A stretch of DNA of 63,134 nt, filler included, from Craspedostauros australis (lineage: Eukaryota), in NCBI GenBank assembly GCA_030167865.1. It is 16 parts of 16 records of this genome, joined end to end, with 100 filler letters (N's around TTAATTAATTAA, not from the genome) between each part and the next. Parts side by side here need not be neighbours in the genome. Positions count along the whole stretch, not along the records: positions 7,272 to 13,589 come from JALAGF010004782.1; 15 more parts are not named here. The stretch is one strand, 5' to 3'. Made by a program: the position numbers and the translations under genes. Positions within the stretch are counted from its first letter, which is position 1, and each line of letters starts with the position of its first letter. Shown piece after piece: positions 1-63,134 of this stretch. The notes beneath the pieces are model-generated. The model was not told the origin of the DNA. It made no database searches and worked only from the letters and a program-made list of their open reading frames with translations.

Positions 1-118
1 CACACCACACTACACACCACACTACACACCACACTACACACCACACTACACACCACACTACACACCACACTACACACCACACTATACAACGCACTACACA
101 CCACACTATACAACGCAC
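1..118 (+). repeat. 12-bp tandem repeat (CACACCACACTA)n, degenerating at the right end
   Basis: About 7 perfect units, then CACAC/TACAACG variants. Confidence 0.9.
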
Positions 119-1337
119 TCACAACGAACGACGTACAGACCAATGACTGTACACACACACACACCCAAACGGACGAATGACAGACCAATTATCCACAATC
201 CAGTCCACTACGGACGACGTACGGACGGTAATGTACACCAATTCACCATTTTCCGCAACTCCCAAATGTACCACCCAATGCCCATTTCCCACACCTCCCA
301 AAATACCCCTAAACAACCCAAAAGAGTGGCCAACTTCAACAGCCCTCAGCTCGCTCAATATCCATCCGTTGACAAAATCGAGCGTCACTACAGCCACCCA
401 AAACTCCCCTCCACACCATCAACACCAAAAGAACAAAAAATATCAACCTTGACTTTCACAGGTTCCGGCTTTTATAAACCCTAACCCTAATGATAGCCCT
501 AATATTGTCCGCAGGTGCAACCAATCAAACCCTAATGTACGAGGATTTAACACGGTGACGTACGACGGCCAGACCGAAGTTTGGGTCGATTGACGGTCGA
601 CGTACAGACGTTTGTATGGGCACTCAATACACACGGTCGACGTACGGACGTTTTTGTATGGAAAATGTCGATGATCCGCAACTCCCCGAAAGTGCGGACG
701 AATGTTCAACATCCGCAACTCCCAAACAACACGAGATACTACGAGCCACGCGATACACCGTGTTAAACATGTACAGCACGATATGCCATGGTGAGCACAT
801 GTTCACGTACATCTATGTGTACACACACACGCACCACGTCCATACGTACACATCAACACCTCTGCCACCTTCAACGGACCTCTACAGCCTGAGATATTGA
901 TGATCAAAGTACTCAACATCAACCAGTACTTGCAATACACGGTGTCATGTCCATGTAAGCACACGCACATGTTCACCATGACCATACACACGTGTGACAA
1001 CAAGAACCACACTCTGAATCAACTTGGTGATGGAGATAGTGATGCATGTGTACAACACAAACAACATGTGATAACACGTGCAACCGTGTTAATGTGAGAT
1101 GAACATCGTCAATGTGAGATGAACTATCTGTCAACATCAAATGAACTATCTGTCAACATCAAATGAACTATTGTTAACACATTCCAACTACAGGAGGATG
1201 GCACAAGTCCCATGAAATGGCTGACTTGTGGGGGAGGAGGGGGAANNNNNNNNNNNNNNNNNNNNNNNNNNNNNNNNNNNNNNNNNNNNNNNNNNNNNNN
1301 NNNNNNNNNNNNNNNNNNNNNNNNNNNNNNNNNNNNN

Positions 1338-1381
<44 letters not shown>
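1338..1381 (+). repeat. (CA)n microsatellite next to a gap
   Basis: Directly visible. Confidence 0.95.
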
Positions 1382-1385
<4 letters not shown>

Positions 1386-1763
1386 CACATGGTGCAACCA
1401 GCCACAACATTCAACAACACGTGAGACCATGATGCAACAGTCAACACCAAATGAACCAACGATATCACCCGAAACAGCGTACCTACCACCAATCGAGTTG
1501 CACAGGAGTGCAATCATGATGCTTCAACACGGTTTCCACACAGATCAGTCTACGTTGGTGGAATCTAGATGTACTGAAAGTATGACAAACTTCCAGTTTT
1601 GTTAAACCCTAAGGGAGCATATCCGAAGATGAACCACACAACTTGGCTGCAGTCTCAACCACTCTGTCCAGAAGTCCATACGAAGGCACTTGCATTCTCG
1701 TCGTACAGCTCGTCGAGTATTCTAAACTTGTCTTGTTCGAGGCCAGCTCATCAAGGAAACGTT

Positions 1764-2030
1764 ATGTGCGAACTACAACGAAGACTCGGTGATGCCATAC
1801 TTGGCTGCCTGGAACGTCTGTGTCTGCAGAAGGGGGCGTCCTGTGTCTTCGTTCTCAGCGCGCAGACGACGGAATGGTTCATCGAATGCGGATTCGACGA
1901 GGTCGAGGTCAGCTGGCTGTCACCCAGCCATCACACCGCGTACGATACCAAGCGCAATAACTTGATTTGCCTGAAGAAGATCACCAGCGTTCGAGATTTG
2001 GATGCCTCCGAAATGTGGTGTAATAGATAG
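1764..2030 (+). pseudogene. C-terminal GNAT fragment of an ArgA-like N-acetylglutamate synthase
   Basis: LGDAILGCLERLC...VFVLSAQTTEWFIECGFDEV...YDTKRNNLI resembles the ArgA C-terminus (LFVLTT..WF.E.GF...Y...RNS). No upstream kinase-like domain is visible. Confidence 0.65.
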
Positions 2031-2789
2031 ATTACACAAGAAAGGTGCAGTGGGCGCAATTCGCACAATGCGTTCATATCATATAATAGGTGCTGCACTA
2101 GCACATCACAACATAGCATAGTATAGCATACGAGCATTGTATGGTGTGTATTCGTTGCGCTCTGTTCTACTCTGCTCCACCAATACATGACGATCGTGCT
2201 AGTGGCAGTGCCGTCGGCAGGGCACGAGCAGAGATGAATGATCAGAGGATGCATCGTTGGTGCTCCAGTGACGAGTACAGACGCGTGGACTTGACGGCAG
2301 CAAAGATCGCGAGGATTGCACATGTGTGATGAAAAGGAAGTGGAGTACTGGCATGGCATGATGTGGTACAGATGTACAAGTGCGGTGACAACAAAGAGGA
2401 GCCTTTGCCATTCGATTGGTTTGTGCAACACACACCGATTGTGTTGGCGCCCCGATCGACGCAGTTGGGGCCTTGGAGCGTATTTTCTGTGTGGTTCGGC
2501 TGGAATTTTTCCGACCTGAGCGGCACGACACAACGTGATGGCTCCACAACGCGATGGCTCCACAATGCGCGCACCATTCACGACACAAAAATAACGGTCC
2601 GCGTCACACAATTCACATCACTCATCACTCATCACAAAACACAAAACAAACATCATACACCACACATCACATCACAAAACACAACACATCACACCACAAT
2701 CCTCCATGCCATCAAGCAGACGATGTGCACACAACCATTCGAATCACAGGTGCACCTGCAACATGCAATACTACTAATACGATTTGCAG

Positions 2790-3475
2790 TTACATCTCTG
2801 CTGTGTTGGCATCCTGCTCTGCTTTGCTGTGATGCTCGGTCTTGCCAACGAACATGGTCACTTCGAATGTGCTCATGGTGGGTGCTGCCTCAGTCTTGCT
2901 GTTGTTGTTGTGAGGCCCACTGATCTCGGCTTTGCTCTTGCTGGGCTTCTTCTTCTTCTTGCCTTTCTTCTGTTGCTCAGCCTCCTCATTGGCTCTGGTG
3001 GTCGCGACGATTTGCTTCTCCAGCAACGGAATGAGGCTGCTGGTTGTTNGCAGGTTCGTTTTAAGGCATTGCAGACCACTGACAGCCATCACCTTGAGCG
3101 CATCATCGTACATACCTTTGATGTCGGGCTTGGCGTATTTGAAGCCAGCTGATTCGTCTTTCTTACCTGTTGCAGTTGGTTTCTTGGAAGCATTGTTGGT
3201 TGCCTCATCATCCTCCTCCAACGTGAAGTCCGTGTGAGACACAGTCACACCGATCTCATTGCCGTTCTTGTCAGTTTCGGTGAACGTTTGCTTCCACACG
3301 TTCATGCTCAGTCCCTTGCGCTCCGTCACAAATTCGTCACCTCCTTCTGCAGCACAAATTGCGTAGGCGATCTGATGGTGGCGAACATACGCGCGAGCTA
3401 CCTTGTCCAGCCCAAATTGCTCCCAACAGGTTTTGCAAGCACCCCACAACGCATCAGTGGTGAACATGCGACTCC
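2790..3475 (-). mobile_element. C-terminal part of a mariner/IS630-like transposase, truncated by the contig end
   Basis: LWGACKTCWEQFGLDKVARAYVRHHQ...GGDEFV and FKYAKPDI align with IWDAALLCWEQFPLTKVAQAYVRHSQ...GGDQFV and LKYPKPNV of the DDE element at 23.5-24.7 kb. Confidence 0.65.
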
Positions 3476-3575
3476 NNNNNNNNNNNNNNNNNNNNNNNNN
3501 NNNNNNNNNNNNNNNNNNNTTAATTAATTAANNNNNNNNNNNNNNNNNNNNNNNNNNNNNNNNNNNNNNNNNNNN
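3476..3575. other. Artificial contig linker N44-TTAATTAATTAA-N44 (first of 15)
   Basis: The same six-frame-stop 12-mer starts at 3520, 7216, 13634, 21582, 26997, 32181, 35584, 40926, 45943, 48517, 50311, 54828, 56507, 58938 and 61770. Confidence 0.97.
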
Positions 3576-4963
3576 GGTGTCGCTTCTTTTGGGAGCAACA
3601 CATCCCAGAGCGCAGAAGCAATTGGCGCCCACAGCCGTTTGATGTTGCACCAGACTTGCCGATCGTGTTTTCCACCAAGTGTGAATCCCGTCTTCGGCAT
3701 GGAGTTGAACACTTTTGGAGGCAGCCCAGACTTAACCAACCCTGCAACGCGGACCAACGCATCGCGACGCCATCCTCTCACCGTTTTCTGGATGAGTCTG
3801 TTGCGGCCTGTTNGCTTCTTCCTGCGATCACGGCCNTCCACGTAGTNGTCNTCNCTGTCAACATCAACTTGCTCGNAAGCGCCTCCAGCGACAGCGTTTG
3901 CGTGTCGTGCAGTGCTTGNGCGGGTAGTTGGTTTGGCAGGAGACTCAACGGGAGGTGGCACGTTCACACTGATGTCTACCACTGTGATAGCACCGACACC
4001 TTGTCCAACTGTACGCAGTGTGACCGTTAGTGTATCAAAGATGACACCAGCCGCACTGGACAGGCGCACGTCAACGCGCAGGTTAGCGGCATCGACATGC
4101 GCCAAAGTTGGAACAAGGTTGCTGTCCACTGGAAGCATTGACCTCGATTGCGTGAGTGATGTCGGTGGGCTTCCGCAATCCAGTAGACAGCTTGTCAGGC
4201 AACAGCTGCTCACGAGTAGGTGCCAAGTTGCCATCCGAATCAAAAGGAGAATCGAGAGGGGCAGCACAGGAACGAGGCTTCTTACGAGGAGATGGGTTTT
4301 CGCCCTTGATTGTTGCTTTGGCAGGGATGGAGGACATGGTGTTGATGGTAGCAAAGGAGGTTGATTGATTGATTGATTGATCGATGAATGGCACTGTAGA
4401 ACGCTGAATGAAAGTGGGTGGAGGAGGTGATGCCGATAGAGGTGTTGGATGCAGCACCGAGAACAACAACCGCCAATGTCACTAGTACTCTCGCTACTCA
4501 TACTACAACCGCAGCACAACAGATACAATGAGCATCGCATCGGCGGAGGCACCTTTGGAATGAAGCAAAAAATGTGACGGGGTTTTGTGTCTGCGTGGCG
4601 ACGATGTGTGCGTGCGCATGTGGTGATGATGTGTGTGATGCTGACAAGCACAAAATGTCAATCGATTCCGCAGCAGCTAACGTTGTTTAACGTGTTCCAA
4701 ACGAACGAGGAGGAAGGAAAAAGCTGGAGACACAAACGTGAATGGACACCTTCCGTTATTAACTCGGAACACCAAAGAACCTTCGATGAAACTACATCGT
4801 GGAAGGCTGCGTTTGACCCATACGACTCTAAATATTTGATGGTCCACAAAACTTAAACTATAAACTTTAAGATTCTGGGTAATTTTCCTGTTGCTATAGA
4901 CACTATAATGAGTAGGTTGGTATGATTAGTTCTGTTGTAATCGAAGAAAAATTGCCACTCTAC
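3576..4963 (-). mobile_element. 5' part of a Sola3-like DNA transposon (N-terminal ORF region plus terminus)
   Basis: GFTLGGKHDRQVWCNIKRLWAPIASALWDVLLP is homologous to GFVLGRNSDKQVWSKAKKIFAVASNALWKALIP at 41.2 kb. The 4841-4963 end shares motifs and spacing with 44328-44450. Confidence 0.55.
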
Positions 4964-6405
4964 TTTACCAAAGGTTGGTCGACTCACTCACTCAGCTAGC
5001 ATACATGCTAGCTGACTCGGAGATCGTAATGGATCGTGGGCATCATGGTCTACTTTGTGGCACAGGCTTCTCACTAGGGTTGGTTGTTTGGTTGGTGTAG
5101 CAATGTTTCCGGCCTTTATCGGCCTTTATCGGCCAGGCCTGAATTGCGCAGGAGCCCGGCCATTCACAACCAGGGAGATAGGCCACAGGCGCGCCAACAT
5201 CGTGTCTGTGGCAACCAAGTTCCGGCGAGAGCAATCGCTAGTGAGGATGCATTGATGTTCATGGTAGGAGTGACGCCATGATACTTACTCGAAATAGCCG
5301 TAGCTCGTATCATCCTCTCCCATCTCGCGCCGGGCAATCGGCATTCCAAGACATCGCCAGGCCATTCCGATTTCATGCCATTTGTCGCGCCATCAATAAC
5401 ATGAACAGGCCTTTCTTCAGATTGGCTTGGGTATTTGTTCGATGCTACATGTATCTCCGTGTCCATCTCATTGTTGACAGGCCGCAGTCCTGTGCTTGAT
5501 GCAGCCGACCATTGTTTCGAGGCAGATGTCCTTGCTGGCTCCGGATGCGTTGAAGCGAAACGCTCGAGAGAGTGCCATCCCCTTGCTGAAGATCTGCGCA
5601 CTGTCGAACCCGAACGAGCAACCATCCGAGGCCACCATGGTGACTGCGAGATCAGCTTCCTTTCGGCGATGCCTTTGGGGCGCGATCTACGTGACGGATT
5701 CTTGTCCGGAGAGAGATGGAACAGCACTGTGCGACGAGCGGACATCATGGACGGACTTCAAAAGAAGCACCATGGTACGTACATGGGCGTCGTGCCTTGG
5801 TTGATGCTGCGGTGATGCTTCCGACGATGACAACCTCGCAGCCAGGATCGTGGCTCTTCAATGATTGGGTTACTCTCCTGTCTCTCTCATTCACGCCGGA
5901 CGTGGATGAACACATTGATGTGCGGTGTCATCTCACGCTCTGTTGCACCATCTTGTGCTCTGCCTCGCCTCTGCTCGCTGCCGCATGCTTGGATCTTCGT
6001 GGCTCTTTTGTGGTTGGGGAACGGACGGTGGTCGTTGTGGTCACATTGCGCCTCTTGTCGTTCGCAGCATTCGGTTGGCACTCATCGATAACTGTTCTCT
6101 CTCTCTCTCTCTCTTCTACACATTCGTTCGACATATCATATATCATATTCTACTGTACGATTCAACAACATGGACAAATATGTGAACATGGCATCCTAAG
6201 TATTGATGGCCTTATTGGTACATTGCTGGTACCTGCATGTCCAAGCATTGAGGTCTCTCGCCGCACTTGTGGCATTGACAGACTCGATCTGAGGGTGTGG
6301 GTACGGGATTGCAGGTGGCACGATGCACCATGCAAGCATTCACGTACTTGGACATCCACGTACATGTAAACGAATGTGGCACAAGCACATGCGTCCGCGA
6401 GCCGG

Positions 6406-7170
6406 TTAGACTCTCAGCATGTTCTTGGTTTTCTTGGTATCGCTGTCGGAAGTCATCATGTTATTCTTCGATTTCTTCTCGTCAGGATCGACGAAGCTCT
6501 TCGTCTTCTTCATCACCACGGTCTCGCTTGGTGCGAATGTCGGTGACGAAGTCGGGGATCGTGTTGGCATCCACGTCGGGGCGCTGGTCGGCGCCGCGGT
6601 TGGATTGTTGTTTGGCTGAGCTGTCGGTGCTGACGTCGGTGAGGAAGTCGGGGCGCTGGTCGGAGCCGATGTTGGGGCAGACGTCGGTGAGCTTGTCGGG
6701 GCTGATGTCGGAGCGCTGGTTGGTACTGGAACCGCAGCGGTGGGTGCCGATGTTGGGGCAGACGTCGGTGCGCTGGTCGGGGCTGATGTCGGTGCGCTGG
6801 TCGGAGCACTTGTCGGCGCCGATGTTGGATTGGCATTTGGCTGAGATGTGGGCGCCGACGTCGGTGAGGAAGTCGGTGCACTGGTTGGAGCCGACGTTGG
6901 TGCGCTGGTTGGTGCAGGCGCAGTAGGCGACGCCGTTGGATTGCTTGTCGGGGCCGATGTTGGTGCGGATGTGGGCGCCGATGTGGGGACAGACGTCGGA
7001 TTGCTTGTCGGGGCCGATGTGGGCGCCGAAGTAGGAGCGCTGGTCGGTGCACTGGTAGGTGCGACCATCACGATGTTTTGGAATAAGATGGCTCCGACGA
7101 AAGGATATCCGGCAAAATCAAAAGAGTTGTTCTGGCTATCGGATGCAACTACGCCAGCTTGTCCGTAGAA
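6406..7170 (-). CDS. Pro/Thr/Ser-rich (PTSA)n mucin-like protein, 5'-partial, with a Lys-rich C-terminal tail
   Basis: Frame is open to the contig end (FYGQAGVV...GAILFQNIVMVAPTS), then dozens of PTSA units with synonymous variation and the tail KKTKS...KKSK...KKTKNMLRV. Confidence 0.85.
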   Translation of the reverse strand, partial: FYGQAGVVASDSQNNSFDFAGYPFVGAILFQNIVMVAPTSAPTSAPTSAPTSAPTSNPTSVPTSAPTSAPTSAPTSNPTASPTAPAPTSAPTSAPTSAPTSSPTSAPTSQPNANPTSAPTSAPTSAPTSAPTSAPTSAPTSAPTAAVPVPTSAPTSAPTSSPTSAPTSAPTSAPTSSPTSAPTAQPNNNPTAAPTSAPTWMPTRSPTSSPTFAPSETVVMKKTKSFVDPDEKKSKNNMMTSDSDTKKTKNMLRV

Positions 7171-7271
7171 GNNNNNNNNNNNNNNNNNNNNNNNNNNNNN
7201 NNNNNNNNNNNNNNNTTAATTAATTAANNNNNNNNNNNNNNNNNNNNNNNNNNNNNNNNNNNNNNNNNNNN

Positions 7272-8100
7272 CTGCTGGTGGCAAGCACCACTGCATTTGC
7301 TCGGATCGAATCGTGCGGATCGTCTCCAGCGTGAAGGATGAAATCGCCATCATGGAGTGGATCCATCACAGTCACTATCCAATTTGTGAGTACCTGGAAT
7401 GTAGTGGATGTGTCACTATCCTCCACATCCTCGGTGCTGCCGTCGGTATTGTCGGCACTGGCATCCAGTATTTCAGCCAACGCGTCACCCAGAGGTTGCG
7501 TCGATGCGCCAAAGGAGGAATCTGGATCAGCCCCGCATGTTGTCATGACTAAGACGATGGTCACTCCATCTTGTGTCGGCGTCTCCAACACCACATCAGG
7601 CACATGTCCCGCCAACCATTCCTGCTGCTGTCGTGGCTTCCATGTCTTCATCAACAACCCCACAAGCCCCTGTCGACCACGTGGGAATCCTTCCTTGACT
7701 ACTTCCGAAACCTTCCTCAGAGGGTCTCAAGACATCATGCCTTGATCTTGGTTGGATCTCAGATCGCGAAGGATCGCTTCAGTTGACTCCAACAAAGCGA
7801 TCCGTGTGCCTGTGGAGGTTGATGTGTTGCGCAACGCTGCAATGGCAGCAAGCGTCCTGGTTGTGCCACCACCGATGATCGCGGGATCCACATGTTGCTG
7901 GGAGAGGGGTGTTGGTTGCGCCATTGTCATTGTTGCAGTTGTTGCGGTTGTTGTCATTGTTGTCATTGTTGCGGTTGCGGCTGTTGGCCTTGGCGTTGGA
8001 GTGTTGGACAATGTCTCTGCAGACGGGTGGCCGAACACCAGGAAGGGGAGAAGTGGCAACAGAAGCGACAGCAGAAGTGGCAACAGACGTGGCGTCCGTA
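7272..8100 (-). pseudogene. Degenerate HI0933/YhiN-like FAD-dependent oxidoreductase fragment
   Basis: Rossmann-like AIIGGG...AAIAA...IALLE, then in another frame FPRGRQGLVGLL...W and ANAVVLAT. Frameshifted near 7730. Confidence 0.5.
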
Positions 8101-10212
8101 TCCATTTCGCAGCAGTTCTGAAGAAATGGAATACCATGATGGTAGAGTATGGTACCGTAGTCCGATTGTCTGATGGTCTATTATTGCATGCAGTCCTCAA
8201 AGGCATAATCGCACATGACCAGTGGTGAGATGGCTGGGCGCTCTCACTGTTGCTGTCGGTATTGGCCTTGGATTCTTCTCCTGGACGCACGAACGTTCCA
8301 TCTCCACTCTCCATGCATTCCAGACCACTGACCTGACGGTCGAGCTCGAAGACGGCTGCCATGCGGGTCTTGTCTGTGGCGTCAGTATCATGCGTTGGCT
8401 CATCGCCATTGGCAGTATTATGGCCATCGCCATATCCGTCGATGGCAACGGCCTTGAGCTTGAGCTGCTGAGCGAAGTTGGCAAAGGGCTCCGTGCCCAT
8501 CCGGATGATGCAGATGGATCCGTCGGTGCGATCGACGATGAGGACAGTTTCATCCATGCCTGGTTGGCTGAGAGCGGAGACGAAGATCTTCTGGCTGTCG
8601 TCACTTGCGACTTGCGGATCCAACGAGAATCGATGCACCTGACAGCTGGCGTACTTCCGGTTCTGCCGCTCCTGGTCTGACACCTGCTGCAGTCATTCGT
8701 GCAGAACCGTCGAGAAGGAGTGAGAGAAGCACGACTAGTCCACCACGGGGAACATCTGGCTGTCGTCTTGGTCCATGCCTCCAGCATTGGGACTGGTGCT
8801 ACTGCTGCTGCTGCTGCTGTTACGACTACTGCTATCATGTTCATCGTTCTTGTTCGTGTGGTCGTCGAAAAGACGGGAGGCCGAAGATCGAGAGAGAGTG
8901 TGGAAAAGCGGTGGGTTGGAGAGGTCGTGTTCTGTTCCAATGATACTCTGTATCGTTCATGCCTCGTTGTGTTGTTGAGTGATTCCATTGCTCTCCACAA
9001 GGGTGAATCACATCTTGGTCGATGAAGCCGAGTTCAATAAATCTGAAGGTTCGCCATGTCAGAACGTGAGTTTGATGCGCTTGTTGTGTCTTGGAGTTCT
9101 CAAAAGTCAGTCCGGAGAGAACTCTCCAACAGAACGATGATGCTTTCTTGGTGTCAAACGTTCTCGCAAGTGCCTCCGAAGTGCCACTGTTCTTTTGTTC
9201 GATCCAACACATCAACTGTTCCGACGAACGTGTCTGTGTTGCCGCATCACAGAAGAAGTGATTTCTTTGGCGATTGATTCGTTCGAGGGCGAGGCCCACC
9301 AAATCCAGTGGTTTGTTCTGGTTGTGGATCTTGTTGAGTTGGTAACACTTGGTTGGAATTTGGCGGATGCCGACCGACAACCACAAATTACCACGAGTGA
9401 GGAAACCATTTCCTCGCACAACCAACACATCCAACACATCCAACACAACCAACGTGCGAGTAGCATCGTGAACATCGATGCACCCGATGATGAGGCCATG
9501 GTCGATCTCCGTGGAGGCACCTCCTCCATCAAACACTTCGTCTCGCGCCCATTGCACTATGCTCACACCGTCATGGCCCATCCAATCAACGAGGGCGACG
9601 ACACCTCCAAGACGATCAGCAGCACCAGCACCAGCAGCCATCATGGATCGCCACACATGACACCCGACGTCTACTCCGGGAAAGGCATCACCTGCGGACT
9701 CCGCCAACCGCTTCGATGGAGGATGCAGGCTCGTTGGCAACACCTCCGGCTGCCAACCACGCAAGCCTTCACACCAGCGGCTACGACAAGAACAACTGCA
9801 GGAGTCATCGACCTCCGCCACGACCATCAACTTCCAACCACAGAGGAACCGCTCATCGATCGTGAGGATTAGGAGTAGATGCTGTCGAGGTTTCCGACGC
9901 ACGACCTCCCCCACATGCCCACCTCCGCTTTTCAGAAGCCAAACCGTCGGCATCGCAGCACAAGCGATGATGATGATGATGATGATGATGATCGTGACGA
10001 GGAGGAGGAGGATCCAACCCATGCGACTCCTGCTGCTGCTTCCGTCATTGAGCACGATGCTAATTGTGCCAATGATCTTGCCCAGCCCACCTTCACCCAG
10101 CAAGTGCAATTGATGGTGAGTGCGATGGGAAATGCTGTGCGGGATGACCATGACGACAAGGACACACAATCTGATGAGCATTGGCTCACGTGAATGATGT
10201 TGTCCGAATCGG

Positions 10213-11022
10213 ATGATGAAAGTCAGCTTGTTCCAAGGTCCCAAAAACAACAGCAACCGCAACCGCAGCAACCGCAACCGCAACGACAGCAACAACAATA
10301 GCCAACACCACGTCGAAACCTGCAGAAACTGTGCTCCCAACAACAGCACAGATCCCTACATCCTCAACAGCCTGCTGCCGAACGTCATCATCTGGAAGTT
10401 GCCCTTCTCCACAAATGGTGAATCAGATGCATCCACGGTCCAAAACGCAACAACGCTCTCCACATACGAATCAAGGAGTCTCACATCCTTTTCGCGCAGC
10501 TACTACACGGATGCCTCGTCGTCACACTTTGATGATGAGTCGGATCACAACAACAGTCGCACGCAGCTACTGCAAATGGTATACGAAACAGGCGACGAAC
10601 AATCTGAGCTCGTCATTCAAGAAGTCCAACGGAATCTCAAGCGCAACCCTGAGTCAAATGAGCCCGATGATGAGTGGTCCTTTCTGTCATCACCACTGGA
10701 GGGACCAGCCAGACAGCAGCCTCAACCACGCGCCCCGCCGATCCAGTCTCATGGGCGGGTCAAAAAGCTCTGCAGACTGAAGCAGGCCTACCTGCGATCC
10801 AAGAACCGCTGTGAGATTGTCATCGTCGATGGTGTTGCAGGCGTCGGCAAGACTGCCATCTGTCAACATTTCTTCGACAATGTGCACGACGCCACGCTGA
10901 TCTTGGGATATGCCAAGTTTGAATCGCCGATCGGGATGTCACCCGACATCCATCCATACGGACCCATCTGGACTGCCTTCGCCTCCCTCCTGCATCAGGC
11001 CACGCAACGGAACCCATCCTAG
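10213..11022 (+). pseudogene. Truncated STAND/AAA_16-type P-loop NTPase
   Basis: HGRVKKLCRLKQAY...VIVDGVAGVGKT (Walker A)...GYAKFE...PYGPIWTAF; stops before Walker B. Confidence 0.6.
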
Positions 11023-11530
11023 ATCCAACAGTATGTGCCGAAGGCTGCTGAGGCTCTTTGCGTCAGCCTTGCACAAACGCGCCACTTCATCTTCGTGGAC
11101 ACAATAACATAGAAATAGTGGTAGAACAGTTGTAGAACATACTAAAGGAAGAAGTCAATGTCATTCAATCATTGCGCTATGTTACTCTGTACTATCGTTT
11201 TTCTGTTGGCCTCAGGGCTTTGTTGTTTGTGTCCTGATCTGCACTAGTTGGAGGGGGCGGCTGCTGCTTGTGGGCCAGCAGCAGTTGCCGCTGTCGTCGT
11301 TGCGGTCAGCGTTGTCATTGTTTGCGCTGCTGCCGTTGTTTGCGTTGCTTCCTAATCTGCACTAGGCGGCGGAGCGGCGACGGCTGTTGCTTCTGGGCCA
11401 GCAGCACTTGCCGCTGTCGTGGGCGTCCTTGTCGTGGGCGTCCTTGTTGTCGGCGTGCATGGCTTAGCCATCTTCATGGCTGCCGCACGCGGAATCAATG
11501 AAGGGGTCCCGGAGGCAAAGAAGTCTTCTA

Positions 11531-11888
11531 TGTTAAAATAGCGCGCTGCGGAATCGAACCACGGAGCCAGTCCACGCCCTGCATGAACACAAGAAATTAA
11601 CGCTTATAACCCATGTCGCGACACCCTCCCTAATTCTTGGATTCATGCCCTTGAGCCCCCCTATCATGAGGACCCCCCACACTCTATCTTTATACTGCCG
11701 CTGTAGGCAGTCGGCAAGTTTCGGGTGTTTCTGTGTGTTTGTTGTAGCAGGGGTGGGTACCAGCCGACGGAATCGAACCTTAGGCCACGCTACCATGTTA
11801 AAATAGCGCGCTGCGGAATCGAACCACGGAGCCAGTCCACGCCCTGCATGAACACAAGAAATTAACGCTTATAACCCATGTCGCGACA
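11531..11888 (-). mobile_element. TRIM (terminal-repeat retrotransposon in miniature), 358 bp
   Basis: Identical 93-bp TG...CA LTRs at 11531-11623 and 11796-11888; TSD CTTCTA at 11525-11530 and 11889-11894; on the minus strand, PBS TGGTAGCGTGG right after the 5' LTR and PPT AGGGAGGG right before the 3' LTR. Confidence 0.92.
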
Positions 11889-11982
11889 CTTCTACACGTT
11901 CCTCGATTCGGTCGGCGGTACGTCGAAGAACATTTCTCGTCCCATTCCAAATCTGTTCGAACCAAGTGGGCCCATTCGAAGG

Positions 11983-12420
11983 CTACAAGCTCACTTCAGA
12001 GCGCTCCACTTCACCCTGCTCCTTACCCTGGCGTTCCTGTACATTGTTGAGGCCACTGCCGACTTGACGAAGCACCTGCTGTTGATCTTGAGAAGGGGCG
12101 TTGCGCAGGGCGTTGCGCAAGGCGCGGAAGGGATTGTTGTGATGTTTGACCAACATCACGAGCCCAGAAAAGTCTCGTCGAACGATGATGACCTCTCTTC
12201 CCCAGTTGCGTGGGTTCCTCTTGACCTTCTTTGCTGACTTCTTGAAACATGTCAACAATCTCTTCTTCTCCTCTTGCGTGAAGAGTGTTTCAAGGTTTTG
12301 GATTACCTGGGCAAGGAAGTCCTTCAGTAGGTCAAGGCTCCACCCAACTGCCTCGCAGCTTACAGCGAGATCCCAAAGTGCCTGAATGCGTCTTTTTTCT
12401 TCGTCTGTGAAAGTCACCAT
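11983..12420 (-). CDS. Hypothetical protein, possibly the 5' part of a gene interrupted by a stop and the TRIM
   Basis: 145-aa ATG-initiated ORF after an ACAAC-rich leader. The same frame stays open past the TAG and across the reconstructed empty TRIM site to about 11352. Confidence 0.4.
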   Translation of the reverse strand: MVTFTDEEKRRIQALWDLAVSCEAVGWSLDLLKDFLAQVIQNLETLFTQEEKKRLLTCFKKSAKKVKRNPRNWGREVIIVRRDFSGLVMLVKHHNNPFRALRNALRNAPSQDQQQVLRQVGSGLNNVQERQGKEQGEVERSEVSL

Positions 12421-13689
12421 GGTTGACGTTGTTGTTCAGGTGTGTGCGTGTGCTGATGGGGAGTGCTCCTTCAGATCAATCGTCGGTTGATGTGGAAGGT
12501 GTGTGTTGAAGATTTGTTGCGAAGTTGCTCCATTTATGAAGTGGCAAATGGAGGACGAGGAGAACAAGGAAAGAACTTGCACTTGCCGCGTTGTACCGCG
12601 TTGTCTTTGGCGCAAAGTCGGAGAGGAGCTCGATGTGAGTGTGCATGTTGTGCACTCCGTGCTTTGACGCCGCAGTTCCAATGCTCCTTCTAACGGTATT
12701 CCTCACATCCAAAGCTATGGCAGTTGACTTTGAGCAAGATGCGCACGAACTTGCGACGTGCAGAAAGCGTGGATGCACGATCGCAGTCGGCCGTTTGTGG
12801 TCCAGGTTTGTCTTTTTGAAATCATTGGCCTGTTGTTCATGGGCATGTTGACCACCGTGTTGGTGGCTTGTTCTGGCCTCTCCGTGTTGGGCGGAGATGT
12901 GGACAACAAGGAAGATACCAACGCCAACAGTGAGGGATGCGGATCCAATGTGCGTGACCGTTTCGATGGTTTGGACTTTTAGTCCATTGAATCAATCGCC
13001 GTGTCTCTCTCTCTGATGGATCCGTTGATTGATTGTTCGGTGGCATCAAGATACCAAAGCACACCATGTCCCCGCGCGTATTGTGCCACTCCGATTGGCA
13101 AAGTTCCAGGCTTCAAGCACACATCACACCACTCGAAGCGCCGAAGAACTGTATCGATCGGAGTGGTATCGTGGTCGACTCCCCCAAGACCATCACAGAG
13201 GGATGTGCCTACTCAGATAACACGGTCTATGGTATCACATGAAGAGGCACAACTGCACAGCGTGGACAAGTTGGGCACGATCGAAAGTCGTATCGTGCGA
13301 GCGAGCGAGCCAGCCAGCCTCGGATCATAATGTGGCTGTCCACGGTCGTATCACACCACACCATACCATACCACGCCATACCATACACAGTGGTGGAACT
13401 GCGCAAGTCCATGAAGGTGTGTTGACTGACGACACGTTGCTTCGTGATCCATGCACAAGATCATGGAATGGAGGACAGCAATCTTGAGCAAATGAGCTCA
13501 TAATTGCCATCCAAGCGCAACTGATTTGGGACCACATACCTACTCTACATACTCTGCCTGCTCTGTCAGCTCTACTCATACGATTGTGCNNNNNNNNNNN
13601 NNNNNNNNNNNNNNNNNNNNNNNNNNNNNNNNNTTAATTAATTAANNNNNNNNNNNNNNNNNNNNNNNNNNNNNNNNNNNNNNNNNNNN

Positions 13690-15633
13690 CCCCTGAGAGC
13701 GGTGCTCCGGAGGATCTGGCATCGCCGTGACTTCGGAGTCATCGGTCTCCTCAGAGATGTTACCCGTGGATGCTTCGCCGTCATCATCGGAGATGACGCC
13801 GTGTGCATTATGTTCCGGCATGTCGCCGTCGTTGGGAATTATGTTTGGTTGACCGAACCATCGGTCAGCCGTGCCTGCTGGNNNNNNNNNNNCGGATACG
13901 CCCCTGACCTCCTGCGTCTCCGGCTCCGGTGGACCCGCCGCCGCCCCTGACTGCACAGCAATCGCGTCGATGGCCTCGCGGACCTGTCGAGCGAGTTCCG
14001 CCGGCAATGTCTTGGTCCTGGCGCGTTCGCCGGATTCGCCGCGCGTAGTGGTGTGGATGATATCGAGTCGAGCGATGCGGTTGATCTCCGCGTCCGTGAT
14101 GCGTGGAGGAATGGCGTCTTCGACGACACGCGGCTTGACGATGTTGCGCACAAGCGCGGTGCCCTTCGTGATGTCATCGCCTCGTGGCGACCATACGGTG
14201 TAGGTGAATGGGTCGCCGTGGTTCCATGCGATGCCAAGGAAGTACCCTGGCTTGAATGGATGGTGGGGGAATTTGGTCATGGGTTCGAAGAACCATACGG
14301 GCTGGAAGAACGTGAAGCGAAACATCGAGATGTCGGGAGTGTTTCCTCGAAGAATCTCGATTGGAGTGCGCCATTGGAGGCTCGCCTTCGCCGTGTAGTT
14401 CCATGTGTCGATCGCGTGTTGCACAGCATAGCACCAGAATGAGAGTGGCGCCGAGGCGGCCCACAGAAGCTGGTATGCATGCCGCTTGACATCACCGATC
14501 GCTCGTTCTGCGTGATTCTGGTTCTGATTCATTGGCACAGTGAACTGGTGCTTGATCAAATAGCGGGATGTGACCGCTTTCCATGCCTTGCCCGATTGCA
14601 CCTGCGAATTGTCTGATACGAGTAGGTCCGGAGCGCCGATGCGGATGATGAAGTCCGTGAGCGCCCCTGGCGCCATGGCCTCGCGGCCCAATGGCTTCGC
14701 CCAGATGAATTTCGATTGTTGGTGTGAGAATAGCTGGAAGCATTTGTAGTGCCGGATGGACTGGACGGTGGAGAAGAACGTGTCCGTGTCAACTCTGCCG
14801 TCGATCCTGTTGGGCTGCAGCACTCCTGCTCGCTGCGCTCGATACTGCCGCGGGATAAGCCTTGACTCTGCCTCGATCGGAGTATCCGCCAGCTGAGTGG
14901 ATGCCACCATTGTCTTCTCCACCACGTGTGGCGGAAGGTGCCTGAAGATTCGCGTGAAATCGACCCGACCTGCGTTGCGTCGCAGACGCTGATGTCTGTC
15001 GCATATAATGATATGCTGCGCCGTTGCCATCTCGTGGGCTGTCGGCTTTCTGATGGGAATTCTGAGCGTGGTGCCTTCATGGTTCTCCAGCGGTATGCTG
15101 ATTTCGTCCGATGAGACCCGCTGCTGTCCCTGATGTTCGATTAGGCGATCGTAGACGTTCAGTCCGGACGCGCGCATATGATGTGTGTTAAACAGTGATT
15201 CCGTCTGCTGTGGATGCTTGTCGAGAGCCACGTAGTTCGCTTTGATGAGGATCACGCCGCCTGATGGGGGCTCGTATGCTGCCACCGCGTCAACCATCTG
15301 GAATGTCTCGATTGGTGAGCTGATTGTCGCCCCTCGGGCACGAAACTCTTGTTGGTGTGTGTGGGTCACCTCCCAGCCCGACGCATGAACGATGTCTCCG
15401 TCCGCCCCTGAGTCTAGGACGATAAAGCCTTGGCTATTGTTCGTTACTCTTGCCCTTCGGATGCAGTGCTCCACTGTCAGGTGGGTTGTGCACGGACGGG
15501 ACTCTTGTGGTGCCACCGGACGTGCACGTCCGGGCATTCCCGCTGCGGTTGTCACGCTCGCCCCCCTACAGTCGCGGGGTTTGAGGTGGATGACAATCTC
15601 CGACTGACGGCGAGTTGTGCCCGTCTTTGATTG
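13690..15633 (-). CDS. pol: Copia-type Pol (aspartic protease then integrase), 3'-truncated by the contig end
   Basis: IVLDSGAD protease motif; integrase VDTDTFF...LVSDNS...NQNHAERAIG...FWCYA; PR-IN order. Confidence 0.9.
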
Positions 15634-17031
15634 TCAAGAACCGGCGTTCCATGNTCCTTGGGTGCNGGGTCGTCCGGTCTTGTGGTCGCCCGTGCNAGGC
15701 CGCTTGGGNCCTCGCTGGGTCAGTGGCAACTCGAGGTTGCGCGCNTACTCTGTTGGCTTGTTGCGCTTGAGTGTGTCTTCATCGATTGNNTTCCCGGTGG
15801 TNCGGAAGTGACGAGACGCTTCGACGAGGAGCACTTGAGTGCTCGCCGGCATGCNACNGAAGACGGAGTCCGGCAACCGAAATGATGCGGCGCCCTTGCG
15901 ATCCCACTTGGAGGATTCGCGTGGCCTCTTGCGGTCGTCCTTGGTGTCCTTCTGCTGGTAGCAACGGTTGCGCTTGGGAGAGTAGTGCCCTTCCGACTTC
16001 GCGAGGAGCGCATCATGTTGCATGAATGCCTCCCGGATGGCGGAAAAGGACTGTTCCGTGTGACGGAACCTGGACATCTCGCTCGTGAAGCGATCGTCCG
16101 TGATGTTGCGGAAGAACTTTGCGATCTTCTGTTGGTCTGTCATTTGCTTCCCGTTCTGCTCCATGACGCGGATGCATTTGGAGAAAGCGTTGACGAATAC
16201 TGGGAAGGGCTCGGATCCGTCGTAACGGAGCTCGGCGATCTTCTGTTCTTCTTCGACGATGGCTTCAGCTTTGTGTTCGGGCGACTCGTATGTTCGCACG
16301 AGTGCCTGGAACGCATCGTGTCCGTTGGGTTCGTGGGCTTCCACGATGAACGCTGCACATCCATCCGCCGTCTTCGTGTGCAGCACCGTGTACAGCTGCT
16401 GGTCGATCTCGTCCTCGAAGTGTGACGGTTTGTCTGCGCTGAGGTACGCGGCGTATCTGGATGTGACCAGTTGGCGCTTGAATGCGATCTTCCAGTCATA
16501 CCAGTTGCAGTTCATTCCAGTGAACTCGGGTGCTTCCGGCATGCTGACCTTGTCGAACTTCCATCCTGATGGAGTTCGCGGGGTCCGTGGTGATCTTGAT
16601 GTGCGTGTCGCGCGGCTCGGGGAGCTGACGGTGATCTCGCGGCTGGTCGCGACTGTCATCTCCGCTGCTGCGGCTGCCTCTCTGATCGCGATTTCCGATC
16701 GAACTTGAGCGGCTGCGTTTGCGACTGGCGTGCTGACTTCTGGCGGCACGTAGTTGTTCGCGTCGTTGAACAGGTCAATTGCTGCCCAATCCGTGCGCGC
16801 AGTGATCGTGTTGGCTCTTGCGTACACGAAGATGCGGAGGATGTTGGTGATGCTGATTGCCGACAGCGTTGGCGAAAGCGTCAACGCCGCCACGATGGTC
16901 GCGTCCGAGTTGCGGATCGCGCGATCGAGTCTCCCGAGCTTCTCACCGAGGAACTCCATCTCTTCATCATCGAGCTGAACCAGCTCTTGGATGATCTTGT
17001 TGAAGGTGTTGATGTTGGTTGGTCGGTCCAT
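15634..17031 (-). CDS. gag: Gag of a diatom copia-like (CoDi-type) LTR retrotransposon
   Basis: PEFTG...WYDWK, LYTVL...GHDAFQALVRTYE...LRYDG capsid-like motifs; likely start MDRPTN at 17031; in frame with pol. Confidence 0.85.
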   Translation of the reverse strand: MDRPTNINTFNKIIQELVQLDDEEMEFLGEKLGRLDRAIRNSDATIVAALTLSPTLSAISITNILRIFVYARANTITARTDWAAIDLFNDANNYVPPEVSTPVANAAAQVRSEIAIREAAAAAEMTVATSREITVSSPSRATRTSRSPRTPRTPSGWKFDKVSMPEAPEFTGMNCNWYDWKIAFKRQLVTSRYAAYLSADKPSHFEDEIDQQLYTVLHTKTADGCAAFIVEAHEPNGHDAFQALVRTYESPEHKAEAIVEEEQKIAELRYDGSEPFPVFVNAFSKCIRVMEQNGKQMTDQQKIAKFFRNITDDRFTSEMSRFRHTEQSFSAIREAFMQHDALLAKSEGHYSPKRNRCYQQKDTKDDRKRPRESSKWDRKGAASFRLPDSVFXXMPASTQVLLVEASRHFXTTGXXIDEDTLKRNKPTEXARNLELPLTQRXPKRPXTGDHKTGRPXTQGXWNAGS

Positions 17032-17093
17032 GGTGATAGCTCGTAAGACGGTAAAAGGGTGGTGTGGTGTTGGGTGTTGCTCAGTGTTGGTAA

Positions 17094-17108
17094 GCACGAC
17101 TCTTAATC
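17094..17108 (-). promoter_or_regulatory. Primer binding site complementary to the tRNA-Lys(CUU) anticodon arm (half-tRNA type)
   Basis: Plus strand reads GCACGA-CTCTTAA-TC (stem, CUU anticodon loop, positions 39-40), abutting the LTR end. Confidence 0.65.
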
Positions 17109-17278
17109 TGTCAAACAGTGCAAGTAACTACGAAAGACGTATTGGCCCGTTGTTTCGTGCCCTGGTCGGAGCTCTTGNTGTTTATTTGTGAGTGCTGTCC
17201 GAAGACAGCCCCCGACCAGTATTTGACTAATAGGATTAGTAAAGAAGTAAGAAGTAAGGAATTCTGTGAGAATTGTCA
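17109..17278 (-). mobile_element. Putative 5' LTR (about 170 bp) of the copia-like element
   Basis: TG...CA bounded (minus strand TGACAATT...TTTGACA) and followed by PBS and gag. The outer boundary is tentative because the second LTR is not in the contig. Confidence 0.55.
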
Positions 17279-17473
17279 ACGACCACAAGGATGCATGCTT
17301 CCGCGCCTCACAAAATGCTGTCTGCACACAATCGACATCGGCATCACATACTCTCCTGCAGTGATCAGCACAAAGGAATCGATAGCAGCATCTGGGCAGC
17401 AGCAGACAACAATCCTCTGAAGTATTTTACCTGTTGGCATCTTGGATCTACGCGAGAAACGACAACAACAAGC

Positions 17474-18939
17474 ATGACGAACGAAGGAGACGCCTCTGCG
17501 TGGAAAAAGTCCATCAAGTCAATACTGAAGGCATCGAGCGGGAGCATGCAGATCAAGGAGCTTCGGAAGCAGGTGCTGCTGTCGTTACAGATGAGCGACA
17601 AGGACAAGGCGTCCAAGAAGCAATTCAAGGCCGTTATGAAGACGTTCGAGCAAAACGAGTTGGTCAAGATCGGCGGCGATGGGAAGGTGGAGTACGTGAA
17701 GAAACGGAAACGAAAGGTCTCTGCGGATGGTGGTGATGATGATATTGACGTCGAGTCCAACCGGAAGACGTCGAAGACCGAGCGCAGCAAGCCCCAGGTA
17801 CCCACGGAAGATGGGACGGAAGCAGCAGCGGGAGCAGAGACCGTGAAGACGGGAAACCCTGCAGACAAGAAGCCGTGCACCGGAAATCCGCAGGCCGTCA
17901 CTCGTTTGTTCATCGGAAACTTGCCATTTGCCGTTGATGAGAGTTCTCTCGGATCTTTCCTTCCCGGTACAGTCACGCACATCAAGTGGATCACGGACAA
18001 GGAGACAGGAAGATTCTATGGATCTGCTTTCGTCGAGATGGAGACGACTAAGAACGCGGCCGATGCAGTTGCCGCAGCTGGTTCAGAGCTGATGGGCCGT
18101 CCGATCAAAATCAACTTCGCCCCTGCCAGGGAGGGCGATGCATGGCCGCCTCCGAAGGCAGTCGTCTCGGGCAACAGCGCAACGACGAGGCAAGCAGGCG
18201 GGAGCGGCAAAAGTGCCATGAGCCCAAAGCCCGACGATTGCGTCAAGCTATTCGTTGGGAACATCTCTTTTGATCTTGACGATGAGCAACTTCGGAACTT
18301 CTTTCAGGCTGTGGATGCTGAACCCAAGGCTATCCGATGGCTGCATCACAAGGACACCGGGGACTTCAAGGGATGGTGAGTACCGGACTCATCACGACGT
18401 GTTTGATTTTCGATGATCTGAATGCACATGAAGTAGCTCTCTGCTTGTGCATTCCACCCAAGGTCACACATCCATTGCCTTCTTACCGCGTGGCCACGAC
18501 CAGCAGGGAGGGACACTGACGGAGGCGTTACATTGTGTGTTTGCGAATGGTATTCAGACGTGGTCGTCCAGAATCACAAGATGCAACTACTCTTGGCTCA
18601 TTCATGTACGCTCGTGGTGCTGCAACGACAGCAGCAGCTGGTTTGCGCGAGGACGCTTCACGTGTGCCTGTTGCATTGACGGTATTGCGACTGCATGGCC
18701 CAATCCACCGCCAACCTTCGTCCACATCATATACACTCCTTCTCATGCGCCTTGCTTTCATTTTCCGTTGTCGCCCCTCCGCTGTGCCTATTCTTGTTGC
18801 GCACGATCACACGTTTATCGCACATCCGCATGACAGCGGGTATGTCGAGTTTTGGGACACACAATCCTGCGATAAGGCAGCAGCGCTCAATGGCAAACAC
18901 TTATTGGGAAGGCCAATTCGAATTGACTGGTCTGACTGA
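17474..18939 (+). CDS. Nucleolin/NSR1-like two-RRM RNA-binding protein; exons 17474-18375 and 18837-18939
   Basis: Lys-rich N-terminus; RLFIGNLPF and YGSAFVEM (RRM1); KLFVGNISF (RRM2). Removing the GT-AG intron 18376-18836 restores RNP1 KGCGYVEF. Confidence 0.9.
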
Positions 18940-19783
18940 GAACATCGTTGGAAGATTCTGATCAAAGTTGGGAGGAATTGCGGGTGTGGCATCCAGAAAT
19001 GCAGAATATTATTACCATACATGGCACGTCACATCGAAATTGCACAGAAATACAAACACAATCACAGGCAGGCGAGAAGGACGCTCAGCTGAATGAATCA
19101 GAGCTTTCGGGGACCCATCGAATTCATCAAACTTTCTACTTGGACATGCGTTGCCAAAGAGTACGTAAATGAAGTTCGTAACGCTATCTTGCGATGATGT
19201 GACATGAAATCATGACGTTCAAGTTTGGGCCATCATCCTTGCTCTCCGAAACGGCGCAGCGAAACTACGTACATACACACACGACAAAGACTATCTTGAA
19301 ACTTTTCGACTCCACCATTTCCAAATCGCAGCGCAATGGTTCTCTTCAGGGTTTAACATGGGCGAAAAATCTGAGGCCGCAAAGCGGCATTTGTTTGATT
19401 GTCCCAGGTCAGGATGATGGTTGCTGTGCCCTTGTTTCTTCTTTCTCTGTGTTGTGTGGGCTGTGGTCTGCACCATCAGCCTCAAGAGTTTCTGTTCATA
19501 TCATTTCACATGCAGACCTGATTTGGCCTGTCCACCCAACGAGGAGAGATACTTGTTGTAAGTACTATTGGTTAGGTAAATCGCGAAAGTGGTGCAAGTG
19601 TGGCGTAGGAGTATGGTACAGCGATACAGTAGGAGTGTAGTAGGAGTGTGCATGTTGTGTTGTTTGAATTTGATACGCTTACTGTGTTGGTATTGGTATC
19701 GGTATTGTGTATTGTAGTGTGTATTGTTTTGTCCTGCATTGTATTTGTTTGTGTATGTAATGGAGGATCAGTTTGTGTGTACC

Positions 19784-21537
19784 TTAAGATTGAGGGCCTT
19801 GTTCGTATCCATCATCTCCTTCGCAGGGACCACAAGTGCTCCTTGGGAAGTATCCGACAATGTCGGAGTCACTTTCGGGAACGCAGAAGGTTTCGTATCC
19901 ATGCCGGGCAGAGTAATGGCAGATGTACACCATGTCTCCGTTGCATGGGTAGTCCTTGGAGAGACACATATGGTCATCAGCTGAGACGACGACATCGTCT
20001 GAATCTTTTGGTTTGGTCACATTTGAAGCATCGGTGATGGAAGCGAGCCCCTCATCCACAGGTGGAGCAATCTCAGAGAGCATACGCCTGTTGTCTGTGC
20101 CATCTTCTGCTGGGCATCTGCTCTCACAGTAGACCTTGTATGTGTACTGGACTGTTGGTCGTTTCTGCTCACTCGGAGGGTGGCAACATGGTGGAACCAC
20201 AGCGTCCCCTGAAGTCTCACTGACCGCATTTGTGTCTGTGAACCAAAGATCCACAATAGTCAATGGGACGCATTTCATACAGTACGCTGTATACCGCATG
20301 GTTTCATCGAAGACGACGTTGTCTTCTTCGAAACAGTCCGTCTCACCAGTTGCATGTTCGTGGTACTGCGCAAAGATGTTGACCGTGCTGTTGAATACCT
20401 GGCGGACGTTGAATGTGACTTGGTCGCCACCGTACTCGAGCACTTCAATCGCGACGCTCGGTGGCGGTGTGTCACCAACTGTGGCGACCAAAACCACGTC
20501 TTCTGGACAAGAAGCCGTCTCTGGGGTGGGGCTCAGCGTTGGGATCGACGTTGGCTCAATTGTGGCAGATGGCGAGCTGTTGGCTTGCGGAGGAGGGGTG
20601 CTGGGATCTCGGCAAACTCCAATAGAGGCGATCGCTCCACGCCCAGCGAACGTCACGATGACTTCGTGGATCATGGAGATATCAACTTCAACGGATTGAA
20701 GCTCGCCATTCGGATCGGCGGCCACAGTGGTTGTTCGAGGTGAAGCACCCTCCCCAAGTCCTGCTTGTGGTGTCGTGGTAATGGTGACATCCTCGGCGAG
20801 GTCGTAAAACACAAACTCCATCTTCTCCGTTGCTTGTCCGTTCATGGTGAACACGATATCACCACCGCCAGAGCTTGGGATCGCAGTTGCAACATTTCCT
20901 TCCTGAATGATAATGGCTGTGCCGACCTCAGTGCTTTCCGTCATCCAATACCGAGCGTTGTCACCGTTTGGCCCACCGTAGGATGACTCGCTTGCAGTGG
21001 TGTTGACTTTTATCATTTCGATGTCAAACGCGATGTATGCAGTTGAAGGAACGAATCCATCTCCGGTTGGCTGTCCATTGACATCAGTGGCGAAATCTAG
21101 GCGTGTGTAGACACATATGTCCTCGGTTGGTCCGCTGGTCGGCGCCGAAGTTGGGGAAGCCGTTGGCTCGATACACTCGGTGTTGCATGGAACATCGAAG
21201 TAGTACGCAGCAAAGCTGTCTGGATTACCTGAGCCACCCTCGCCGTCATCACTTGGAAGGCTGCATGCCTCACAGTTCTCACTGGCAAAGTCATCACCAG
21301 TGTAGATGTAGATCACCACATTCGTGGACATGTCCACACATTCGGCAGAAAGTGAGATTGGAGTGTTCTCTCCGACATTTGTAAACTCAGCGCATTCCTT
21401 CATACCAGTCTCAGACTTGCGGTACTTGATGAAGACATGCGGGATGACTCCGTTGATGATGTTCTGAACGAAGTCGAACTCAACGAGTGTTGCATCATCG
21501 CTCTCGAATGTGAGGATGATTGGCTTGGGGTCGGCAG
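19784..21537 (-). CDS. Diatom Cys-rich extracellular protein with PTS linkers, 5'-partial
   Basis: Frame is open to the contig end; two related Cys-rich modules (ECVD..YYFDVPC; YCM..VPPCCHP..YKVYC), PTASPTSAPT linkers, an RRML motif and a C-terminal Cys-rich module. Confidence 0.8.
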
Positions 21538-22118
21538 NNNNNNNNNNNNNNNNNNNNNNNNNNNNNNNNNNNNNNNNNNNNTTAATTAATTAANNNNNNN
21601 NNNNNNNNNNNNNNNNNNNNNNNNNNNNNNNNNNNNNTCGGTATTCAAACCAAAAGACGTTAAATGCGTTAAACTACAAATTCAATGGTGGTCCATTGAG
21701 TCCACCCAGATTTCGTTTGGGCCATTTTGGGATTAGTCCATGTGGTCGAACGCAAACGGCATCGAGTTTCAGCGAAATTCCCGTGTCTTGCTGGAGGAAA
21801 TTTGCAAATAACGATTTCTGAGAGAATCAGAAGATCGTCCGTCCATCCATCAATGGTACCAAGAGAATCTCGAGGTACTTCCCAACTAAACCTCAGATGA
21901 CGATATCATCTGACAGACTGCTGCATCACCAATGGAACGTGACATCTGGAGAGCAGAAGGACGCCTACTGACGTCGACAAGATGTCAACATGTCACCACG
22001 TCAACAGCTGTCTCCAAGTCAGAGCAGGAGGCGAAGATGCGATGACCCATGAAGATCAGCATCATGGATACTGAAGGTGAACTTCAAATGGTAAGTACTC
22101 ATGGAGTAGGAGCCAGTA

Positions 22119-22419
22119 CTGAATGAACGAAGTGTTGAATGTGGAGTACGCATCGAACACGGAGTATTGTGTAGCACGAAGTACACGATGTTGAGAGAGA
22201 GAGAGAGAATACAGAGAGGAGCGAGAGAGGATCTCGCGTACCAACTCATAGTTGGAGACTGAATCTACAAAGCAGATTGAAGCGCCGAGAGCATCGGGCA
22301 AGAGAGCTGGTGTACACCAAGAGGATCGGAGTAGCCAACTATTGAAATAGCAAACGAACGACTATCAACCAACACCACCTTCCACGATCGTAGGTTTCCG
22401 TGAGCGGAACTTGCCAACA
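22119..22419. repeat. Dispersed repeat, probably an LTR end (also at 56563-56857; terminal motif at 48706-48725)
   Basis: About 300 bp of clear similarity ending in GTGAGCGGAACTTGCCAACA, with unrelated flanks beyond. Confidence 0.75.
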
Positions 22420-23456
22420 GCCAACACCACTCTCCATCATTGCCGTGCTCTTTGAGTGGGGCATGGACTGGGACACCACTCGTGCATGAGCGGTTATTCC
22501 TCCCCCATGCACTATATTGAGACAACCCAAACAAAGATGAGCGTTGGAAGAGCAGTTGAAGCACATGGAGCAGTTGTGCACGGTGGCTGCTTTGTTTCGC
22601 GACGTTGAGTGTGTCGCGAAATTGTGTCGTCTGCCCGTGAGTACGTTTCATTCACGAATGTTTGGCCCAAAATCNAGTTCGAGAGGGTCTCGGATCCGTG
22701 AACCAACCAGAAATGTACCGAATCAGTCTCATTGACAAAAACACACAAGAAGAAGAACAACGCAAAAAACGCACTCACAAAGGCCCTATTAGAGATAGCT
22801 TGGCCATTTTCATCACCTCATAACTTTATAACCAAAAGCTGGACTCACTGTTTAGCACCTGGTCCTTATTACCAATTTGTTAAAGTATATATGGTTAGAT
22901 TTTAGTCTCCATAGGAGCCCACTTTTTCAGAATCCTGCCGTGGTCGTACGGTCATTGGCTAACGTGGGTCTTTTGGTAGTCCTCAAATTAAAAATCGGCA
23001 CGAACGTACTACTACTGCGCTCAGCAATAATTTACAACACAGTAACGCTGTTTGTTGCCGAATGAGAGTTTTTTGTTGTCACGACCAGTTCTTTTGGGTC
23101 TCCGGTAATTCAACTTTTTCATTAGTTTCGAGATTTGAACATCCCCGACTCAGCCATTGTCATGTCCACGCTCGCCCTCACGAAACACAAGTCGGCTGCC
23201 ATCATCACTTTGCCCAATACAATTGATTGACTCCTTGCCTTGACCAACCCTACTATTATGAAATTCATGCTTCTAAATTGTGTAGCTTCAGCTTCATAGT
23301 GCATCTGCCTTCGTTTTTGCAGATCTCAGGTACCTGCATTGGAGTGCGTCTGGATTCAGTTTCCTTCTTTGCTTGTTTGCGTTTGGGTTTCGAGTTCATC
23401 ATTTCTCGTTTGGCTTTCTGCGTTGCTTCGTATCGGGTATCGTAGAGCTTGGCAAG

Positions 23457-24673
23457 TCATTTCTTCTTCTCTTGTTTGCCTTCAAGGTTGTCCACCAAGA
23501 ATTTGAGTTCGGTTAGATCCATGGTTCCCACCACATCAGAGTGAAAGTGTTGCACATTCGGTTTTGGATATTTGAGCGAGCATTCAGTCTTTCCTTTTGG
23601 TGATGTCAATGCTGTTCCCGTCTCTTCTTCATCATCTTCGTTGAGGACCATGATGGCAGACACAACCTCTACCCCAATTGGCTTGCCCTGTTTGTTGGCT
23701 ATTGGCATGCAACATTTCTGAACATTCATATCTTTGTCCCATGCCCATGAACAAATTGATCACCTCCCTTGTATTTCACAAGTGCGCAAGTCACTTGGGA
23801 ATGGCGCACGTACGCCTGGGCAACTTTGGTGAGAGGGAATTGTTCCCAGCAGAGTAATGCTGCATCCCAGATCTCGTCTGGAGCCAGAACTTGACTCGCT
23901 TTCGATACATCTTGCTGATCCAAGAAGTGCCAAGACATGGCTGGAAAGACGCAGTCGTCCTTCACATTCGTGATGGGTGAGTTGGGTGGCTGTCTCCGAA
24001 AATTCCTCAGTGCCCAAATTCAGTTCCAAACAACTCTTGCAATTCTCCATCTTGATGTGGACCTGCTCCGTCCATTTGATAGCGTACTACAACTTTTCTC
24101 GCGGTTGAGTCTGCGATTTGCAGAGCAATCCTATTCAATGACAGGATCTCCTTCTCCTCAAAGTACGTCTTCAGGCTGTACTTTGCCTTTCCCCACCATC
24201 TCCTTGCTTCCAGCGATCTCAAGACTGTGGAAGTACATCTTGCCTTTCACACAGAGGATGTTCTCAGGGGTTGGTGGGTGGTGATATGTACCACCATATT
24301 GATAGACATGGCAGTAAGATCCCTTTTGCGCTGGCATGAAACAACCAACACGCTCAAAGCTGATCAGATATGCATCACCTCCTTCCACAATACAATTATT
24401 CTTGGGCACAAATGCTGTGGATGCAAACACCACCGGCTTGTCCAAGTGGCATTTGTGGTGCACCCCATGTTGCACAGGTTCAATGACCAAGGCAGGAATT
24501 AGTTTGAGGTTCTGCCAAACCATGATAGACCAAAACCACTTCTCGTCCATGTAGACCAGAACAACCTGGACCTTGTGGAATTTCATTGCGGACTCCCAGA
24601 ACACCCAGAGCTCTATGGCCCAGTTGTAGTTGGCTGTGGAGGAAATGATTGCCTGAACGACATGCAGATCCAA
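23457..24673 (-). pseudogene. Frameshifted Tc1/mariner (plant/oomycete mariner-like) DDD transposase
   Basis: VYMDEKWFW, YQMDGAGPH and NVKDDCVFP motifs spread over several frames. Confidence 0.75.
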
Positions 24674-24799
24674 ATGTGCAAGGCATCAGCGATGCGAAGA
24701 GCATGGTAATTTTGGAACTACCCACAACATGATCAATCATGGGACAAAAAAATAACTCAGTGATTACATTAGCAATGTGCCATAAGGCTTTACCCTCGC

Positions 24800-25620
24800 C
24801 GCCATAGGCCCCGTAGGACCATGCTTTGAGCGAGCTTTCATGTGTACCTTCTCAAGCTAATCCCAGCCACGACGCCATTGCCTGTCTCTCAGCGTGCATC
24901 GTCCGTGATCGTTGTCTCGCTCTAACCGCCGCATGAACGGCGACCATAGAATTCACCCACTATTGCATTTGCCCCTTGGTTCCGTACTCGATACTACGGC
25001 CTTCCCGGAGCAAGCACAACTCCGATTCATTCATATCCTGACTCGCACCCTGTGTCAGTTGACGGACCTGTCTGAGCAAGTCCTGCACTGTGGGATGCCC
25101 TTCCTCATCATGAACTTTGGCATTGCTGGCCAGCCACGCCTCCCAGGGTATTTTCCAGATCCAACGCACTATCTCCCTAGCCCAAGCATTTGTGTTGGGG
25201 TATCGACACCCGTGCGTCACCATCCACTGAGCTTGCTGGTGGATCCAATCCTCATGAATAAATTCCAACAGGAGAGGGTACCACCCAATGGCACTTTGCA
25301 AGTTGTTGGAACACACATTCCTCCTCCAACTCACCAATCCAACTCTCATGCCCTGCACCAGCTGTGGGGAGGTTCCAATCTGATCAATCATGGGATAGTC
25401 AATGACTTATTCAGAGAGAAACTTTGTACGTGAGCTTCAGGAGGACAGGGGACGAGCATAAGATACTTGTTGGGACCAACACTGGCCGGGATGCACACCA
25501 ACATGAGGGACGAAACTGGTGCAGCAGGAAGGTAACTCAACAAGTGAATACATTTGGTAACAAATGGACTGATACACATGAAAGAAAGGGTTGTCCAAAA
25601 TAGAATCTGAATAAAAGGTC
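24800..25620 (-). mobile_element. Degenerate 3' fragment of a non-LTR retrotransposon ORF2
   Basis: QSAIGW...W...Q...WAREIVRWIW...AW..SN..VH, homologous to 47750-47940. Confidence 0.6.
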
Positions 25621-27931
25621 AATATGAGCTGGAGTCTGTTTGTAGAGTGTGCTAATTAGTTGTTGAAATTGGAGACTTTTAGATGTAATATTACATGTAA
25701 AGGTGTTGATGGCTTTGTTTTGAAGTTCTGAGTGTTGGCAGGCCTCAGAATGTGGTGGACGCGCTCAAGAAGCGAGATTAACTCATGGCACCGGCATCGG
25801 GTGTGGATGGACATCTGGTTTGTGGTGGAGGTTTGGAGGCATTCGTTGGAATTCTGTTGGAATCCCCCATACCCCAGCAGCAACAAAAGACCGTCACCAA
25901 GAAACCCCACACAACAACACGACAATGAGGAAACAAAACAAGACTCAGCAAGGACCCTCAAATGCCATGAACGGCATCGCAACAACCATCAACCCAATTC
26001 CAAACCCAAGCACATCGATGGAACCGCCATGGGAATATTGGTGGATGGACAAGAGGGCGCTGTCAGAGTGGTCCAATTGAGAGATCGATAGCGCAAAGAG
26101 CGAAAGGCGCAAAAAGGTGGCAAATTTGCACGTTGGGTACAGGTTGCGCGTGGACGATGCAAGCCATTCCGACAACCATGGCTGGCAAGACGCATCGAAA
26201 AGATCAAGATGAAGGTACCCACGAAGTTTGAGGCTCATGGATGGCCTGGAAGGTGTCGATGGAGGGGAACAAGTGGAGGGCAAGAGTTTTTTGGGGGGTG
26301 CTCATGCACCCATCGCGTGGCTTTGCTGGTGTGGTGGCGCATGTGAACATCCATCATATCGCCATCCCACCCATACAAGATATCTTCATCATCAAGTCAG
26401 GAATGGGGTGGAGAAGTGTGTCTCAATCTGATTGAGTGGAAGAGGTTGAAATGAAGCAAATGTGGCAGTCGCATTTTTTCGACATGAAGAACAACTGGCT
26501 GTGGCGTCAGCATCAGGATGGATAAAAATGTGGAGATCCATCTTGAGGCAATTTGGGATGCATCAACGTGTCCCCAACGAATCAGGGATCGAGGTGTGCT
26601 GCATGGGGGGAACAGAGATGGTTGTGAACAGGAGATATGATGGGACAAAGCGGCTGCTTCTGGACTGTTCTGCATTGTCAAAAATGTTGGTTTTCAGCAA
26701 TGGGCCAAAAAGGTGCATTGAAGCGGCATCGATCTGAGCATTCTTGTCAGGGATGGATACATATGGAGTGTATGGAGACAATGAGGTGTGCAGGCGGACG
26801 AAACGAGATGGTTATGGGCATCATCTTGGATGGCAAAGTGATGGCAGCATGGTGCCATCCAGAGTTTTGTGCCGCACACAATCGCACGCGATCAACAAAA
26901 ATGATGTTAAATTTAAAGTTAATTTAAATTTAAATTCAATATTCCTCTACTTNNNNNNNNNNNNNNNNNNNNNNNNNNNNNNNNNNNNNNNNNNNNTTAA
27001 TTAATTAANNNNNNNNNNNNNNNNNNNNNNNNNNNNNNNNNNNNNNNNNNNNAAATATTCTGGTGCTCAAAGCAATGCATTTTGTGTGCAATGCATTGGT
27101 ACCATATGATGAATCGGTGCCAAGCTGTTGTTTCTTGCATCTCAGGACCAATTCGCCTCAGGGTGCATGTCTTGAGCAATGCTCCAGCTTGACAACTTGG
27201 CCAAAGGCATCATTGGATAAAAGATGTGCGGCATTGGCATCAACACTGAGCCATCGCACACATCTCCAGCATGATGCGTGATCCAGTCTCAGCTGTGTCG
27301 TCCGTCAGCTTCACGTTTCTGTACAACGCGTGCATCCTCCACTCGAACTTGTTCAGATGGGGGAATTGAAGCACCAGCCACCGCGCTCATCATCTTGACG
27401 GCATTTGCGGAAGGAGGTGTGCTCAGGCGGATATTGCTATTGTGGTAGTCGGATATCATGGTGTGCGAGGTGTTCTGTGGGAAGTGCACAACAAGGGAAA
27501 CGAGCGTGATGGAAAAGCTATCACAGCAACCAAGTCGCTCGCACCAACAGTCAAGCCGTTGGAGACACATCCTGCGATCCGGCACAGTTTGGGACGACCA
27601 GGGAAGCTTCTATCGAATGACTCAATGGACTCAAGAAAATCGAGTTCGATCGCGCGCATTCCTTCTTCGTGTTTCTTTCGTGTTGTTTGTGTGTGTGTGT
27701 GTGTGTTTGTGGTCGATGTGGAGAAAGATCTTGTGCCAAACCAGAGCGCGATCATGGAACAGAGAAACAGAACGTGCGAACAAGACAACGACAACCTTGC
27801 TATTCCTTGCAACAGTTTGGTCTCATACTATCGAGAAACACAGTCTGTATCTTCATCATAAGACCGTGAACACATTGAGCAATCATCCAGTAATTGTTTG
27901 TCTACCAACAGCTCAACAACCAACGACCAAC

Positions 27932-29440
27932 ATGCCGAATGTCTCAGACGAACAACTCCTTGAAGCTGCTGAGATAGGTGATCTGTCGGTGTTGAAGGAA
28001 TGGAAGAAGCAGAACGAAGGACGTGATGTCAACACGGTCAAAGGCGGCTACTTTGGCAGCACTCCACTTCATTGGGCATGCTACAACGGCCACCTGGAGT
28101 GTGTGAAGTACCTCATCGAAACATGTGAGGCGGACATCAACTGCAAAGACAATGATGGCTGCACTCCCCTTCATCAGGCATGCTACAACGGCCACCTGGA
28201 GTGTGCCAAGTACCTCATCGAATCAACCAACGCCGATGTCAACTGCAAAGCCAACAATGGCGACACTCCACTTCATCGAGCATGCTTGCACGGCAGCCTG
28301 GGATGTGTGAAGTACCTCGTCGAATCAACCAAGGTCAATATGGACATCCAAAACAACGACAACAAAACACCCGTCGAATTAATCAGCGCGAACAAGCAGG
28401 TCAAGATGATGACATCAATCATGAAGCGTCTCGGTCATCTCAGCCAACGCAACTTGCAACTGCAGACGCAGCTGCAAATAGAGATGCAGGTGCGCAAGCA
28501 AAGCCACACAAACACCATCACAACACCAACCAAGCACGACAATCCTAAAATCCACACAACAACCAACACCAGCATCGGCCAAGATCGTCGCAGCGCTGTT
28601 CGGTCTGAGGCCAAGGCAGACATCACCTTCCTGTGCGGACACGGCGACGAACAACAGCCAATCAAAGCAAACTCCGGAGTCCTCATGGTCACTGTTCCGT
28701 CCATTCAGACATTGATCGACTCGGGAATCCAACATCAGCACGTCGATGACGGCACTGATGACGGCACTGATTCTGCCACTGCCCTCACCCGCAGGCTCAT
28801 CTCTCTTCCCAACCATCAACCCAAACATGTCCAACGCGTCCTCGAATGCATCTACACAGGTGAGATATCCTTCGATCACAGTGCTCCGGACAACGATACT
28901 GATACCCGCGATGGCGCTCATGATGATGATGATGGCGCTGACCAGCCAACTCCCACCCTTGATGGACAAGACGAGCTACAACAGCTGATCCTTGTGGCCA
29001 ACGAGTTCGGCTTCTGGCGACTCAAGCTTGTTCTTGAAGCAGAGTTGGCACGCACTCATCTCACAGAGGACACCATGGTAGATATGGTGATCTTCGCCAA
29101 TCAACATGGCTGTTTACTGTTGAAAGATGCAGCAATGAGGCTGGCAGCTGCGAATATACAGACCTTCTTCGCTCGGAAAGATTGCAGCAAGTTGTTTCAA
29201 CACCCTCAACTGCCGGGAGAGATCCATGCCATCTGCAGTGGGGGAGCGGTAAGCAATGAAGCTGATGATGAGTACAGTGCCATGTCCATGATGGATTTGT
29301 ACAAGGTCGTGGATGAAAGTGAGGGTACTGCGCAAGTGGATTCATACATGGATCGTGCAACGTTGGTGAACTTCGTGCGGTCCGTCGCACCTTCCAGGGT
29401 GGCTGAGGCCGATGGCGCTGCCGCTGGAGAAGAGGAGTGA
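27932..29440 (+). CDS. Ankyrin-repeat + BTB/POZ domain protein (502 aa)
   Basis: Repeats of G.TPLH.AC.NGHLECVKYLIE, then BTB ADITFLCG...VLECIYTG...LVANEFGFWRLKL...LLKDAAM; probable start MPNVSD. Confidence 0.9.
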   Translation: MPNVSDEQLLEAAEIGDLSVLKEWKKQNEGRDVNTVKGGYFGSTPLHWACYNGHLECVKYLIETCEADINCKDNDGCTPLHQACYNGHLECAKYLIESTNADVNCKANNGDTPLHRACLHGSLGCVKYLVESTKVNMDIQNNDNKTPVELISANKQVKMMTSIMKRLGHLSQRNLQLQTQLQIEMQVRKQSHTNTITTPTKHDNPKIHTTTNTSIGQDRRSAVRSEAKADITFLCGHGDEQQPIKANSGVLMVTVPSIQTLIDSGIQHQHVDDGTDDGTDSATALTRRLISLPNHQPKHVQRVLECIYTGEISFDHSAPDNDTDTRDGAHDDDDGADQPTPTLDGQDELQQLILVANEFGFWRLKLVLEAELARTHLTEDTMVDMVIFANQHGCLLLKDAAMRLAAANIQTFFARKDCSKLFQHPQLPGEIHAICSGGAVSNEADDEYSAMSMMDLYKVVDESEGTAQVDSYMDRATLVNFVRSVAPSRVAEADGAAAGEEE

Positions 29441-29699
29441 ATCACAACAACAGTAGACAGAAGTGAGCGCGTAATGAAGAAGAGGAAATGAATGGGCTGT
29501 AATCAGAGAAGTAACTACTCCACCATATTTCGTAAGATAGCTATCAGTGATACATCCAATGGTGCGCCCGGCAAGTCTTGGATTTTGCCTTTGGTGACTC
29601 GCGCAGCGTGCTGTTCTATGCACGACCATATCATTCGCAGCACAACCTGGCTGGCTGGACAGCAAGGCATGGTCTTTGGCCAATACATTGCTGATGATC

Positions 29700-30600
29700 A
29701 TGCCGCTGTGTTGCAGATGATCCTGGTTGATGAACAGCATGTTGGTGTACCATACAGCATCATTGGGCAGTGCGGCATGAAGACGATGGTCTGGCCACTG
29801 CTGTTGTCGCTGTTGTCGTCGTCGCCAATCAAATGCTTTCCGCGTTTGTTGGTTTCGATGATGTGGAAGAAGTTGTGCGGAAAAGGATGGTGGTATCCGC
29901 TAGCGTCATGCATGGATCGTTGTACTCCACTGCAACTTGACAGGGCGGGATGAATGTATCGCGACTGTCGGCTCGTTGGTGTTGCTGCCGCCATTTTTGG
30001 ATGGTATCACGCAAGTCGCAAGCGCATGCCAGCTGCCACATGGGCTCCAATGCGGCCGGCAAAGATGACGAGCCATGGGAAAAGTTGCTGATTCCTTGGC
30101 AGATGATTTCTCCGATTTGTGGGTCCGATGACACAGTGCCTCCATCTCATCAGTTGCAGTTGTGGCTGCGATGCATCGCTTTGAGCTTCAGCATGAGCAG
30201 GCATTGGTGGTAATGGTGAGCATAGTGGTGGCGTAATAGAAGGAGTATCTCCGAACACCTGGTGCTTACAGGCCCCGAAGAAGTTGCTGCAACCGATCTT
30301 ATGAATGCACTCGTCCAGCAGGTATTGAATCTCAGCTGTCGACGGCGCATCCAGCGTGGGCGCTGCTGCTGATCACTCAAATCCAGGGCTTATCATGGAA
30401 CCATGGCGTTTCTCGCCGCTGTTGTTGGCACCGTTGTTGATGGCACCGTTGTTGGTGCTGCGATTGTTCATGCGATTGTTAACCTATGCAATTGCCTTGA
30501 TATCTTCCTTTCTGATGTCGCCGATCGATGCGATGCGTTTGCGATCGCTCCTCATCGCCACTTCCCATTCGTCGTCATCTCCGTCTCCATCTCTTGCCAT
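29700..30600 (-). pseudogene. Frameshifted SRR1-domain protein
   Basis: EIICQGISNFS...WQLACA and TIVFMPHCPMMLY lie in different frames. Confidence 0.6.
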
Positions 30601-31015
30601 GGTCGCCTTCATCCATCCTTTTCGGTATGCGACGTTGTGCGTGGCTGCTTGGTTCCCCCATGCATTGCTTTCCTGGTCATGTCTGCGTACGTATGATACG
30701 TTGGCTGACGCCTCCATCAATGCACGTAGTTCTACGCAAGTACAACCATGAGCTCTTCCACAGAACGAGTACATGTTGTTATCATGAATTAGTCCAGCTG
30801 ATCGATACGACACCAAACCCGAACCAGCACGCCGCTGCGTCAGCAACGCCACGACTTTGCGCCCGCGACGCACGCAACATTTAGCGAACTTGACGCAAAG
30901 TCAAGACCACAGTAGAATAAGCTCACAATCCCATGGGACCTTCCATGGGCCCTCTCAATGGGCACTATACAACTTTAGCACACGCACACACACGCACACT
31001 TGCCTGTAGCAATTA

Positions 31016-31026
31016 GGTTATGAGCC
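31016..31026 (+). promoter_or_regulatory. Half-tRNA-iMet type PBS (GGTTATGAGCC)
   Basis: Reverse complement is GGCTCATAACC, the iMet anticodon arm; lies upstream of a long ORF. Confidence 0.6.
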
Positions 31027-31201
31027 TGGACCGCAGGCACTGCTTGTTCGTCACCTGCCGCACCACACGGTGCTAACTGCACCATGGCGAACGCGCTCCG
31101 TCACAGCGATGCCGCGTGTGGATGTGCATTGCCGACAACGACCAAAACACAAACAAAACTCTCACCGTCGCAATCATCCAACACAAAACAACGCAAAGCT
31201 C

Positions 31202-32136
31202 ATGGACCCGCATCGTCAACAAACAACGAACTCAACCTCCTCCAGTGACACAGACAACTCCGACGCGCCTTCGCTAGCAGAAGAGCCCGAGGTCGCACTC
31301 TCCGAGACCGCAGACGACGATCCTGTCCCTCCTCTCGGACGACAACAACAACAGGCAGAGACCGCAGCCGACGCACTCGTCCCTCCTCTCCAGCCACCTG
31401 AACAAGTCGAGACCGCAGCTGACATCACCGTCCCTCCTCTCGCACAACAACAACCTGAGACCGCAACACCTGCCTCTCTTCAGCAACGACCTGCAGCAAC
31501 CGAGACCGCTCAAGCAGCCTCTTCCCCTGCACCTCAAGAGACAGCACAGGACCCAGGCGGACGCGCCTCTCCTTCTGTTTCGGCAACAACAACGCGAGCT
31601 GCACAGGACACCAGCACACAGGCAGCTGGCGTCTTCGCACAGCAACCACAACTTCCGCGTGACAGAACTCCTCTTCGGACAGAACCGGAACTTCTTCCGG
31701 CAGAAGGCGATATTCTGGACTTAACCTTGGACACCTTCGAATCCCAAGCCCTTGAAGAACTCCAGTCAGCCCTCGCAGATCCTGGCAACATTCATCCTGG
31801 CATTTTTGCTGACACGAATCTCACTGTCGAAATTCCTGCTGACGTCACTGACACAGCAACCGGTGAAACCGCCATTCCAACTGTTCGCACGACCCACGTT
31901 TCGGCCTCATCCACGACTCAACCAAGGATGTCACGTTTCAGCGCGGATCCTGATGATGCGGCCACCCGAGCCAACAACCGTATCCTCATTACCAAGGAAG
32001 AACGCGCTGCACTCGAAGGAAAGGACCGCACCAAGGTCAGAGAACAAGCCGTTGAGCCTCTCGAGCCGCTCTTCGTGATGGTGAACCAAACCACTGCCAT
32101 CAATGACAACAAGTTCCTCGAAAAGAACTATGACTT
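31202..32136 (+). mobile_element. N-terminal gag-like ORF of a second copia-like element, truncated by the contig end
   Basis: Open low-complexity ORF downstream of a copia-type PBS; no catalytic motif is reached. Confidence 0.5.
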
Positions 32137-32363
32137 NNNNNNNNNNNNNNNNNNNNNNNNNNNNNNNNNNNNNNNNNNNNTTAATTAATTAANNNNNNNN
32201 NNNNNNNNNNNNNNNNNNNNNNNNNNNNNNNNNNNNTCTTGACACAGGGGACCATTACTTGCGATAGTCTTCGGTGTAGTTGATGGTCATGTCGACGATG
32301 GTGATGTTGGCTAGTGTTGGCGGTGATGGAAACGTTGGATTTCGATCATAACGTTTCGAAACG

Positions 32364-33007
32364 TGTTGAGAAATCCGGGTAACCCAGCCTTATTAGTTGT
32401 ATCTGATTACCTATTCCTGTTGTTGCATTCTCAGAACTGTGAGCATAACATCTCCATCTCTTTCAATTCCATTTGCCATAGCATGCATAATCCATGGTAG
32501 CATCATGAGATACTGCTGTATTCATCATGTCATGCAGCATGTACTTCATGTACATTTCATCATGCATCTCATCATGCACTTCATCGTGTATTTCGTTTCG
32601 CCCTACATTCTTGCGATACGAGTCTGCAGCCGTGCATCCATCTTGTCACAGGTTTCGTCTTGAAACCCGTGACACTTCTGAATCTTTCTGATGTTCCAAA
32701 CCTGCGGCTTTTCTTGTCCGCAAGAGGGCACATGCTTCGTTTCTCCTGATGGGGTGATCACAGACCTGCTGGTCATCGATGTTTCTCCCATGACGTCGTC
32801 GTTTGATCTGTCTTGCATTGTCATGGTTTTTCTTGTTAGAGGAGGACAGGCTTGTTGTCTTGTTACGACTGAGATCAGTCACGTTTGTCTTGAGTCACGG
32901 GTCGAGTCACGTATGTGATGAGTCTCGGGTTTGAGTCACGGATGATGTTATTGGGAGGTGCGGCAATCATGGGTATCTTGGTAAAAGCGTACCCTCGATT
33001 CCTGACA
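32364..33007 (-). mobile_element. Putative LTR (644 bp), related to 46070-46846
   Basis: Minus strand TGTCAGGAATCG...CAACA; both termini and internal blocks (AGAACTGTGAGCA; TGCGGCAATCATGGGTATCTT) are shared with the second copy. Confidence 0.65.
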
Positions 33008-34334
33008 TGCGCAATCGAAGACGAAGATGGAGAGACGGCGAATGGCGTGACTTGGTTGCCACTTGCTGCAGCATTACTGCCGTGGTGCAAGGAGGAGCGG
33101 GGTGGTGGGGGGAATCTCATGATGATACCCTGTTACGGAGAAGAGAATTGTGGGCTGTCTGATCCATTAGGATGCGACTGCACTGCCCAAACGCTTGGAG
33201 CAAGCATCAATCAACGCGCGCAGAAAATCACAACACAGCAACTCGGCTTCATTGGTACACAAGACAAATTCTAAACAGATGCAACAAAAGAGACTTCATT
33301 GTGACTCAAGCATGGCACAACTACGCATTCACGCACAGTAAGAGCCGATTTGAATGAAGTATCATACGAGAATGGCGGAGTCGACTATTCCAATTTGTGA
33401 AACAAACGTGATTTTGTGTGGTGACGTGCTGTGTGTGTTGTGTGTGCTTCTGTGGACAAATTGGCAGCGCGGCATCAGCGCACACAGCGCTGTCGCGAGG
33501 AGCGAGCACACAGAGCTGTGAATGATGTGCACACAGTCCGCCACGATGAGTTTTGTCACCAAGCAAAACGGGTCTCAGCAGCAACACGCAATGGGACTCA
33601 CAACTCGACGAGCTCGGACCAGCCCAACACGGACCTCGCCGACCTTCCTGCGGCCACCCGGAAGGACAAAGTGTGCGCAGTTTCACCGTGCGCGTCTGGA
33701 ACAACTCCGCACAACACGCGAGCATGTCGGCCATGTGCCGGCGAACTCAAGGTTGATGTGTTGTCTTCACATCTAATTGATGAGTCCCGCAAAGACACTT
33801 TATGTAACCTCATTATAACGTCTGAGGCAAAAATAAGTCGCATCGTGCAATTGTCGTGCAGCTGAGGCAAAAATAAGTCGCATCGTGCATTTGTCGTGAG
33901 GAAATTCATTAACCAGCCCTTTTGAAGTGCCGATTTGCATCAACCAGCCTGTTTTTACAACACTTAGTGGCACAAAACGTCCAATTGTCCATGCGACATC
34001 CCACGGACACAGGGATTTCGCATCGACTGCCATGGTTAGTGTATAAATATAGACTACCTGTACCACACAGGAAAAGTTCAAGTCACATCATATTATGCAT
34101 GTTTATCACCAGTTTCATATTGCCAGTATAGTCCACACGAATGTAAATCATCCAATGAGGGGAATACGTGACTCCTTTAGTTGTAGATATGTACATCATC
34201 CATCTGTTTGCTCCAATTTCTTGCGTTGTGGATCGTATTCTGACGACATCTTCATTGCAAAGAACAAAAATAGTTCAGTTTAACAAATTCAGCGCATCTA
34301 GGGCATTCCAATGGGTATACAGGTAGCTTGTGAG

Positions 34335-35539
34335 TGACTGGATCCATCTAGAAGGTGTTGCGGATTATACGCGGCCAATTCACGGGATACCGCACGGTGG
34401 CTGTGTGCGGTGTGCAGGGTGTTGACCAAACCTTCATATGAAAGATTCAAGATAGACCATTCCACCAACGCCAGCATAGCAACGGCGCTTCTATGGGTAT
34501 GGGGGTGGCTTGCGAGGATCTGGGTCCTTCTGGAAGGAGTGCTGGCACCCAAATCTATGAATCTCGTGATACTGTGCGGTACNCATGGCGCTGTACTGTA
34601 CTCCNCATATCTATGCATTCGGCAGGCCGTTTTGAGAGGTCCAACCAACCTCACTACTCCAATCATACTCCAGAGAGTACAGACATGAATTTCGAGGTCT
34701 TTGATCCATCAGGAACGGATCCAATTCTATGGATGCAGATATCACACAGTAGTGATTGGTACGCATCGCACTGTACATTAATTTGGATGTTTGTACACAG
34801 GAACTGGCAATCATATTCCAATCCAACGCTCCGACCACTCCAATCATACGCCAAAGAGTATGAAAATGAAGTTTGAAGTTCTTTATCCGTTTGGAAGGAA
34901 TCGCAATCTATGGATGCTGATATCACACTGTACTGAACCGTCCGCGTCACGCTGTATAGCGTTCTGAGAATACGTGCATATAAAATGTTGGCCATATTGT
35001 AATCGAATGCTTGGATGCCTCTGATCACACTCCAATGGGTGCAGCCATGAAGTTTGAAGTATTGGATCCATCTGGAAGCGATCCAAAGCTGGGGATATGG
35101 ATATCTGGTGACGCTGTTTGGGAGGGGGCTCTACGATGCGCATTGCGCTGTGCAGCCTTCTGTGGATATGTTCATTCGGCCGGCTGGCTTGAGAGATCCG
35201 ACCAACCGCGCTGCGTCAAGTAGACTCGGAAGGCTNTGGCCATGGAGGTTGAAGTCCCATATCCATTTGGAAGGGGTCCCTTTCTACGGATGCTGAAGTG
35301 GAGTGTCACTGAGCGGCGTGATGACATGTGGATCACCTGGGCGCATACCGATACGTCTTCCTGGAAGATTCACGGCTTCAAACTCCATGTCCGTGCTCTG
35401 TGGAATGCGTTCGGATTCACCAAAGTGTTGGATTTGAATATGACCACCAATGTCTATGCACATATTCTCAGAACGCTGTACAGCGTGACGCGTACTGTTC
35501 AGAACCGCGTGATATCAGCATCAGTAGAATTGGATCCCT
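34335..35539. repeat. Degenerate ~180-bp tandem repeat with a terminal inverted copy
   Basis: TTGAAGT...ATCCATCTGGAAG-like motif recurs near 34340, 34520, 34700, 34880, 35060 and 35255; 35455-35539 is an inverted copy of about 34900-34980. Confidence 0.6.
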
Positions 35540-35639
35540 NNNNNNNNNNNNNNNNNNNNNNNNNNNNNNNNNNNNNNNNNNNNTTAATTAATTAANNNNN
35601 NNNNNNNNNNNNNNNNNNNNNNNNNNNNNNNNNNNNNNN

Positions 35640-38600
35640 GGGTGCACTGGACTCCGTTGGCGCTTGTGATGGCATGTCAGATGGAGCCACAGACTCTGTT
35701 GGTGCCTGGGAAGGCAGATCAGACGGTGCACTGGACTCAGTTGGTGCCTGCGAAGGCATGTCAGATGGCGCCACGGACTCAGTTGGTGCCTGAGAGGGCA
35801 GATCAGAGGGCGCGTTGGAATCAGTCGGTGCCTGGGAGGGCAGATCGGATGGCGCCACGGACTCAGTTGGTGACTGTGACGGCATGTCTGAAGGCGCCAC
35901 TGAATCGGTCGGCGCCTGCGATGGCAGATCGGAAGGCGCACTGGAGTCGCTCGGCGGAGCTGATCCTGTTGGGGTGGACGATGGTGCGCTGGAATCACTC
36001 GGTGCGCTGGACTCTGTCGGTGCCTGAGAGGGCATGTCTGATGGCGCCACGGACTCTGTTGGTGCCTGAGAGGGCAGATCCGATGGCGCACTGGACTCAG
36101 TTGGTGCTTGTGATGGCATGTCCGATGGCGCCACGGACTCTGTTGGTGTCTGTGACGGCAAGTCTGATGGAGCCACAGACTCTGTTGGTGCCTGGGAAGG
36201 CAGATCAGAGGGTGCGCTGGACTCCGTTGGTGCCTGCGATGGCATGTCTGATGGAGCCACAGACTCCGTTGGCGCCTGCGAAGGCAAATCGGACGGCGCC
36301 ACGGAATCCGTCGGAGCCTGGGAGGGCAGATCAGAGGGTGCACTGGATTCAGTTGGTGCCTGTGATGGCAGGTCAGAGGGCGCGCTGGATTCGGTTGGTG
36401 CTTGGGAGGGTAGATCCGATGGCGCAACGGACTCCGTTGGTGCTTGGGAAGGCAGATCCGATGGTGCGCTGGACTCCGTTGGCGCTTGGGATGGTAGGTC
36501 CGATGGCGCCACCGATTCTGTTGGCGATTGAGAGGGCAAGTCTGATGGTGCTACGGACTCCGTTGGTGTTTGGGAGGGAAGATCCGATGGTGCGACGGAA
36601 TCTGTTGGTGCCTGCGATGGTAGATCAGAGGGTGCCACGGACTCGGTTGGTGCTTGGGACGGCAAGTCCGATGGCGCCACTGATTCAGTTGGTGCCTGGG
36701 ACGGTAGATCGGAAGGCGCACTGGACTCTGTCGGGGTCTGTGATGGCAGATCAGAGGGTGCTACGGACTCGGTTGGTGCTTGAGACGGCAAATCCGAAGG
36801 CGCGACAGACTCCGTGGGAGCCTGAGATGGCAAATCTGATGGCGCCACAGACTCTGTGGGGCTCTGTGATGGCAGATCCGAAGGTGCGACGGACTCCGTT
36901 GGTGCTTGCGACGGCATGTCGGAAGGTGCGACGGACTCGGTGGGAGTCTGCGAGGGCAGATCAGAAGGCATGATGGATTCCGTTGGTGTTTGGGACGGCA
37001 TATCAGACGGCGCCACAGACTCGGTGGGAGTCTGCGATGGCATGTCTGAGGGAGCCACAGACTCGGTTGGTGCTTGAGACGGCAAATCCGAAGGTGCGAC
37101 AGACTCCGTCGGAGCCTGAGATGGCAAGTCTGATGGCGCCACAGACTCTGTCGGTGCCTGTGAGGGCAGATCCGAAGGTGCGACAGACTCCGTCGGAACC
37201 TGAGATGGCAAGTCTGATGGTGCCACAGACTCTGTCGGTGCCTGTGAGGGTAGATCCGAAGGTGCGACAGACTCCGTTGGTGCTTGCGATGGTAGATCCG
37301 AAGGCGCGACAGACTCCGTCGGAGCCTGAGATGGCAAATCTGATGGCGCCACAGACTCTGTCGGTGCCTGTGAGGGCAGATCAGAGGGCGCAATGGACTC
37401 AGTCGGAGTCTGGGACGGCATGTCGGACGGCGCCACGGACTCGGTGGGAGTCTGCGAGGGCAGATCAGAAGGCATGATGGATTCCGTTGGTGTTTGGGAC
37501 GGCATATCAGACGGCGCCACAGACTCGGTGGGAGTCTGCGATGGCATGTCTGAGGGAGCCACAGACTCGGTTGGTGCTTGAGACGGCAAATCCGAAGGTG
37601 CGACAGACTCCGTCGGAGCCTGAGATGGCAAGTCTGATGGCGCCACAGACTCTGTCGGTGCCTGTGAGGGCAGATCCGAAGGTGCGACAGACTCCGTTGG
37701 TGCTTGCGATGGTAGATCCGAAGGCGCGACAGACTCCGTCGGAGCCTGAGATGGCAAATCTGATGGCGCCACAGACTCTGTCGGTGCCTGTGAGGGCAGA
37801 TCAGAGGGCGCAATGGACTCAGTCGGAGTCTGGGACGGCATGTCGGACGGCGCCACGGACTCGGTGGGAGTCTGCGAGGGCAGGTCCGAGGGCGCGACAG
37901 ACTCCGTTGGTGCTTGGGACGGCAGGTCCGAAGGCGCCACGGACTCCGTCGGAGTCTGCGATGGCATGTCGGACGGCGCCACTGATTCGGTCGGGCTCTG
38001 TGATGGCAGATCAGAGGGTGCGACAGACTCCGTCGGAGCCTGAGATGGCAAATCTGATGGCGCCACAGACTCTGTCGGTGCCTGTGAGGGCAGATCAGAA
38101 GGTGCCACGGACTCCGTCGGTGCCTGCGACGGCATGTCGGAAGGTGCCACGGACTCAGTGGGAGTCTGCGAGGGCAAGTCTGATGGTGCGCTGGATTCCG
38201 TTGGTGCTTGAGATGGCAGATCAGAGGGAGCCATGGACTCTGTCGGAGTCTGGGACGGCATATCGGAAGGCGCAATGGACTCTGTCGGTGCTTGGGATGG
38301 CAGATCAGACGGCGCAATGGACTCAGTCGGAGTCTGCGACGGCATGTCTGATGGCGCCACAGACTCCGTCGGGGTCTGGGATGGCAAATCCGAAGGTGCC
38401 ACGGACTCGGTTGGTGCCTGGGACGGCATATCAGACGGTGCTACAGACTCAGTGGGAGTCTGCGAGGGCAAGTCTGATGGTGCGCTGGACTCCGTTGGTG
38501 CTTGAGATGGCACATCAGAGGGAGCCATGGACTCAGTTGGAGTCTGGGACGGCATATCGGACGGTGCCACTGACTCTGTCGGTGCTTGGGATGGCAGATC

Positions 38601-40634
38601 AGACGGCGCAATGGACTCAGTCGGAGTCTGCGACGGCATGTCTGATGGCGCCACAGACTCCGTCGGGGTCTGGGATGGCAAATCCGAAGGTGCCACGGAC
38701 TCGGTTGGTGCCTGGGACGGCATATCAGACGGTGCTACAGACTCAGTGGGAGTCTGCGAGGGCAAGTCTGATGGTGCGCTGGACTCCGTTGGTGCTTGAG
38801 ATGGCACATCAGAGGGAGCCATGGACTCTGTCGGAGTCTGGGACGGCATGTCGGACGGCGCCACTGATTCGGTCGGGCTCTGTGATGGCAGATCAGACGG
38901 CGCAATGGACTCAGTCGGAGTCTGAGATGGCATGTCTGAGGGAGCCACGGACTCAGTGGGGGTCTGCGAGGGTAGATCCGACGGTGCAACGGACTCGGTT
39001 GGTGCCTGGGACGGCATATCCGAGGGAGCCACGGACTCAGTGGGGGTCTGAGAGGGCAAATCCGAAGGTGCCACGGACTCGGTTGGTGCCTGGGACGGCA
39101 TATCAGAGGGAGCCACGGACTCAGTGGGGGTCTGAGAGGGCAGATCTGATGGTGCGCTGGAATCCGTTGGAGCTTGAGATGGCAGATCGGAGGGTGCACT
39201 GGAGTTGGTCGGGGTTTGAGATGGAGTGGTAGAGGGCGCGCTGGAGTCAGTTGGAGTCTGGGACGGAGTGGTAGACGGCGCAGCGGACTTCGATGGAGAC
39301 TGAGAAGGCGTGGTGGACGGCGCAGCGGACTTCGTTGGAGACTGGGACGGGGTGGCGGATGGTGCGGCGGACTTCGTTGGAGACTGAGATGGAGTGGTGG
39401 ACGGTGCAGCGGACTTTGTTGGGGTCTGGGACGGAGTGGCGGATGGCGCAGCGGACTTCGTTGGAGTCTGAGATGGAGTGGTGGAGGGCGCAGCGGACTT
39501 TGTTGGAGTCTGAGACGGAGTGGTAGAGGGTGCGGCGGACTTCGTTGGAGACTGGGACGGGGTGGTGGAGGGCGCAGCGGACTTCGTTGGGGCCTGAGAC
39601 GGGGCACTGGAGGGCGCAGTTGTGCGTGTCGGGACTCCCGATGGTGCCTGGGATGGTTTCGCGGTGTCGGTTGGGACGAACGAAGGCTCCGAGGAGGGAA
39701 AGACCACTGCGCCGGGATCTGCGGTTGGTGTTTCGCTCGGGGCCTCCGAGAACCCACCGCCCTCGCCGTCGGGGGTGCAGATAATTTTGGTGTAAGTCTC
39801 AATAGCGCCTCCCTTGATGGCCTTGCCGCTTGGGGTAAGCTGGAAGCGGGTCCTGACTTCTTCGAAGCAGGTGCCTGGAGGTAGTGTGGTGGGCCCCGTG
39901 CCGGGCGTGGTACCCTTGGGACCCTTGACTGGAAGGAATGTGAGGTTTCCGGTCTTACTTGCCTTTCCTGTCGCGTCGACAGTAGCTCCTGTTGGGGCGC
40001 TGGGGCTGGTGGGTCCTGTTGGCGTGGTCGGACTCGGGGGCAGGTGGATGTTGCGCCTCTGCTGGCGGTGCATCTGGTTGGCCATGGGGATTCCGTCCAC
40101 CTGATGCCCCGAGAACCAGACCTTGCTGTTGAGCATGGGAGCGTGGTCGTGCAGCTGCTTGTCGATGTTGGGGGCATCATCCAAGATGTTGATGCCGCCG
40201 TGACCTCTCAGGTTGCCGACATCGCTGGTTGTGGCGACAGCAGCACCGTGAGAAGCGGACGGAACGGCTCCGAACTGGGTCACCTGGATCCTGCTGGCGA
40301 CGGGGAGTTGGGACGCAGAATCCTTGCTGTCTTGCGCAAAGGCGTCCCACGCCTGCTTGGCTTGGGTGCCGTCGCTTCCGTCGCTCCCGTTGCTCTTGGC
40401 AGCCTCGTCGCGCTTGGAACCCTTCGATGCCGAGCCGTAGCCGAGGCCGCCGAAAACGATGGATTCGGCGAATGCTGCCTCCGTCGCTTCCTCGTTGTCG
40501 TTCTCATCCTTGCGCTTCTGCTGGTGGGCATGGTGTTTGCGCTGCTCCGGCTGGACTTGCTGCGCCTTGGCTGTCGTCAGCACTGAGGCGGCGCCGAGCA
40601 CCGTCGAGATGGCGACCTTGGAGATGATGGGCAT
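35640..40634 (-). CDS. Large secreted mucin-like PTS-rich protein (>1660 aa, 3'-partial) with >90 14-aa repeats
   Basis: Signal peptide MPIISKVAISTVLGAASVLTTAKA; several KxxK motifs; repeats KSAAPSTTPSQ(S/T)PT then ESVAPSD(L/M)PSQ(A/T)PT with third-position variation. Confidence 0.92.
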
Positions 40635-40981
40635 CTTGGTGTTGCGTTTGCGGAGTTCAGATCGGAGAGGAGTGTGCTTGTGTATCGCAGAGTGCGTTTG
40701 TGCTCGCTGTGACAATCGTACTGGTTGCTGCTGGCTGCTGATACTGGTACTGAAAGTGATCGTCGTGGTTTTGTGATCCTTGTTGCGCGTTTGTCCCTTC
40801 TGCCTTTGGCTCTCAGCCTTCACTTACAACTTCACCTGCTTTTTGTTTGCGGTGGCGTGATGCACGCACTTTGTGAGTGGGNNNNNNNNNNNNNNNNNNN
40901 NNNNNNNNNNNNNNNNNNNNNNNNNTTAATTAATTAANNNNNNNNNNNNNNNNNNNNNNNNNNNNNNNNNNNNNNNNNNNN

Positions 40982-43900
40982 GCGCATCCAATGCCGCAAG
41001 GCTGGCGACAACGAAGCCTTCCGCCCCAAGGGACGCAACAAAATCAAGAGCAGGAAATCAAATGCAGGAAGATTCCAAAACAAGCACAACACGAACAAGA
41101 GAGATGTGTTTGAAACCATCCACAAGGTTTTGCAAGAGCTTGGAGTGAAGAACCTTGCGACTGTGCTGGCCGACTTGCCGCATTACGGGTTTGTGTTGGG
41201 GCGCAATTCCGACAAGCAAGTGTGGAGCAAAGCAAAGAAGATCTTCGCAGTGGCCTCCAATGCGCTGTGGAAAGCGTTGATCCCAGCCATGACCTTGCCA
41301 GTTCCTCAGATGGAGCAAGTGGTTGCGTTCGTGCGCGCGGGAGTGGACTTGCCACCAGTCAAGCTGGCTCCCAACCTATACACGATTTGCCTCGTCGGCG
41401 AGAAGAACATCGCACGAACAGCAAGGTGCATTCTCGCCATGTCTGCTTCGCCACGCCAGTGCACAAACCTCCTCACCCAATCCAAGGGCGAACTTCCTGA
41501 CGTTCAGCGTCTCGGCCTCTTGCCACATCAATACACCGTCACGCAGGGCCAGCTCCTCACTCTGCGCAACTACTACGAGCTGTTGCGCGAGGGCAACGTG
41601 GCTAGTGCTGCTGTCTACAACTATCGCGTCAGCGCTTACAGCTTGGCTGGCGTGGTGTCCTTCATCAGCAACACAACCACATACAAGGTGGGCCTTTGTC
41701 ACAATATCAAATTGGGAGGGGTGATATTTGAAAACGTGCCAGTATTCGAATGTGGCAGAACGAGCGTAGACGAGCTGTTCCACATGTACAAGATTATGAC
41801 GAACAATCCAGTCAGCAAGCTAGCATTCTGAGCAATGACAGGCCTGCTCACACACAGAGACAAAGTGGTTACTGGTCTCTCCTCTTTTTAAAACTACTTC
41901 TGGATGGCAATGGAGACGTTGAAGGAGATGCTCATGCGCTTGAATACCCTACTCGAGGATTCATTCAACAGTGATGACGGACACGACGACCTAACTGTGG
42001 AGTATATTCAAACCTGTGAGACATTGGTGCGCGATCTGGACCTAATGATCACATNCCTCAAGTGGGAGTATACTGCGTCGCACATGCAGATCAAGTGCAA
42101 AGAAGACTGCATGCACTGCGCTCATTTCGCGCTTCGCCGCGATCCAAAAACGCGACAGGCTAAATCTACACTCAACACCACCACCACAACAGCACCTGCC
42201 AGCACCAATATGACATGCGTGGTCATTCATCCTCCCACAACAACAACAGAGTGTGATGTCAATGCCATTTCTCCCATCACTCATGATCAACAAGGCAAAG
42301 TATGCGACAGATGTGGAGACGCGATGCGATTCATGGATGTTCACGTCGCACCATTCGTCGAGACGCTCAAGGCCAATCATCTTGGCGACCATGAGGATGA
42401 ATTAGGCAGTATGCTGGAGGCGGTACTGGGCTTCAACAATGAGATCACTGTGTACATGGCACACCGAGTGAGAGCAAAGGTCCAATTTGATCAGATGAAC
42501 AAGTACAAGGCCAAGCTCAACAACAATGGCAAGTGCGCCTACGTCGTCATCGACCATGAACAGAAGATTCTGCCGACGGCACAAGGATGATCACAGACAG
42601 AGTACTGGGGCAAGAAGGGTATGTCACTCCTTGGTGTTATGATTGTCACTTGCAAAGATGACGAATTCATGTATCGCTTTGTTGATATAATTGTTCATGG
42701 CCGGCCAACCCAAGACACGCTTCAAGTTGGTGGGCTTCTCAAAGTCATCCAGAAGAAGGTACGCGATCTCCTACCATCAGTGACAGAAATCATCCTGCGG
42801 TCAGACAATGCCGGCTGCTTCGCCAGACACGAGCACATCGCGCTTGTCTCATCACGGATTAACAAGGACGCGGCAGCCAAAGGGCTTCCCCAATTCATTG
42901 TTTGGATCTACGCAGAAGCCCAAACCGGCAAAGGGCGAATCGACACTCGCTTCGCCTCCATCACTATCGTACTACGATCCTACGCGCAAAGCGGCGGCAA
43001 GATTCAAACCGAACACGAAATTTTCGTCGCGATGCGAATGGGAAATATCAGAGGTACTACCACCGCCTTGGTTGACGCATCGGGTTTGAAAGGTTGCTGT
43101 GTGACGCACAAGACAAATGCACACATCAGCTTCCGCGCGAAGGGCATGAATGTACGATCAACGCACAAGGTGCAACACAGAAACGGCTACGCAGACGTAC
43201 TTGCAGCTTCAAATGTTACTGATCCAGTGCATGTGGAGGAAGCTGAATGGGAAGACTATGACGTCATGAATTCCGAGGTTCCTATCATGATAGAACACCA
43301 GTCCACACAAGAGCCACTCGCAGCAACATCACCACAGAAGCAGAAAAAGACCCTCAGGTTCGCGAAGAGTGCCACCGAAAGCAAGGCGCTGACGTACCTC
43401 GAAGGGATCAACATGGCAGCCTTGGAGACACCTGACGTAAGTAGTGTGCTGCAGGACACCACAGCAGCAACAGAACATCNNNNNNNNNNNNNNNNNNNNN
43501 NNNNNNNNNNNNNNNNNNNNNGTAACAAGCCCATTCGCCCATACCTGGTGGAAGTGTTGGAGGAGGTGTGCAGAGTGGCACGCGCGGACCCGAAGAACAG
43601 ACCAACTGAGTACAAGGCATTCAGGCGGTGCAAGGAGACGACCGAAATGAAGACTGACTGGTATGCGCGGGAACACGTGAACCCAATGCGAGTGAAGCAA
43701 TACATGTCCGCGTCGTACCAGCGCACGAAACCGAAGCCCACGAACATGAGTACCCTGGAAACCACGATCAACAAAAACGCAACGAACACAACNNNCACCC
43801 CACCACCGACGAACGCGAACAGCACCCACACAGAGATCGTGCCTGCACAACACACAACAGCAGATGAGGAGGAAATCGCGTTGCAACAAGAAGAAAACGA

Positions 43901-44450
43901 AGCATCGGAGCAAATTGCGTGCGAGACACAAACAATGAAGGAGAATACGGAATCTCCGGAGCTGGTGGAACAAAATGTGAGGACACAATTGTTGCGGCGA
44001 GTCAGAGCTGCAATGGAGGCAAGTTATTACACACGTGAAACCCAATTAAGATGAAAAGGGGTAAAGATGCAGATTATGAGTCTTATCGATGTCGTACGAG
44101 TCTGTGCAACTGCTTCACTGCTGGATCGTCCTTGATTGGTGCGCGCGTTCACAAAGTAACGTCAATTCAACGGTTTCACACGTATCACGGATTGGAGGGA
44201 CTAACAAAATAAATTAGCACTGCAATTGACATCGATAATTCTTCTTTTGGCGATACGAATCAAGGCACCAAGACACCAAATCTGGCCGTAGTGCGCTAGT
44301 CGTGTCTAGATGAGCGCGAAATCGATGGGTCCATAAAACTTAAAATAAACCATTAAAGCAAAATCGGGGTCCACTGCGATTCTTATATTTTTCTCTAGTT
44401 TATGAATATGTGGGTGGTTTGGTTGAAATCCCCGTAAGTTGCCACCCCTC
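40982..44450 (+). mobile_element. Sola3-like DDD transposon; transposase inactivated by in-frame stops; probable right terminus at about 44450
   Basis: Three ORFs share one frame (stops at 41829, 41889, 42588); motifs VVIDHEQKILP...YWGKKGMS, LRSDNAGCF, AQTGKGRIDTRFA; end TTGCCACCCCTC. Confidence 0.7.
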
Positions 44451-45277
44451 CAGGACCAACTGCAGGTCCCGTCACACAACCGGGTCATACAACATCAACC
44501 AGAAAGAAAATTCTCGTGACTCTCACACATAACGCAGTGCATGGCGGGCTCGACAAAATCATTGGCTTCGACATGTCGCATGGTGGATGCGACATCACAG
44601 GTGCGCTGACGCAACGCTCAAGCAAGTGGACGAAAGCGAACCCACCTGCCTCCAAAATGTGGCGAGGAACGTTTGTGGTTGGATCTTTCAAACTCCCCAC
44701 AAGTTCCGTTTCTCCACCCGACCAGAGGAACTCGTTTTTCATTGGCACGATTCATTTCCAAGCAAGAATAACGAGCGTCCCTCTATCGGCACAGGCGGGA
44801 AGGGTGAAGGTGGCGACACTGCGCAACCAGTCGTACGGCCTATCCGCCCTGAGCTTCCTCCTTCGCCTTGCTCATGCCAAGCGACGCTCCAAGCGCATGC
44901 TCTTCACTCGTACACACCGGTACCACGGTCCTCGTATCATCTATGACATCCTAACCTCCTGTCCATGCAGAGAGAAAGAGAGATCTACGGATGATGAACC
45001 GGATCCACTCGGCCTAGTTCATCCGTTCATGCCAGAGAATACCACACCACATCAAACAAACGAGAAGCGGATGAATGAGAATTGGAAGTTAAACGATTGA
45101 TTTTAGTTCTGGTTCGGATTATCCATACATGTCTTTGGTTGCTGTTGCATGTTTGCTGTATCTGGTGTAGATACTGCTGCTGCCGACAGCGGTCCCGGCA
45201 TGCGGACCATCGACGAATCGAAGAAAATCTCACAAGACATGGAATGTTGTTGCTTGCTGGATGGTTGGGTCTGCGGC

Positions 45278-45898
45278 TTAGGCTTCTCCGACAGACTCGG
45301 CGACCTCGGCCTCCACCTCCTTCTCTGGCATCTCCTCGTCGTCAGCGACGAGTCCGGTGTGCTCGGAGAGGGCGGCGATGCGGGCCTTGAGGAACTCCAT
45401 GTCCTCTGGGAGGGCCTGGATGGCCTCCTGGCGGGTCTGACGGGCGACCATGGTGTCGTAGCAGGCCTCCTTACCGCCGTTGAACTGGCAGTAGTAGCCA
45501 ACGTAGACGATGATGAAGAAGAGACCGACGGTCAAGCAGGATCCGAGGGTGGTGAAGGCCTTCTTGTCCTGGGTGAACAACCAGGAGAGGCCGAGGAAGA
45601 GGAGTGGGACGATCAGGAACATGACGATGATGTACATCAATGGGAATCCACGCCAGACGCGGGTTCCCTTTCCGAGCTGGCGGGCGGCCATGAGAGGCAC
45701 CTGGCGCATGAATGGAATTGGGTACCAGATGATGATTCCGGAAATGTTGAAGAGCAAGTGGGCAAGGGCGACGCGGAGGGCGTTGGTTCCATCGGTGACG
45801 AAGGCGGAGAGGATGGCGGTACCGGTGGTTCCGATGTTGGCTCCGAGGGTCAGTGGAAGCATCTGCTCAAGACGGAGGACTCCCATACCGACGAGTGG
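45278..45898 (-). CDS. SLC34/NptA-family Na+/phosphate cotransporter, C-terminal part
   Basis: MLPLTLGANIGTTGTA signature and ALAHLLFNISGIIIWYP, with TM helices. Confidence 0.92.
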   Translation of the reverse strand, partial: PLVGMGVLRLEQMLPLTLGANIGTTGTAILSAFVTDGTNALRVALAHLLFNISGIIIWYPIPFMRQVPLMAARQLGKGTRVWRGFPLMYIIVMFLIVPLLFLGLSWLFTQDKKAFTTLGSCLTVGLFFIIVYVGYYCQFNGGKEACYDTMVARQTRQEAIQALPEDMEFLKARIAALSEHTGLVADDEEMPEKEVEAEVAESVGEA

Positions 45899-46069
45899 NN
45901 NNNNNNNNNNNNNNNNNNNNNNNNNNNNNNNNNNNNNNNNNNTTAATTAATTAANNNNNNNNNNNNNNNNNNNNNNNNNNNNNNNNNNNNNNNNNNNNTG
46001 GTGGTGGTGTTTGTTGCTGTGTTGGTGGGTGATGGAAACGTTGGATTTCAATCGTAACGTTTCGAAACG

Positions 46070-46846
46070 TGTTGGAAATCCGAGGTTATAGTAGTAGACT
46101 AATCTGTTATCAGTCTGTACCGTTTTAGAACTGTGAGCACAACATGCTCATCTCCTTTCGATTCCAATTCACAACAAGCATGATCTGTAGTAGCCACCCG
46201 AGGTTACACCCTTCAGCTTGGCTCCTTTCGTCTGCATCTTCATCTTGCTTTCGTCGTGGTTCATCGCTTGCTTGGCTGAGGATTGGAGAGCACCTACATT
46301 CGTCAAGTTCATACTTGTAGACCTGTAGGTACCTCTCCTTCGGTCTCCTGTCACCTCACTGGTCCCACTTCATTTCAGTTCCTCCCTTTGGTCATCTTGA
46401 TGGTTGCCTTAGGATGCTTGGAACTTATTGTCATCTGGATCGTGGTCTTGGGTGAATATGGATCGCCTCTGTTTCGCTTTCTCACGTTAGGTTCTCAGGG
46501 ACGCGTCGACTTGTTCAGATATATTGGTTGTCGCGCTCATTCGATTCACTCAGGGCTGGTGTGTTGCCATCNNNNNNNNNNNNNNNNNNNNNNNNNNNNN
46601 NNNNNNNNNNNNNNNNNNNNNNNNNNNNNNNNNNNNNNNNNNNNNNNNNNNNNNNNNNNNNNNNNNNNNNNNNNNNNNNNNNNNNNNNNNNNNNNNNNNN
46701 NNNNNNNNNNNNNNNNNNNNTGCTATTGGGGGTTGCGGCAATCATGGGTATCTTTGCACTTAATACCATTCCTGTTCCAGTCAGTCCTCATGGGAGCTGC
46801 GGTAGAATAGGGTATCTTTGCAAAGTCGTACCCCCGATTCCTGACA
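46070..46846 (-). mobile_element. Putative LTR, second copy (contains a gap)
   Basis: Same termini and adjacent palindrome as 32364-33007. Confidence 0.6.
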
Positions 46847-46959
46847 CACGGAGGGAGGACCTGACATTGTCCCAGCAAGCGGAGTTGGCGGGAATCTACG
46901 GTGCGCCGATGACGGTTTGGGAAATGAAGAAGAGGTTTGGAATACAAGGTGGATGGGTG

Positions 46960-48470
46960 CGCTGACGCTGTGACAACCTGCAAGCCCTGAAGGTGTTGGA
47001 GTGGGTACATTAATTGGATCTGGCGAGTCCTGGTCACGACATGATGGTGGCTGCCATGAGGGTCCAAAGCCAGCTGAGTACAACGTTTGTGGGACAACAC
47101 GTGCGTGGGCATCAGGACGAGCACAAGAAGCCTGACAAACTTGATGTGTGGGAGCATATGAATGTCACTACAGACCGGATCGCAGTACAGCAATGACGAA
47201 TGCTCGAAGAGGGCGATGCGTGGAGCTCTCACCAGAACACAGGGACGTGATTGTGGCACATTGCAAGACAAGGCGTTCGCAGGTCGAGCATCATGTATGC
47301 CAGTGTCGTTGGAGATGTGGTGGAGGTAGACATGGCGAGGGTCAGGGTGGAGCAAGGCATGAAGGTGATCAGTGGTGATGCCAACAAAAGCGCGCAACGA
47401 CGGGTGGTGGGCGAGCTCACTAATACACAGAGGGTGCTCACCATGGAGCTCACAATACAGGAGGTGGCTGTGGGAATGCAGATGGTTTGGTAGAAGGCAA
47501 GGACGAGTGACAGCTGCCCCAGGTGCNGCAAGATGGAAACTCATGGCCACCTCTGGGTCTGCTGCTCACTGGAATCGATGGCATTTTGGAAAGTGCAGCG
47601 GAAACGGCTGAGGATCACAATGTGGAAGATGCCGACTCATCCTGCCATTGCGAAAATATGGTTGAGCAATGTCAAGCAAGTGTTGAGAGGGCTGGGACCT
47701 GTTGGACGCATATGCGCAAACTGGGCTGAGGCAAAGCTGATGGACAATCAACAGGAGGCAGGATGGGATTGACTGGTCACGGGCGTGATCGTGGGGTCAT
47801 GGACTGAGTTACAGGAGCAGTACTACGCGCAAATCGGTTGCAGGCTGTCCACAGCAAGGTGGGCGGCACGGATTGTGCGCAAGCTCTGGAAGGTGGCATG
47901 GGAGCATTGGCACCAACGCAATCAGGTGATGCATCGCACTGATGAGGGGCCAGAGGCTCACATGAGGCAGGTGGTGCGAGACTACAGCTCAACCCTGCAA
48001 GACGCAGCACAACTATGAGGGGCAAGCATGGCTATGTGGGCCCAACTACAGCTGTCAGGCAAAGGAGCCACAGCTATGGGAACGGCCGAAATATGGTTTG
48101 GACAAGTGCACCGAGTGCTGCAGATACCAGGCAATCAAGTTCCTGTTGAAGTCCGAACTTGGCTCCGCCGATGGCGGTAGCTGGCCATCGTGAACGAGGC
48201 TGTCCCTGGATTTCCCTGCATGAGTACACAAATACATACACCATACTATTACCAGAGAGCCACGAATAGTGGAGAGCAGGATAGGTAGAGGCTGTCGTGA
48301 TCCCCTGAGCGTGCATACATATTGACTCGATAGCCGTTCTGCCTCGTGCCCTACACGAGATAAAAGCGGGCAGTGTAAAAAGCCTACGGCGCAGGCTGGG
48401 CACACACTAATCAACTTAATCCATGGGTTATATATATAGTGCAATGAAGCACAGTGACTTATCCTTTGGT
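46960..48470 (+). mobile_element. Degenerate 3' part of an RNase H-containing LINE
   Basis: HVRGHQD...N...D.IA (RNase H end), CPRC zinc motif, QQEAGW...W...WAARIVRKLW..AW..WHQRN; many stops. Confidence 0.7.
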
Positions 48471-49510
48471 ATNNNNNNNNNNNNNNNNNNNNNNNNNNNN
48501 NNNNNNNNNNNNNNNNTTAATTAATTAANNNNNNNNNNNNNNNNNNNNNNNNNNNNNNNNNNNNNNNNNNNNATAGTCGGAGAGACGCACCAAGAGCATC
48601 AGGCAGAGCAACAAGAGGCACCAAGAGGATCGGAGTGCCAATGTAATGAAATAGCACACAGAACTGTAACAATCACTACCATCACCTACAGTTGCAAGAA
48701 TATCTGTGAGCGGAACTTGCCAACATGTATTATGTGAGCTGTGCGCTGCGCACCGCGAAACGCACAGCCAACACCTATTTGAGGACCACATGGGCGTTGC
48801 ATTAATCGCAATGGCGTCATAAGGTGAGAATGATGGTGCACCATGGCAAAGAGGAGCAATGATCCAATGGGCGTGAAGGAAGTAGAGTCACACAGCAGAG
48901 TAGCATCTGGCCAATAGATGGCGAACAATGATGACACTATAGTGGAGTCTACAATAGTACTGCATTGCACAATCGCACTCTGCTGAAGTCAACGCCGCGC
49001 ACTTCTCTCCCGCAAGATGAAGGAGCACTACCGCTTAGCAGACACACACACAAACTACCAGACAGACTAACAAGACAACACAAGATACTGACATGAAGGC
49101 ATACCCTACAAGACCGATAGAACTGAAACCGAAGTCGGGATTGATGTCACATGATGGGAAGAACCCGGATCTAGTTTTCCTGTTGGACGAAAAGAGACAT
49201 TAATAAGGATGTTGGATTTTACCGCTGCTTTGTCCGTTGGGCATGGCCGGCGGACACATTTCCGCCTGGTCGGCGTGATGGCTGAATCCTTTCCGGTCGG
49301 AGTAGTATGGTACAGTGCTTCATCTCCAATCTCTATCCGGTTGCAGTCTGATTACCGGAAACATGCTGTGACACTTGTGCCACAGCCGAATCGTCCATTG
49401 CACCGTCGTAATAGGACCACGTCGTTTGTATGACAGGATTGCAGGTTTTGTGAAGTCTAATACTGTGCGTTATTGTTGTATTGTATTTCTCCATACTGTT
49501 CCTCATATCC

Positions 49511-50266
49511 TCAGTGCAACTGCATGCATGAATTGCGCATCAAGGTGTGCGCCTGCAAAGGATCTTGTCGAAACACCATGTCGTCCGTCGTGACTATCGT
49601 TCGTGGTGAGAGGAGGGAGGCTTGCTGTTTTTGCTGTTTTCTTTGTTGCTGCTGACTATCGTGATGAGTGTGCTTCAATGCTTTGGCCAGATAGAGCTTG
49701 GCTGTGTGCGCTGATGCGGTCTCGTTCGATTGGTTGCTGCTGTCCATCCATGGACCATCGTACTGTTCCGGAAGCTGCAGGGGCATCTTGAACCAAATGA
49801 TGTTGTTCGGTGTGCCCTTGGCATCCTTCAGCTTGCCTTGGAAAAAGCCGGTTGTCCCTCCCATCGTCTTGACCATGGTAGAGACGGAATGCAGCAAGCT
49901 CTTTTTGGAGGCGAACAGCGCCTTGGCCTGGTGGGGCGTCATCAGTGTCTCGGCAGTGGCGTTCTGCTCGCATTCTACGATGAGATCATCTTGTGTGTTG
50001 TTGGTGCGGACGCGGAGGTGGATCTCGTTGGTGTGATTGCTGGCGCCATTCCTGCTGAAGCGGTTGGTGGTTTCCGTCAACATGAAGAGGCATGACTTGA
50101 AGAGAAGGAGATCCTCCGCGACGATCTTCTTGGGAATCCCCTTCACGAACTCGATCGTGGTGGTGGTGGTCTTGGGAAAGGACGCCATGATGCGATCGAG
50201 GTTGGTGTACAGCTGCACCATGTCAACGATGGGGTACAGGATGTCGTTGAGATCATCTTGGAATGC
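49511..50266 (-). CDS. 5'-partial protein with a degenerate HATPase-like (histidine kinase) C-terminal domain
   Basis: Biased codon usage; IHLRV..LIVECE..VKTMGGTTGF..IIWFKMP resembles the HATPase_c layout but lacks canonical N/G boxes. Confidence 0.45.
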   Translation of the reverse strand, partial: AFQDDLNDILYPIVDMVQLYTNLDRIMASFPKTTTTTIEFVKGIPKKIVAEDLLLFKSCLFMLTETTNRFSRNGASNHTNEIHLRVRTNNTQDDLIVECEQNATAETLMTPHQAKALFASKKSLLHSVSTMVKTMGGTTGFFQGKLKDAKGTPNNIIWFKMPLQLPEQYDGPWMDSSNQSNETASAHTAKLYLAKALKHTHHDSQQQQRKQQKQQASLLSPRTIVTTDDMVFRQDPLQAHTLMRNSCMQLH

Positions 50267-50764
50267 NNNNNNNNNNNNNNNNNNNNNNNNNNNNNNNNNN
50301 NNNNNNNNNNTTAATTAATTAANNNNNNNNNNNNNNNNNNNNNNNNNNNNNNNNNNNNNNNNNNNNAAAATCAAACGGATTATGAACGCGAAAGGCAAAC
50401 TACGGAAATGAAATTAACACGTGAATACACGCGAAAGGCGCAACACAAAATCAAAAATAACACGTGGATACACGCGAAAGGCATAACACAAAAATAACAC
50501 GTGAATACACGTGAAAGGCAGATGAACCAAATGCTCTCGACTGAGATCGTAAGAATTATAAACTCGAGAAAACAAAGAAAACAACAAATACAATTTGTAA
50601 ACGCAAAGTAGCGAAAAAAATCGCAAGGTTACTATAGAGCATCTCATGATCAGGAAAACAATTTGAGCAAATTGGAAACAATCCATCGCAACATCTCAAC
50701 AAAAAAAAAGGGATCGCCCCGCAGGAGATCCAATACCCGTAAGGAAAATTTTGTGCGGTGTTCT

Positions 50765-53700
50765 CGTAAGTGGACTCACCGATCCACTTATTTTGCCACC
50801 TTCGCAGTAAGTGGACTCACCNNNNNNNNNNNNNNNNNNNNNNNNNNNNNNNNNNNNNNNNNNNNNNNNNNNNNNNNNNNNNNNNNNNNNNNNNNNNNNN
50901 NNNTAGTTCGACTCGCCCAACATCCATCTTTTCACCGATTCCTCGTGATGTTTTACACACTGCGTGTTTTGTCGTGTTATTCTTACGACATAAACTGTCC
51001 CGACGTTGCAGCTTCTCCTTCCAATGCGTTGTAACCTTTGTTGTATTGGTGGTGTGTACTACGTCTGGTGCTAGCGTTATAGAGGATATTGCACATACAT
51101 GTACTGTGGCAGAAGCCTGGGGCTACACGCATTATTATTAGTTCATCTATCTCACTCTTTTCCGCCCATTTCGACTGTGCAAGTACAGCAATTCTGTTCT
51201 GTTGTTCAGCCTTGCCTTGGCTGCCGACCTATGCACAGATCATATTGTTTGTGTCCTACTGAGCTCGCTTGCTACTCCTGTGGTGCCTTGGCTTGTTCGT
51301 GCCCACTTTGCCGTTGATGCATCCACGCCATCAAATTCGTCCTCATCTTCCTCTCGTTGAAGAGCTTCCATTGCTTCCGACACGCTCATTGTCTCTCCTC
51401 TACTACATCCAGGGCTAGCGTTCATGACCTACTCTTTGGTGGTTGCTGCTTCTTCTCCTCTGGATTATTTCTCCTCTTATCTCCGATCGGTTCTTGATAA
51501 GTGTGTGTGAGGCTTGCTTCCGCATGTTGCTGCTCGCCTCTTATAGTTTCTTCGATTGCAGGTGCTTTGCTGTCCGTGCCTGCAGTTGTTCCTGCTGTTT
51601 TTTCTCCACTACCATTTGCTTCTCCACCTTTGGCAGGTACAGTCTCCACAGCATTCGGCACTGCTGCTGCTAACTTCTCTCTTCCAAGCTGCGCTTGTAC
51701 CTTGTCTGCCCACCCTGCTTCATCTTGGTGAGCAATTTGGTGGCAAGAGTTTTGTATGATCACCGCATCCTCTCCTTTTGCGACTTTCTTCAAAGCCACA
51801 GTGGGTGCGATGCCACATTTCTTCAGCCACTCCTGTCTCTCCTGCTTCATGAAGCCACAAGCATGAATGTAGCACCCAGGGCAAATCCATCTCGTCCTGG
51901 CTGAACATACAACACAAGTTCCTCTTCTGTTCGGGTTGTACCGTGATACGTGCTCTCCCTCTTGCAATTGTTTTGGCAGCTTTGTCTCCTCCTCCGAATG
52001 CAGGGAGGAGGACGAGCATACAAAGGGAATGAATTGCACAAACATTGTATTGGTTGACATGAGGACAAAGTCCGGCATGGTTGTAGTAATCGCGATTCAA
52101 AGGAAGGAGCAGGTAGGAATAGCAGTTCTGAGTGACGCAAACACACTCACCAATCACCAAAACACTCCCTTTCACACCATATATAAATGTGATATGAAAC
52201 CTGCAGCATCTCTTCATTTGCTTTGATCAATGCTCAATATGAAGGGCTGCACGACTCCAAGAATATGTGGATGGTGCTTGGGATGCCATGGACCCAGTGT
52301 GCTTTTGTCTGATACGCCTCTTCCTCCCTTTGCGTTTCAGCTGTTGTCCTTGTTTTCATTTCCACGATAACAGCTTTGTCTGTTGCATCGCCTATGGGGT
52401 CCCAACAATACCGATGAAGTTGGCAGATGCGCAAGTGTAGCCTTTGCCGCCCTTCTTCACCAGGCCCACCCTAAATGCTGCACTGAATTGGCTGCTTCCT
52501 CCAAGCATGCCCTGGCAGTCCATTGCCACTTGCATCAGCGGCTCCTCATTCATGTGGTCGAGTCTGGCATACCTGTTCGCCCGACCTTTCTGTGCTGTCA
52601 TGAACCATGACATCAGCGCTGTTTTGGCATGTTTTTTTGCTCTTCAGGTTCTGGAAGTCTGCGGAGCAATGGACCTCTGCCATGCCCAGATTTGCATCGT
52701 CTGCTGTCATGGTCATCGACCCGGCCACCAGAGGATCACTGGCTGCGGCTGGTGTTGCGGATGGTGCAGTAGTTTGTGTAGATTAGTTCGTTTCAATGAT
52801 GCTGGTGTGGGATTGATTGTTGGTGGAATACTCCTCCTCTGCTCCCACCTTGTCAGTCTGCAATGCTTGCTCATCGTCTTCCGATGCAACCGGATTCATA
52901 GATCTGAACTCTGCGTTTGCGGAGTGCGATCAACATGTCTGAGAGCTGCCATGCCAAGACGAGGCAGAGATCCAAGACCTAAGATCAGGCTGATCAACTG
53001 GGTATTGAAATGGATGAGTTGGGGAACCACAACAATCTGTGGTGGTACAGCTGAGTTGATGAACCTCATCAAGAAGCAATTCGTATGTGTACCGATGGGC
53101 ATTCCCCACTGAAACTGGGAACTCTTCATTTTTGGGATCAAGAAGGAGCCAACGAGGATCCATGCTTGTCAGCCGTTCTGCTTCTGATTGGTTGTGCTCT
53201 TTGCATGGAGTGCTTGTATTTGTTGTGGATGCAGCATCACCTGCAGTAGTTGCGCTGAAATTGTTGGTAGAGGCATTGGTGGTTGGCGTTGTCATGGATG
53301 GAAGAAGGTTTCCTCATGATCCACCCTTGGCAATGTAGGAATCACCACTTCGATCAACATCAGCATCAATGTTATCAGCGCTGATGGCGTTGGATTCCAA
53401 CACGCTATGAGTGTCCTTGTTGCTTTCAGTCATCAGGAGAACGAAGTACTCGATCACTGTCAAAGGTGTCGTCAACGCAGTTGGGGTCGAGGTGGTTGTC
53501 GTCGCTGTCGTCATCAGTCCAGTCAACACTCCGTTTCATGAGGGATAGAAGGGATGTTGAAGCACGCATGATGCAGCAGAGTGATACATAGTGTAGAAGG
53601 CAGCAATGATTCGTAGGTATGCAGATGACAGTGTGGAACAAGGATCGGAAGGGGTTCAGATGGAATGAACATCGGAACGGATGCAGATGGAGAAAGATGA

Positions 53701-54660
53701 AATCCAACGGGTGTGTAGAAGACACTGACAGGCAATGCAAAAGGGAGATTGCGAGGCGAGCGATGAAGCTGCGGAGCGCAGACTCGGTTTCGCTGGTTGG
53801 CAACAGTTGGATCAAGCCATGGCCCATTGCGGAGGCGAGTCTGGTGTGGTGACAGAGGATGACACCTGGAAAGCCTTGCTGTGATTTGGTTGGGTGGTAC
53901 AAGACAAAGTTCCGTTTTATGGAAGTGCGCAGAGTGGTGGAAGGTCCAGCCTGGAGGGTAGCATTGAGCGGTCTGATGGCGCAGGGCAGGCAACGGGGGA
54001 TGAGCGTGTGGGTGACTACAGGACTGGACAGAATCGGATTGGACAGGAGGCCAGGAGTCCGGACGGCGACACCCACGTTCGCACATGGGCTATGGGGGTG
54101 ACTCACTGCGGGTCAGCTGGGGGTGCGTGCATCGTGGCCTGGTGATGGTGCTCCAGGATACAAGGGCCACCTCCAGCACCCTGTGTGGGGCTTCACAACC
54201 CCCCAGGTTGCGCAGTGTACAGGCACCTGGGTCTGTGGCTGTTAAAACGCGGAAATGACAGGAGTGCATATATTCGTGACATACTTGACCTACCTGGTGC
54301 AGCCAGGCATGTGCGGGCGAGGCTATAGCCCTCGGGCACTCCCTATTATGGGTTTAATTGTTGTGGGTTATTGTTATTGTTGTTTTTATTATTATAATAT
54401 TAATACGAGAGGGAAATGCACCATGTGTTGTTGGGTTGGAAGAATAACGCGACAAAACACGCAGTGTGTAAAACATCACGAGGAATCNNNNNNNNNNNNN
54501 NNNNNNNNNNNNNNNNNNNNNNNNNNNNNNNNNNNNNNNNNNNNNNNNNNNNNNNNNNNGTGCTCGTAAGTGGATTGGTGAGTCCACTTACGTAACTGGA
54601 TCGGTGAGTCCACTTACGAAGCAACAAAAATGCCAAGTGGATTGGTGAGTCCACTTAGCG
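50765..54660. mobile_element. DNA transposon relic with long inverted repeats
   Basis: 50765-50985 and 54440-54660 are inverted copies (GTAAGTGGACTCACC repeats; GATTCCTCGTGATGTTTTACACACTGCGTGTTTTGTCG); internal minus-strand CVVC-x7-CPGC-x4-C zinc ribbon near 51.9 kb. Confidence 0.7.
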
Positions 54661-56562
54661 CTAAACGGACTCACGAGTCCTTTTATTTTCCTCACGGATA
54701 CAACACAACTCTCTATTCCTCACGGAAACCAAAAAATGAAACACTTGCCACACCAAACCAAAAAACAAACGATGGTGTCACAANNNNNNNNNNNNNNNNN
54801 NNNNNNNNNNNNNNNNNNNNNNNNNNNTTAATTAATTAANNNNNNNNNNNNNNNNNNNNNNNNNNNNNNNNNNNNNNNNNNNNATCGAGTCCCGTCGAAC
54901 CTGCTTCCTTTTGCATTTAATGCATTTGGAGTGCATTTAATGCACTTGGGGTTCAAAAAATGCATTTGAAGTGCATTAAATGCANNNNNNNNNNNNNNNN
55001 NNNNNNNNNNNNNNNNNNNNNNNNNNNNNNNNNNNNNNNNNNNNNNNNNNNNNNNNNNNNNNNNNNNNNNNNNNNNNNNNNNNNNNNNNNNNNNNNNNNN
55101 NNNNNNNNNNNNNNNNNNNNNNNNNNNNNNNNNNNNNNNNNNNNNNNNNNNNNNNNNNNNNNNNNNNNNNNNNNNNNNNNNNNNNNNNNNNNNNNNNNNN
55201 NNNNNNNNNNNNNNNNNNNNNNNNNNNNNNNNGTGGTGAGCAAGAACAATTCTCCTGCTGCCAATTCAGTGGTTCTTGCAAGCCCCATGCTGGGTACCAT
55301 CGTGTTGTCTATAAGCCCCATGCTGGGTACCATCATGTTTTCCTGAAGATCCATAATCGGACAACTCTACTTTCTTAGACGGTGATGTAACGTGTTGTCA
55401 AATAGGGTCATATATATTTAGCTAGAGTCTACGACACAAATACTGGCTGGCTTGTCCTCAACGCGGACAAAATGCATGACGTCATTGACGGTCGATGACA
55501 GACCGAAATTGTAATCAATGGTGTGGATGGTGATGTTGTGACAGGTCCAGTGCCATGTTGGTTGCTCACGCTGTTGGTGATTTGGTTCCTTTGGGTGTTT
55601 CCTCCTGGCGGTGTTGTGTCAAGCAGCAAAGCATTGGTGGTGTCATCCCTACATGTTGGCCACACCAGCCACACGTGTGAATGGTACACAACATAATATT
55701 ATGTAATGTAATGTAATGGAGGGCAGTGACTTATCCTTTGCTATGCACAACAAAATACAATACTAAATAATACTTGGCATAGTTTGTGGATGTTCTACAA
55801 AGTCCTGCACAACCTGCTTTGTCCCCCTTGGACATGGGACGCCATGATCATCTGCTGAGCTGTTGACATGGTGCAGAAAGAGACTGGTGACAGTAGTGTT
55901 GTCATCCTTGTTGTTTCTTGCATCATGATTCAAGTGCTTGTGGATTCAATACCACTGAAACAAGAAGTAAAGAGGTGGAGCAGATGAGCAACNNNNNNNN
56001 NNNNNNNNNNNNNNNNNNNNNNNNNNNNNNNNNNNNNNNNNNNNNNNNNNNNNNNNNNNNNNNNNNNNNNNNNNNNNNNNNNNNNNNNNNNNNAGTAGGT
56101 ACATGGAGGGAAGGCAGCATGTGATGATTGAGATGTGGACGAAGCTGAACGTCCTGGACCATGAACAGCAGCAGACCGAGAACAAGGCATGATGCAGGTC
56201 AAGTTAAGGGTGAGGGCAAAGGTTGAAGTGGGATGTACCATCCTTGGGTAGCATGGAGCCTGCAACCCGCTCACCACCTTATGTATTCTTCTCCACTTGG
56301 GTTCCATCGATCCAAAGCCCAGACAAAGCAGCAGCCTCGGCATGCCCACCGCCACCACGCAATCCTCAACATTTCGTTACAAGTAACCACCTCACCCACG
56401 TGAAATGTGAGTGTGTCGATGATAGACACGACTGGACAGCATGTCGAAACACGACTGACGATNNNNNNNNNNNNNNNNNNNNNNNNNNNNNNNNNNNNNN
56501 NNNNNNTTAATTAATTAANNNNNNNNNNNNNNNNNNNNNNNNNNNNNNNNNNNNNNNNNNNN

Positions 56563-56857
56563 CTGAATGAACAGAGTGTCGAATGCGGAGTACGCATCGA
56601 ACACAGAGTATCGTGTAGCACGAGCACACGATGCCGAGAGAGAGAGTAAAGAGAGAAGAGCGAGAGAGCATCTCGCATACCGACTCATAGTCGGAGACTG
56701 AATCTACGAAACAGATTGAAGCACCGAGAGCATCGGGCGAGAGAACGGCGTACACCGAGAGCATNGGAGTAGCCAAGTAATGAAATAGCAAACAGACGAC
56801 TATCAACCAACACCATCTTCCACGATCGTAGGTTACCGTGAGCGGAACTTGCCAACA
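56563..56857. repeat. Second copy of the 22119-22419 repeat
   Basis: Direct alignment. Confidence 0.75.
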
Positions 56858-57476
56858 GATGCATCATACGCTGCAGTGCAATCAACGGGGTTCGTCCACT
56901 GTCACATTCCGCCCAGGCAAAGTCGTTTGGTTCCTCCACCATCGTTCTTGTTTCAAGGCAGCACAATTTGTTCGCGTGCTGTTCGTCATGTGCGCTACAT
57001 CAGTTGGTGGTGGCAACAGCGTTTGTGTCTCTCCTGTCCCCGGTGGTGGCGGTGGTGCCCCATGGCGCCCAACCACCTCCGCTCCGCGTCCACGGGGTTC
57101 CACGGTAACCCTGGTGTTTCTCTCATGTATTCACTGTATCGTAACAGGACTCTCTTGCGTACAAGTTCGTGGCAGGTTGCCTAGTCCATCCTCTTTTCAT
57201 CCAGGAAGCATGTCGCCCCATGGGGACGAACGCCCTTACCCGTTCTCCACACTGCACTGTCAGTGGGTCCGAGATGCATTTTTGACAAATAGTGTTCCCC
57301 ACAGTAAAGCATAGCACTTACACGATGAACCAGTCAGTGTGATGCTGTGCTTGCCTTTTTTCAAACCAGGACACCAAACACGAACTCACTACAACAGACA
57401 AGGGAGGACATCTACGATTATAATTTTATGCTCGTTAAATTCTGGCTATTTGTTTGTACTAGGTGGGATGCGCTAA

Positions 57477-58496
57477 TTAGTGTGTGTGTTGTGCATCTGC
57501 ACGGGCGATGGCACGTTCGCGTGCTTCTTGCATCGCGACAACCACGTCAAACGAGGGGAAGCCGTTGCTCAATTCAATTTGGGTGAGGATGGCAACCGCG
57601 TTGAATGCAAGGCGATGCTTGTCCACGTGGTGCCGCCACTTCAGGTGCATGCATTGCCAGTGCTTGATTCGCCTGTTGACCGTTTCGTGGCGGCACCGCA
57701 TGATGCCATCTGCACGAAATGTTGGGGGAAACACACACGGGTCCCCACGGTATCCGGCGTCTGCGACGACGACTTCGTGTTGCACTAATTTCGGTTTCAG
57801 ACCCTGACGGAAGATCGAAAGATCGTTCAACAGGCCACACGGGAAAGGACCATTCGCCCAAACGATCTCACCAGTGGAAATCGCAACAGCCAACTCATAG
57901 CGCACACCAGAGGCGCGAAACTTGAACGAGTACCACTTCTGGCTAAACGGTTTNNNNNNNNNNNNNNNNNNNNNNNNNNNNNNNACAGTGACAAGCGCTT
58001 TTGCATCGTGACTTGCGCCAACGAAACGACGGTTCCAGACAATCTGTCAATTGGAGCGGTACCAGGAAAAATCAGAATCATGTGTGAGTGAATGGAGTGA
58101 ACAGAATTTTGTGTCGTAGTTCAGGTGTGCGAATTTATTAGTACTTACAATGCGATCCTTAACGGTTTCAACGGCTTCCATCATTAGCCACATCCATTTC
58201 CGAAGTGTTTTGGCAGAACACTTGCACATGGTGGCNNNNNNNNNNNNNNNNNNNNNNNNNNNNNNNNNNNNNNNNNNNNNNNNNNNNNNNNNNNNNNNNN
58301 NNNNNNNNNNNNNNNNNNNNNNNNNNCAGAGCTCGTTCCACAAGATGTGCACGATGTCAGGATGCGTTCCGAACACGGATGCGAACTGTCGCAGTGACTC
58401 CCTGGAAAGGTTGTTTGTGTCCAAGCCTGTTGGGCGTGACCTGATCAGCCCGAACCCCACGGTGGCAAAAGTTCCACTTGGTAGAAGCATTCTCAT
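57477..58496 (-). mobile_element. PIF/Harbinger (ISL2EU-like, DDE_Tnp_4) transposase with intron 58044-58148
   Basis: WYSFKF..SGVRYE...NGPFPCG..NDL...VADAGYRG...RHETVNRRIK.W; a GTAAGT...CAG intron joins VKDRI to IVWNRRF...LVTV. Confidence 0.85.
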
Positions 58497-60020
58497 GTTC
58501 CTTGCGAATTATGAGCTCTTGTGCAACTAGAAATGTCAAAATGAGGCGAAAAACAACAATGCCAACAAGTAACCGTTGAGCTAGTACAAATTGTGCGCAA
58601 ATCAACTGCAACTTGCCAATGACGAAACGAGCTTTNNNNNNNNNNNNNNNNNNNNNNNNNNNNNNNNNNNNNNNNNNNNNGCTTTGCTGTGGGGAAGCCA
58701 ATCAAGCGAGGGCGTTCTTCCAGATTAATCGCAGAGAAGTCGAACAAAGTGTACGGTTGTCCTCCAATGCTTCGCCCACTTGTGCTTCGTTGTGACCAAG
58801 GTACCAAGGAAGGCAGGATTCAACGGACGAAACATCCAATGAATTCCTGCGTTGCCGTATGTAGCGTAATGATCAGGGGCACATCCACGACTTNNNNNNN
58901 NNNNNNNNNNNNNNNNNNNNNNNNNNNNNNNNNNNNNTTAATTAATTAANNNNNNNNNNNNNNNNNNNNNNNNNNNNNNNNNNNNNNNNNNNNAACACAG
59001 CTGCACGAAGCGGAGAAGCGCTTCAAGCGTGTCTGCGCATCGAGGATGTTGAGCATCCATGGATGGAAGATGCTTCCACATGGCCAGCTCACAGTTGCCA
59101 ACGCCAGCATTCGTACTCGGCACTTCATCAAGTGTCATGGATTGGAAAACACACACACAGATCAGGAATTCGGAAAGCAACGATTGCCGTCGTTGATGAA
59201 TCCAGCACCAGTTCTATCATGGAGGAGAGCATTGCATGCCAGGCGACGATGAAGGAGAGGATTGACGAAAATGACCAACATCTTCCCCGCAATCTACATC
59301 CGATGGAGATGAAAACATCAGGCAACCGATGCCATGAGTACCTTACAACATGTCCGACGAGTCATCCCCAATGAAGGTCCTCAAGTAACGGGCACAGCAG
59401 TGCGTTGTGAAGGCTTGTAGCCATCAAAACATCAGCAGATCCGCGGCACAAGTTCCAACGTGTCGCCTGAAACGTAACGGACTGGAATGAATGCTCCTGC
59501 TCTGCCTTCGGAGGGCATGTGTTGCGTTTCGCATCTTCCCCATGCACTCTTTGCTTTCCCGGACGGTTGCGGTAGAATTGGCTTGCGTGAACTGTGCGGC
59601 AGTGACATCAGGCAAGAATATCGGGCTTGATTTCGAGTGGAAGGGACGTATGCTTGATCAGTTGATGTACGTGCGTCAGCTAGAGACGTTGGCAATGGAT
59701 CTGCTCAAGGCTCGGCTGTGCTGACGTTCCGTACTCCTTGCTAGTTCACCATCACACCAGCATCAATCGGATCTTCCTATCAGATCGAGACGTCACAATA
59801 CCAGACCAAAAGCATAACACTCTGGCGATTCTGGTATGCAGCAAGGCACGGGAAAAACGTTGAAACACGACTCAGAGCTTGTTCGACCACTCCGACTTCT
59901 TACTTTGAATCGCTGAAGCGATGTTGAAGTTCGACTCAACTGATTGCTACAGTTGTTGCAGAATAACGTTTACAACGTCAATACGTTTAAAAAGCGAACT
60001 CCAACCACATACAACTGATT

Positions 60021-60134
60021 CAATGAAACTAACAACGTTTCAATGAAACTAATGACAATTCAATGAAACTAATGACGATTCAATGAAACTAATGACGTTT
60101 CAATGAAACTAATGACGTTTCAATGAAAGTAACG
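60021..60134 (+). repeat. 20-bp minisatellite CAATGAAACTAATGACGTTT (about 6 units)
   Basis: Directly visible. Confidence 0.9.
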
Positions 60135-60509
60135 TTGGACCACGACTGAGCAACAAGAACACGACTCATAAGATTTTGTCGAAACTCAACGCGAACCAAA
60201 TCAACCACACACGACAAATCAGTTTTGTGTCGTTCCGAAACGACAAGAACATGATGTGTGTGCTGCCTGTATCGGTGAATGTAGCAAATGATAACACTGG
60301 TTTTTACATGTTCTTGGTGCAAGTACTACCATTGCGTACTTTGCACTATGAATCGTGTTGCACAAGAAGGGCAAGCACTTGTTGTTGTGGACAAGTTTGG
60401 CTTTGGGCGCACGTGATTTTGTTTTTGTTCGAATGGAGGTCCAAACGTGGATTTGTCAAATCATGAATCAAACGACTCCCGCATACCTTCGATGTCAGTC
60501 GTGCCATTT

Positions 60510-60642
60510 CAATGAAACTAGTGACGTCTCAATGAAACTAATGACGTTTCAATGAAACTAACCGGCATTCAATGAAACTAATCGGCATTCAATGAAACTA
60601 ATGACGTTTCAATGAAAGTAATGACGTTTCAATGAAAGTAAC
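60510..60642 (+). repeat. Second array of the same 20-bp unit (about 7 units)
   Basis: Directly visible. Confidence 0.9.
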
Positions 60643-61069
60643 AATCACTGAGTTAACGCATATAACGTCTATTTAACTCTCTTTGATTGGAACATCGGAG
60701 TTGCTCTTGACTCGTCGGAGTCAAAGAGTATTTCGAACACGGGATCGGTGCGGCAGAGGGCGTTTGTCCATTCTCCAGACACACTTTCAGCGAATTTCCC
60801 GTGCCTTGCAGTATAGTACTATCCACAACGCTACGCACAGCATTGGCAAAGCGAGCACAACGTGCAAATCAACCTTCTTTCTTTTCATTGAATGCAAGCA
60901 AAAGGGTTGAACTGGTGAATGGCTCGACATGTGCGGCGTGCCATTGGATGGATCACTGATCATCTGCTTGAATCATAGTTACTAGTACTACTCTGATTCC
61001 TCGTCTGATCCATCTTCTTCATTCCATGACATGCTTGCTCCTCAGTCTGGTGTTGTTGTCGTTGGTGCT

Positions 61070-61725
61070 TTATTTCGCTTCCTCGGCAGCGCCGTCGCTC
61101 TCAGCCACCCTGGAGGATGTGATGGAACGCACGAAGCGCAACAGCGCGACGCGATCCATGTACGAATCCACCTGCACAGCCCCCTCGTCTTCATCCACAA
61201 CCTTGTACAACTCCATCATGGACATGCCACCATATTCATCATCACCTCCATCGGCCACCATTCCCTCACTGCAAAGGACATGAATGTCTCCCATCAGTTG
61301 ATGATGTGGAATCAGCTTGCTGAAATCTGGATGAGCAAGTAATGTCTGCATGTTTTGAGCTGCCATCCTCGTTGCCGCGTCTTTCAGCAGTGCACAGTCA
61401 TGCTGATCGGCGAATATCAATGTATGCACCATGGTGTCCTGTGTGAGATGCTTGCGGGCCAACTCCGCTTCAACAACAAGCTTGAGTCGCCAGAAGCCGA
61501 ACTCGTTGGCCACAAGGACCAGCTGTTGCAGATCGCCCTGTCCATTGAAGGAGCGGGGTGGCTGGTCCGTGCTATCAGGATCAGTGTCGTCACGAGTGTT
61601 GTTGCTGAAGGATATCTCACCTATGTAGATGCATTGGAGGTTATGTTGGACGTGTTTTGGTTGAAGGTTGGGAAGAGAGACGGTTGCTTGCATGGGGGCC
61701 GCGTAGTCTTCTGTGCCATCATTCG
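61070..61725 (-). CDS. BTB-domain C-terminal part; paralog of 27932-29440, 5'-partial
   Basis: LVANEFGFWRLKL, LLKDAA and QVDSYMDR are shared; the 3' flank is also similar. Confidence 0.8.
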
Positions 61726-61826
61726 NNNNNNNNNNNNNNNNNNNNNNNNNNNNNNNNNNNNNNNNNNNNTTAATTAATTAANNNNNNNNNNNNNNNNNNN
61801 NNNNNNNNNNNNNNNNNNNNNNNNNG

Positions 61827-63134
61827 AAGTGCGCTGCCACCCACGCAAGCAATGTCGGTTGCAGCCCCCACAAGGTCAACAGGAGAGCTCGGTGGGCTGA
61901 GCCAAATGGTAAAATGATCACCCGCTATGTTGATGTCACTCTCTCATGCATTGATGCAGAGGTAGCATGCCAGTCCACCATCGGTGCGCCATGCAAGTAC
62001 AACGTGATCAATCCAGAATTGGTCACAGACNNNNNNNNNNNNNNNNNNNNNNNNNNNNNNNNNNNNNNNNNNNNNNNNNNCCCCCTTGCCCTTGCATTTG
62101 CTCGTGGACTCCTGTGGGGTGCGATGGATTCTAAGGCCTGCCAGATGATGCCTGCATGGCTCTCTGACAGTGTGCGTAAGGCCTACCGCAAGCTGGCACG
62201 GGAATCTAACTTGGACCCAGATGCTAACCCTGTGAAGCGAGTCTGCCTCTACGTTGGCAACGTGCGTGGTGCACTCAAGATTGCAGAGGGTCCACGTCCG
62301 AGCATGGATCAGGCAGCTGGTATGGATGGCAATCCATTCCAGGATTACCACCACACCAACGGGCTCGCAGAGGTTGCGGTCGACAGGTTGGATACCCAAA
62401 AGCGTGTCCTTGGCAACGTCATGGCGAGCGTTGAAGAGATCAGGTCTACCGTCCTGGCCAACCAGGTCAAGAGCAACAGGACGGAGACGAAGCAGGACCT
62501 GATGGAGACGAAGCTGGACAGGATNGAAAANAAGCTCGACGCCCTCTTCGATCTTCTTACGAAGAACAGCAACCATCAACCTCCCATCATCGATCCGGTA
62601 CCAGCAGCAACTGTGCCGATCAATGTGCCTATGTCAATCAATGTGCCTGTGCCAATCAATGCGACTGTGCCAATCAATGCGACTGTGCCAACCGCAGAAC
62701 CTGAACCAGCACCACCCACACCACCCACAGAACCTGCACCAACCGCAACATTCGCGCCAATGGAGGTCGAAACAGAACCATCCAAGGTGGAGCGAGCAGA
62801 GGCTGAAGCGCAACTCCAAGAACAGAGATTGGAGCGAATTCTTGCAGAGGCTGCAGAGCAGAAGCGAATCGCAAAGGAAGCGAGAGCCAGAGCAAGGACG
62901 ATCGCAAAGCAGACGGAGAAGCCTGCTCCAGGGCAAGCAGTCCTCACTAGACAAATCCGCACGTTGGAGCGGCTTTGGGAGGAGTACTTCGTGGGGATGA
63001 GGGGGTTGATTCCGGCGAAGAACATGGGAAAGGCCCTCCAGGACAACATTAATAAGTCCACCTTCGGGCGTCGCAGGTACATTTGGGAGGAGTTCGACCG
63101 TCTCGCTGAGAGAGGCATCGTCGGAGAACAAGAC
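61827..63134 (+). mobile_element. Crypton-like tyrosine recombinase ORF with a C-terminal GCR1_C-like domain, partial at both ends (absent from the ORF track)
   Basis: Open frame KCAATHA..G...V.RRARW...RYVD..L...DAEVA..GAPCKY, in frame across the gap to LWEEYFVG..G..PAK...FGRRRYIW. Confidence 0.7.

Follow-up and report, generated by a model that had tools for sequence, protein, structure and literature searches.

A short non-coding LTR retrotransposon with B-box-bearing, tRNA-like modules around its primer-binding site in a diatom-type genome

A short LTR element in a diatom-type genome carries three perfect B-boxes, and the locus raises the question of what such pieces of a small-RNA gene do in LTRs: whether they act as promoters, as structure around the primer-binding site (PBS), as primer mimics or as binding sites for TFIIIC. 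The original prediction regarded the element as a young, tRNA-type analogue of the Cassandra elements that might be transcribed by RNA polymerase III (Pol III). The explanation found to be best, to which a probability of about 0.6 is given, is that it represents a young multi-copy miniature LTR retrotransposon (TRIM) of the Helenus type with a truncated tRNA part, mobilised by copia-type proteins, in which the motifs persist as structure of the PBS leader.

Structure, copies and possible partner of the element

The element is 358 bp long and occupies positions 11531-11888 of the window (the whole stretch of 63,134 bases that was analysed). It is bounded by two copies of the hexamer CTTCTA, at 11525-11530 and 11889-11894, which directly abut the LTR ends. 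The two 93-bp LTRs (11531-11623 and 11796-11888) are identical at 93 of 93 positions, and both start with TG and end with CA; these termini were compatible with a 6-bp target-site duplication (TSD) alone. The sense strand of the element is the minus strand, the only one on which a PBS and a polypurine tract (PPT) exist. The PBS, TGGTAGCGTGGCC (11795-11783), lies immediately 3' of the minus-sense 5' LTR (11796-11888) and was the single match in the window at no more than one mismatch; by analogy, it is probably of the initiator-tRNA(Met) 3'-end type. The G-rich PPT, AGAATTAGGGAGGG (11637-11624), read from the sequence, lies immediately 5' of the 3' LTR (11531-11623).

The 172-bp interior (11624-11795), with a TATAAA at 11689-11694, contains no recognisable gag or pol, and no similarity to it was found elsewhere within the window. 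On the minus strand, a stop-free frame of 111 codons extends across the element (11533-11868); the two LTRs are not read in the same frame within it, and it was treated as a chance occurrence. In-silico excision of the element left several short frames running across the empty site and did not clearly restore a long one. A scan of the region for bacterial-type promoters and terminators gave nothing relevant. Terminal direct repeats with TG..CA ends and a TSD in the range of 4-6 bp are the features of an LTR retrotransposon; a length below 1 kb, the absence of gag and pol and the presence of multiple copies are those of a TRIM. The intact, young TRIM of the original prediction was therefore borne out in its identical LTRs, its TSD, its canonically placed PBS and PPT and its non-coding interior, the stop-free frame being noted. 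The element is a real, recently inserted non-coding LTR retrotransposon. One full copy of it was read.

Evidence for further copies came from the public run X1, with 8 of the 14 matching contigs examined. One contig (11689-11888) breaks off precisely at the LTR terminus, position 11888, and another extends from 11623, the end of the LTR, for 255 bases into a different flanking sequence. A junction contig spans 11594-11660, and two variant contigs cover 11631-11687. As these several contexts and variants indicate, the element is not a singleton, in agreement with the expectation of more than one copy. The word depth was 45-147 for the element contigs and approximately 6 for the flank contigs, a depth that is not a copy number. 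Together the X1 contigs amount to 12.2 Mb, and their coverage of the flanks is fragmentary, so the run was suspected to be a transcriptome, which is a guess. X1 was the one public run listed for the stretch, and no run recorded as RNA was listed as containing it, which says nothing about expression. In metagenome contigs, the exact 22-mer of the LTR module gave 0 matches; in viral contigs, neither this 22-mer nor the PBS junction was matched. Two metagenome loci (L001 and L002) recovered with a gapped pattern of B-box, spacer, LTR end and PBS proved to be the same AT-rich stretch, with neither LTR nor tRNA, and were rejected as chance matches.

Because the element has no genes of its own, its copying would depend on proteins supplied by an autonomous LTR element. 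Since the PBS appears to be of the initiator-tRNA(Met) 3'-end type, this partner would most likely be a Ty1/copia-type (diatom CoDi-like) element. The prediction had envisaged a partner with the same termini and PBS, but none sharing the PBS or the LTR was found within the window. Copia-type elements are present in the same genome, as illustrated by the ORF at 13645-15633 on the minus strand. This ORF has 6 homologues at E ≤ 0.001, one with RVT_2 and one with chromo, and the atlas clusters closest to it comprise Bacillariophyta polyprotein families and gag_pre-integrs/rve families. For the neighbouring ORFs, the Pfam search gave no family at E ≤ 1 besides a stray Muc_B2 match, and comparison with PDB sequences gave nothing meaningful. 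The neighbouring pol protein had 5 pattern matches among viral contigs, 0 of which were confirmed, and no longer relatives of the upstream AAA_16 ORF were found.

B-boxes and the question of Pol III transcription

The 11-mer GGTTCGATTCC occurs at 11550-11560, 11769-11779 and 11815-11825, in each case on the minus strand. The pattern GGTTCGANTCC has three matches in the 63,134 bases, all of them in the element, against 0.14 expected, and at least three matches were reached in 0 of 100 shuffles. The three perfect B-boxes that had been predicted are thus present. Equally well founded was the description of each LTR, in which GCAGCGCGCTA and a subsequent TTTT (T4) come after the box. The gap between box and TTTT is exactly 11 nt, which is the register of a tRNA, with a T-stem portion of 3 nt, an acceptor strand of 7 nt and a single discriminator nucleotide. 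In the 5' LTR, the module (11800-11828, minus strand) reads CGTGG TTCGATT CCGCA GCGCGCT A TTTT, with the B-box at 11815-11825 and a TATAAG at 11868-11873; in the 3' LTR, the module at 11535-11563 has its B-box at 11550-11560 and its T4 at 11535-11538, with TATAAG at 11603-11608. The tRNA-like content of the LTR is limited to the T-arm, the 3' acceptor strand, the discriminator A and the TTTT, which would be the remnant of a tRNA gene retained at each U5 end. What may be a second module of this kind, TAAGG TTCGATT CCGTC GGCTGGT A CCCA, lies on the minus strand just downstream of the PBS (11754-11782) and contains the remaining B-box (11769-11779). The 3' ends of tRNAs or SINEs corresponding to the modules would be ...GGTTCGATTCCGCAGCGCGCTA followed by T-runs, or ...GGTTCGATTCCGTCGGCTGGTA.

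These boxes could be functional Pol III or TFIIIC elements that give rise to a short LTR RNA or to the template RNA (as would befit a genuine TRIMp3, a TRIM with a working Pol III promoter), or that recruit TFIIIC by the B-box only; this possibility is considered rather unlikely. It would account for the confinement of the perfect B-box matches to the element and for the position of the T4, which is exactly where the trailer of a tRNA gene starts. The TATAAG ends 43 nt upstream of the first base of the LTR B-box and could set the start site, as an upstream TATA can do for Pol III in some organisms. However, no box A is available at a usable distance. The box A pattern TRGCNNANNNGG has 0 matches in the element, all 6 window matches being located elsewhere. 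The sole box-A-like string, TGGCTCCGTGG, is fused directly to, or overlaps, box B and carries C where the consensus TRGCNNANNNGG has A, a residue that presumably corresponds to position 14 in tRNA numbering. Accordingly, the arrangement of box A upstream of box B that is a feature of most Helenus families was absent from the element, and the predicted Pol III promoter was not supported.

Other properties of the LTR were ambiguous or unfavourable with respect to transcription by Pol III. There is a single T4 in the 265-nt unit, as would suit a Pol III transcript, but 83% of shuffles have one or none, so this is unremarkable. Moreover, because the T4 is upstream of the PBS, most Pol III transcription initiated in the LTR would end short of the interior, and a template RNA would need read-through. 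Neither the RNA of the LTR (z = +1.29) nor that of the 50-nt module (z = +0.74) folds better than shuffles, and no tRNA was detected by ARAGORN or Infernal. The version without box A was seen repeatedly among the X1 contigs, which suggests that the element has spread without a full type-2 promoter. In the sections of the article consulted, Kojima (2024; PMC10886601) argued that Helenus LTRs are Pol III promoters, but this role was itself argued from conservation only. That the element is read by Pol III is unproven; TFIIIC binding by the B-box only, or weak TATA-assisted Pol III transcription of an RNA of approximately 40 nt, may still take place.

The U5 and leader modules form a direct repeat that has GCGTGG...GGTTCGATTCCG in common. 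The repeat score was 25, compared with 15.0 ± 3.0 in shuffles, 11 of 2000 of which reached 25. The 12-mer GGTTCGATTCCG is thereby kept intact in two independent places, a point in favour of Pol III or TFIIIC function. Its retention as a direct repeat, where a pure hairpin would be expected to preserve the complement, points to selection acting on the motif and runs against the view of the motifs as a relic.

tRNA ancestry, the PBS hairpin and the primer

The tRNA-like nature of the LTR, for which the prediction had suggested tRNA searches, was not recognised by them: ARAGORN reported 0 tRNA genes on the window, and Rfam/Infernal gave no tRNA at E ≤ 10, including in a search of 156 bases. Across the whole window, nothing reached the Rfam gathering score. 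The best match belonged to the tRNA/tmRNA clan (tmRNA) and was weak (16.7 and 13.6 bits, the gathering score being 70), extending over the T-arm and the U5/PBS stem; its place over the T-arm is in line with tRNA ancestry. No 5S match was obtained in the Rfam search, and no ribozyme family was present among the matches at E ≤ 10, so the LTR hammerhead of a retrozyme was not found. The full cloverleaf, made up of acceptor, D, anticodon and T arms, is absent, and the locus does not have the make-up of a tRNA gene or pseudogene. Because there was neither a tRNA-family match nor a cloverleaf, tRNA ancestry rests on approximately 30 nt.

The element could alternatively be an ordinary TRIM of no tRNA ancestry, the B-box-like strings being functionless products of chance or local duplication. 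The lack of a tRNA-family match agrees with this, as do the imperfect T-stems (4/5 and 3/5 pairs, counted by eye); since one module is a direct repeat of the other, two apparently independent boxes may also reflect one event. However, even one perfect 11-mer was expected only about 0.14 times in the 63-kb window, and the box stands in the exact tRNA register together with a terminator. Its position in the LTR is that of the tRNA part of Helenus: the arrangement from box B to T4 near the LTR 3' end, followed by the PBS, matches the Helenus layout by eye. An origin with no tRNA is considered improbable.

Pairing of both modules and the PBS into a single long hairpin of 38 bp with the loop UUAACAU (11747-11847, minus strand) is predicted for the RNA. 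Its minimum free energy (MFE) was -46.5 kcal/mol, compared with -35.9 ± 3.4 kcal/mol for shuffles (z = -3.08), and 1 of 200 shuffles was as good. In this MFE fold, which comes from a single sequence and carries no covariation, the PBS is buried and two B-boxes lie opposite each other. On the preferred reading, the motifs would be a relic that now serves the PBS leader structure and not a classical Pol III promoter composed of box A and box B.

The hairpin also brings the U5 module and the PBS together: the module end CGCGCUA pairs with UAGCGUG of the PBS, and 9 U5-PBS pairs are located at the hairpin top. With a CCA tail, the match between module and PBS would reach 10 pairs, 9 Watson-Crick and 1 G-U, counted by eye. 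In addition, the LTR module ends with T72-A73, as does the RNA specified by the PBS. The module might consequently mimic the 3' end of the primer tRNA, either as a CCA-tailed small-RNA primer or as a mask that covers the PBS in cis until the real tRNA is placed. Kojima sought such complementarity in Helenus and, in the sections of PMC10886601 consulted, found none, which argues that it is not a general by-product. If mimicry were true, a parasite's parasite would bring its own primer or its own switch for masking the PBS, and the mimic would have been made from a captured tRNA-gene fragment including the Pol III terminator.

Several features make this mimicry very doubtful. The PBS continues with GGCC past the match to the module, which suggests that another RNA fits it better; the tRNA 3' end giving a full PBS match would be ...GGCCACGCUACCA. 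The module has no 5' acceptor strand and would for this reason be a poor substrate for tRNA end processing. As judged from the general mechanism of priming, the hairpin would leave no template between primer and PBS, as self-priming in cis after the manner of Tf1 would require. Finally, complementarity of 7-9 pairs in a single sequence, beside the palindromic AGCGCGCT, could be due to chance. A non-mobile origin by local, partial tandem duplication of a 265-bp unit, of which the region contains 1.35 copies, is scarcely credible given the TG..CA ends, the canonical PBS and PPT, the 6-bp flanking duplication and the X1 contigs that stop at the LTR end or enter another flank.

Relation to known elements

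The element would be a non-autonomous miniature LTR retrotransposon, inserted on the minus strand, of the kind that Kojima (2024) named Helenus. Helenus elements are TRIMs with tRNA-derived LTRs, for which the class name TRIMp3 was introduced; according to the sections of PMC10886601 consulted, as for all further statements on Helenus, they occur in fungi, animals and a lycophyte. The novelty claimed for a tRNA analogue of Cassandra was therefore forestalled by this 2024 publication. The element shares with Helenus the gene-less order of LTR, PBS, PPT and LTR in miniature, and its 358 bp lie inside the Helenus range of 311-1263 bp. Box B is found in the 3' part of the LTR with a T-run a few bases before CA, and by eye the LTR end has the same order of tRNA-like part, few nucleotides, T-run, few nucleotides, CA and PBS. 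The form of the PBS and PPT resembles that of Helenus families with iMet-type PBSs: some Helenus families were assigned 3'-end iMet priming, the interiors of some fungal families start with tggtagcg (supplement of PMC10886601), and the present, probably iMet-type PBS starts with TGGTAGCG, as in some rust-fungus families. The G-rich PPT (compared by eye with the supplement) and the TGT...ACA frame of the LTR are further likenesses.

The differences from Helenus concern mainly the tRNA part. Most Helenus families have a box A (TRGCY...YGG) upstream of box B, and many of their LTRs are called tRNA by tRNAscan-SE, whereas the present LTR contains no more than what looks like the final third of a tRNA gene. 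The LTR is 93 bp long, compared with 120 bp for the Selaginella LTR, the shortest among the families looked at. Further differences are a second tRNA-like module downstream of the PBS, complementarity between the LTR module and the PBS, and a diatom-type host genome. At 6 bp, the TSD contrasts with the 5 bp reported for fungi and the plant and the 4 bp reported for animals (PMC10886601), a discrepancy that speaks against the Helenus assignment.

Diatoms, stramenopiles and Bacillariophyta have 0 mentions in the text and supplement of PMC10886601. The excerpts of the diatom CoDi paper (PMC2806351) make no reference to PBS, tRNA or TRIMs. The titles and abstract openings of the literature on diatom terminal-repeat retrotransposons revealed no diatom TRIM, and among the matches listed for Helenus/TRIMp3 from 2024 on, none concerned diatoms by title. 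A text search of the literature with the PBS and its complement returned unrelated PCR primers only. The idea of a tRNA-bearing TRIM is thus not new, and what remains is the first diatom-type example together with its variant features. Diatoms are stramenopiles, and if the finding were confirmed genome-wide, Helenus/TRIMp3 would be extended to diatoms and a further eukaryotic lineage would be added. It would also mean that such an element can go on spreading after the loss of box A.

Like Cassandra of plants (5S rRNA) and Ajax, the 5S TRIMs of nemerteans, which make up the remaining TRIMp3 groups, the element carries in its LTRs a piece of a small-RNA gene transcribed by Pol III, but the source is tRNA-like and not 5S. 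In Ajax, as here, the gene is kept in part only, yet Ajax retains the promoter part (sections of PMC10886601), whereas the element retains the part that excludes box A. For Cassandra, Pol III transcripts have been shown experimentally, per the introduction of PMC10886601, whereas for the present element they would be hypothetical.

The predicted hairpin has parallels among other retroelements. In Ty1, Ty3 and retroviruses, sequences flanking the PBS pair mutually or with the T-arm of the primer tRNA, and the PBS is placed in a stem. Pairing of the PBS flanks and a PBS held in a stem are likewise predicted here, but the flanks resemble sense copies of a tRNA 3' half. Tf1 primes itself by a self-complementary part at the RNA 5' end; in the present element this part adjoins the PBS, and the geometry of the U5-PBS complementarity accordingly differs from that of Tf1-type self-priming.

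With the tRNA-derived SINEs (SINE2), the element has in common a tRNA-type internal promoter motif, a T-run, a short length and multiple copies. It differs from them in its LTRs, PBS, PPT and integrase-type TSD and in having no box A, LINE-like tail or poly(A). Scattered B-boxes and tRNA-like ends of this kind can confuse the annotation of tRNAs and SINEs.

Structure and copies of the element

The LTRs of the 358-bp miniature element were 93-bp direct repeats (11531-11623 and 11796-11888), which were identical at 93 of 93 positions, and both copies began with TG and ended with CA. CTTCTA flanked the element outside both LTRs (11525-11530 and 11889-11894), and since a one-base shift of the LTR borders broke this duplication, the TSD was 6 bp long. 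The sense of the element was the minus strand, with the 5' LTR running from window position 11888 down to 11796. On this strand, a primer-binding site (PBS) of the TGG-start type, TGGTAGCGTGGCC, adjoined the 5' LTR, and a polypurine tract, AGAATTAGGGAGGG, closed the 172-bp interior, abutting the 3' LTR; on the plus strand, neither was correctly placed. The identical LTRs, the TSD, the PBS, the polypurine tract and the interior length of the original prediction were all borne out. Candidate Pol II signals were TATAAG, at positions 16-21 of the LTR, and an interior TATAAA. A frame of 111 codons free of stops (11533-11868, minus strand) spanned nearly the whole element, with the two LTRs in different frames, and was probably due to chance. 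The left flank (11227-11444) was repetitive, with direct repeats 45 and 28 nt long at a spacing of approximately 120 bp and short tandem units of 18 and 15 nt.

An RNA matching the PBS would end ...GGCCACGCUACCA, with U at position 72 and A at position 73, which is the pattern of eukaryotic initiator tRNAs. Allowing up to one mismatch, the PBS string did not recur in the window. In the supplement of PMC10886601, the form TGGTAGCG... also opens the interiors of some rust-fungus families of Helenus, a TRIM class, and priming by the 3' end of initiator tRNA(Met) was assigned to some Helenus families and to a Copia element (PMC10886601).

No second copy of the element was found within the 63,134-base window. 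X1, a public run consisting of contigs, whose kind (RNA or DNA) is a guess, contained one third of the words sampled from 11000-12400; the comparison covered 10600-12800 and the 8 records listed of 14 matching ones. A 200-base contig corresponded to 11689-11888 with 1 difference and terminated precisely at the last LTR base, a 67-base contig spanned the other LTR-interior junction (11594-11660), and 11631-11687 was present in two alternative contigs with 0 and 1 differences. Another contig matched the LTR up to the LTR end (11623), beyond which it carried 255 bases unlike the window locus. Contigs of the flanks (11338-11514, 0 differences; 12129-12447, 7 differences) had a word depth of about 6, and those of the element had a depth of 45 to 147, which represents neither copy number nor expression level. 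Among the X1 records listed, the element therefore had more than one variant and stood in more than one sequence context, and it was not a singleton.

tRNA-like modules and the predicted hairpin

The B-box GGTTCGATTCC was located at all three predicted places, in each LTR (11550-11560 and 11815-11825) and behind the PBS (11769-11779), always on the minus strand. In minus sense, the 5' LTR ended with ...GGTTCGATTCC GCA GCGCGCT A TTTT AACA, directly followed by the PBS. When this U5 end (the LTR module) was placed in tRNA register, T-stem CGTGG, T-loop TTCGATT and T-stem CCGCA (4 of 5 pairs) were followed by an acceptor 3' strand GCGCGCT, a discriminator A and TTTT. The T4 run began 11 nt after the B-box and thus exactly at the start point of a tRNA gene trailer. 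The leader module after the PBS (11754-11782) showed the same register, TAAGG TTCGATT CCGTC GGCTGGT A and then CCCA; its T-stem was poorer than that of the LTR module (3 of 5 pairs), and its end was close to mature CCA.

ARAGORN detected no tRNA anywhere in the window, and Rfam gave zero matches at gathering score for the whole window and no tRNA match at E <= 10 in searches of 1401 and 156 bases. The sole match at E <= 10 was a weak one to the tmRNA clan, covering the T-arm and the next stem (16.7 and 13.6 bits; gathering score 70). The box A pattern TRGCNNANNNGG matched 6 times in the window and 0 times inside the element. The nearest look-alike, TGGCTCCGTGG, had C in place of the consensus A (position 14 in tRNA numbering) and ran directly into box B, as though a deletion had removed tRNA positions 20-51. 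The likeness to a tRNA 3' arm with a terminator was limited to the T-arm, acceptor strand, discriminator A and T4, all in register. Folding of the LTR RNA (z = +1.29) and of the 50-nt module (z = +0.74) was no better than that of shuffled sequences.

Sequence beginning in the middle of the 5' LTR, crossing the PBS and reaching into the leader (11850-11740, minus strand) was predicted to form an imperfect hairpin of 38 pairs, a structure additional to the original prediction. Its energy in this single-sequence prediction, which carries no covariation support, was -46.5 kcal/mol, compared with -35.9 +/- 3.4 for 200 dinucleotide shuffles (z = -3.08; 1 shuffle equalled it). At the predicted top, the LTR module end CGCGCUAUU paired with the PBS part GGUAGCGUG, and at the base, GCAGGG paired with CCCUGC. 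Below the top, the opposed B-boxes formed pairs at 8 of their 11 positions, the motif being nearly palindromic. As direct repeats (GCGTGG ... GGTTCGATTCCG), the arms had a local score of 25 against 15.0 +/- 3.0, reached by 11 of 2000 shuffles; as inverted repeats in a DNA alignment, they were unremarkable, with a score reached by 300 of 2000.

Relation to Helenus and alternative explanations

The element showed TRIM anatomy, was present in more than one copy and carried tRNA-type motifs in gene register. Its category has been known since 2024: Helenus comprises TRIMs 311-1263 bp in length with tRNA-derived sequence in their LTRs, found in rust fungi, some Agaricomycetes, six animal phyla and Selaginella, and the name TRIMp3 unites it with the 5S-bearing groups Cassandra (plants) and Ajax (nemerteans) (Kojima, Biology 2024, PMC10886601). 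In the consensus sequences in the supplement of that paper, the tRNA-like part in the LTR 3' half is followed by a few bases, a T-run, a few bases, CA and the PBS, and by eye the LTR end of the element had the same layout. New with respect to Helenus are the host lineage, the presence of a second module behind the PBS, the truncated tRNA part (most Helenus LTRs retain box A, TRGCY...YGG, and box B, GGTTC), the 6-bp TSD (5 bp in fungi and the plant, 4 bp in animals) and an LTR module complementary to the PBS, a relation that Kojima sought in Helenus and did not find (PMC10886601). The text and supplement of PMC10886601 do not mention diatoms, stramenopiles or Bacillariophyta. By title, no diatom work was among the matches listed for Helenus or TRIMp3 since 2024; by title and abstract opening, none of the papers listed for terminal-repeat retrotransposons in diatoms describes a diatom TRIM; and PBSs, tRNAs and TRIMs are absent from the passages covered of PMC2806351, the principal article on Copia-like elements of diatoms.

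The preferred explanation, with a probability of about 0.6, is that of a truncated Helenus-type TRIM in which the motifs are retained as a relic and as leader structure. A Ty1/copia-type element would copy the TRIM in trans, and host initiator tRNA would serve as the primer. The tRNA part may go back to the capture of a tRNA gene or tRNA-SINE by an ancestral LTR, as proposed for Helenus, and may later have been stripped of its 5' two thirds. The strongest argument against this explanation, and in favour of selection on the motif itself, is that an identical 12-mer was present on the same strand in both hairpin arms, whereas a pure hairpin would favour the complement of the 12-mer.

That the B-boxes are working Pol III/TFIIIC elements is rather unlikely; for Helenus itself, Pol III transcription was proposed on the basis of conservation (PMC10886601). 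The box-A-less form was present in several X1 contexts, so its spread was independent of a complete type-2 Pol III promoter. T4 precedes the PBS, so Pol III transcription from the LTR would mostly yield a dead-end product, an RNA about 40 nt long, and a template RNA would require read-through of T4 or a different polymerase. These two points favour the relic and leader explanation over working Pol III/TFIIIC elements. A chance origin of the motifs is less probable still: the B-box consensus GGTTCGANTCC had no further match in the 63,134-base window, and shuffles gave a mean of 0.14 matches, with at least 3 in 0 of 100, although two of the three B-boxes are LTR copies of each other and there are thus two independent occurrences. 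The boldest proposal, that the LTR encodes a primer mimic and the element brings its own primer, which the module-PBS pairing would suit, has a yet slighter chance of being correct. A non-mobile duplication is hardly credible beside the TSD-flanked LTRs and the several contexts in X1.

Possible helper element and other features of the window

The window was eukaryotic nuclear DNA with ankyrin/BTB, RRM and AAA_16 genes. Two adjoining long ORFs (663 and 497 codons; 13645-17127, minus strand) encoded a diverged Ty1/copia-like pol. They shared the strand of the element, were separated from it by about 1.8 kb in the window and were interrupted by N blocks. Pfam assigned no family to these ORFs; 6 homologues were found at E <= 0.001, with RVT_2 in one and chromo in one. 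The nearest atlas clusters were polyprotein families whose commonest recorded phylum was Bacillariophyta, and the next were gag_pre-integrs/rve/SH3_retrovirus families. Homologues and clusters show that copia-type elements exist in the genome, and they support the diatom origin named in the original prediction. The window self-comparison revealed no LTR pair around these ORFs. This pol copy had no LTR, PBS or interior in common with the element and is therefore at most a candidate helper.

A short distance upstream of the element, a plus-strand ORF (10198-11019) encoded an AAA_16 P-loop protein, for which a search for longer relatives found none. An X1 contig was 89% identical to this region over 10727-11114 and probably represents a paralogue.

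A 1743-codon open frame (35595-40823, minus strand) was built from a tandemly repeated unit of 42 bp (14 residues), present about 95 times, APSTTPSQTPTKSA-like and with abundant Pro, Ser and Thr; it encodes a mucin-like repeat protein, to which Pfam assigned no family. A pattern of 44 N, 12 bases and 44 N recurred at intervals of a few kilobases, at about 20 places (e.g., 3476-3575, 7172-7271 and 13590-13689), and looks like an assembly or masking artefact rather than biology; the window contained 2365 N in total, including scattered single N. The ankyrin and BTB ORF (27449-29437, plus strand) had an inverted partial copy of 624 bp with 77% identity close to the end of the window (61084-61680, minus strand), and a dispersed repeat family of about 300 bp with 74-87% identity was located at 22119-22420, 48584-48725 and 56563-56858.

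Follow-up and report, generated by a model that had tools for sequence, protein, structure and literature searches.

An in-frame UGA followed by a type I readthrough hexamer between gag and pol of a diatom-type copia retrotransposon: a plausible leaky stop

The window, by which we mean the whole 63,134-nucleotide stretch of DNA that was analysed, is made of separate contigs joined by 15 linkers of the form N44-TTAATTAATTAA-N44, and the element described here lies on the contig spanning 13690-21537. On the minus strand, the interval 13642-17127 translates as one frame with a single stop, a TGA that has 497 open codons upstream of it (465 when counted from the ATG at 17031) and 648 downstream, the latter running to the contig end at 13690 and homologous to protease and integrase (Table 1). 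The junction reads ...GGT TCT TGA CAA TCA AAG ACG GGC..., and translation of this strand confirms the starting observation of the sequence-only reading, namely that gag ends at the TGA, that CAA TCA AAG ACG comes next and that the frame stays open into protease and integrase. There is no other definite stop or frameshift in the element.

The gag product lacks a CCHC knuckle. It aligns with the gag part of relatives, a tblastn segment covering query residues 161-312, and its ATG is only ~440 bp from the ATG of the neighbouring gene. Beyond the stop, a retropepsin-like protease motif precedes an integrase core of the D, D-35-E type in which the 35-residue spacing is present. Copy/repeat and homology searches of the window found no reverse transcriptase (RT), RNase H, second LTR or solo LTR, and nothing in it forms a direct repeat with the 5′ region; the end of the contig at 13690 accounts for the missing RT, RNase H and 3′ LTR, since the 3′ end of the element lies beyond that point. 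A tRNA scan of 11000-18000 found none.

Table 1. Features of the element and its surroundings, in coordinates of the window
Feature	Position	Strand	Remark
gag ORF, 465 codons	15637..17031	-	ATG at 17031-17029; aligns with the gag part of P0001/P0002/L001/L002
In-frame TGA	15634..15636	-	sole in-frame stop among 1114 codons
CAA TCA hexamer, fits CAR-YYA	15628..15633	-	minus-strand read; motif as defined in PMC3542737
pol start: linker, protease, integrase in gag frame	13690..15633	-	truncated by contig end
Protease (retropepsin-like) motif VLDSGADG	15420-15397	-	
Integrase triad span	14796-14500	-	D748/D750 14796-14773; D807 14619-14605; E842 14514-14500
First ATG past TGA, 33 codons downstream, upstream of protease	15535..15537	-	possible independent pol start
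10 single N (low-quality consensus), within gag just upstream of TGA	15654..15858	.	
Codon TAN, gag codon 429 (Tyr or second stop)	15745..15747	-	
Linker N44-TTAATTAATTAA-N44, contig end truncating element	13590..13689	.	

The element is divergent, as judged by the silence of Pfam on both of its halves: gag and pol of the window matched no family even at E = 10, except for a chance-level match to Muc_B2, and rve gave no match on the window protein itself. A word-indexed protein search with pol returned 6 matches, among them P0001 and P0002, which are 38% identical, and an exhaustive HMMER search of 1.84 billion representative proteins returned 2074 matches at E ≤ 0.001, the best of which are 33-38% identical overall. 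In these relatives, Pfam finds RVT_2 (P0009, P0011, L001, L016 and L027), the order of integrase followed by RVT_2 is seen in P0005, P0006, P0009, P0011 and L001, and two domains score below threshold, Retrotran_gag_2 in the gag of P0001 (23.9 bits against a cutoff of 27) and rve in P0011. A profile that includes the protease-integrase region of the window matches the integrase cores of HTLV-2 and MMTV in the PDB with E = 6e-4 to 5e-3. Because the relatives carry RVT_2 after integrase, the copia assignment proposed earlier is supported, and we take the locus to be the 5′ portion, covering gag, protease and integrase, of an LTR retrotransposon that is Ty1/copia-type and CoDi-like, as in diatoms. 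It resembles the CoDi elements of diatoms in its copia order, with integrase ahead of RVT_2 in the relatives, in the missing CCHC knuckle of gag, and in that, among ESM Atlas clusters for which a phylum is recorded, the nearest belong to Bacillariophyta, although this record covers only 1-3 members per cluster. Maumus et al. 2009 (PMC2806351) note elements in which a single stop or frameshift separates gag from pol, and also an ORF1/ORF2 layout. Their Additional file 1 lists ORF1/ORF2 for each CoDi element, and in-frame stops may already be on record there.

The TGA sits in a poorly conserved linker of roughly 140 codons between the gag core and the protease. Homology to relatives is found on both sides of it, and P0011 aligns across the stop in a single tblastn segment. 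The linker between gag core and protease is where the recoding sites of retroelements lie. Directly after the stop, CAA TCA fits the CARYYA pattern, which follows 4 of the 1112 in-frame codons of the element and, across the window, is found at 0.22-0.24% of positions. The match is therefore a ~0.2-0.4% event, and a strict CARYYA at this place is unlikely to be there by chance. The designation of stop-CAR-YYA as a TMV-type leaky context agrees with PMC3542737, where UAG-CAR-YYA is the type I signal and CARYYA stimulates readthrough of UGA too. The minimum-energy fold of the 137 nucleotides starting at the stop is not significant (z = −0.73; 44 of 200 shuffles fold as well), as calculated with a tool that does not predict pseudoknots. 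Since type I readthrough signals need no downstream RNA structure, this result is neutral for a signal of that type.

We put the probability that this is a real, leaky and functional stop at about 0.5, judging from the DNA and its relatives. In this model, translation of Gag would terminate at the UGA, a small share of the ribosomes would decode the UGA with a near-cognate tRNA, with CAA UCA acting as the type I (TMV-type) leaky context, and the readthrough product would be a Gag-Pol fusion, leaving Gag in excess over Pol. We infer three things here: that the genome truly reads TGA at this site, that active copies of the family have this stop in common, and that readthrough occurs. Overall, the readthrough interpretation is plausible but unproven.

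The type I systems and the window element share a stop directly followed by CAA UCA, that is, CAR-YYA, and a downstream frame that encodes an enzymatic extension. Natural type I cases, however, are mostly UAG codons in plant RNA viruses, whereas the window has a UGA in a diatom-type retrotransposon. A further precedent is Tca2 of Candida albicans, a Ty1/copia element. It had been put forward as a copia-type case of an in-frame stop and is so described in PMC2194720, where its gag and pol occupy one frame and are separated by UGA. Tca2 is like the window element in being copia-type with a UGA between in-frame gag and pol, but it is not a close relative and combines a purine-rich spacer with a putative pseudoknot, where the window has a type I hexamer and no significant fold (pseudoknots not being predicted). 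According to PMC2194720, MuLV also has an in-frame stop between gag and pol that is read through at a low rate and sets the Gag:Pol ratio. This type III arrangement differs from that of the window in that MuLV combines UAG with an 8-nt spacer and a pseudoknot, while the window has UGA and no significant downstream fold.

A literature search, which was not exhaustive, found no paper reporting that a diatom retrotransposon uses CARYYA-type readthrough. Here, a hexamer signal that is already known would serve gag-pol readthrough in a retroelement. If the stop is real, a copia-type element would set its Gag:Pol ratio by the six-base leaky-stop signal of plant viruses and would give a small and portable system in which to test stop-codon readthrough in diatoms. 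To our knowledge, translational recoding in diatoms has hardly been studied. Gao et al. 2003 (RNA 9:1422) reportedly surveyed gag-pol recoding signals.

Conservation of the stop was assessed in relatives. No second copy of the element was found within the window, and no close relative in the HMMER search of 1.84 billion proteins or in scans of metagenome, viral and genome contigs. None of 32 pattern matches from the viral-contig scan was confirmed, while the single 48-codon match of the genome-contig scan and the only 2 hits of a gag profile search, both short L002-like gag fragments, were uninformative. The metagenome scan gave 72 pattern matches, 33 of which were confirmed, in 32 loci. Four loci pass from gag to protease without a stop: L001, L002 and L027 each consist of one frame, 1814-1868 codons long, and L005 has an uninterrupted junction and a frameshift earlier in gag. 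Proteins P0001 and P0002 likewise run uninterrupted from gag into protease, as do, at the junction, five of the ten proteins taken from the HMMER matches (P0007, P0008, P0010, P0011, P0013). P0009, P0025, P0032, P0036 and P0045 lack any gag portion before the protease-integrase region and are uninformative on the junction (P0025 starts after the protease motif, the other four 24-45 residues before the protease alignment). Five loci (L004, L006, L009, L023, L024) are decayed at or near the junction, seven have a lone TGA there and are described below together with L020, and the remaining loci stop short of it.

A maximum-likelihood tree of the protease-integrase region (35 rows, 339 columns, with L029-L032 omitted as too short) consists of two groups split at 98% SH-aLRT. 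The window element groups with L001, L002, L005, P0001 and P0002, all of which are uninterrupted, without a settled place inside this group and on a long branch (0.99). P0007, P0008, P0010, P0011 and P0013 were assigned to the same group by inspection. The sequence-only reading had proposed aligning relatives in search of a conserved stop with CARYYA, and here the comparison went against it: same-group relatives with a readable junction have no stop, and the clade that does have a TGA follows it with a different hexamer. Readthrough programmed across the whole lineage finds no support among the nearest relatives.

These uninterrupted junctions are an argument for an unprogrammed stop, that is, a private nonsense mutation of this copy or a base-call error in a family with uninterrupted gag-pol, with the hexamer a coincidence. 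We regard this as a serious possibility, though one that falls clearly short of even odds. If it is correct, the locus is an ordinary truncated retrotransposon copy. The quality of the sequence bears on it directly. As had been noted beforehand, single-N ambiguities lie just upstream of the stop; there are ten, forming a cluster that spans 18-224 nt upstream of it, so that the nearest is 18 nt away. One of them turns gag codon 429 into TAN, which is Tyr or a stop, so the claim of “a single UGA” is not certain: one in-frame stop is definite, and this codon may be a second. The reading frame, however, is kept through the N-rich stretch, and the sequence there is therefore not grossly wrong. As for mutation, several sense codons are one step away from TGA, among them CGA, which is used 18 times among the 1114 codons of the element, and stray lone nonsense codons are common in otherwise long frames of relatives (L003, L007, L014, L020). 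L004, which falls near the window element and shows TGA-CAA in the same linker, was set aside as decayed; it contains three in-frame stops, one of them inside the invariant GNTPDIS motif. Against decay of the window copy, the CpG observed/expected ratio is 1.18 in the element compared to 0.87 in the window, and the former gives no sign of long deamination decay. An unprogrammed stop would moreover have had to land by chance both within this linker of about 140 codons and just before a hexamer found after no more than 4 of the 1112 in-frame codons.

The reading of a programmed, leaky stop receives indirect support from the second group of the tree. Seven loci (L010, L011, L012, L013, L015, L016, L022) form one clade there (97% SH-aLRT), and all seven carry a lone in-frame TGA at the gag-protease boundary. 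L010 and L011 are 99.7% identical, and the seven loci hence represent six distinct elements; nucleotide identity at the junction within the clade is 45-82%. The protein sequence is conserved to either side of the stop (...INNRRHILTFS..E, stop, ....ITNRRT...), and the nucleotide context is (A/G)A(A/G)-TGA-(A/G)(A/C)(C/T), or AA-TGA-RAY, which is not CARYYA. No covarying structure was detected downstream of the TGA in the clade, where only 5 invariant pairs were found. The pol of L010 ends in TGA at the same C-terminus at which L012 and L013 end in TAG, and TGA is therefore a genuine terminator in these hosts. In L020, GAA TGA precedes the start of the protease match by 40 codons and the LILDSGGG motif by 47; although it has a second TGA inside integrase, this locus probably belongs with the seven.

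The conserved gag-UGA-pol junction of this related metagenomic clade is the most solid new fact of the analysis. Because the TGA is conserved at the gag-pol boundary of one clade, a programmed in-frame UGA at this boundary is a real strategy in the superfamily. In-frame UGA, rare among copia elements, is likewise recurrent in this group, given that one clade of related marine elements keeps it across 45-82% nucleotide identity, and a comparative study is possible. The earlier proposal of programmed readthrough in this copia lineage consequently stands in part: the strict CARYYA is improbable by chance and a separate clade conserves gag-TGA-pol, but the readable junctions of the window element's own group are uninterrupted and the stop borders a low-quality stretch.

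The clade belongs to the same superfamily as the window element and likewise carries a single in-frame TGA in the linker, which it places shortly ahead of an xRR motif, by a few codons, and 20-25 codons ahead of the protease. They are separate, however, in the tree and in the context of the stop, and the gag of the clade starts with MG. The TGA lies 7 codons before a TTRRQ motif in the window element versus 8 before NRRT in the clade, and the linker alignment between them is too loose to call the stop positions homologous. An AU test rejects the grouping of the window element with the TGA clade (p = 0.00023, for a group that was named after the tree had been seen), and the TGA of the window was therefore not inherited from that clade. 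It was either gained independently or came about by accident in this copy. Tentatively, and as a rather doubtful proposition, diatom-type copia elements may have gained gag-UGA-pol at least twice from single-frame ancestors, once in the lineage of the window element, with CAA-UCA, and once in a metagenomic clade that counts at least six elements, with AA-UGA-RAY and neither a classic leaky context nor conserved downstream structure. Given two origins, the AA-UGA-RAY clade would point to a readthrough or bypass route so far undescribed in stramenopiles.

The same clade bears on a further explanation, in which a genuine stop is retained and Pol is produced by another route, either from the ATG 33 codons downstream, by reinitiation or from an internal promoter, or by some unknown bypass. 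That ATG is the first after the stop and lies upstream of the protease, the clade keeps its TGA with no classic leaky 3′ context or conserved downstream structure, so that its hosts may use another route, and, according to PMC2194720, the flanks of the Tca2 UGA failed to drive readthrough in yeast, while a minor promoter lies in the junction. We nevertheless consider this explanation improbable. The downstream ATG is not conserved, the residues between stop and ATG keep the frame and can be aligned to the linker of the relatives (TTRRQSEIVIHLK versus KVRRTKT...IKVSMK), as fits translation through the stop, and the strict type I hexamer would be left as an unexplained coincidence.

Two other readings were rejected: an intron that removes the stop, since the sole GT...AG noticed spanning the TGA is 38 nt long by hand count, which is too short and not a multiple of three, and TGA as a sense or selenocysteine codon, since TGA ends several long frames of the window as well as the pol of L010 and occurs once per long element frame.

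In a clade of copia elements from marine metagenomes (hereafter the TGA clade), gag and protease are separated by one in-frame TGA that is conserved at 45-82% nucleotide identity, and this clade is separate on the tree from the group of the window's minus-strand copia element. The stop lies in the context AA/AG-TGA-RAY, and no conserved structure was found downstream of it in the clade. Locus L020, with a stop at 200-202, is probably a further member. The gag of four members (L013, L016, L022 and L011) starts with MG(S/T/N)xxSS, a sequence similar to an N-myristoylation signal. In these elements an I-N-N-R-R-like motif also occurs three times, twice upstream of the TGA and once downstream, and these repeats may be protease cleavage sites.

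In L010, L012 and L013, the end of one element's pol is followed ~600-800 bp later by the start of gag in another member of its family. The arrangement suggests tandem elements with one LTR in common. The purine tract GGGGAGA comes immediately after the pol stop.

In the window element, the stop together with the five bases after it (UGACAAUC) is perfectly complementary to GAUUGUCA 30 nt downstream (15591-15636, minus strand), and the fold of the sequence from the stop onward is no better overall than that of shuffled sequences (z = −0.73). Upstream, a divergent, host-type open frame, which from its sequence reads as a putative RNA-binding (RRM-like) protein, lies ~440 bp from the gag ATG, leaving little space for a 5′ LTR. 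The decayed relative L004, which the tree places close to the window element, carries three in-frame stops, two of which are TGA followed by CAA, one of these within the poorly conserved gag-protease linker.

Coordinates of features (L loci numbered in their own coordinates)
Feature	Sequence	Position	Strand	Remark
In-frame TGA, gag/protease boundary	L010	5111
In-frame TGA, gag/protease boundary	L011	1336
In-frame TGA, gag/protease boundary	L012	5424
In-frame TGA, gag/protease boundary	L013	4715
In-frame TGA, gag/protease boundary	L015	529
In-frame TGA, gag/protease boundary	L016	2163
In-frame TGA, gag/protease boundary	L022	1665
TGA-clade gag	L013; L016; L022; L011	3644-4714; 1125-2162; 588-1664; 166-1335
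Pol end to next gag start	L010	3362-3941
Pol end to next gag start	L012	3657-4317
Pol end to next gag start	L013	2857-3644
In-frame stops	L004	322-324; 1099-1101; 1795-1797
Host-type open frame	window	17474-18379	+	divergent from gag
Open frame, 1743 codons	window	35592-40823	-	reaches contig end
Two 100-nt direct repeats	window	11525-11624; 11790-11889		98% identical, 265 nt apart

Elsewhere in the window, ARAGORN found no tRNA at the direct repeats. The contig joints, N44-TTAATTAATTAA-N44 at 15 sites (e.g. 13590-13689, 7172-7271 and 21538-21637), carry stops in all six frames, and contigs placed side by side are not implied to be adjacent in the genome. The 1743-codon frame encodes a Ser/Thr/Pro-rich, mucin-like protein with dozens of near-identical units of ~16 residues (APSDLPSQAPTESV...).
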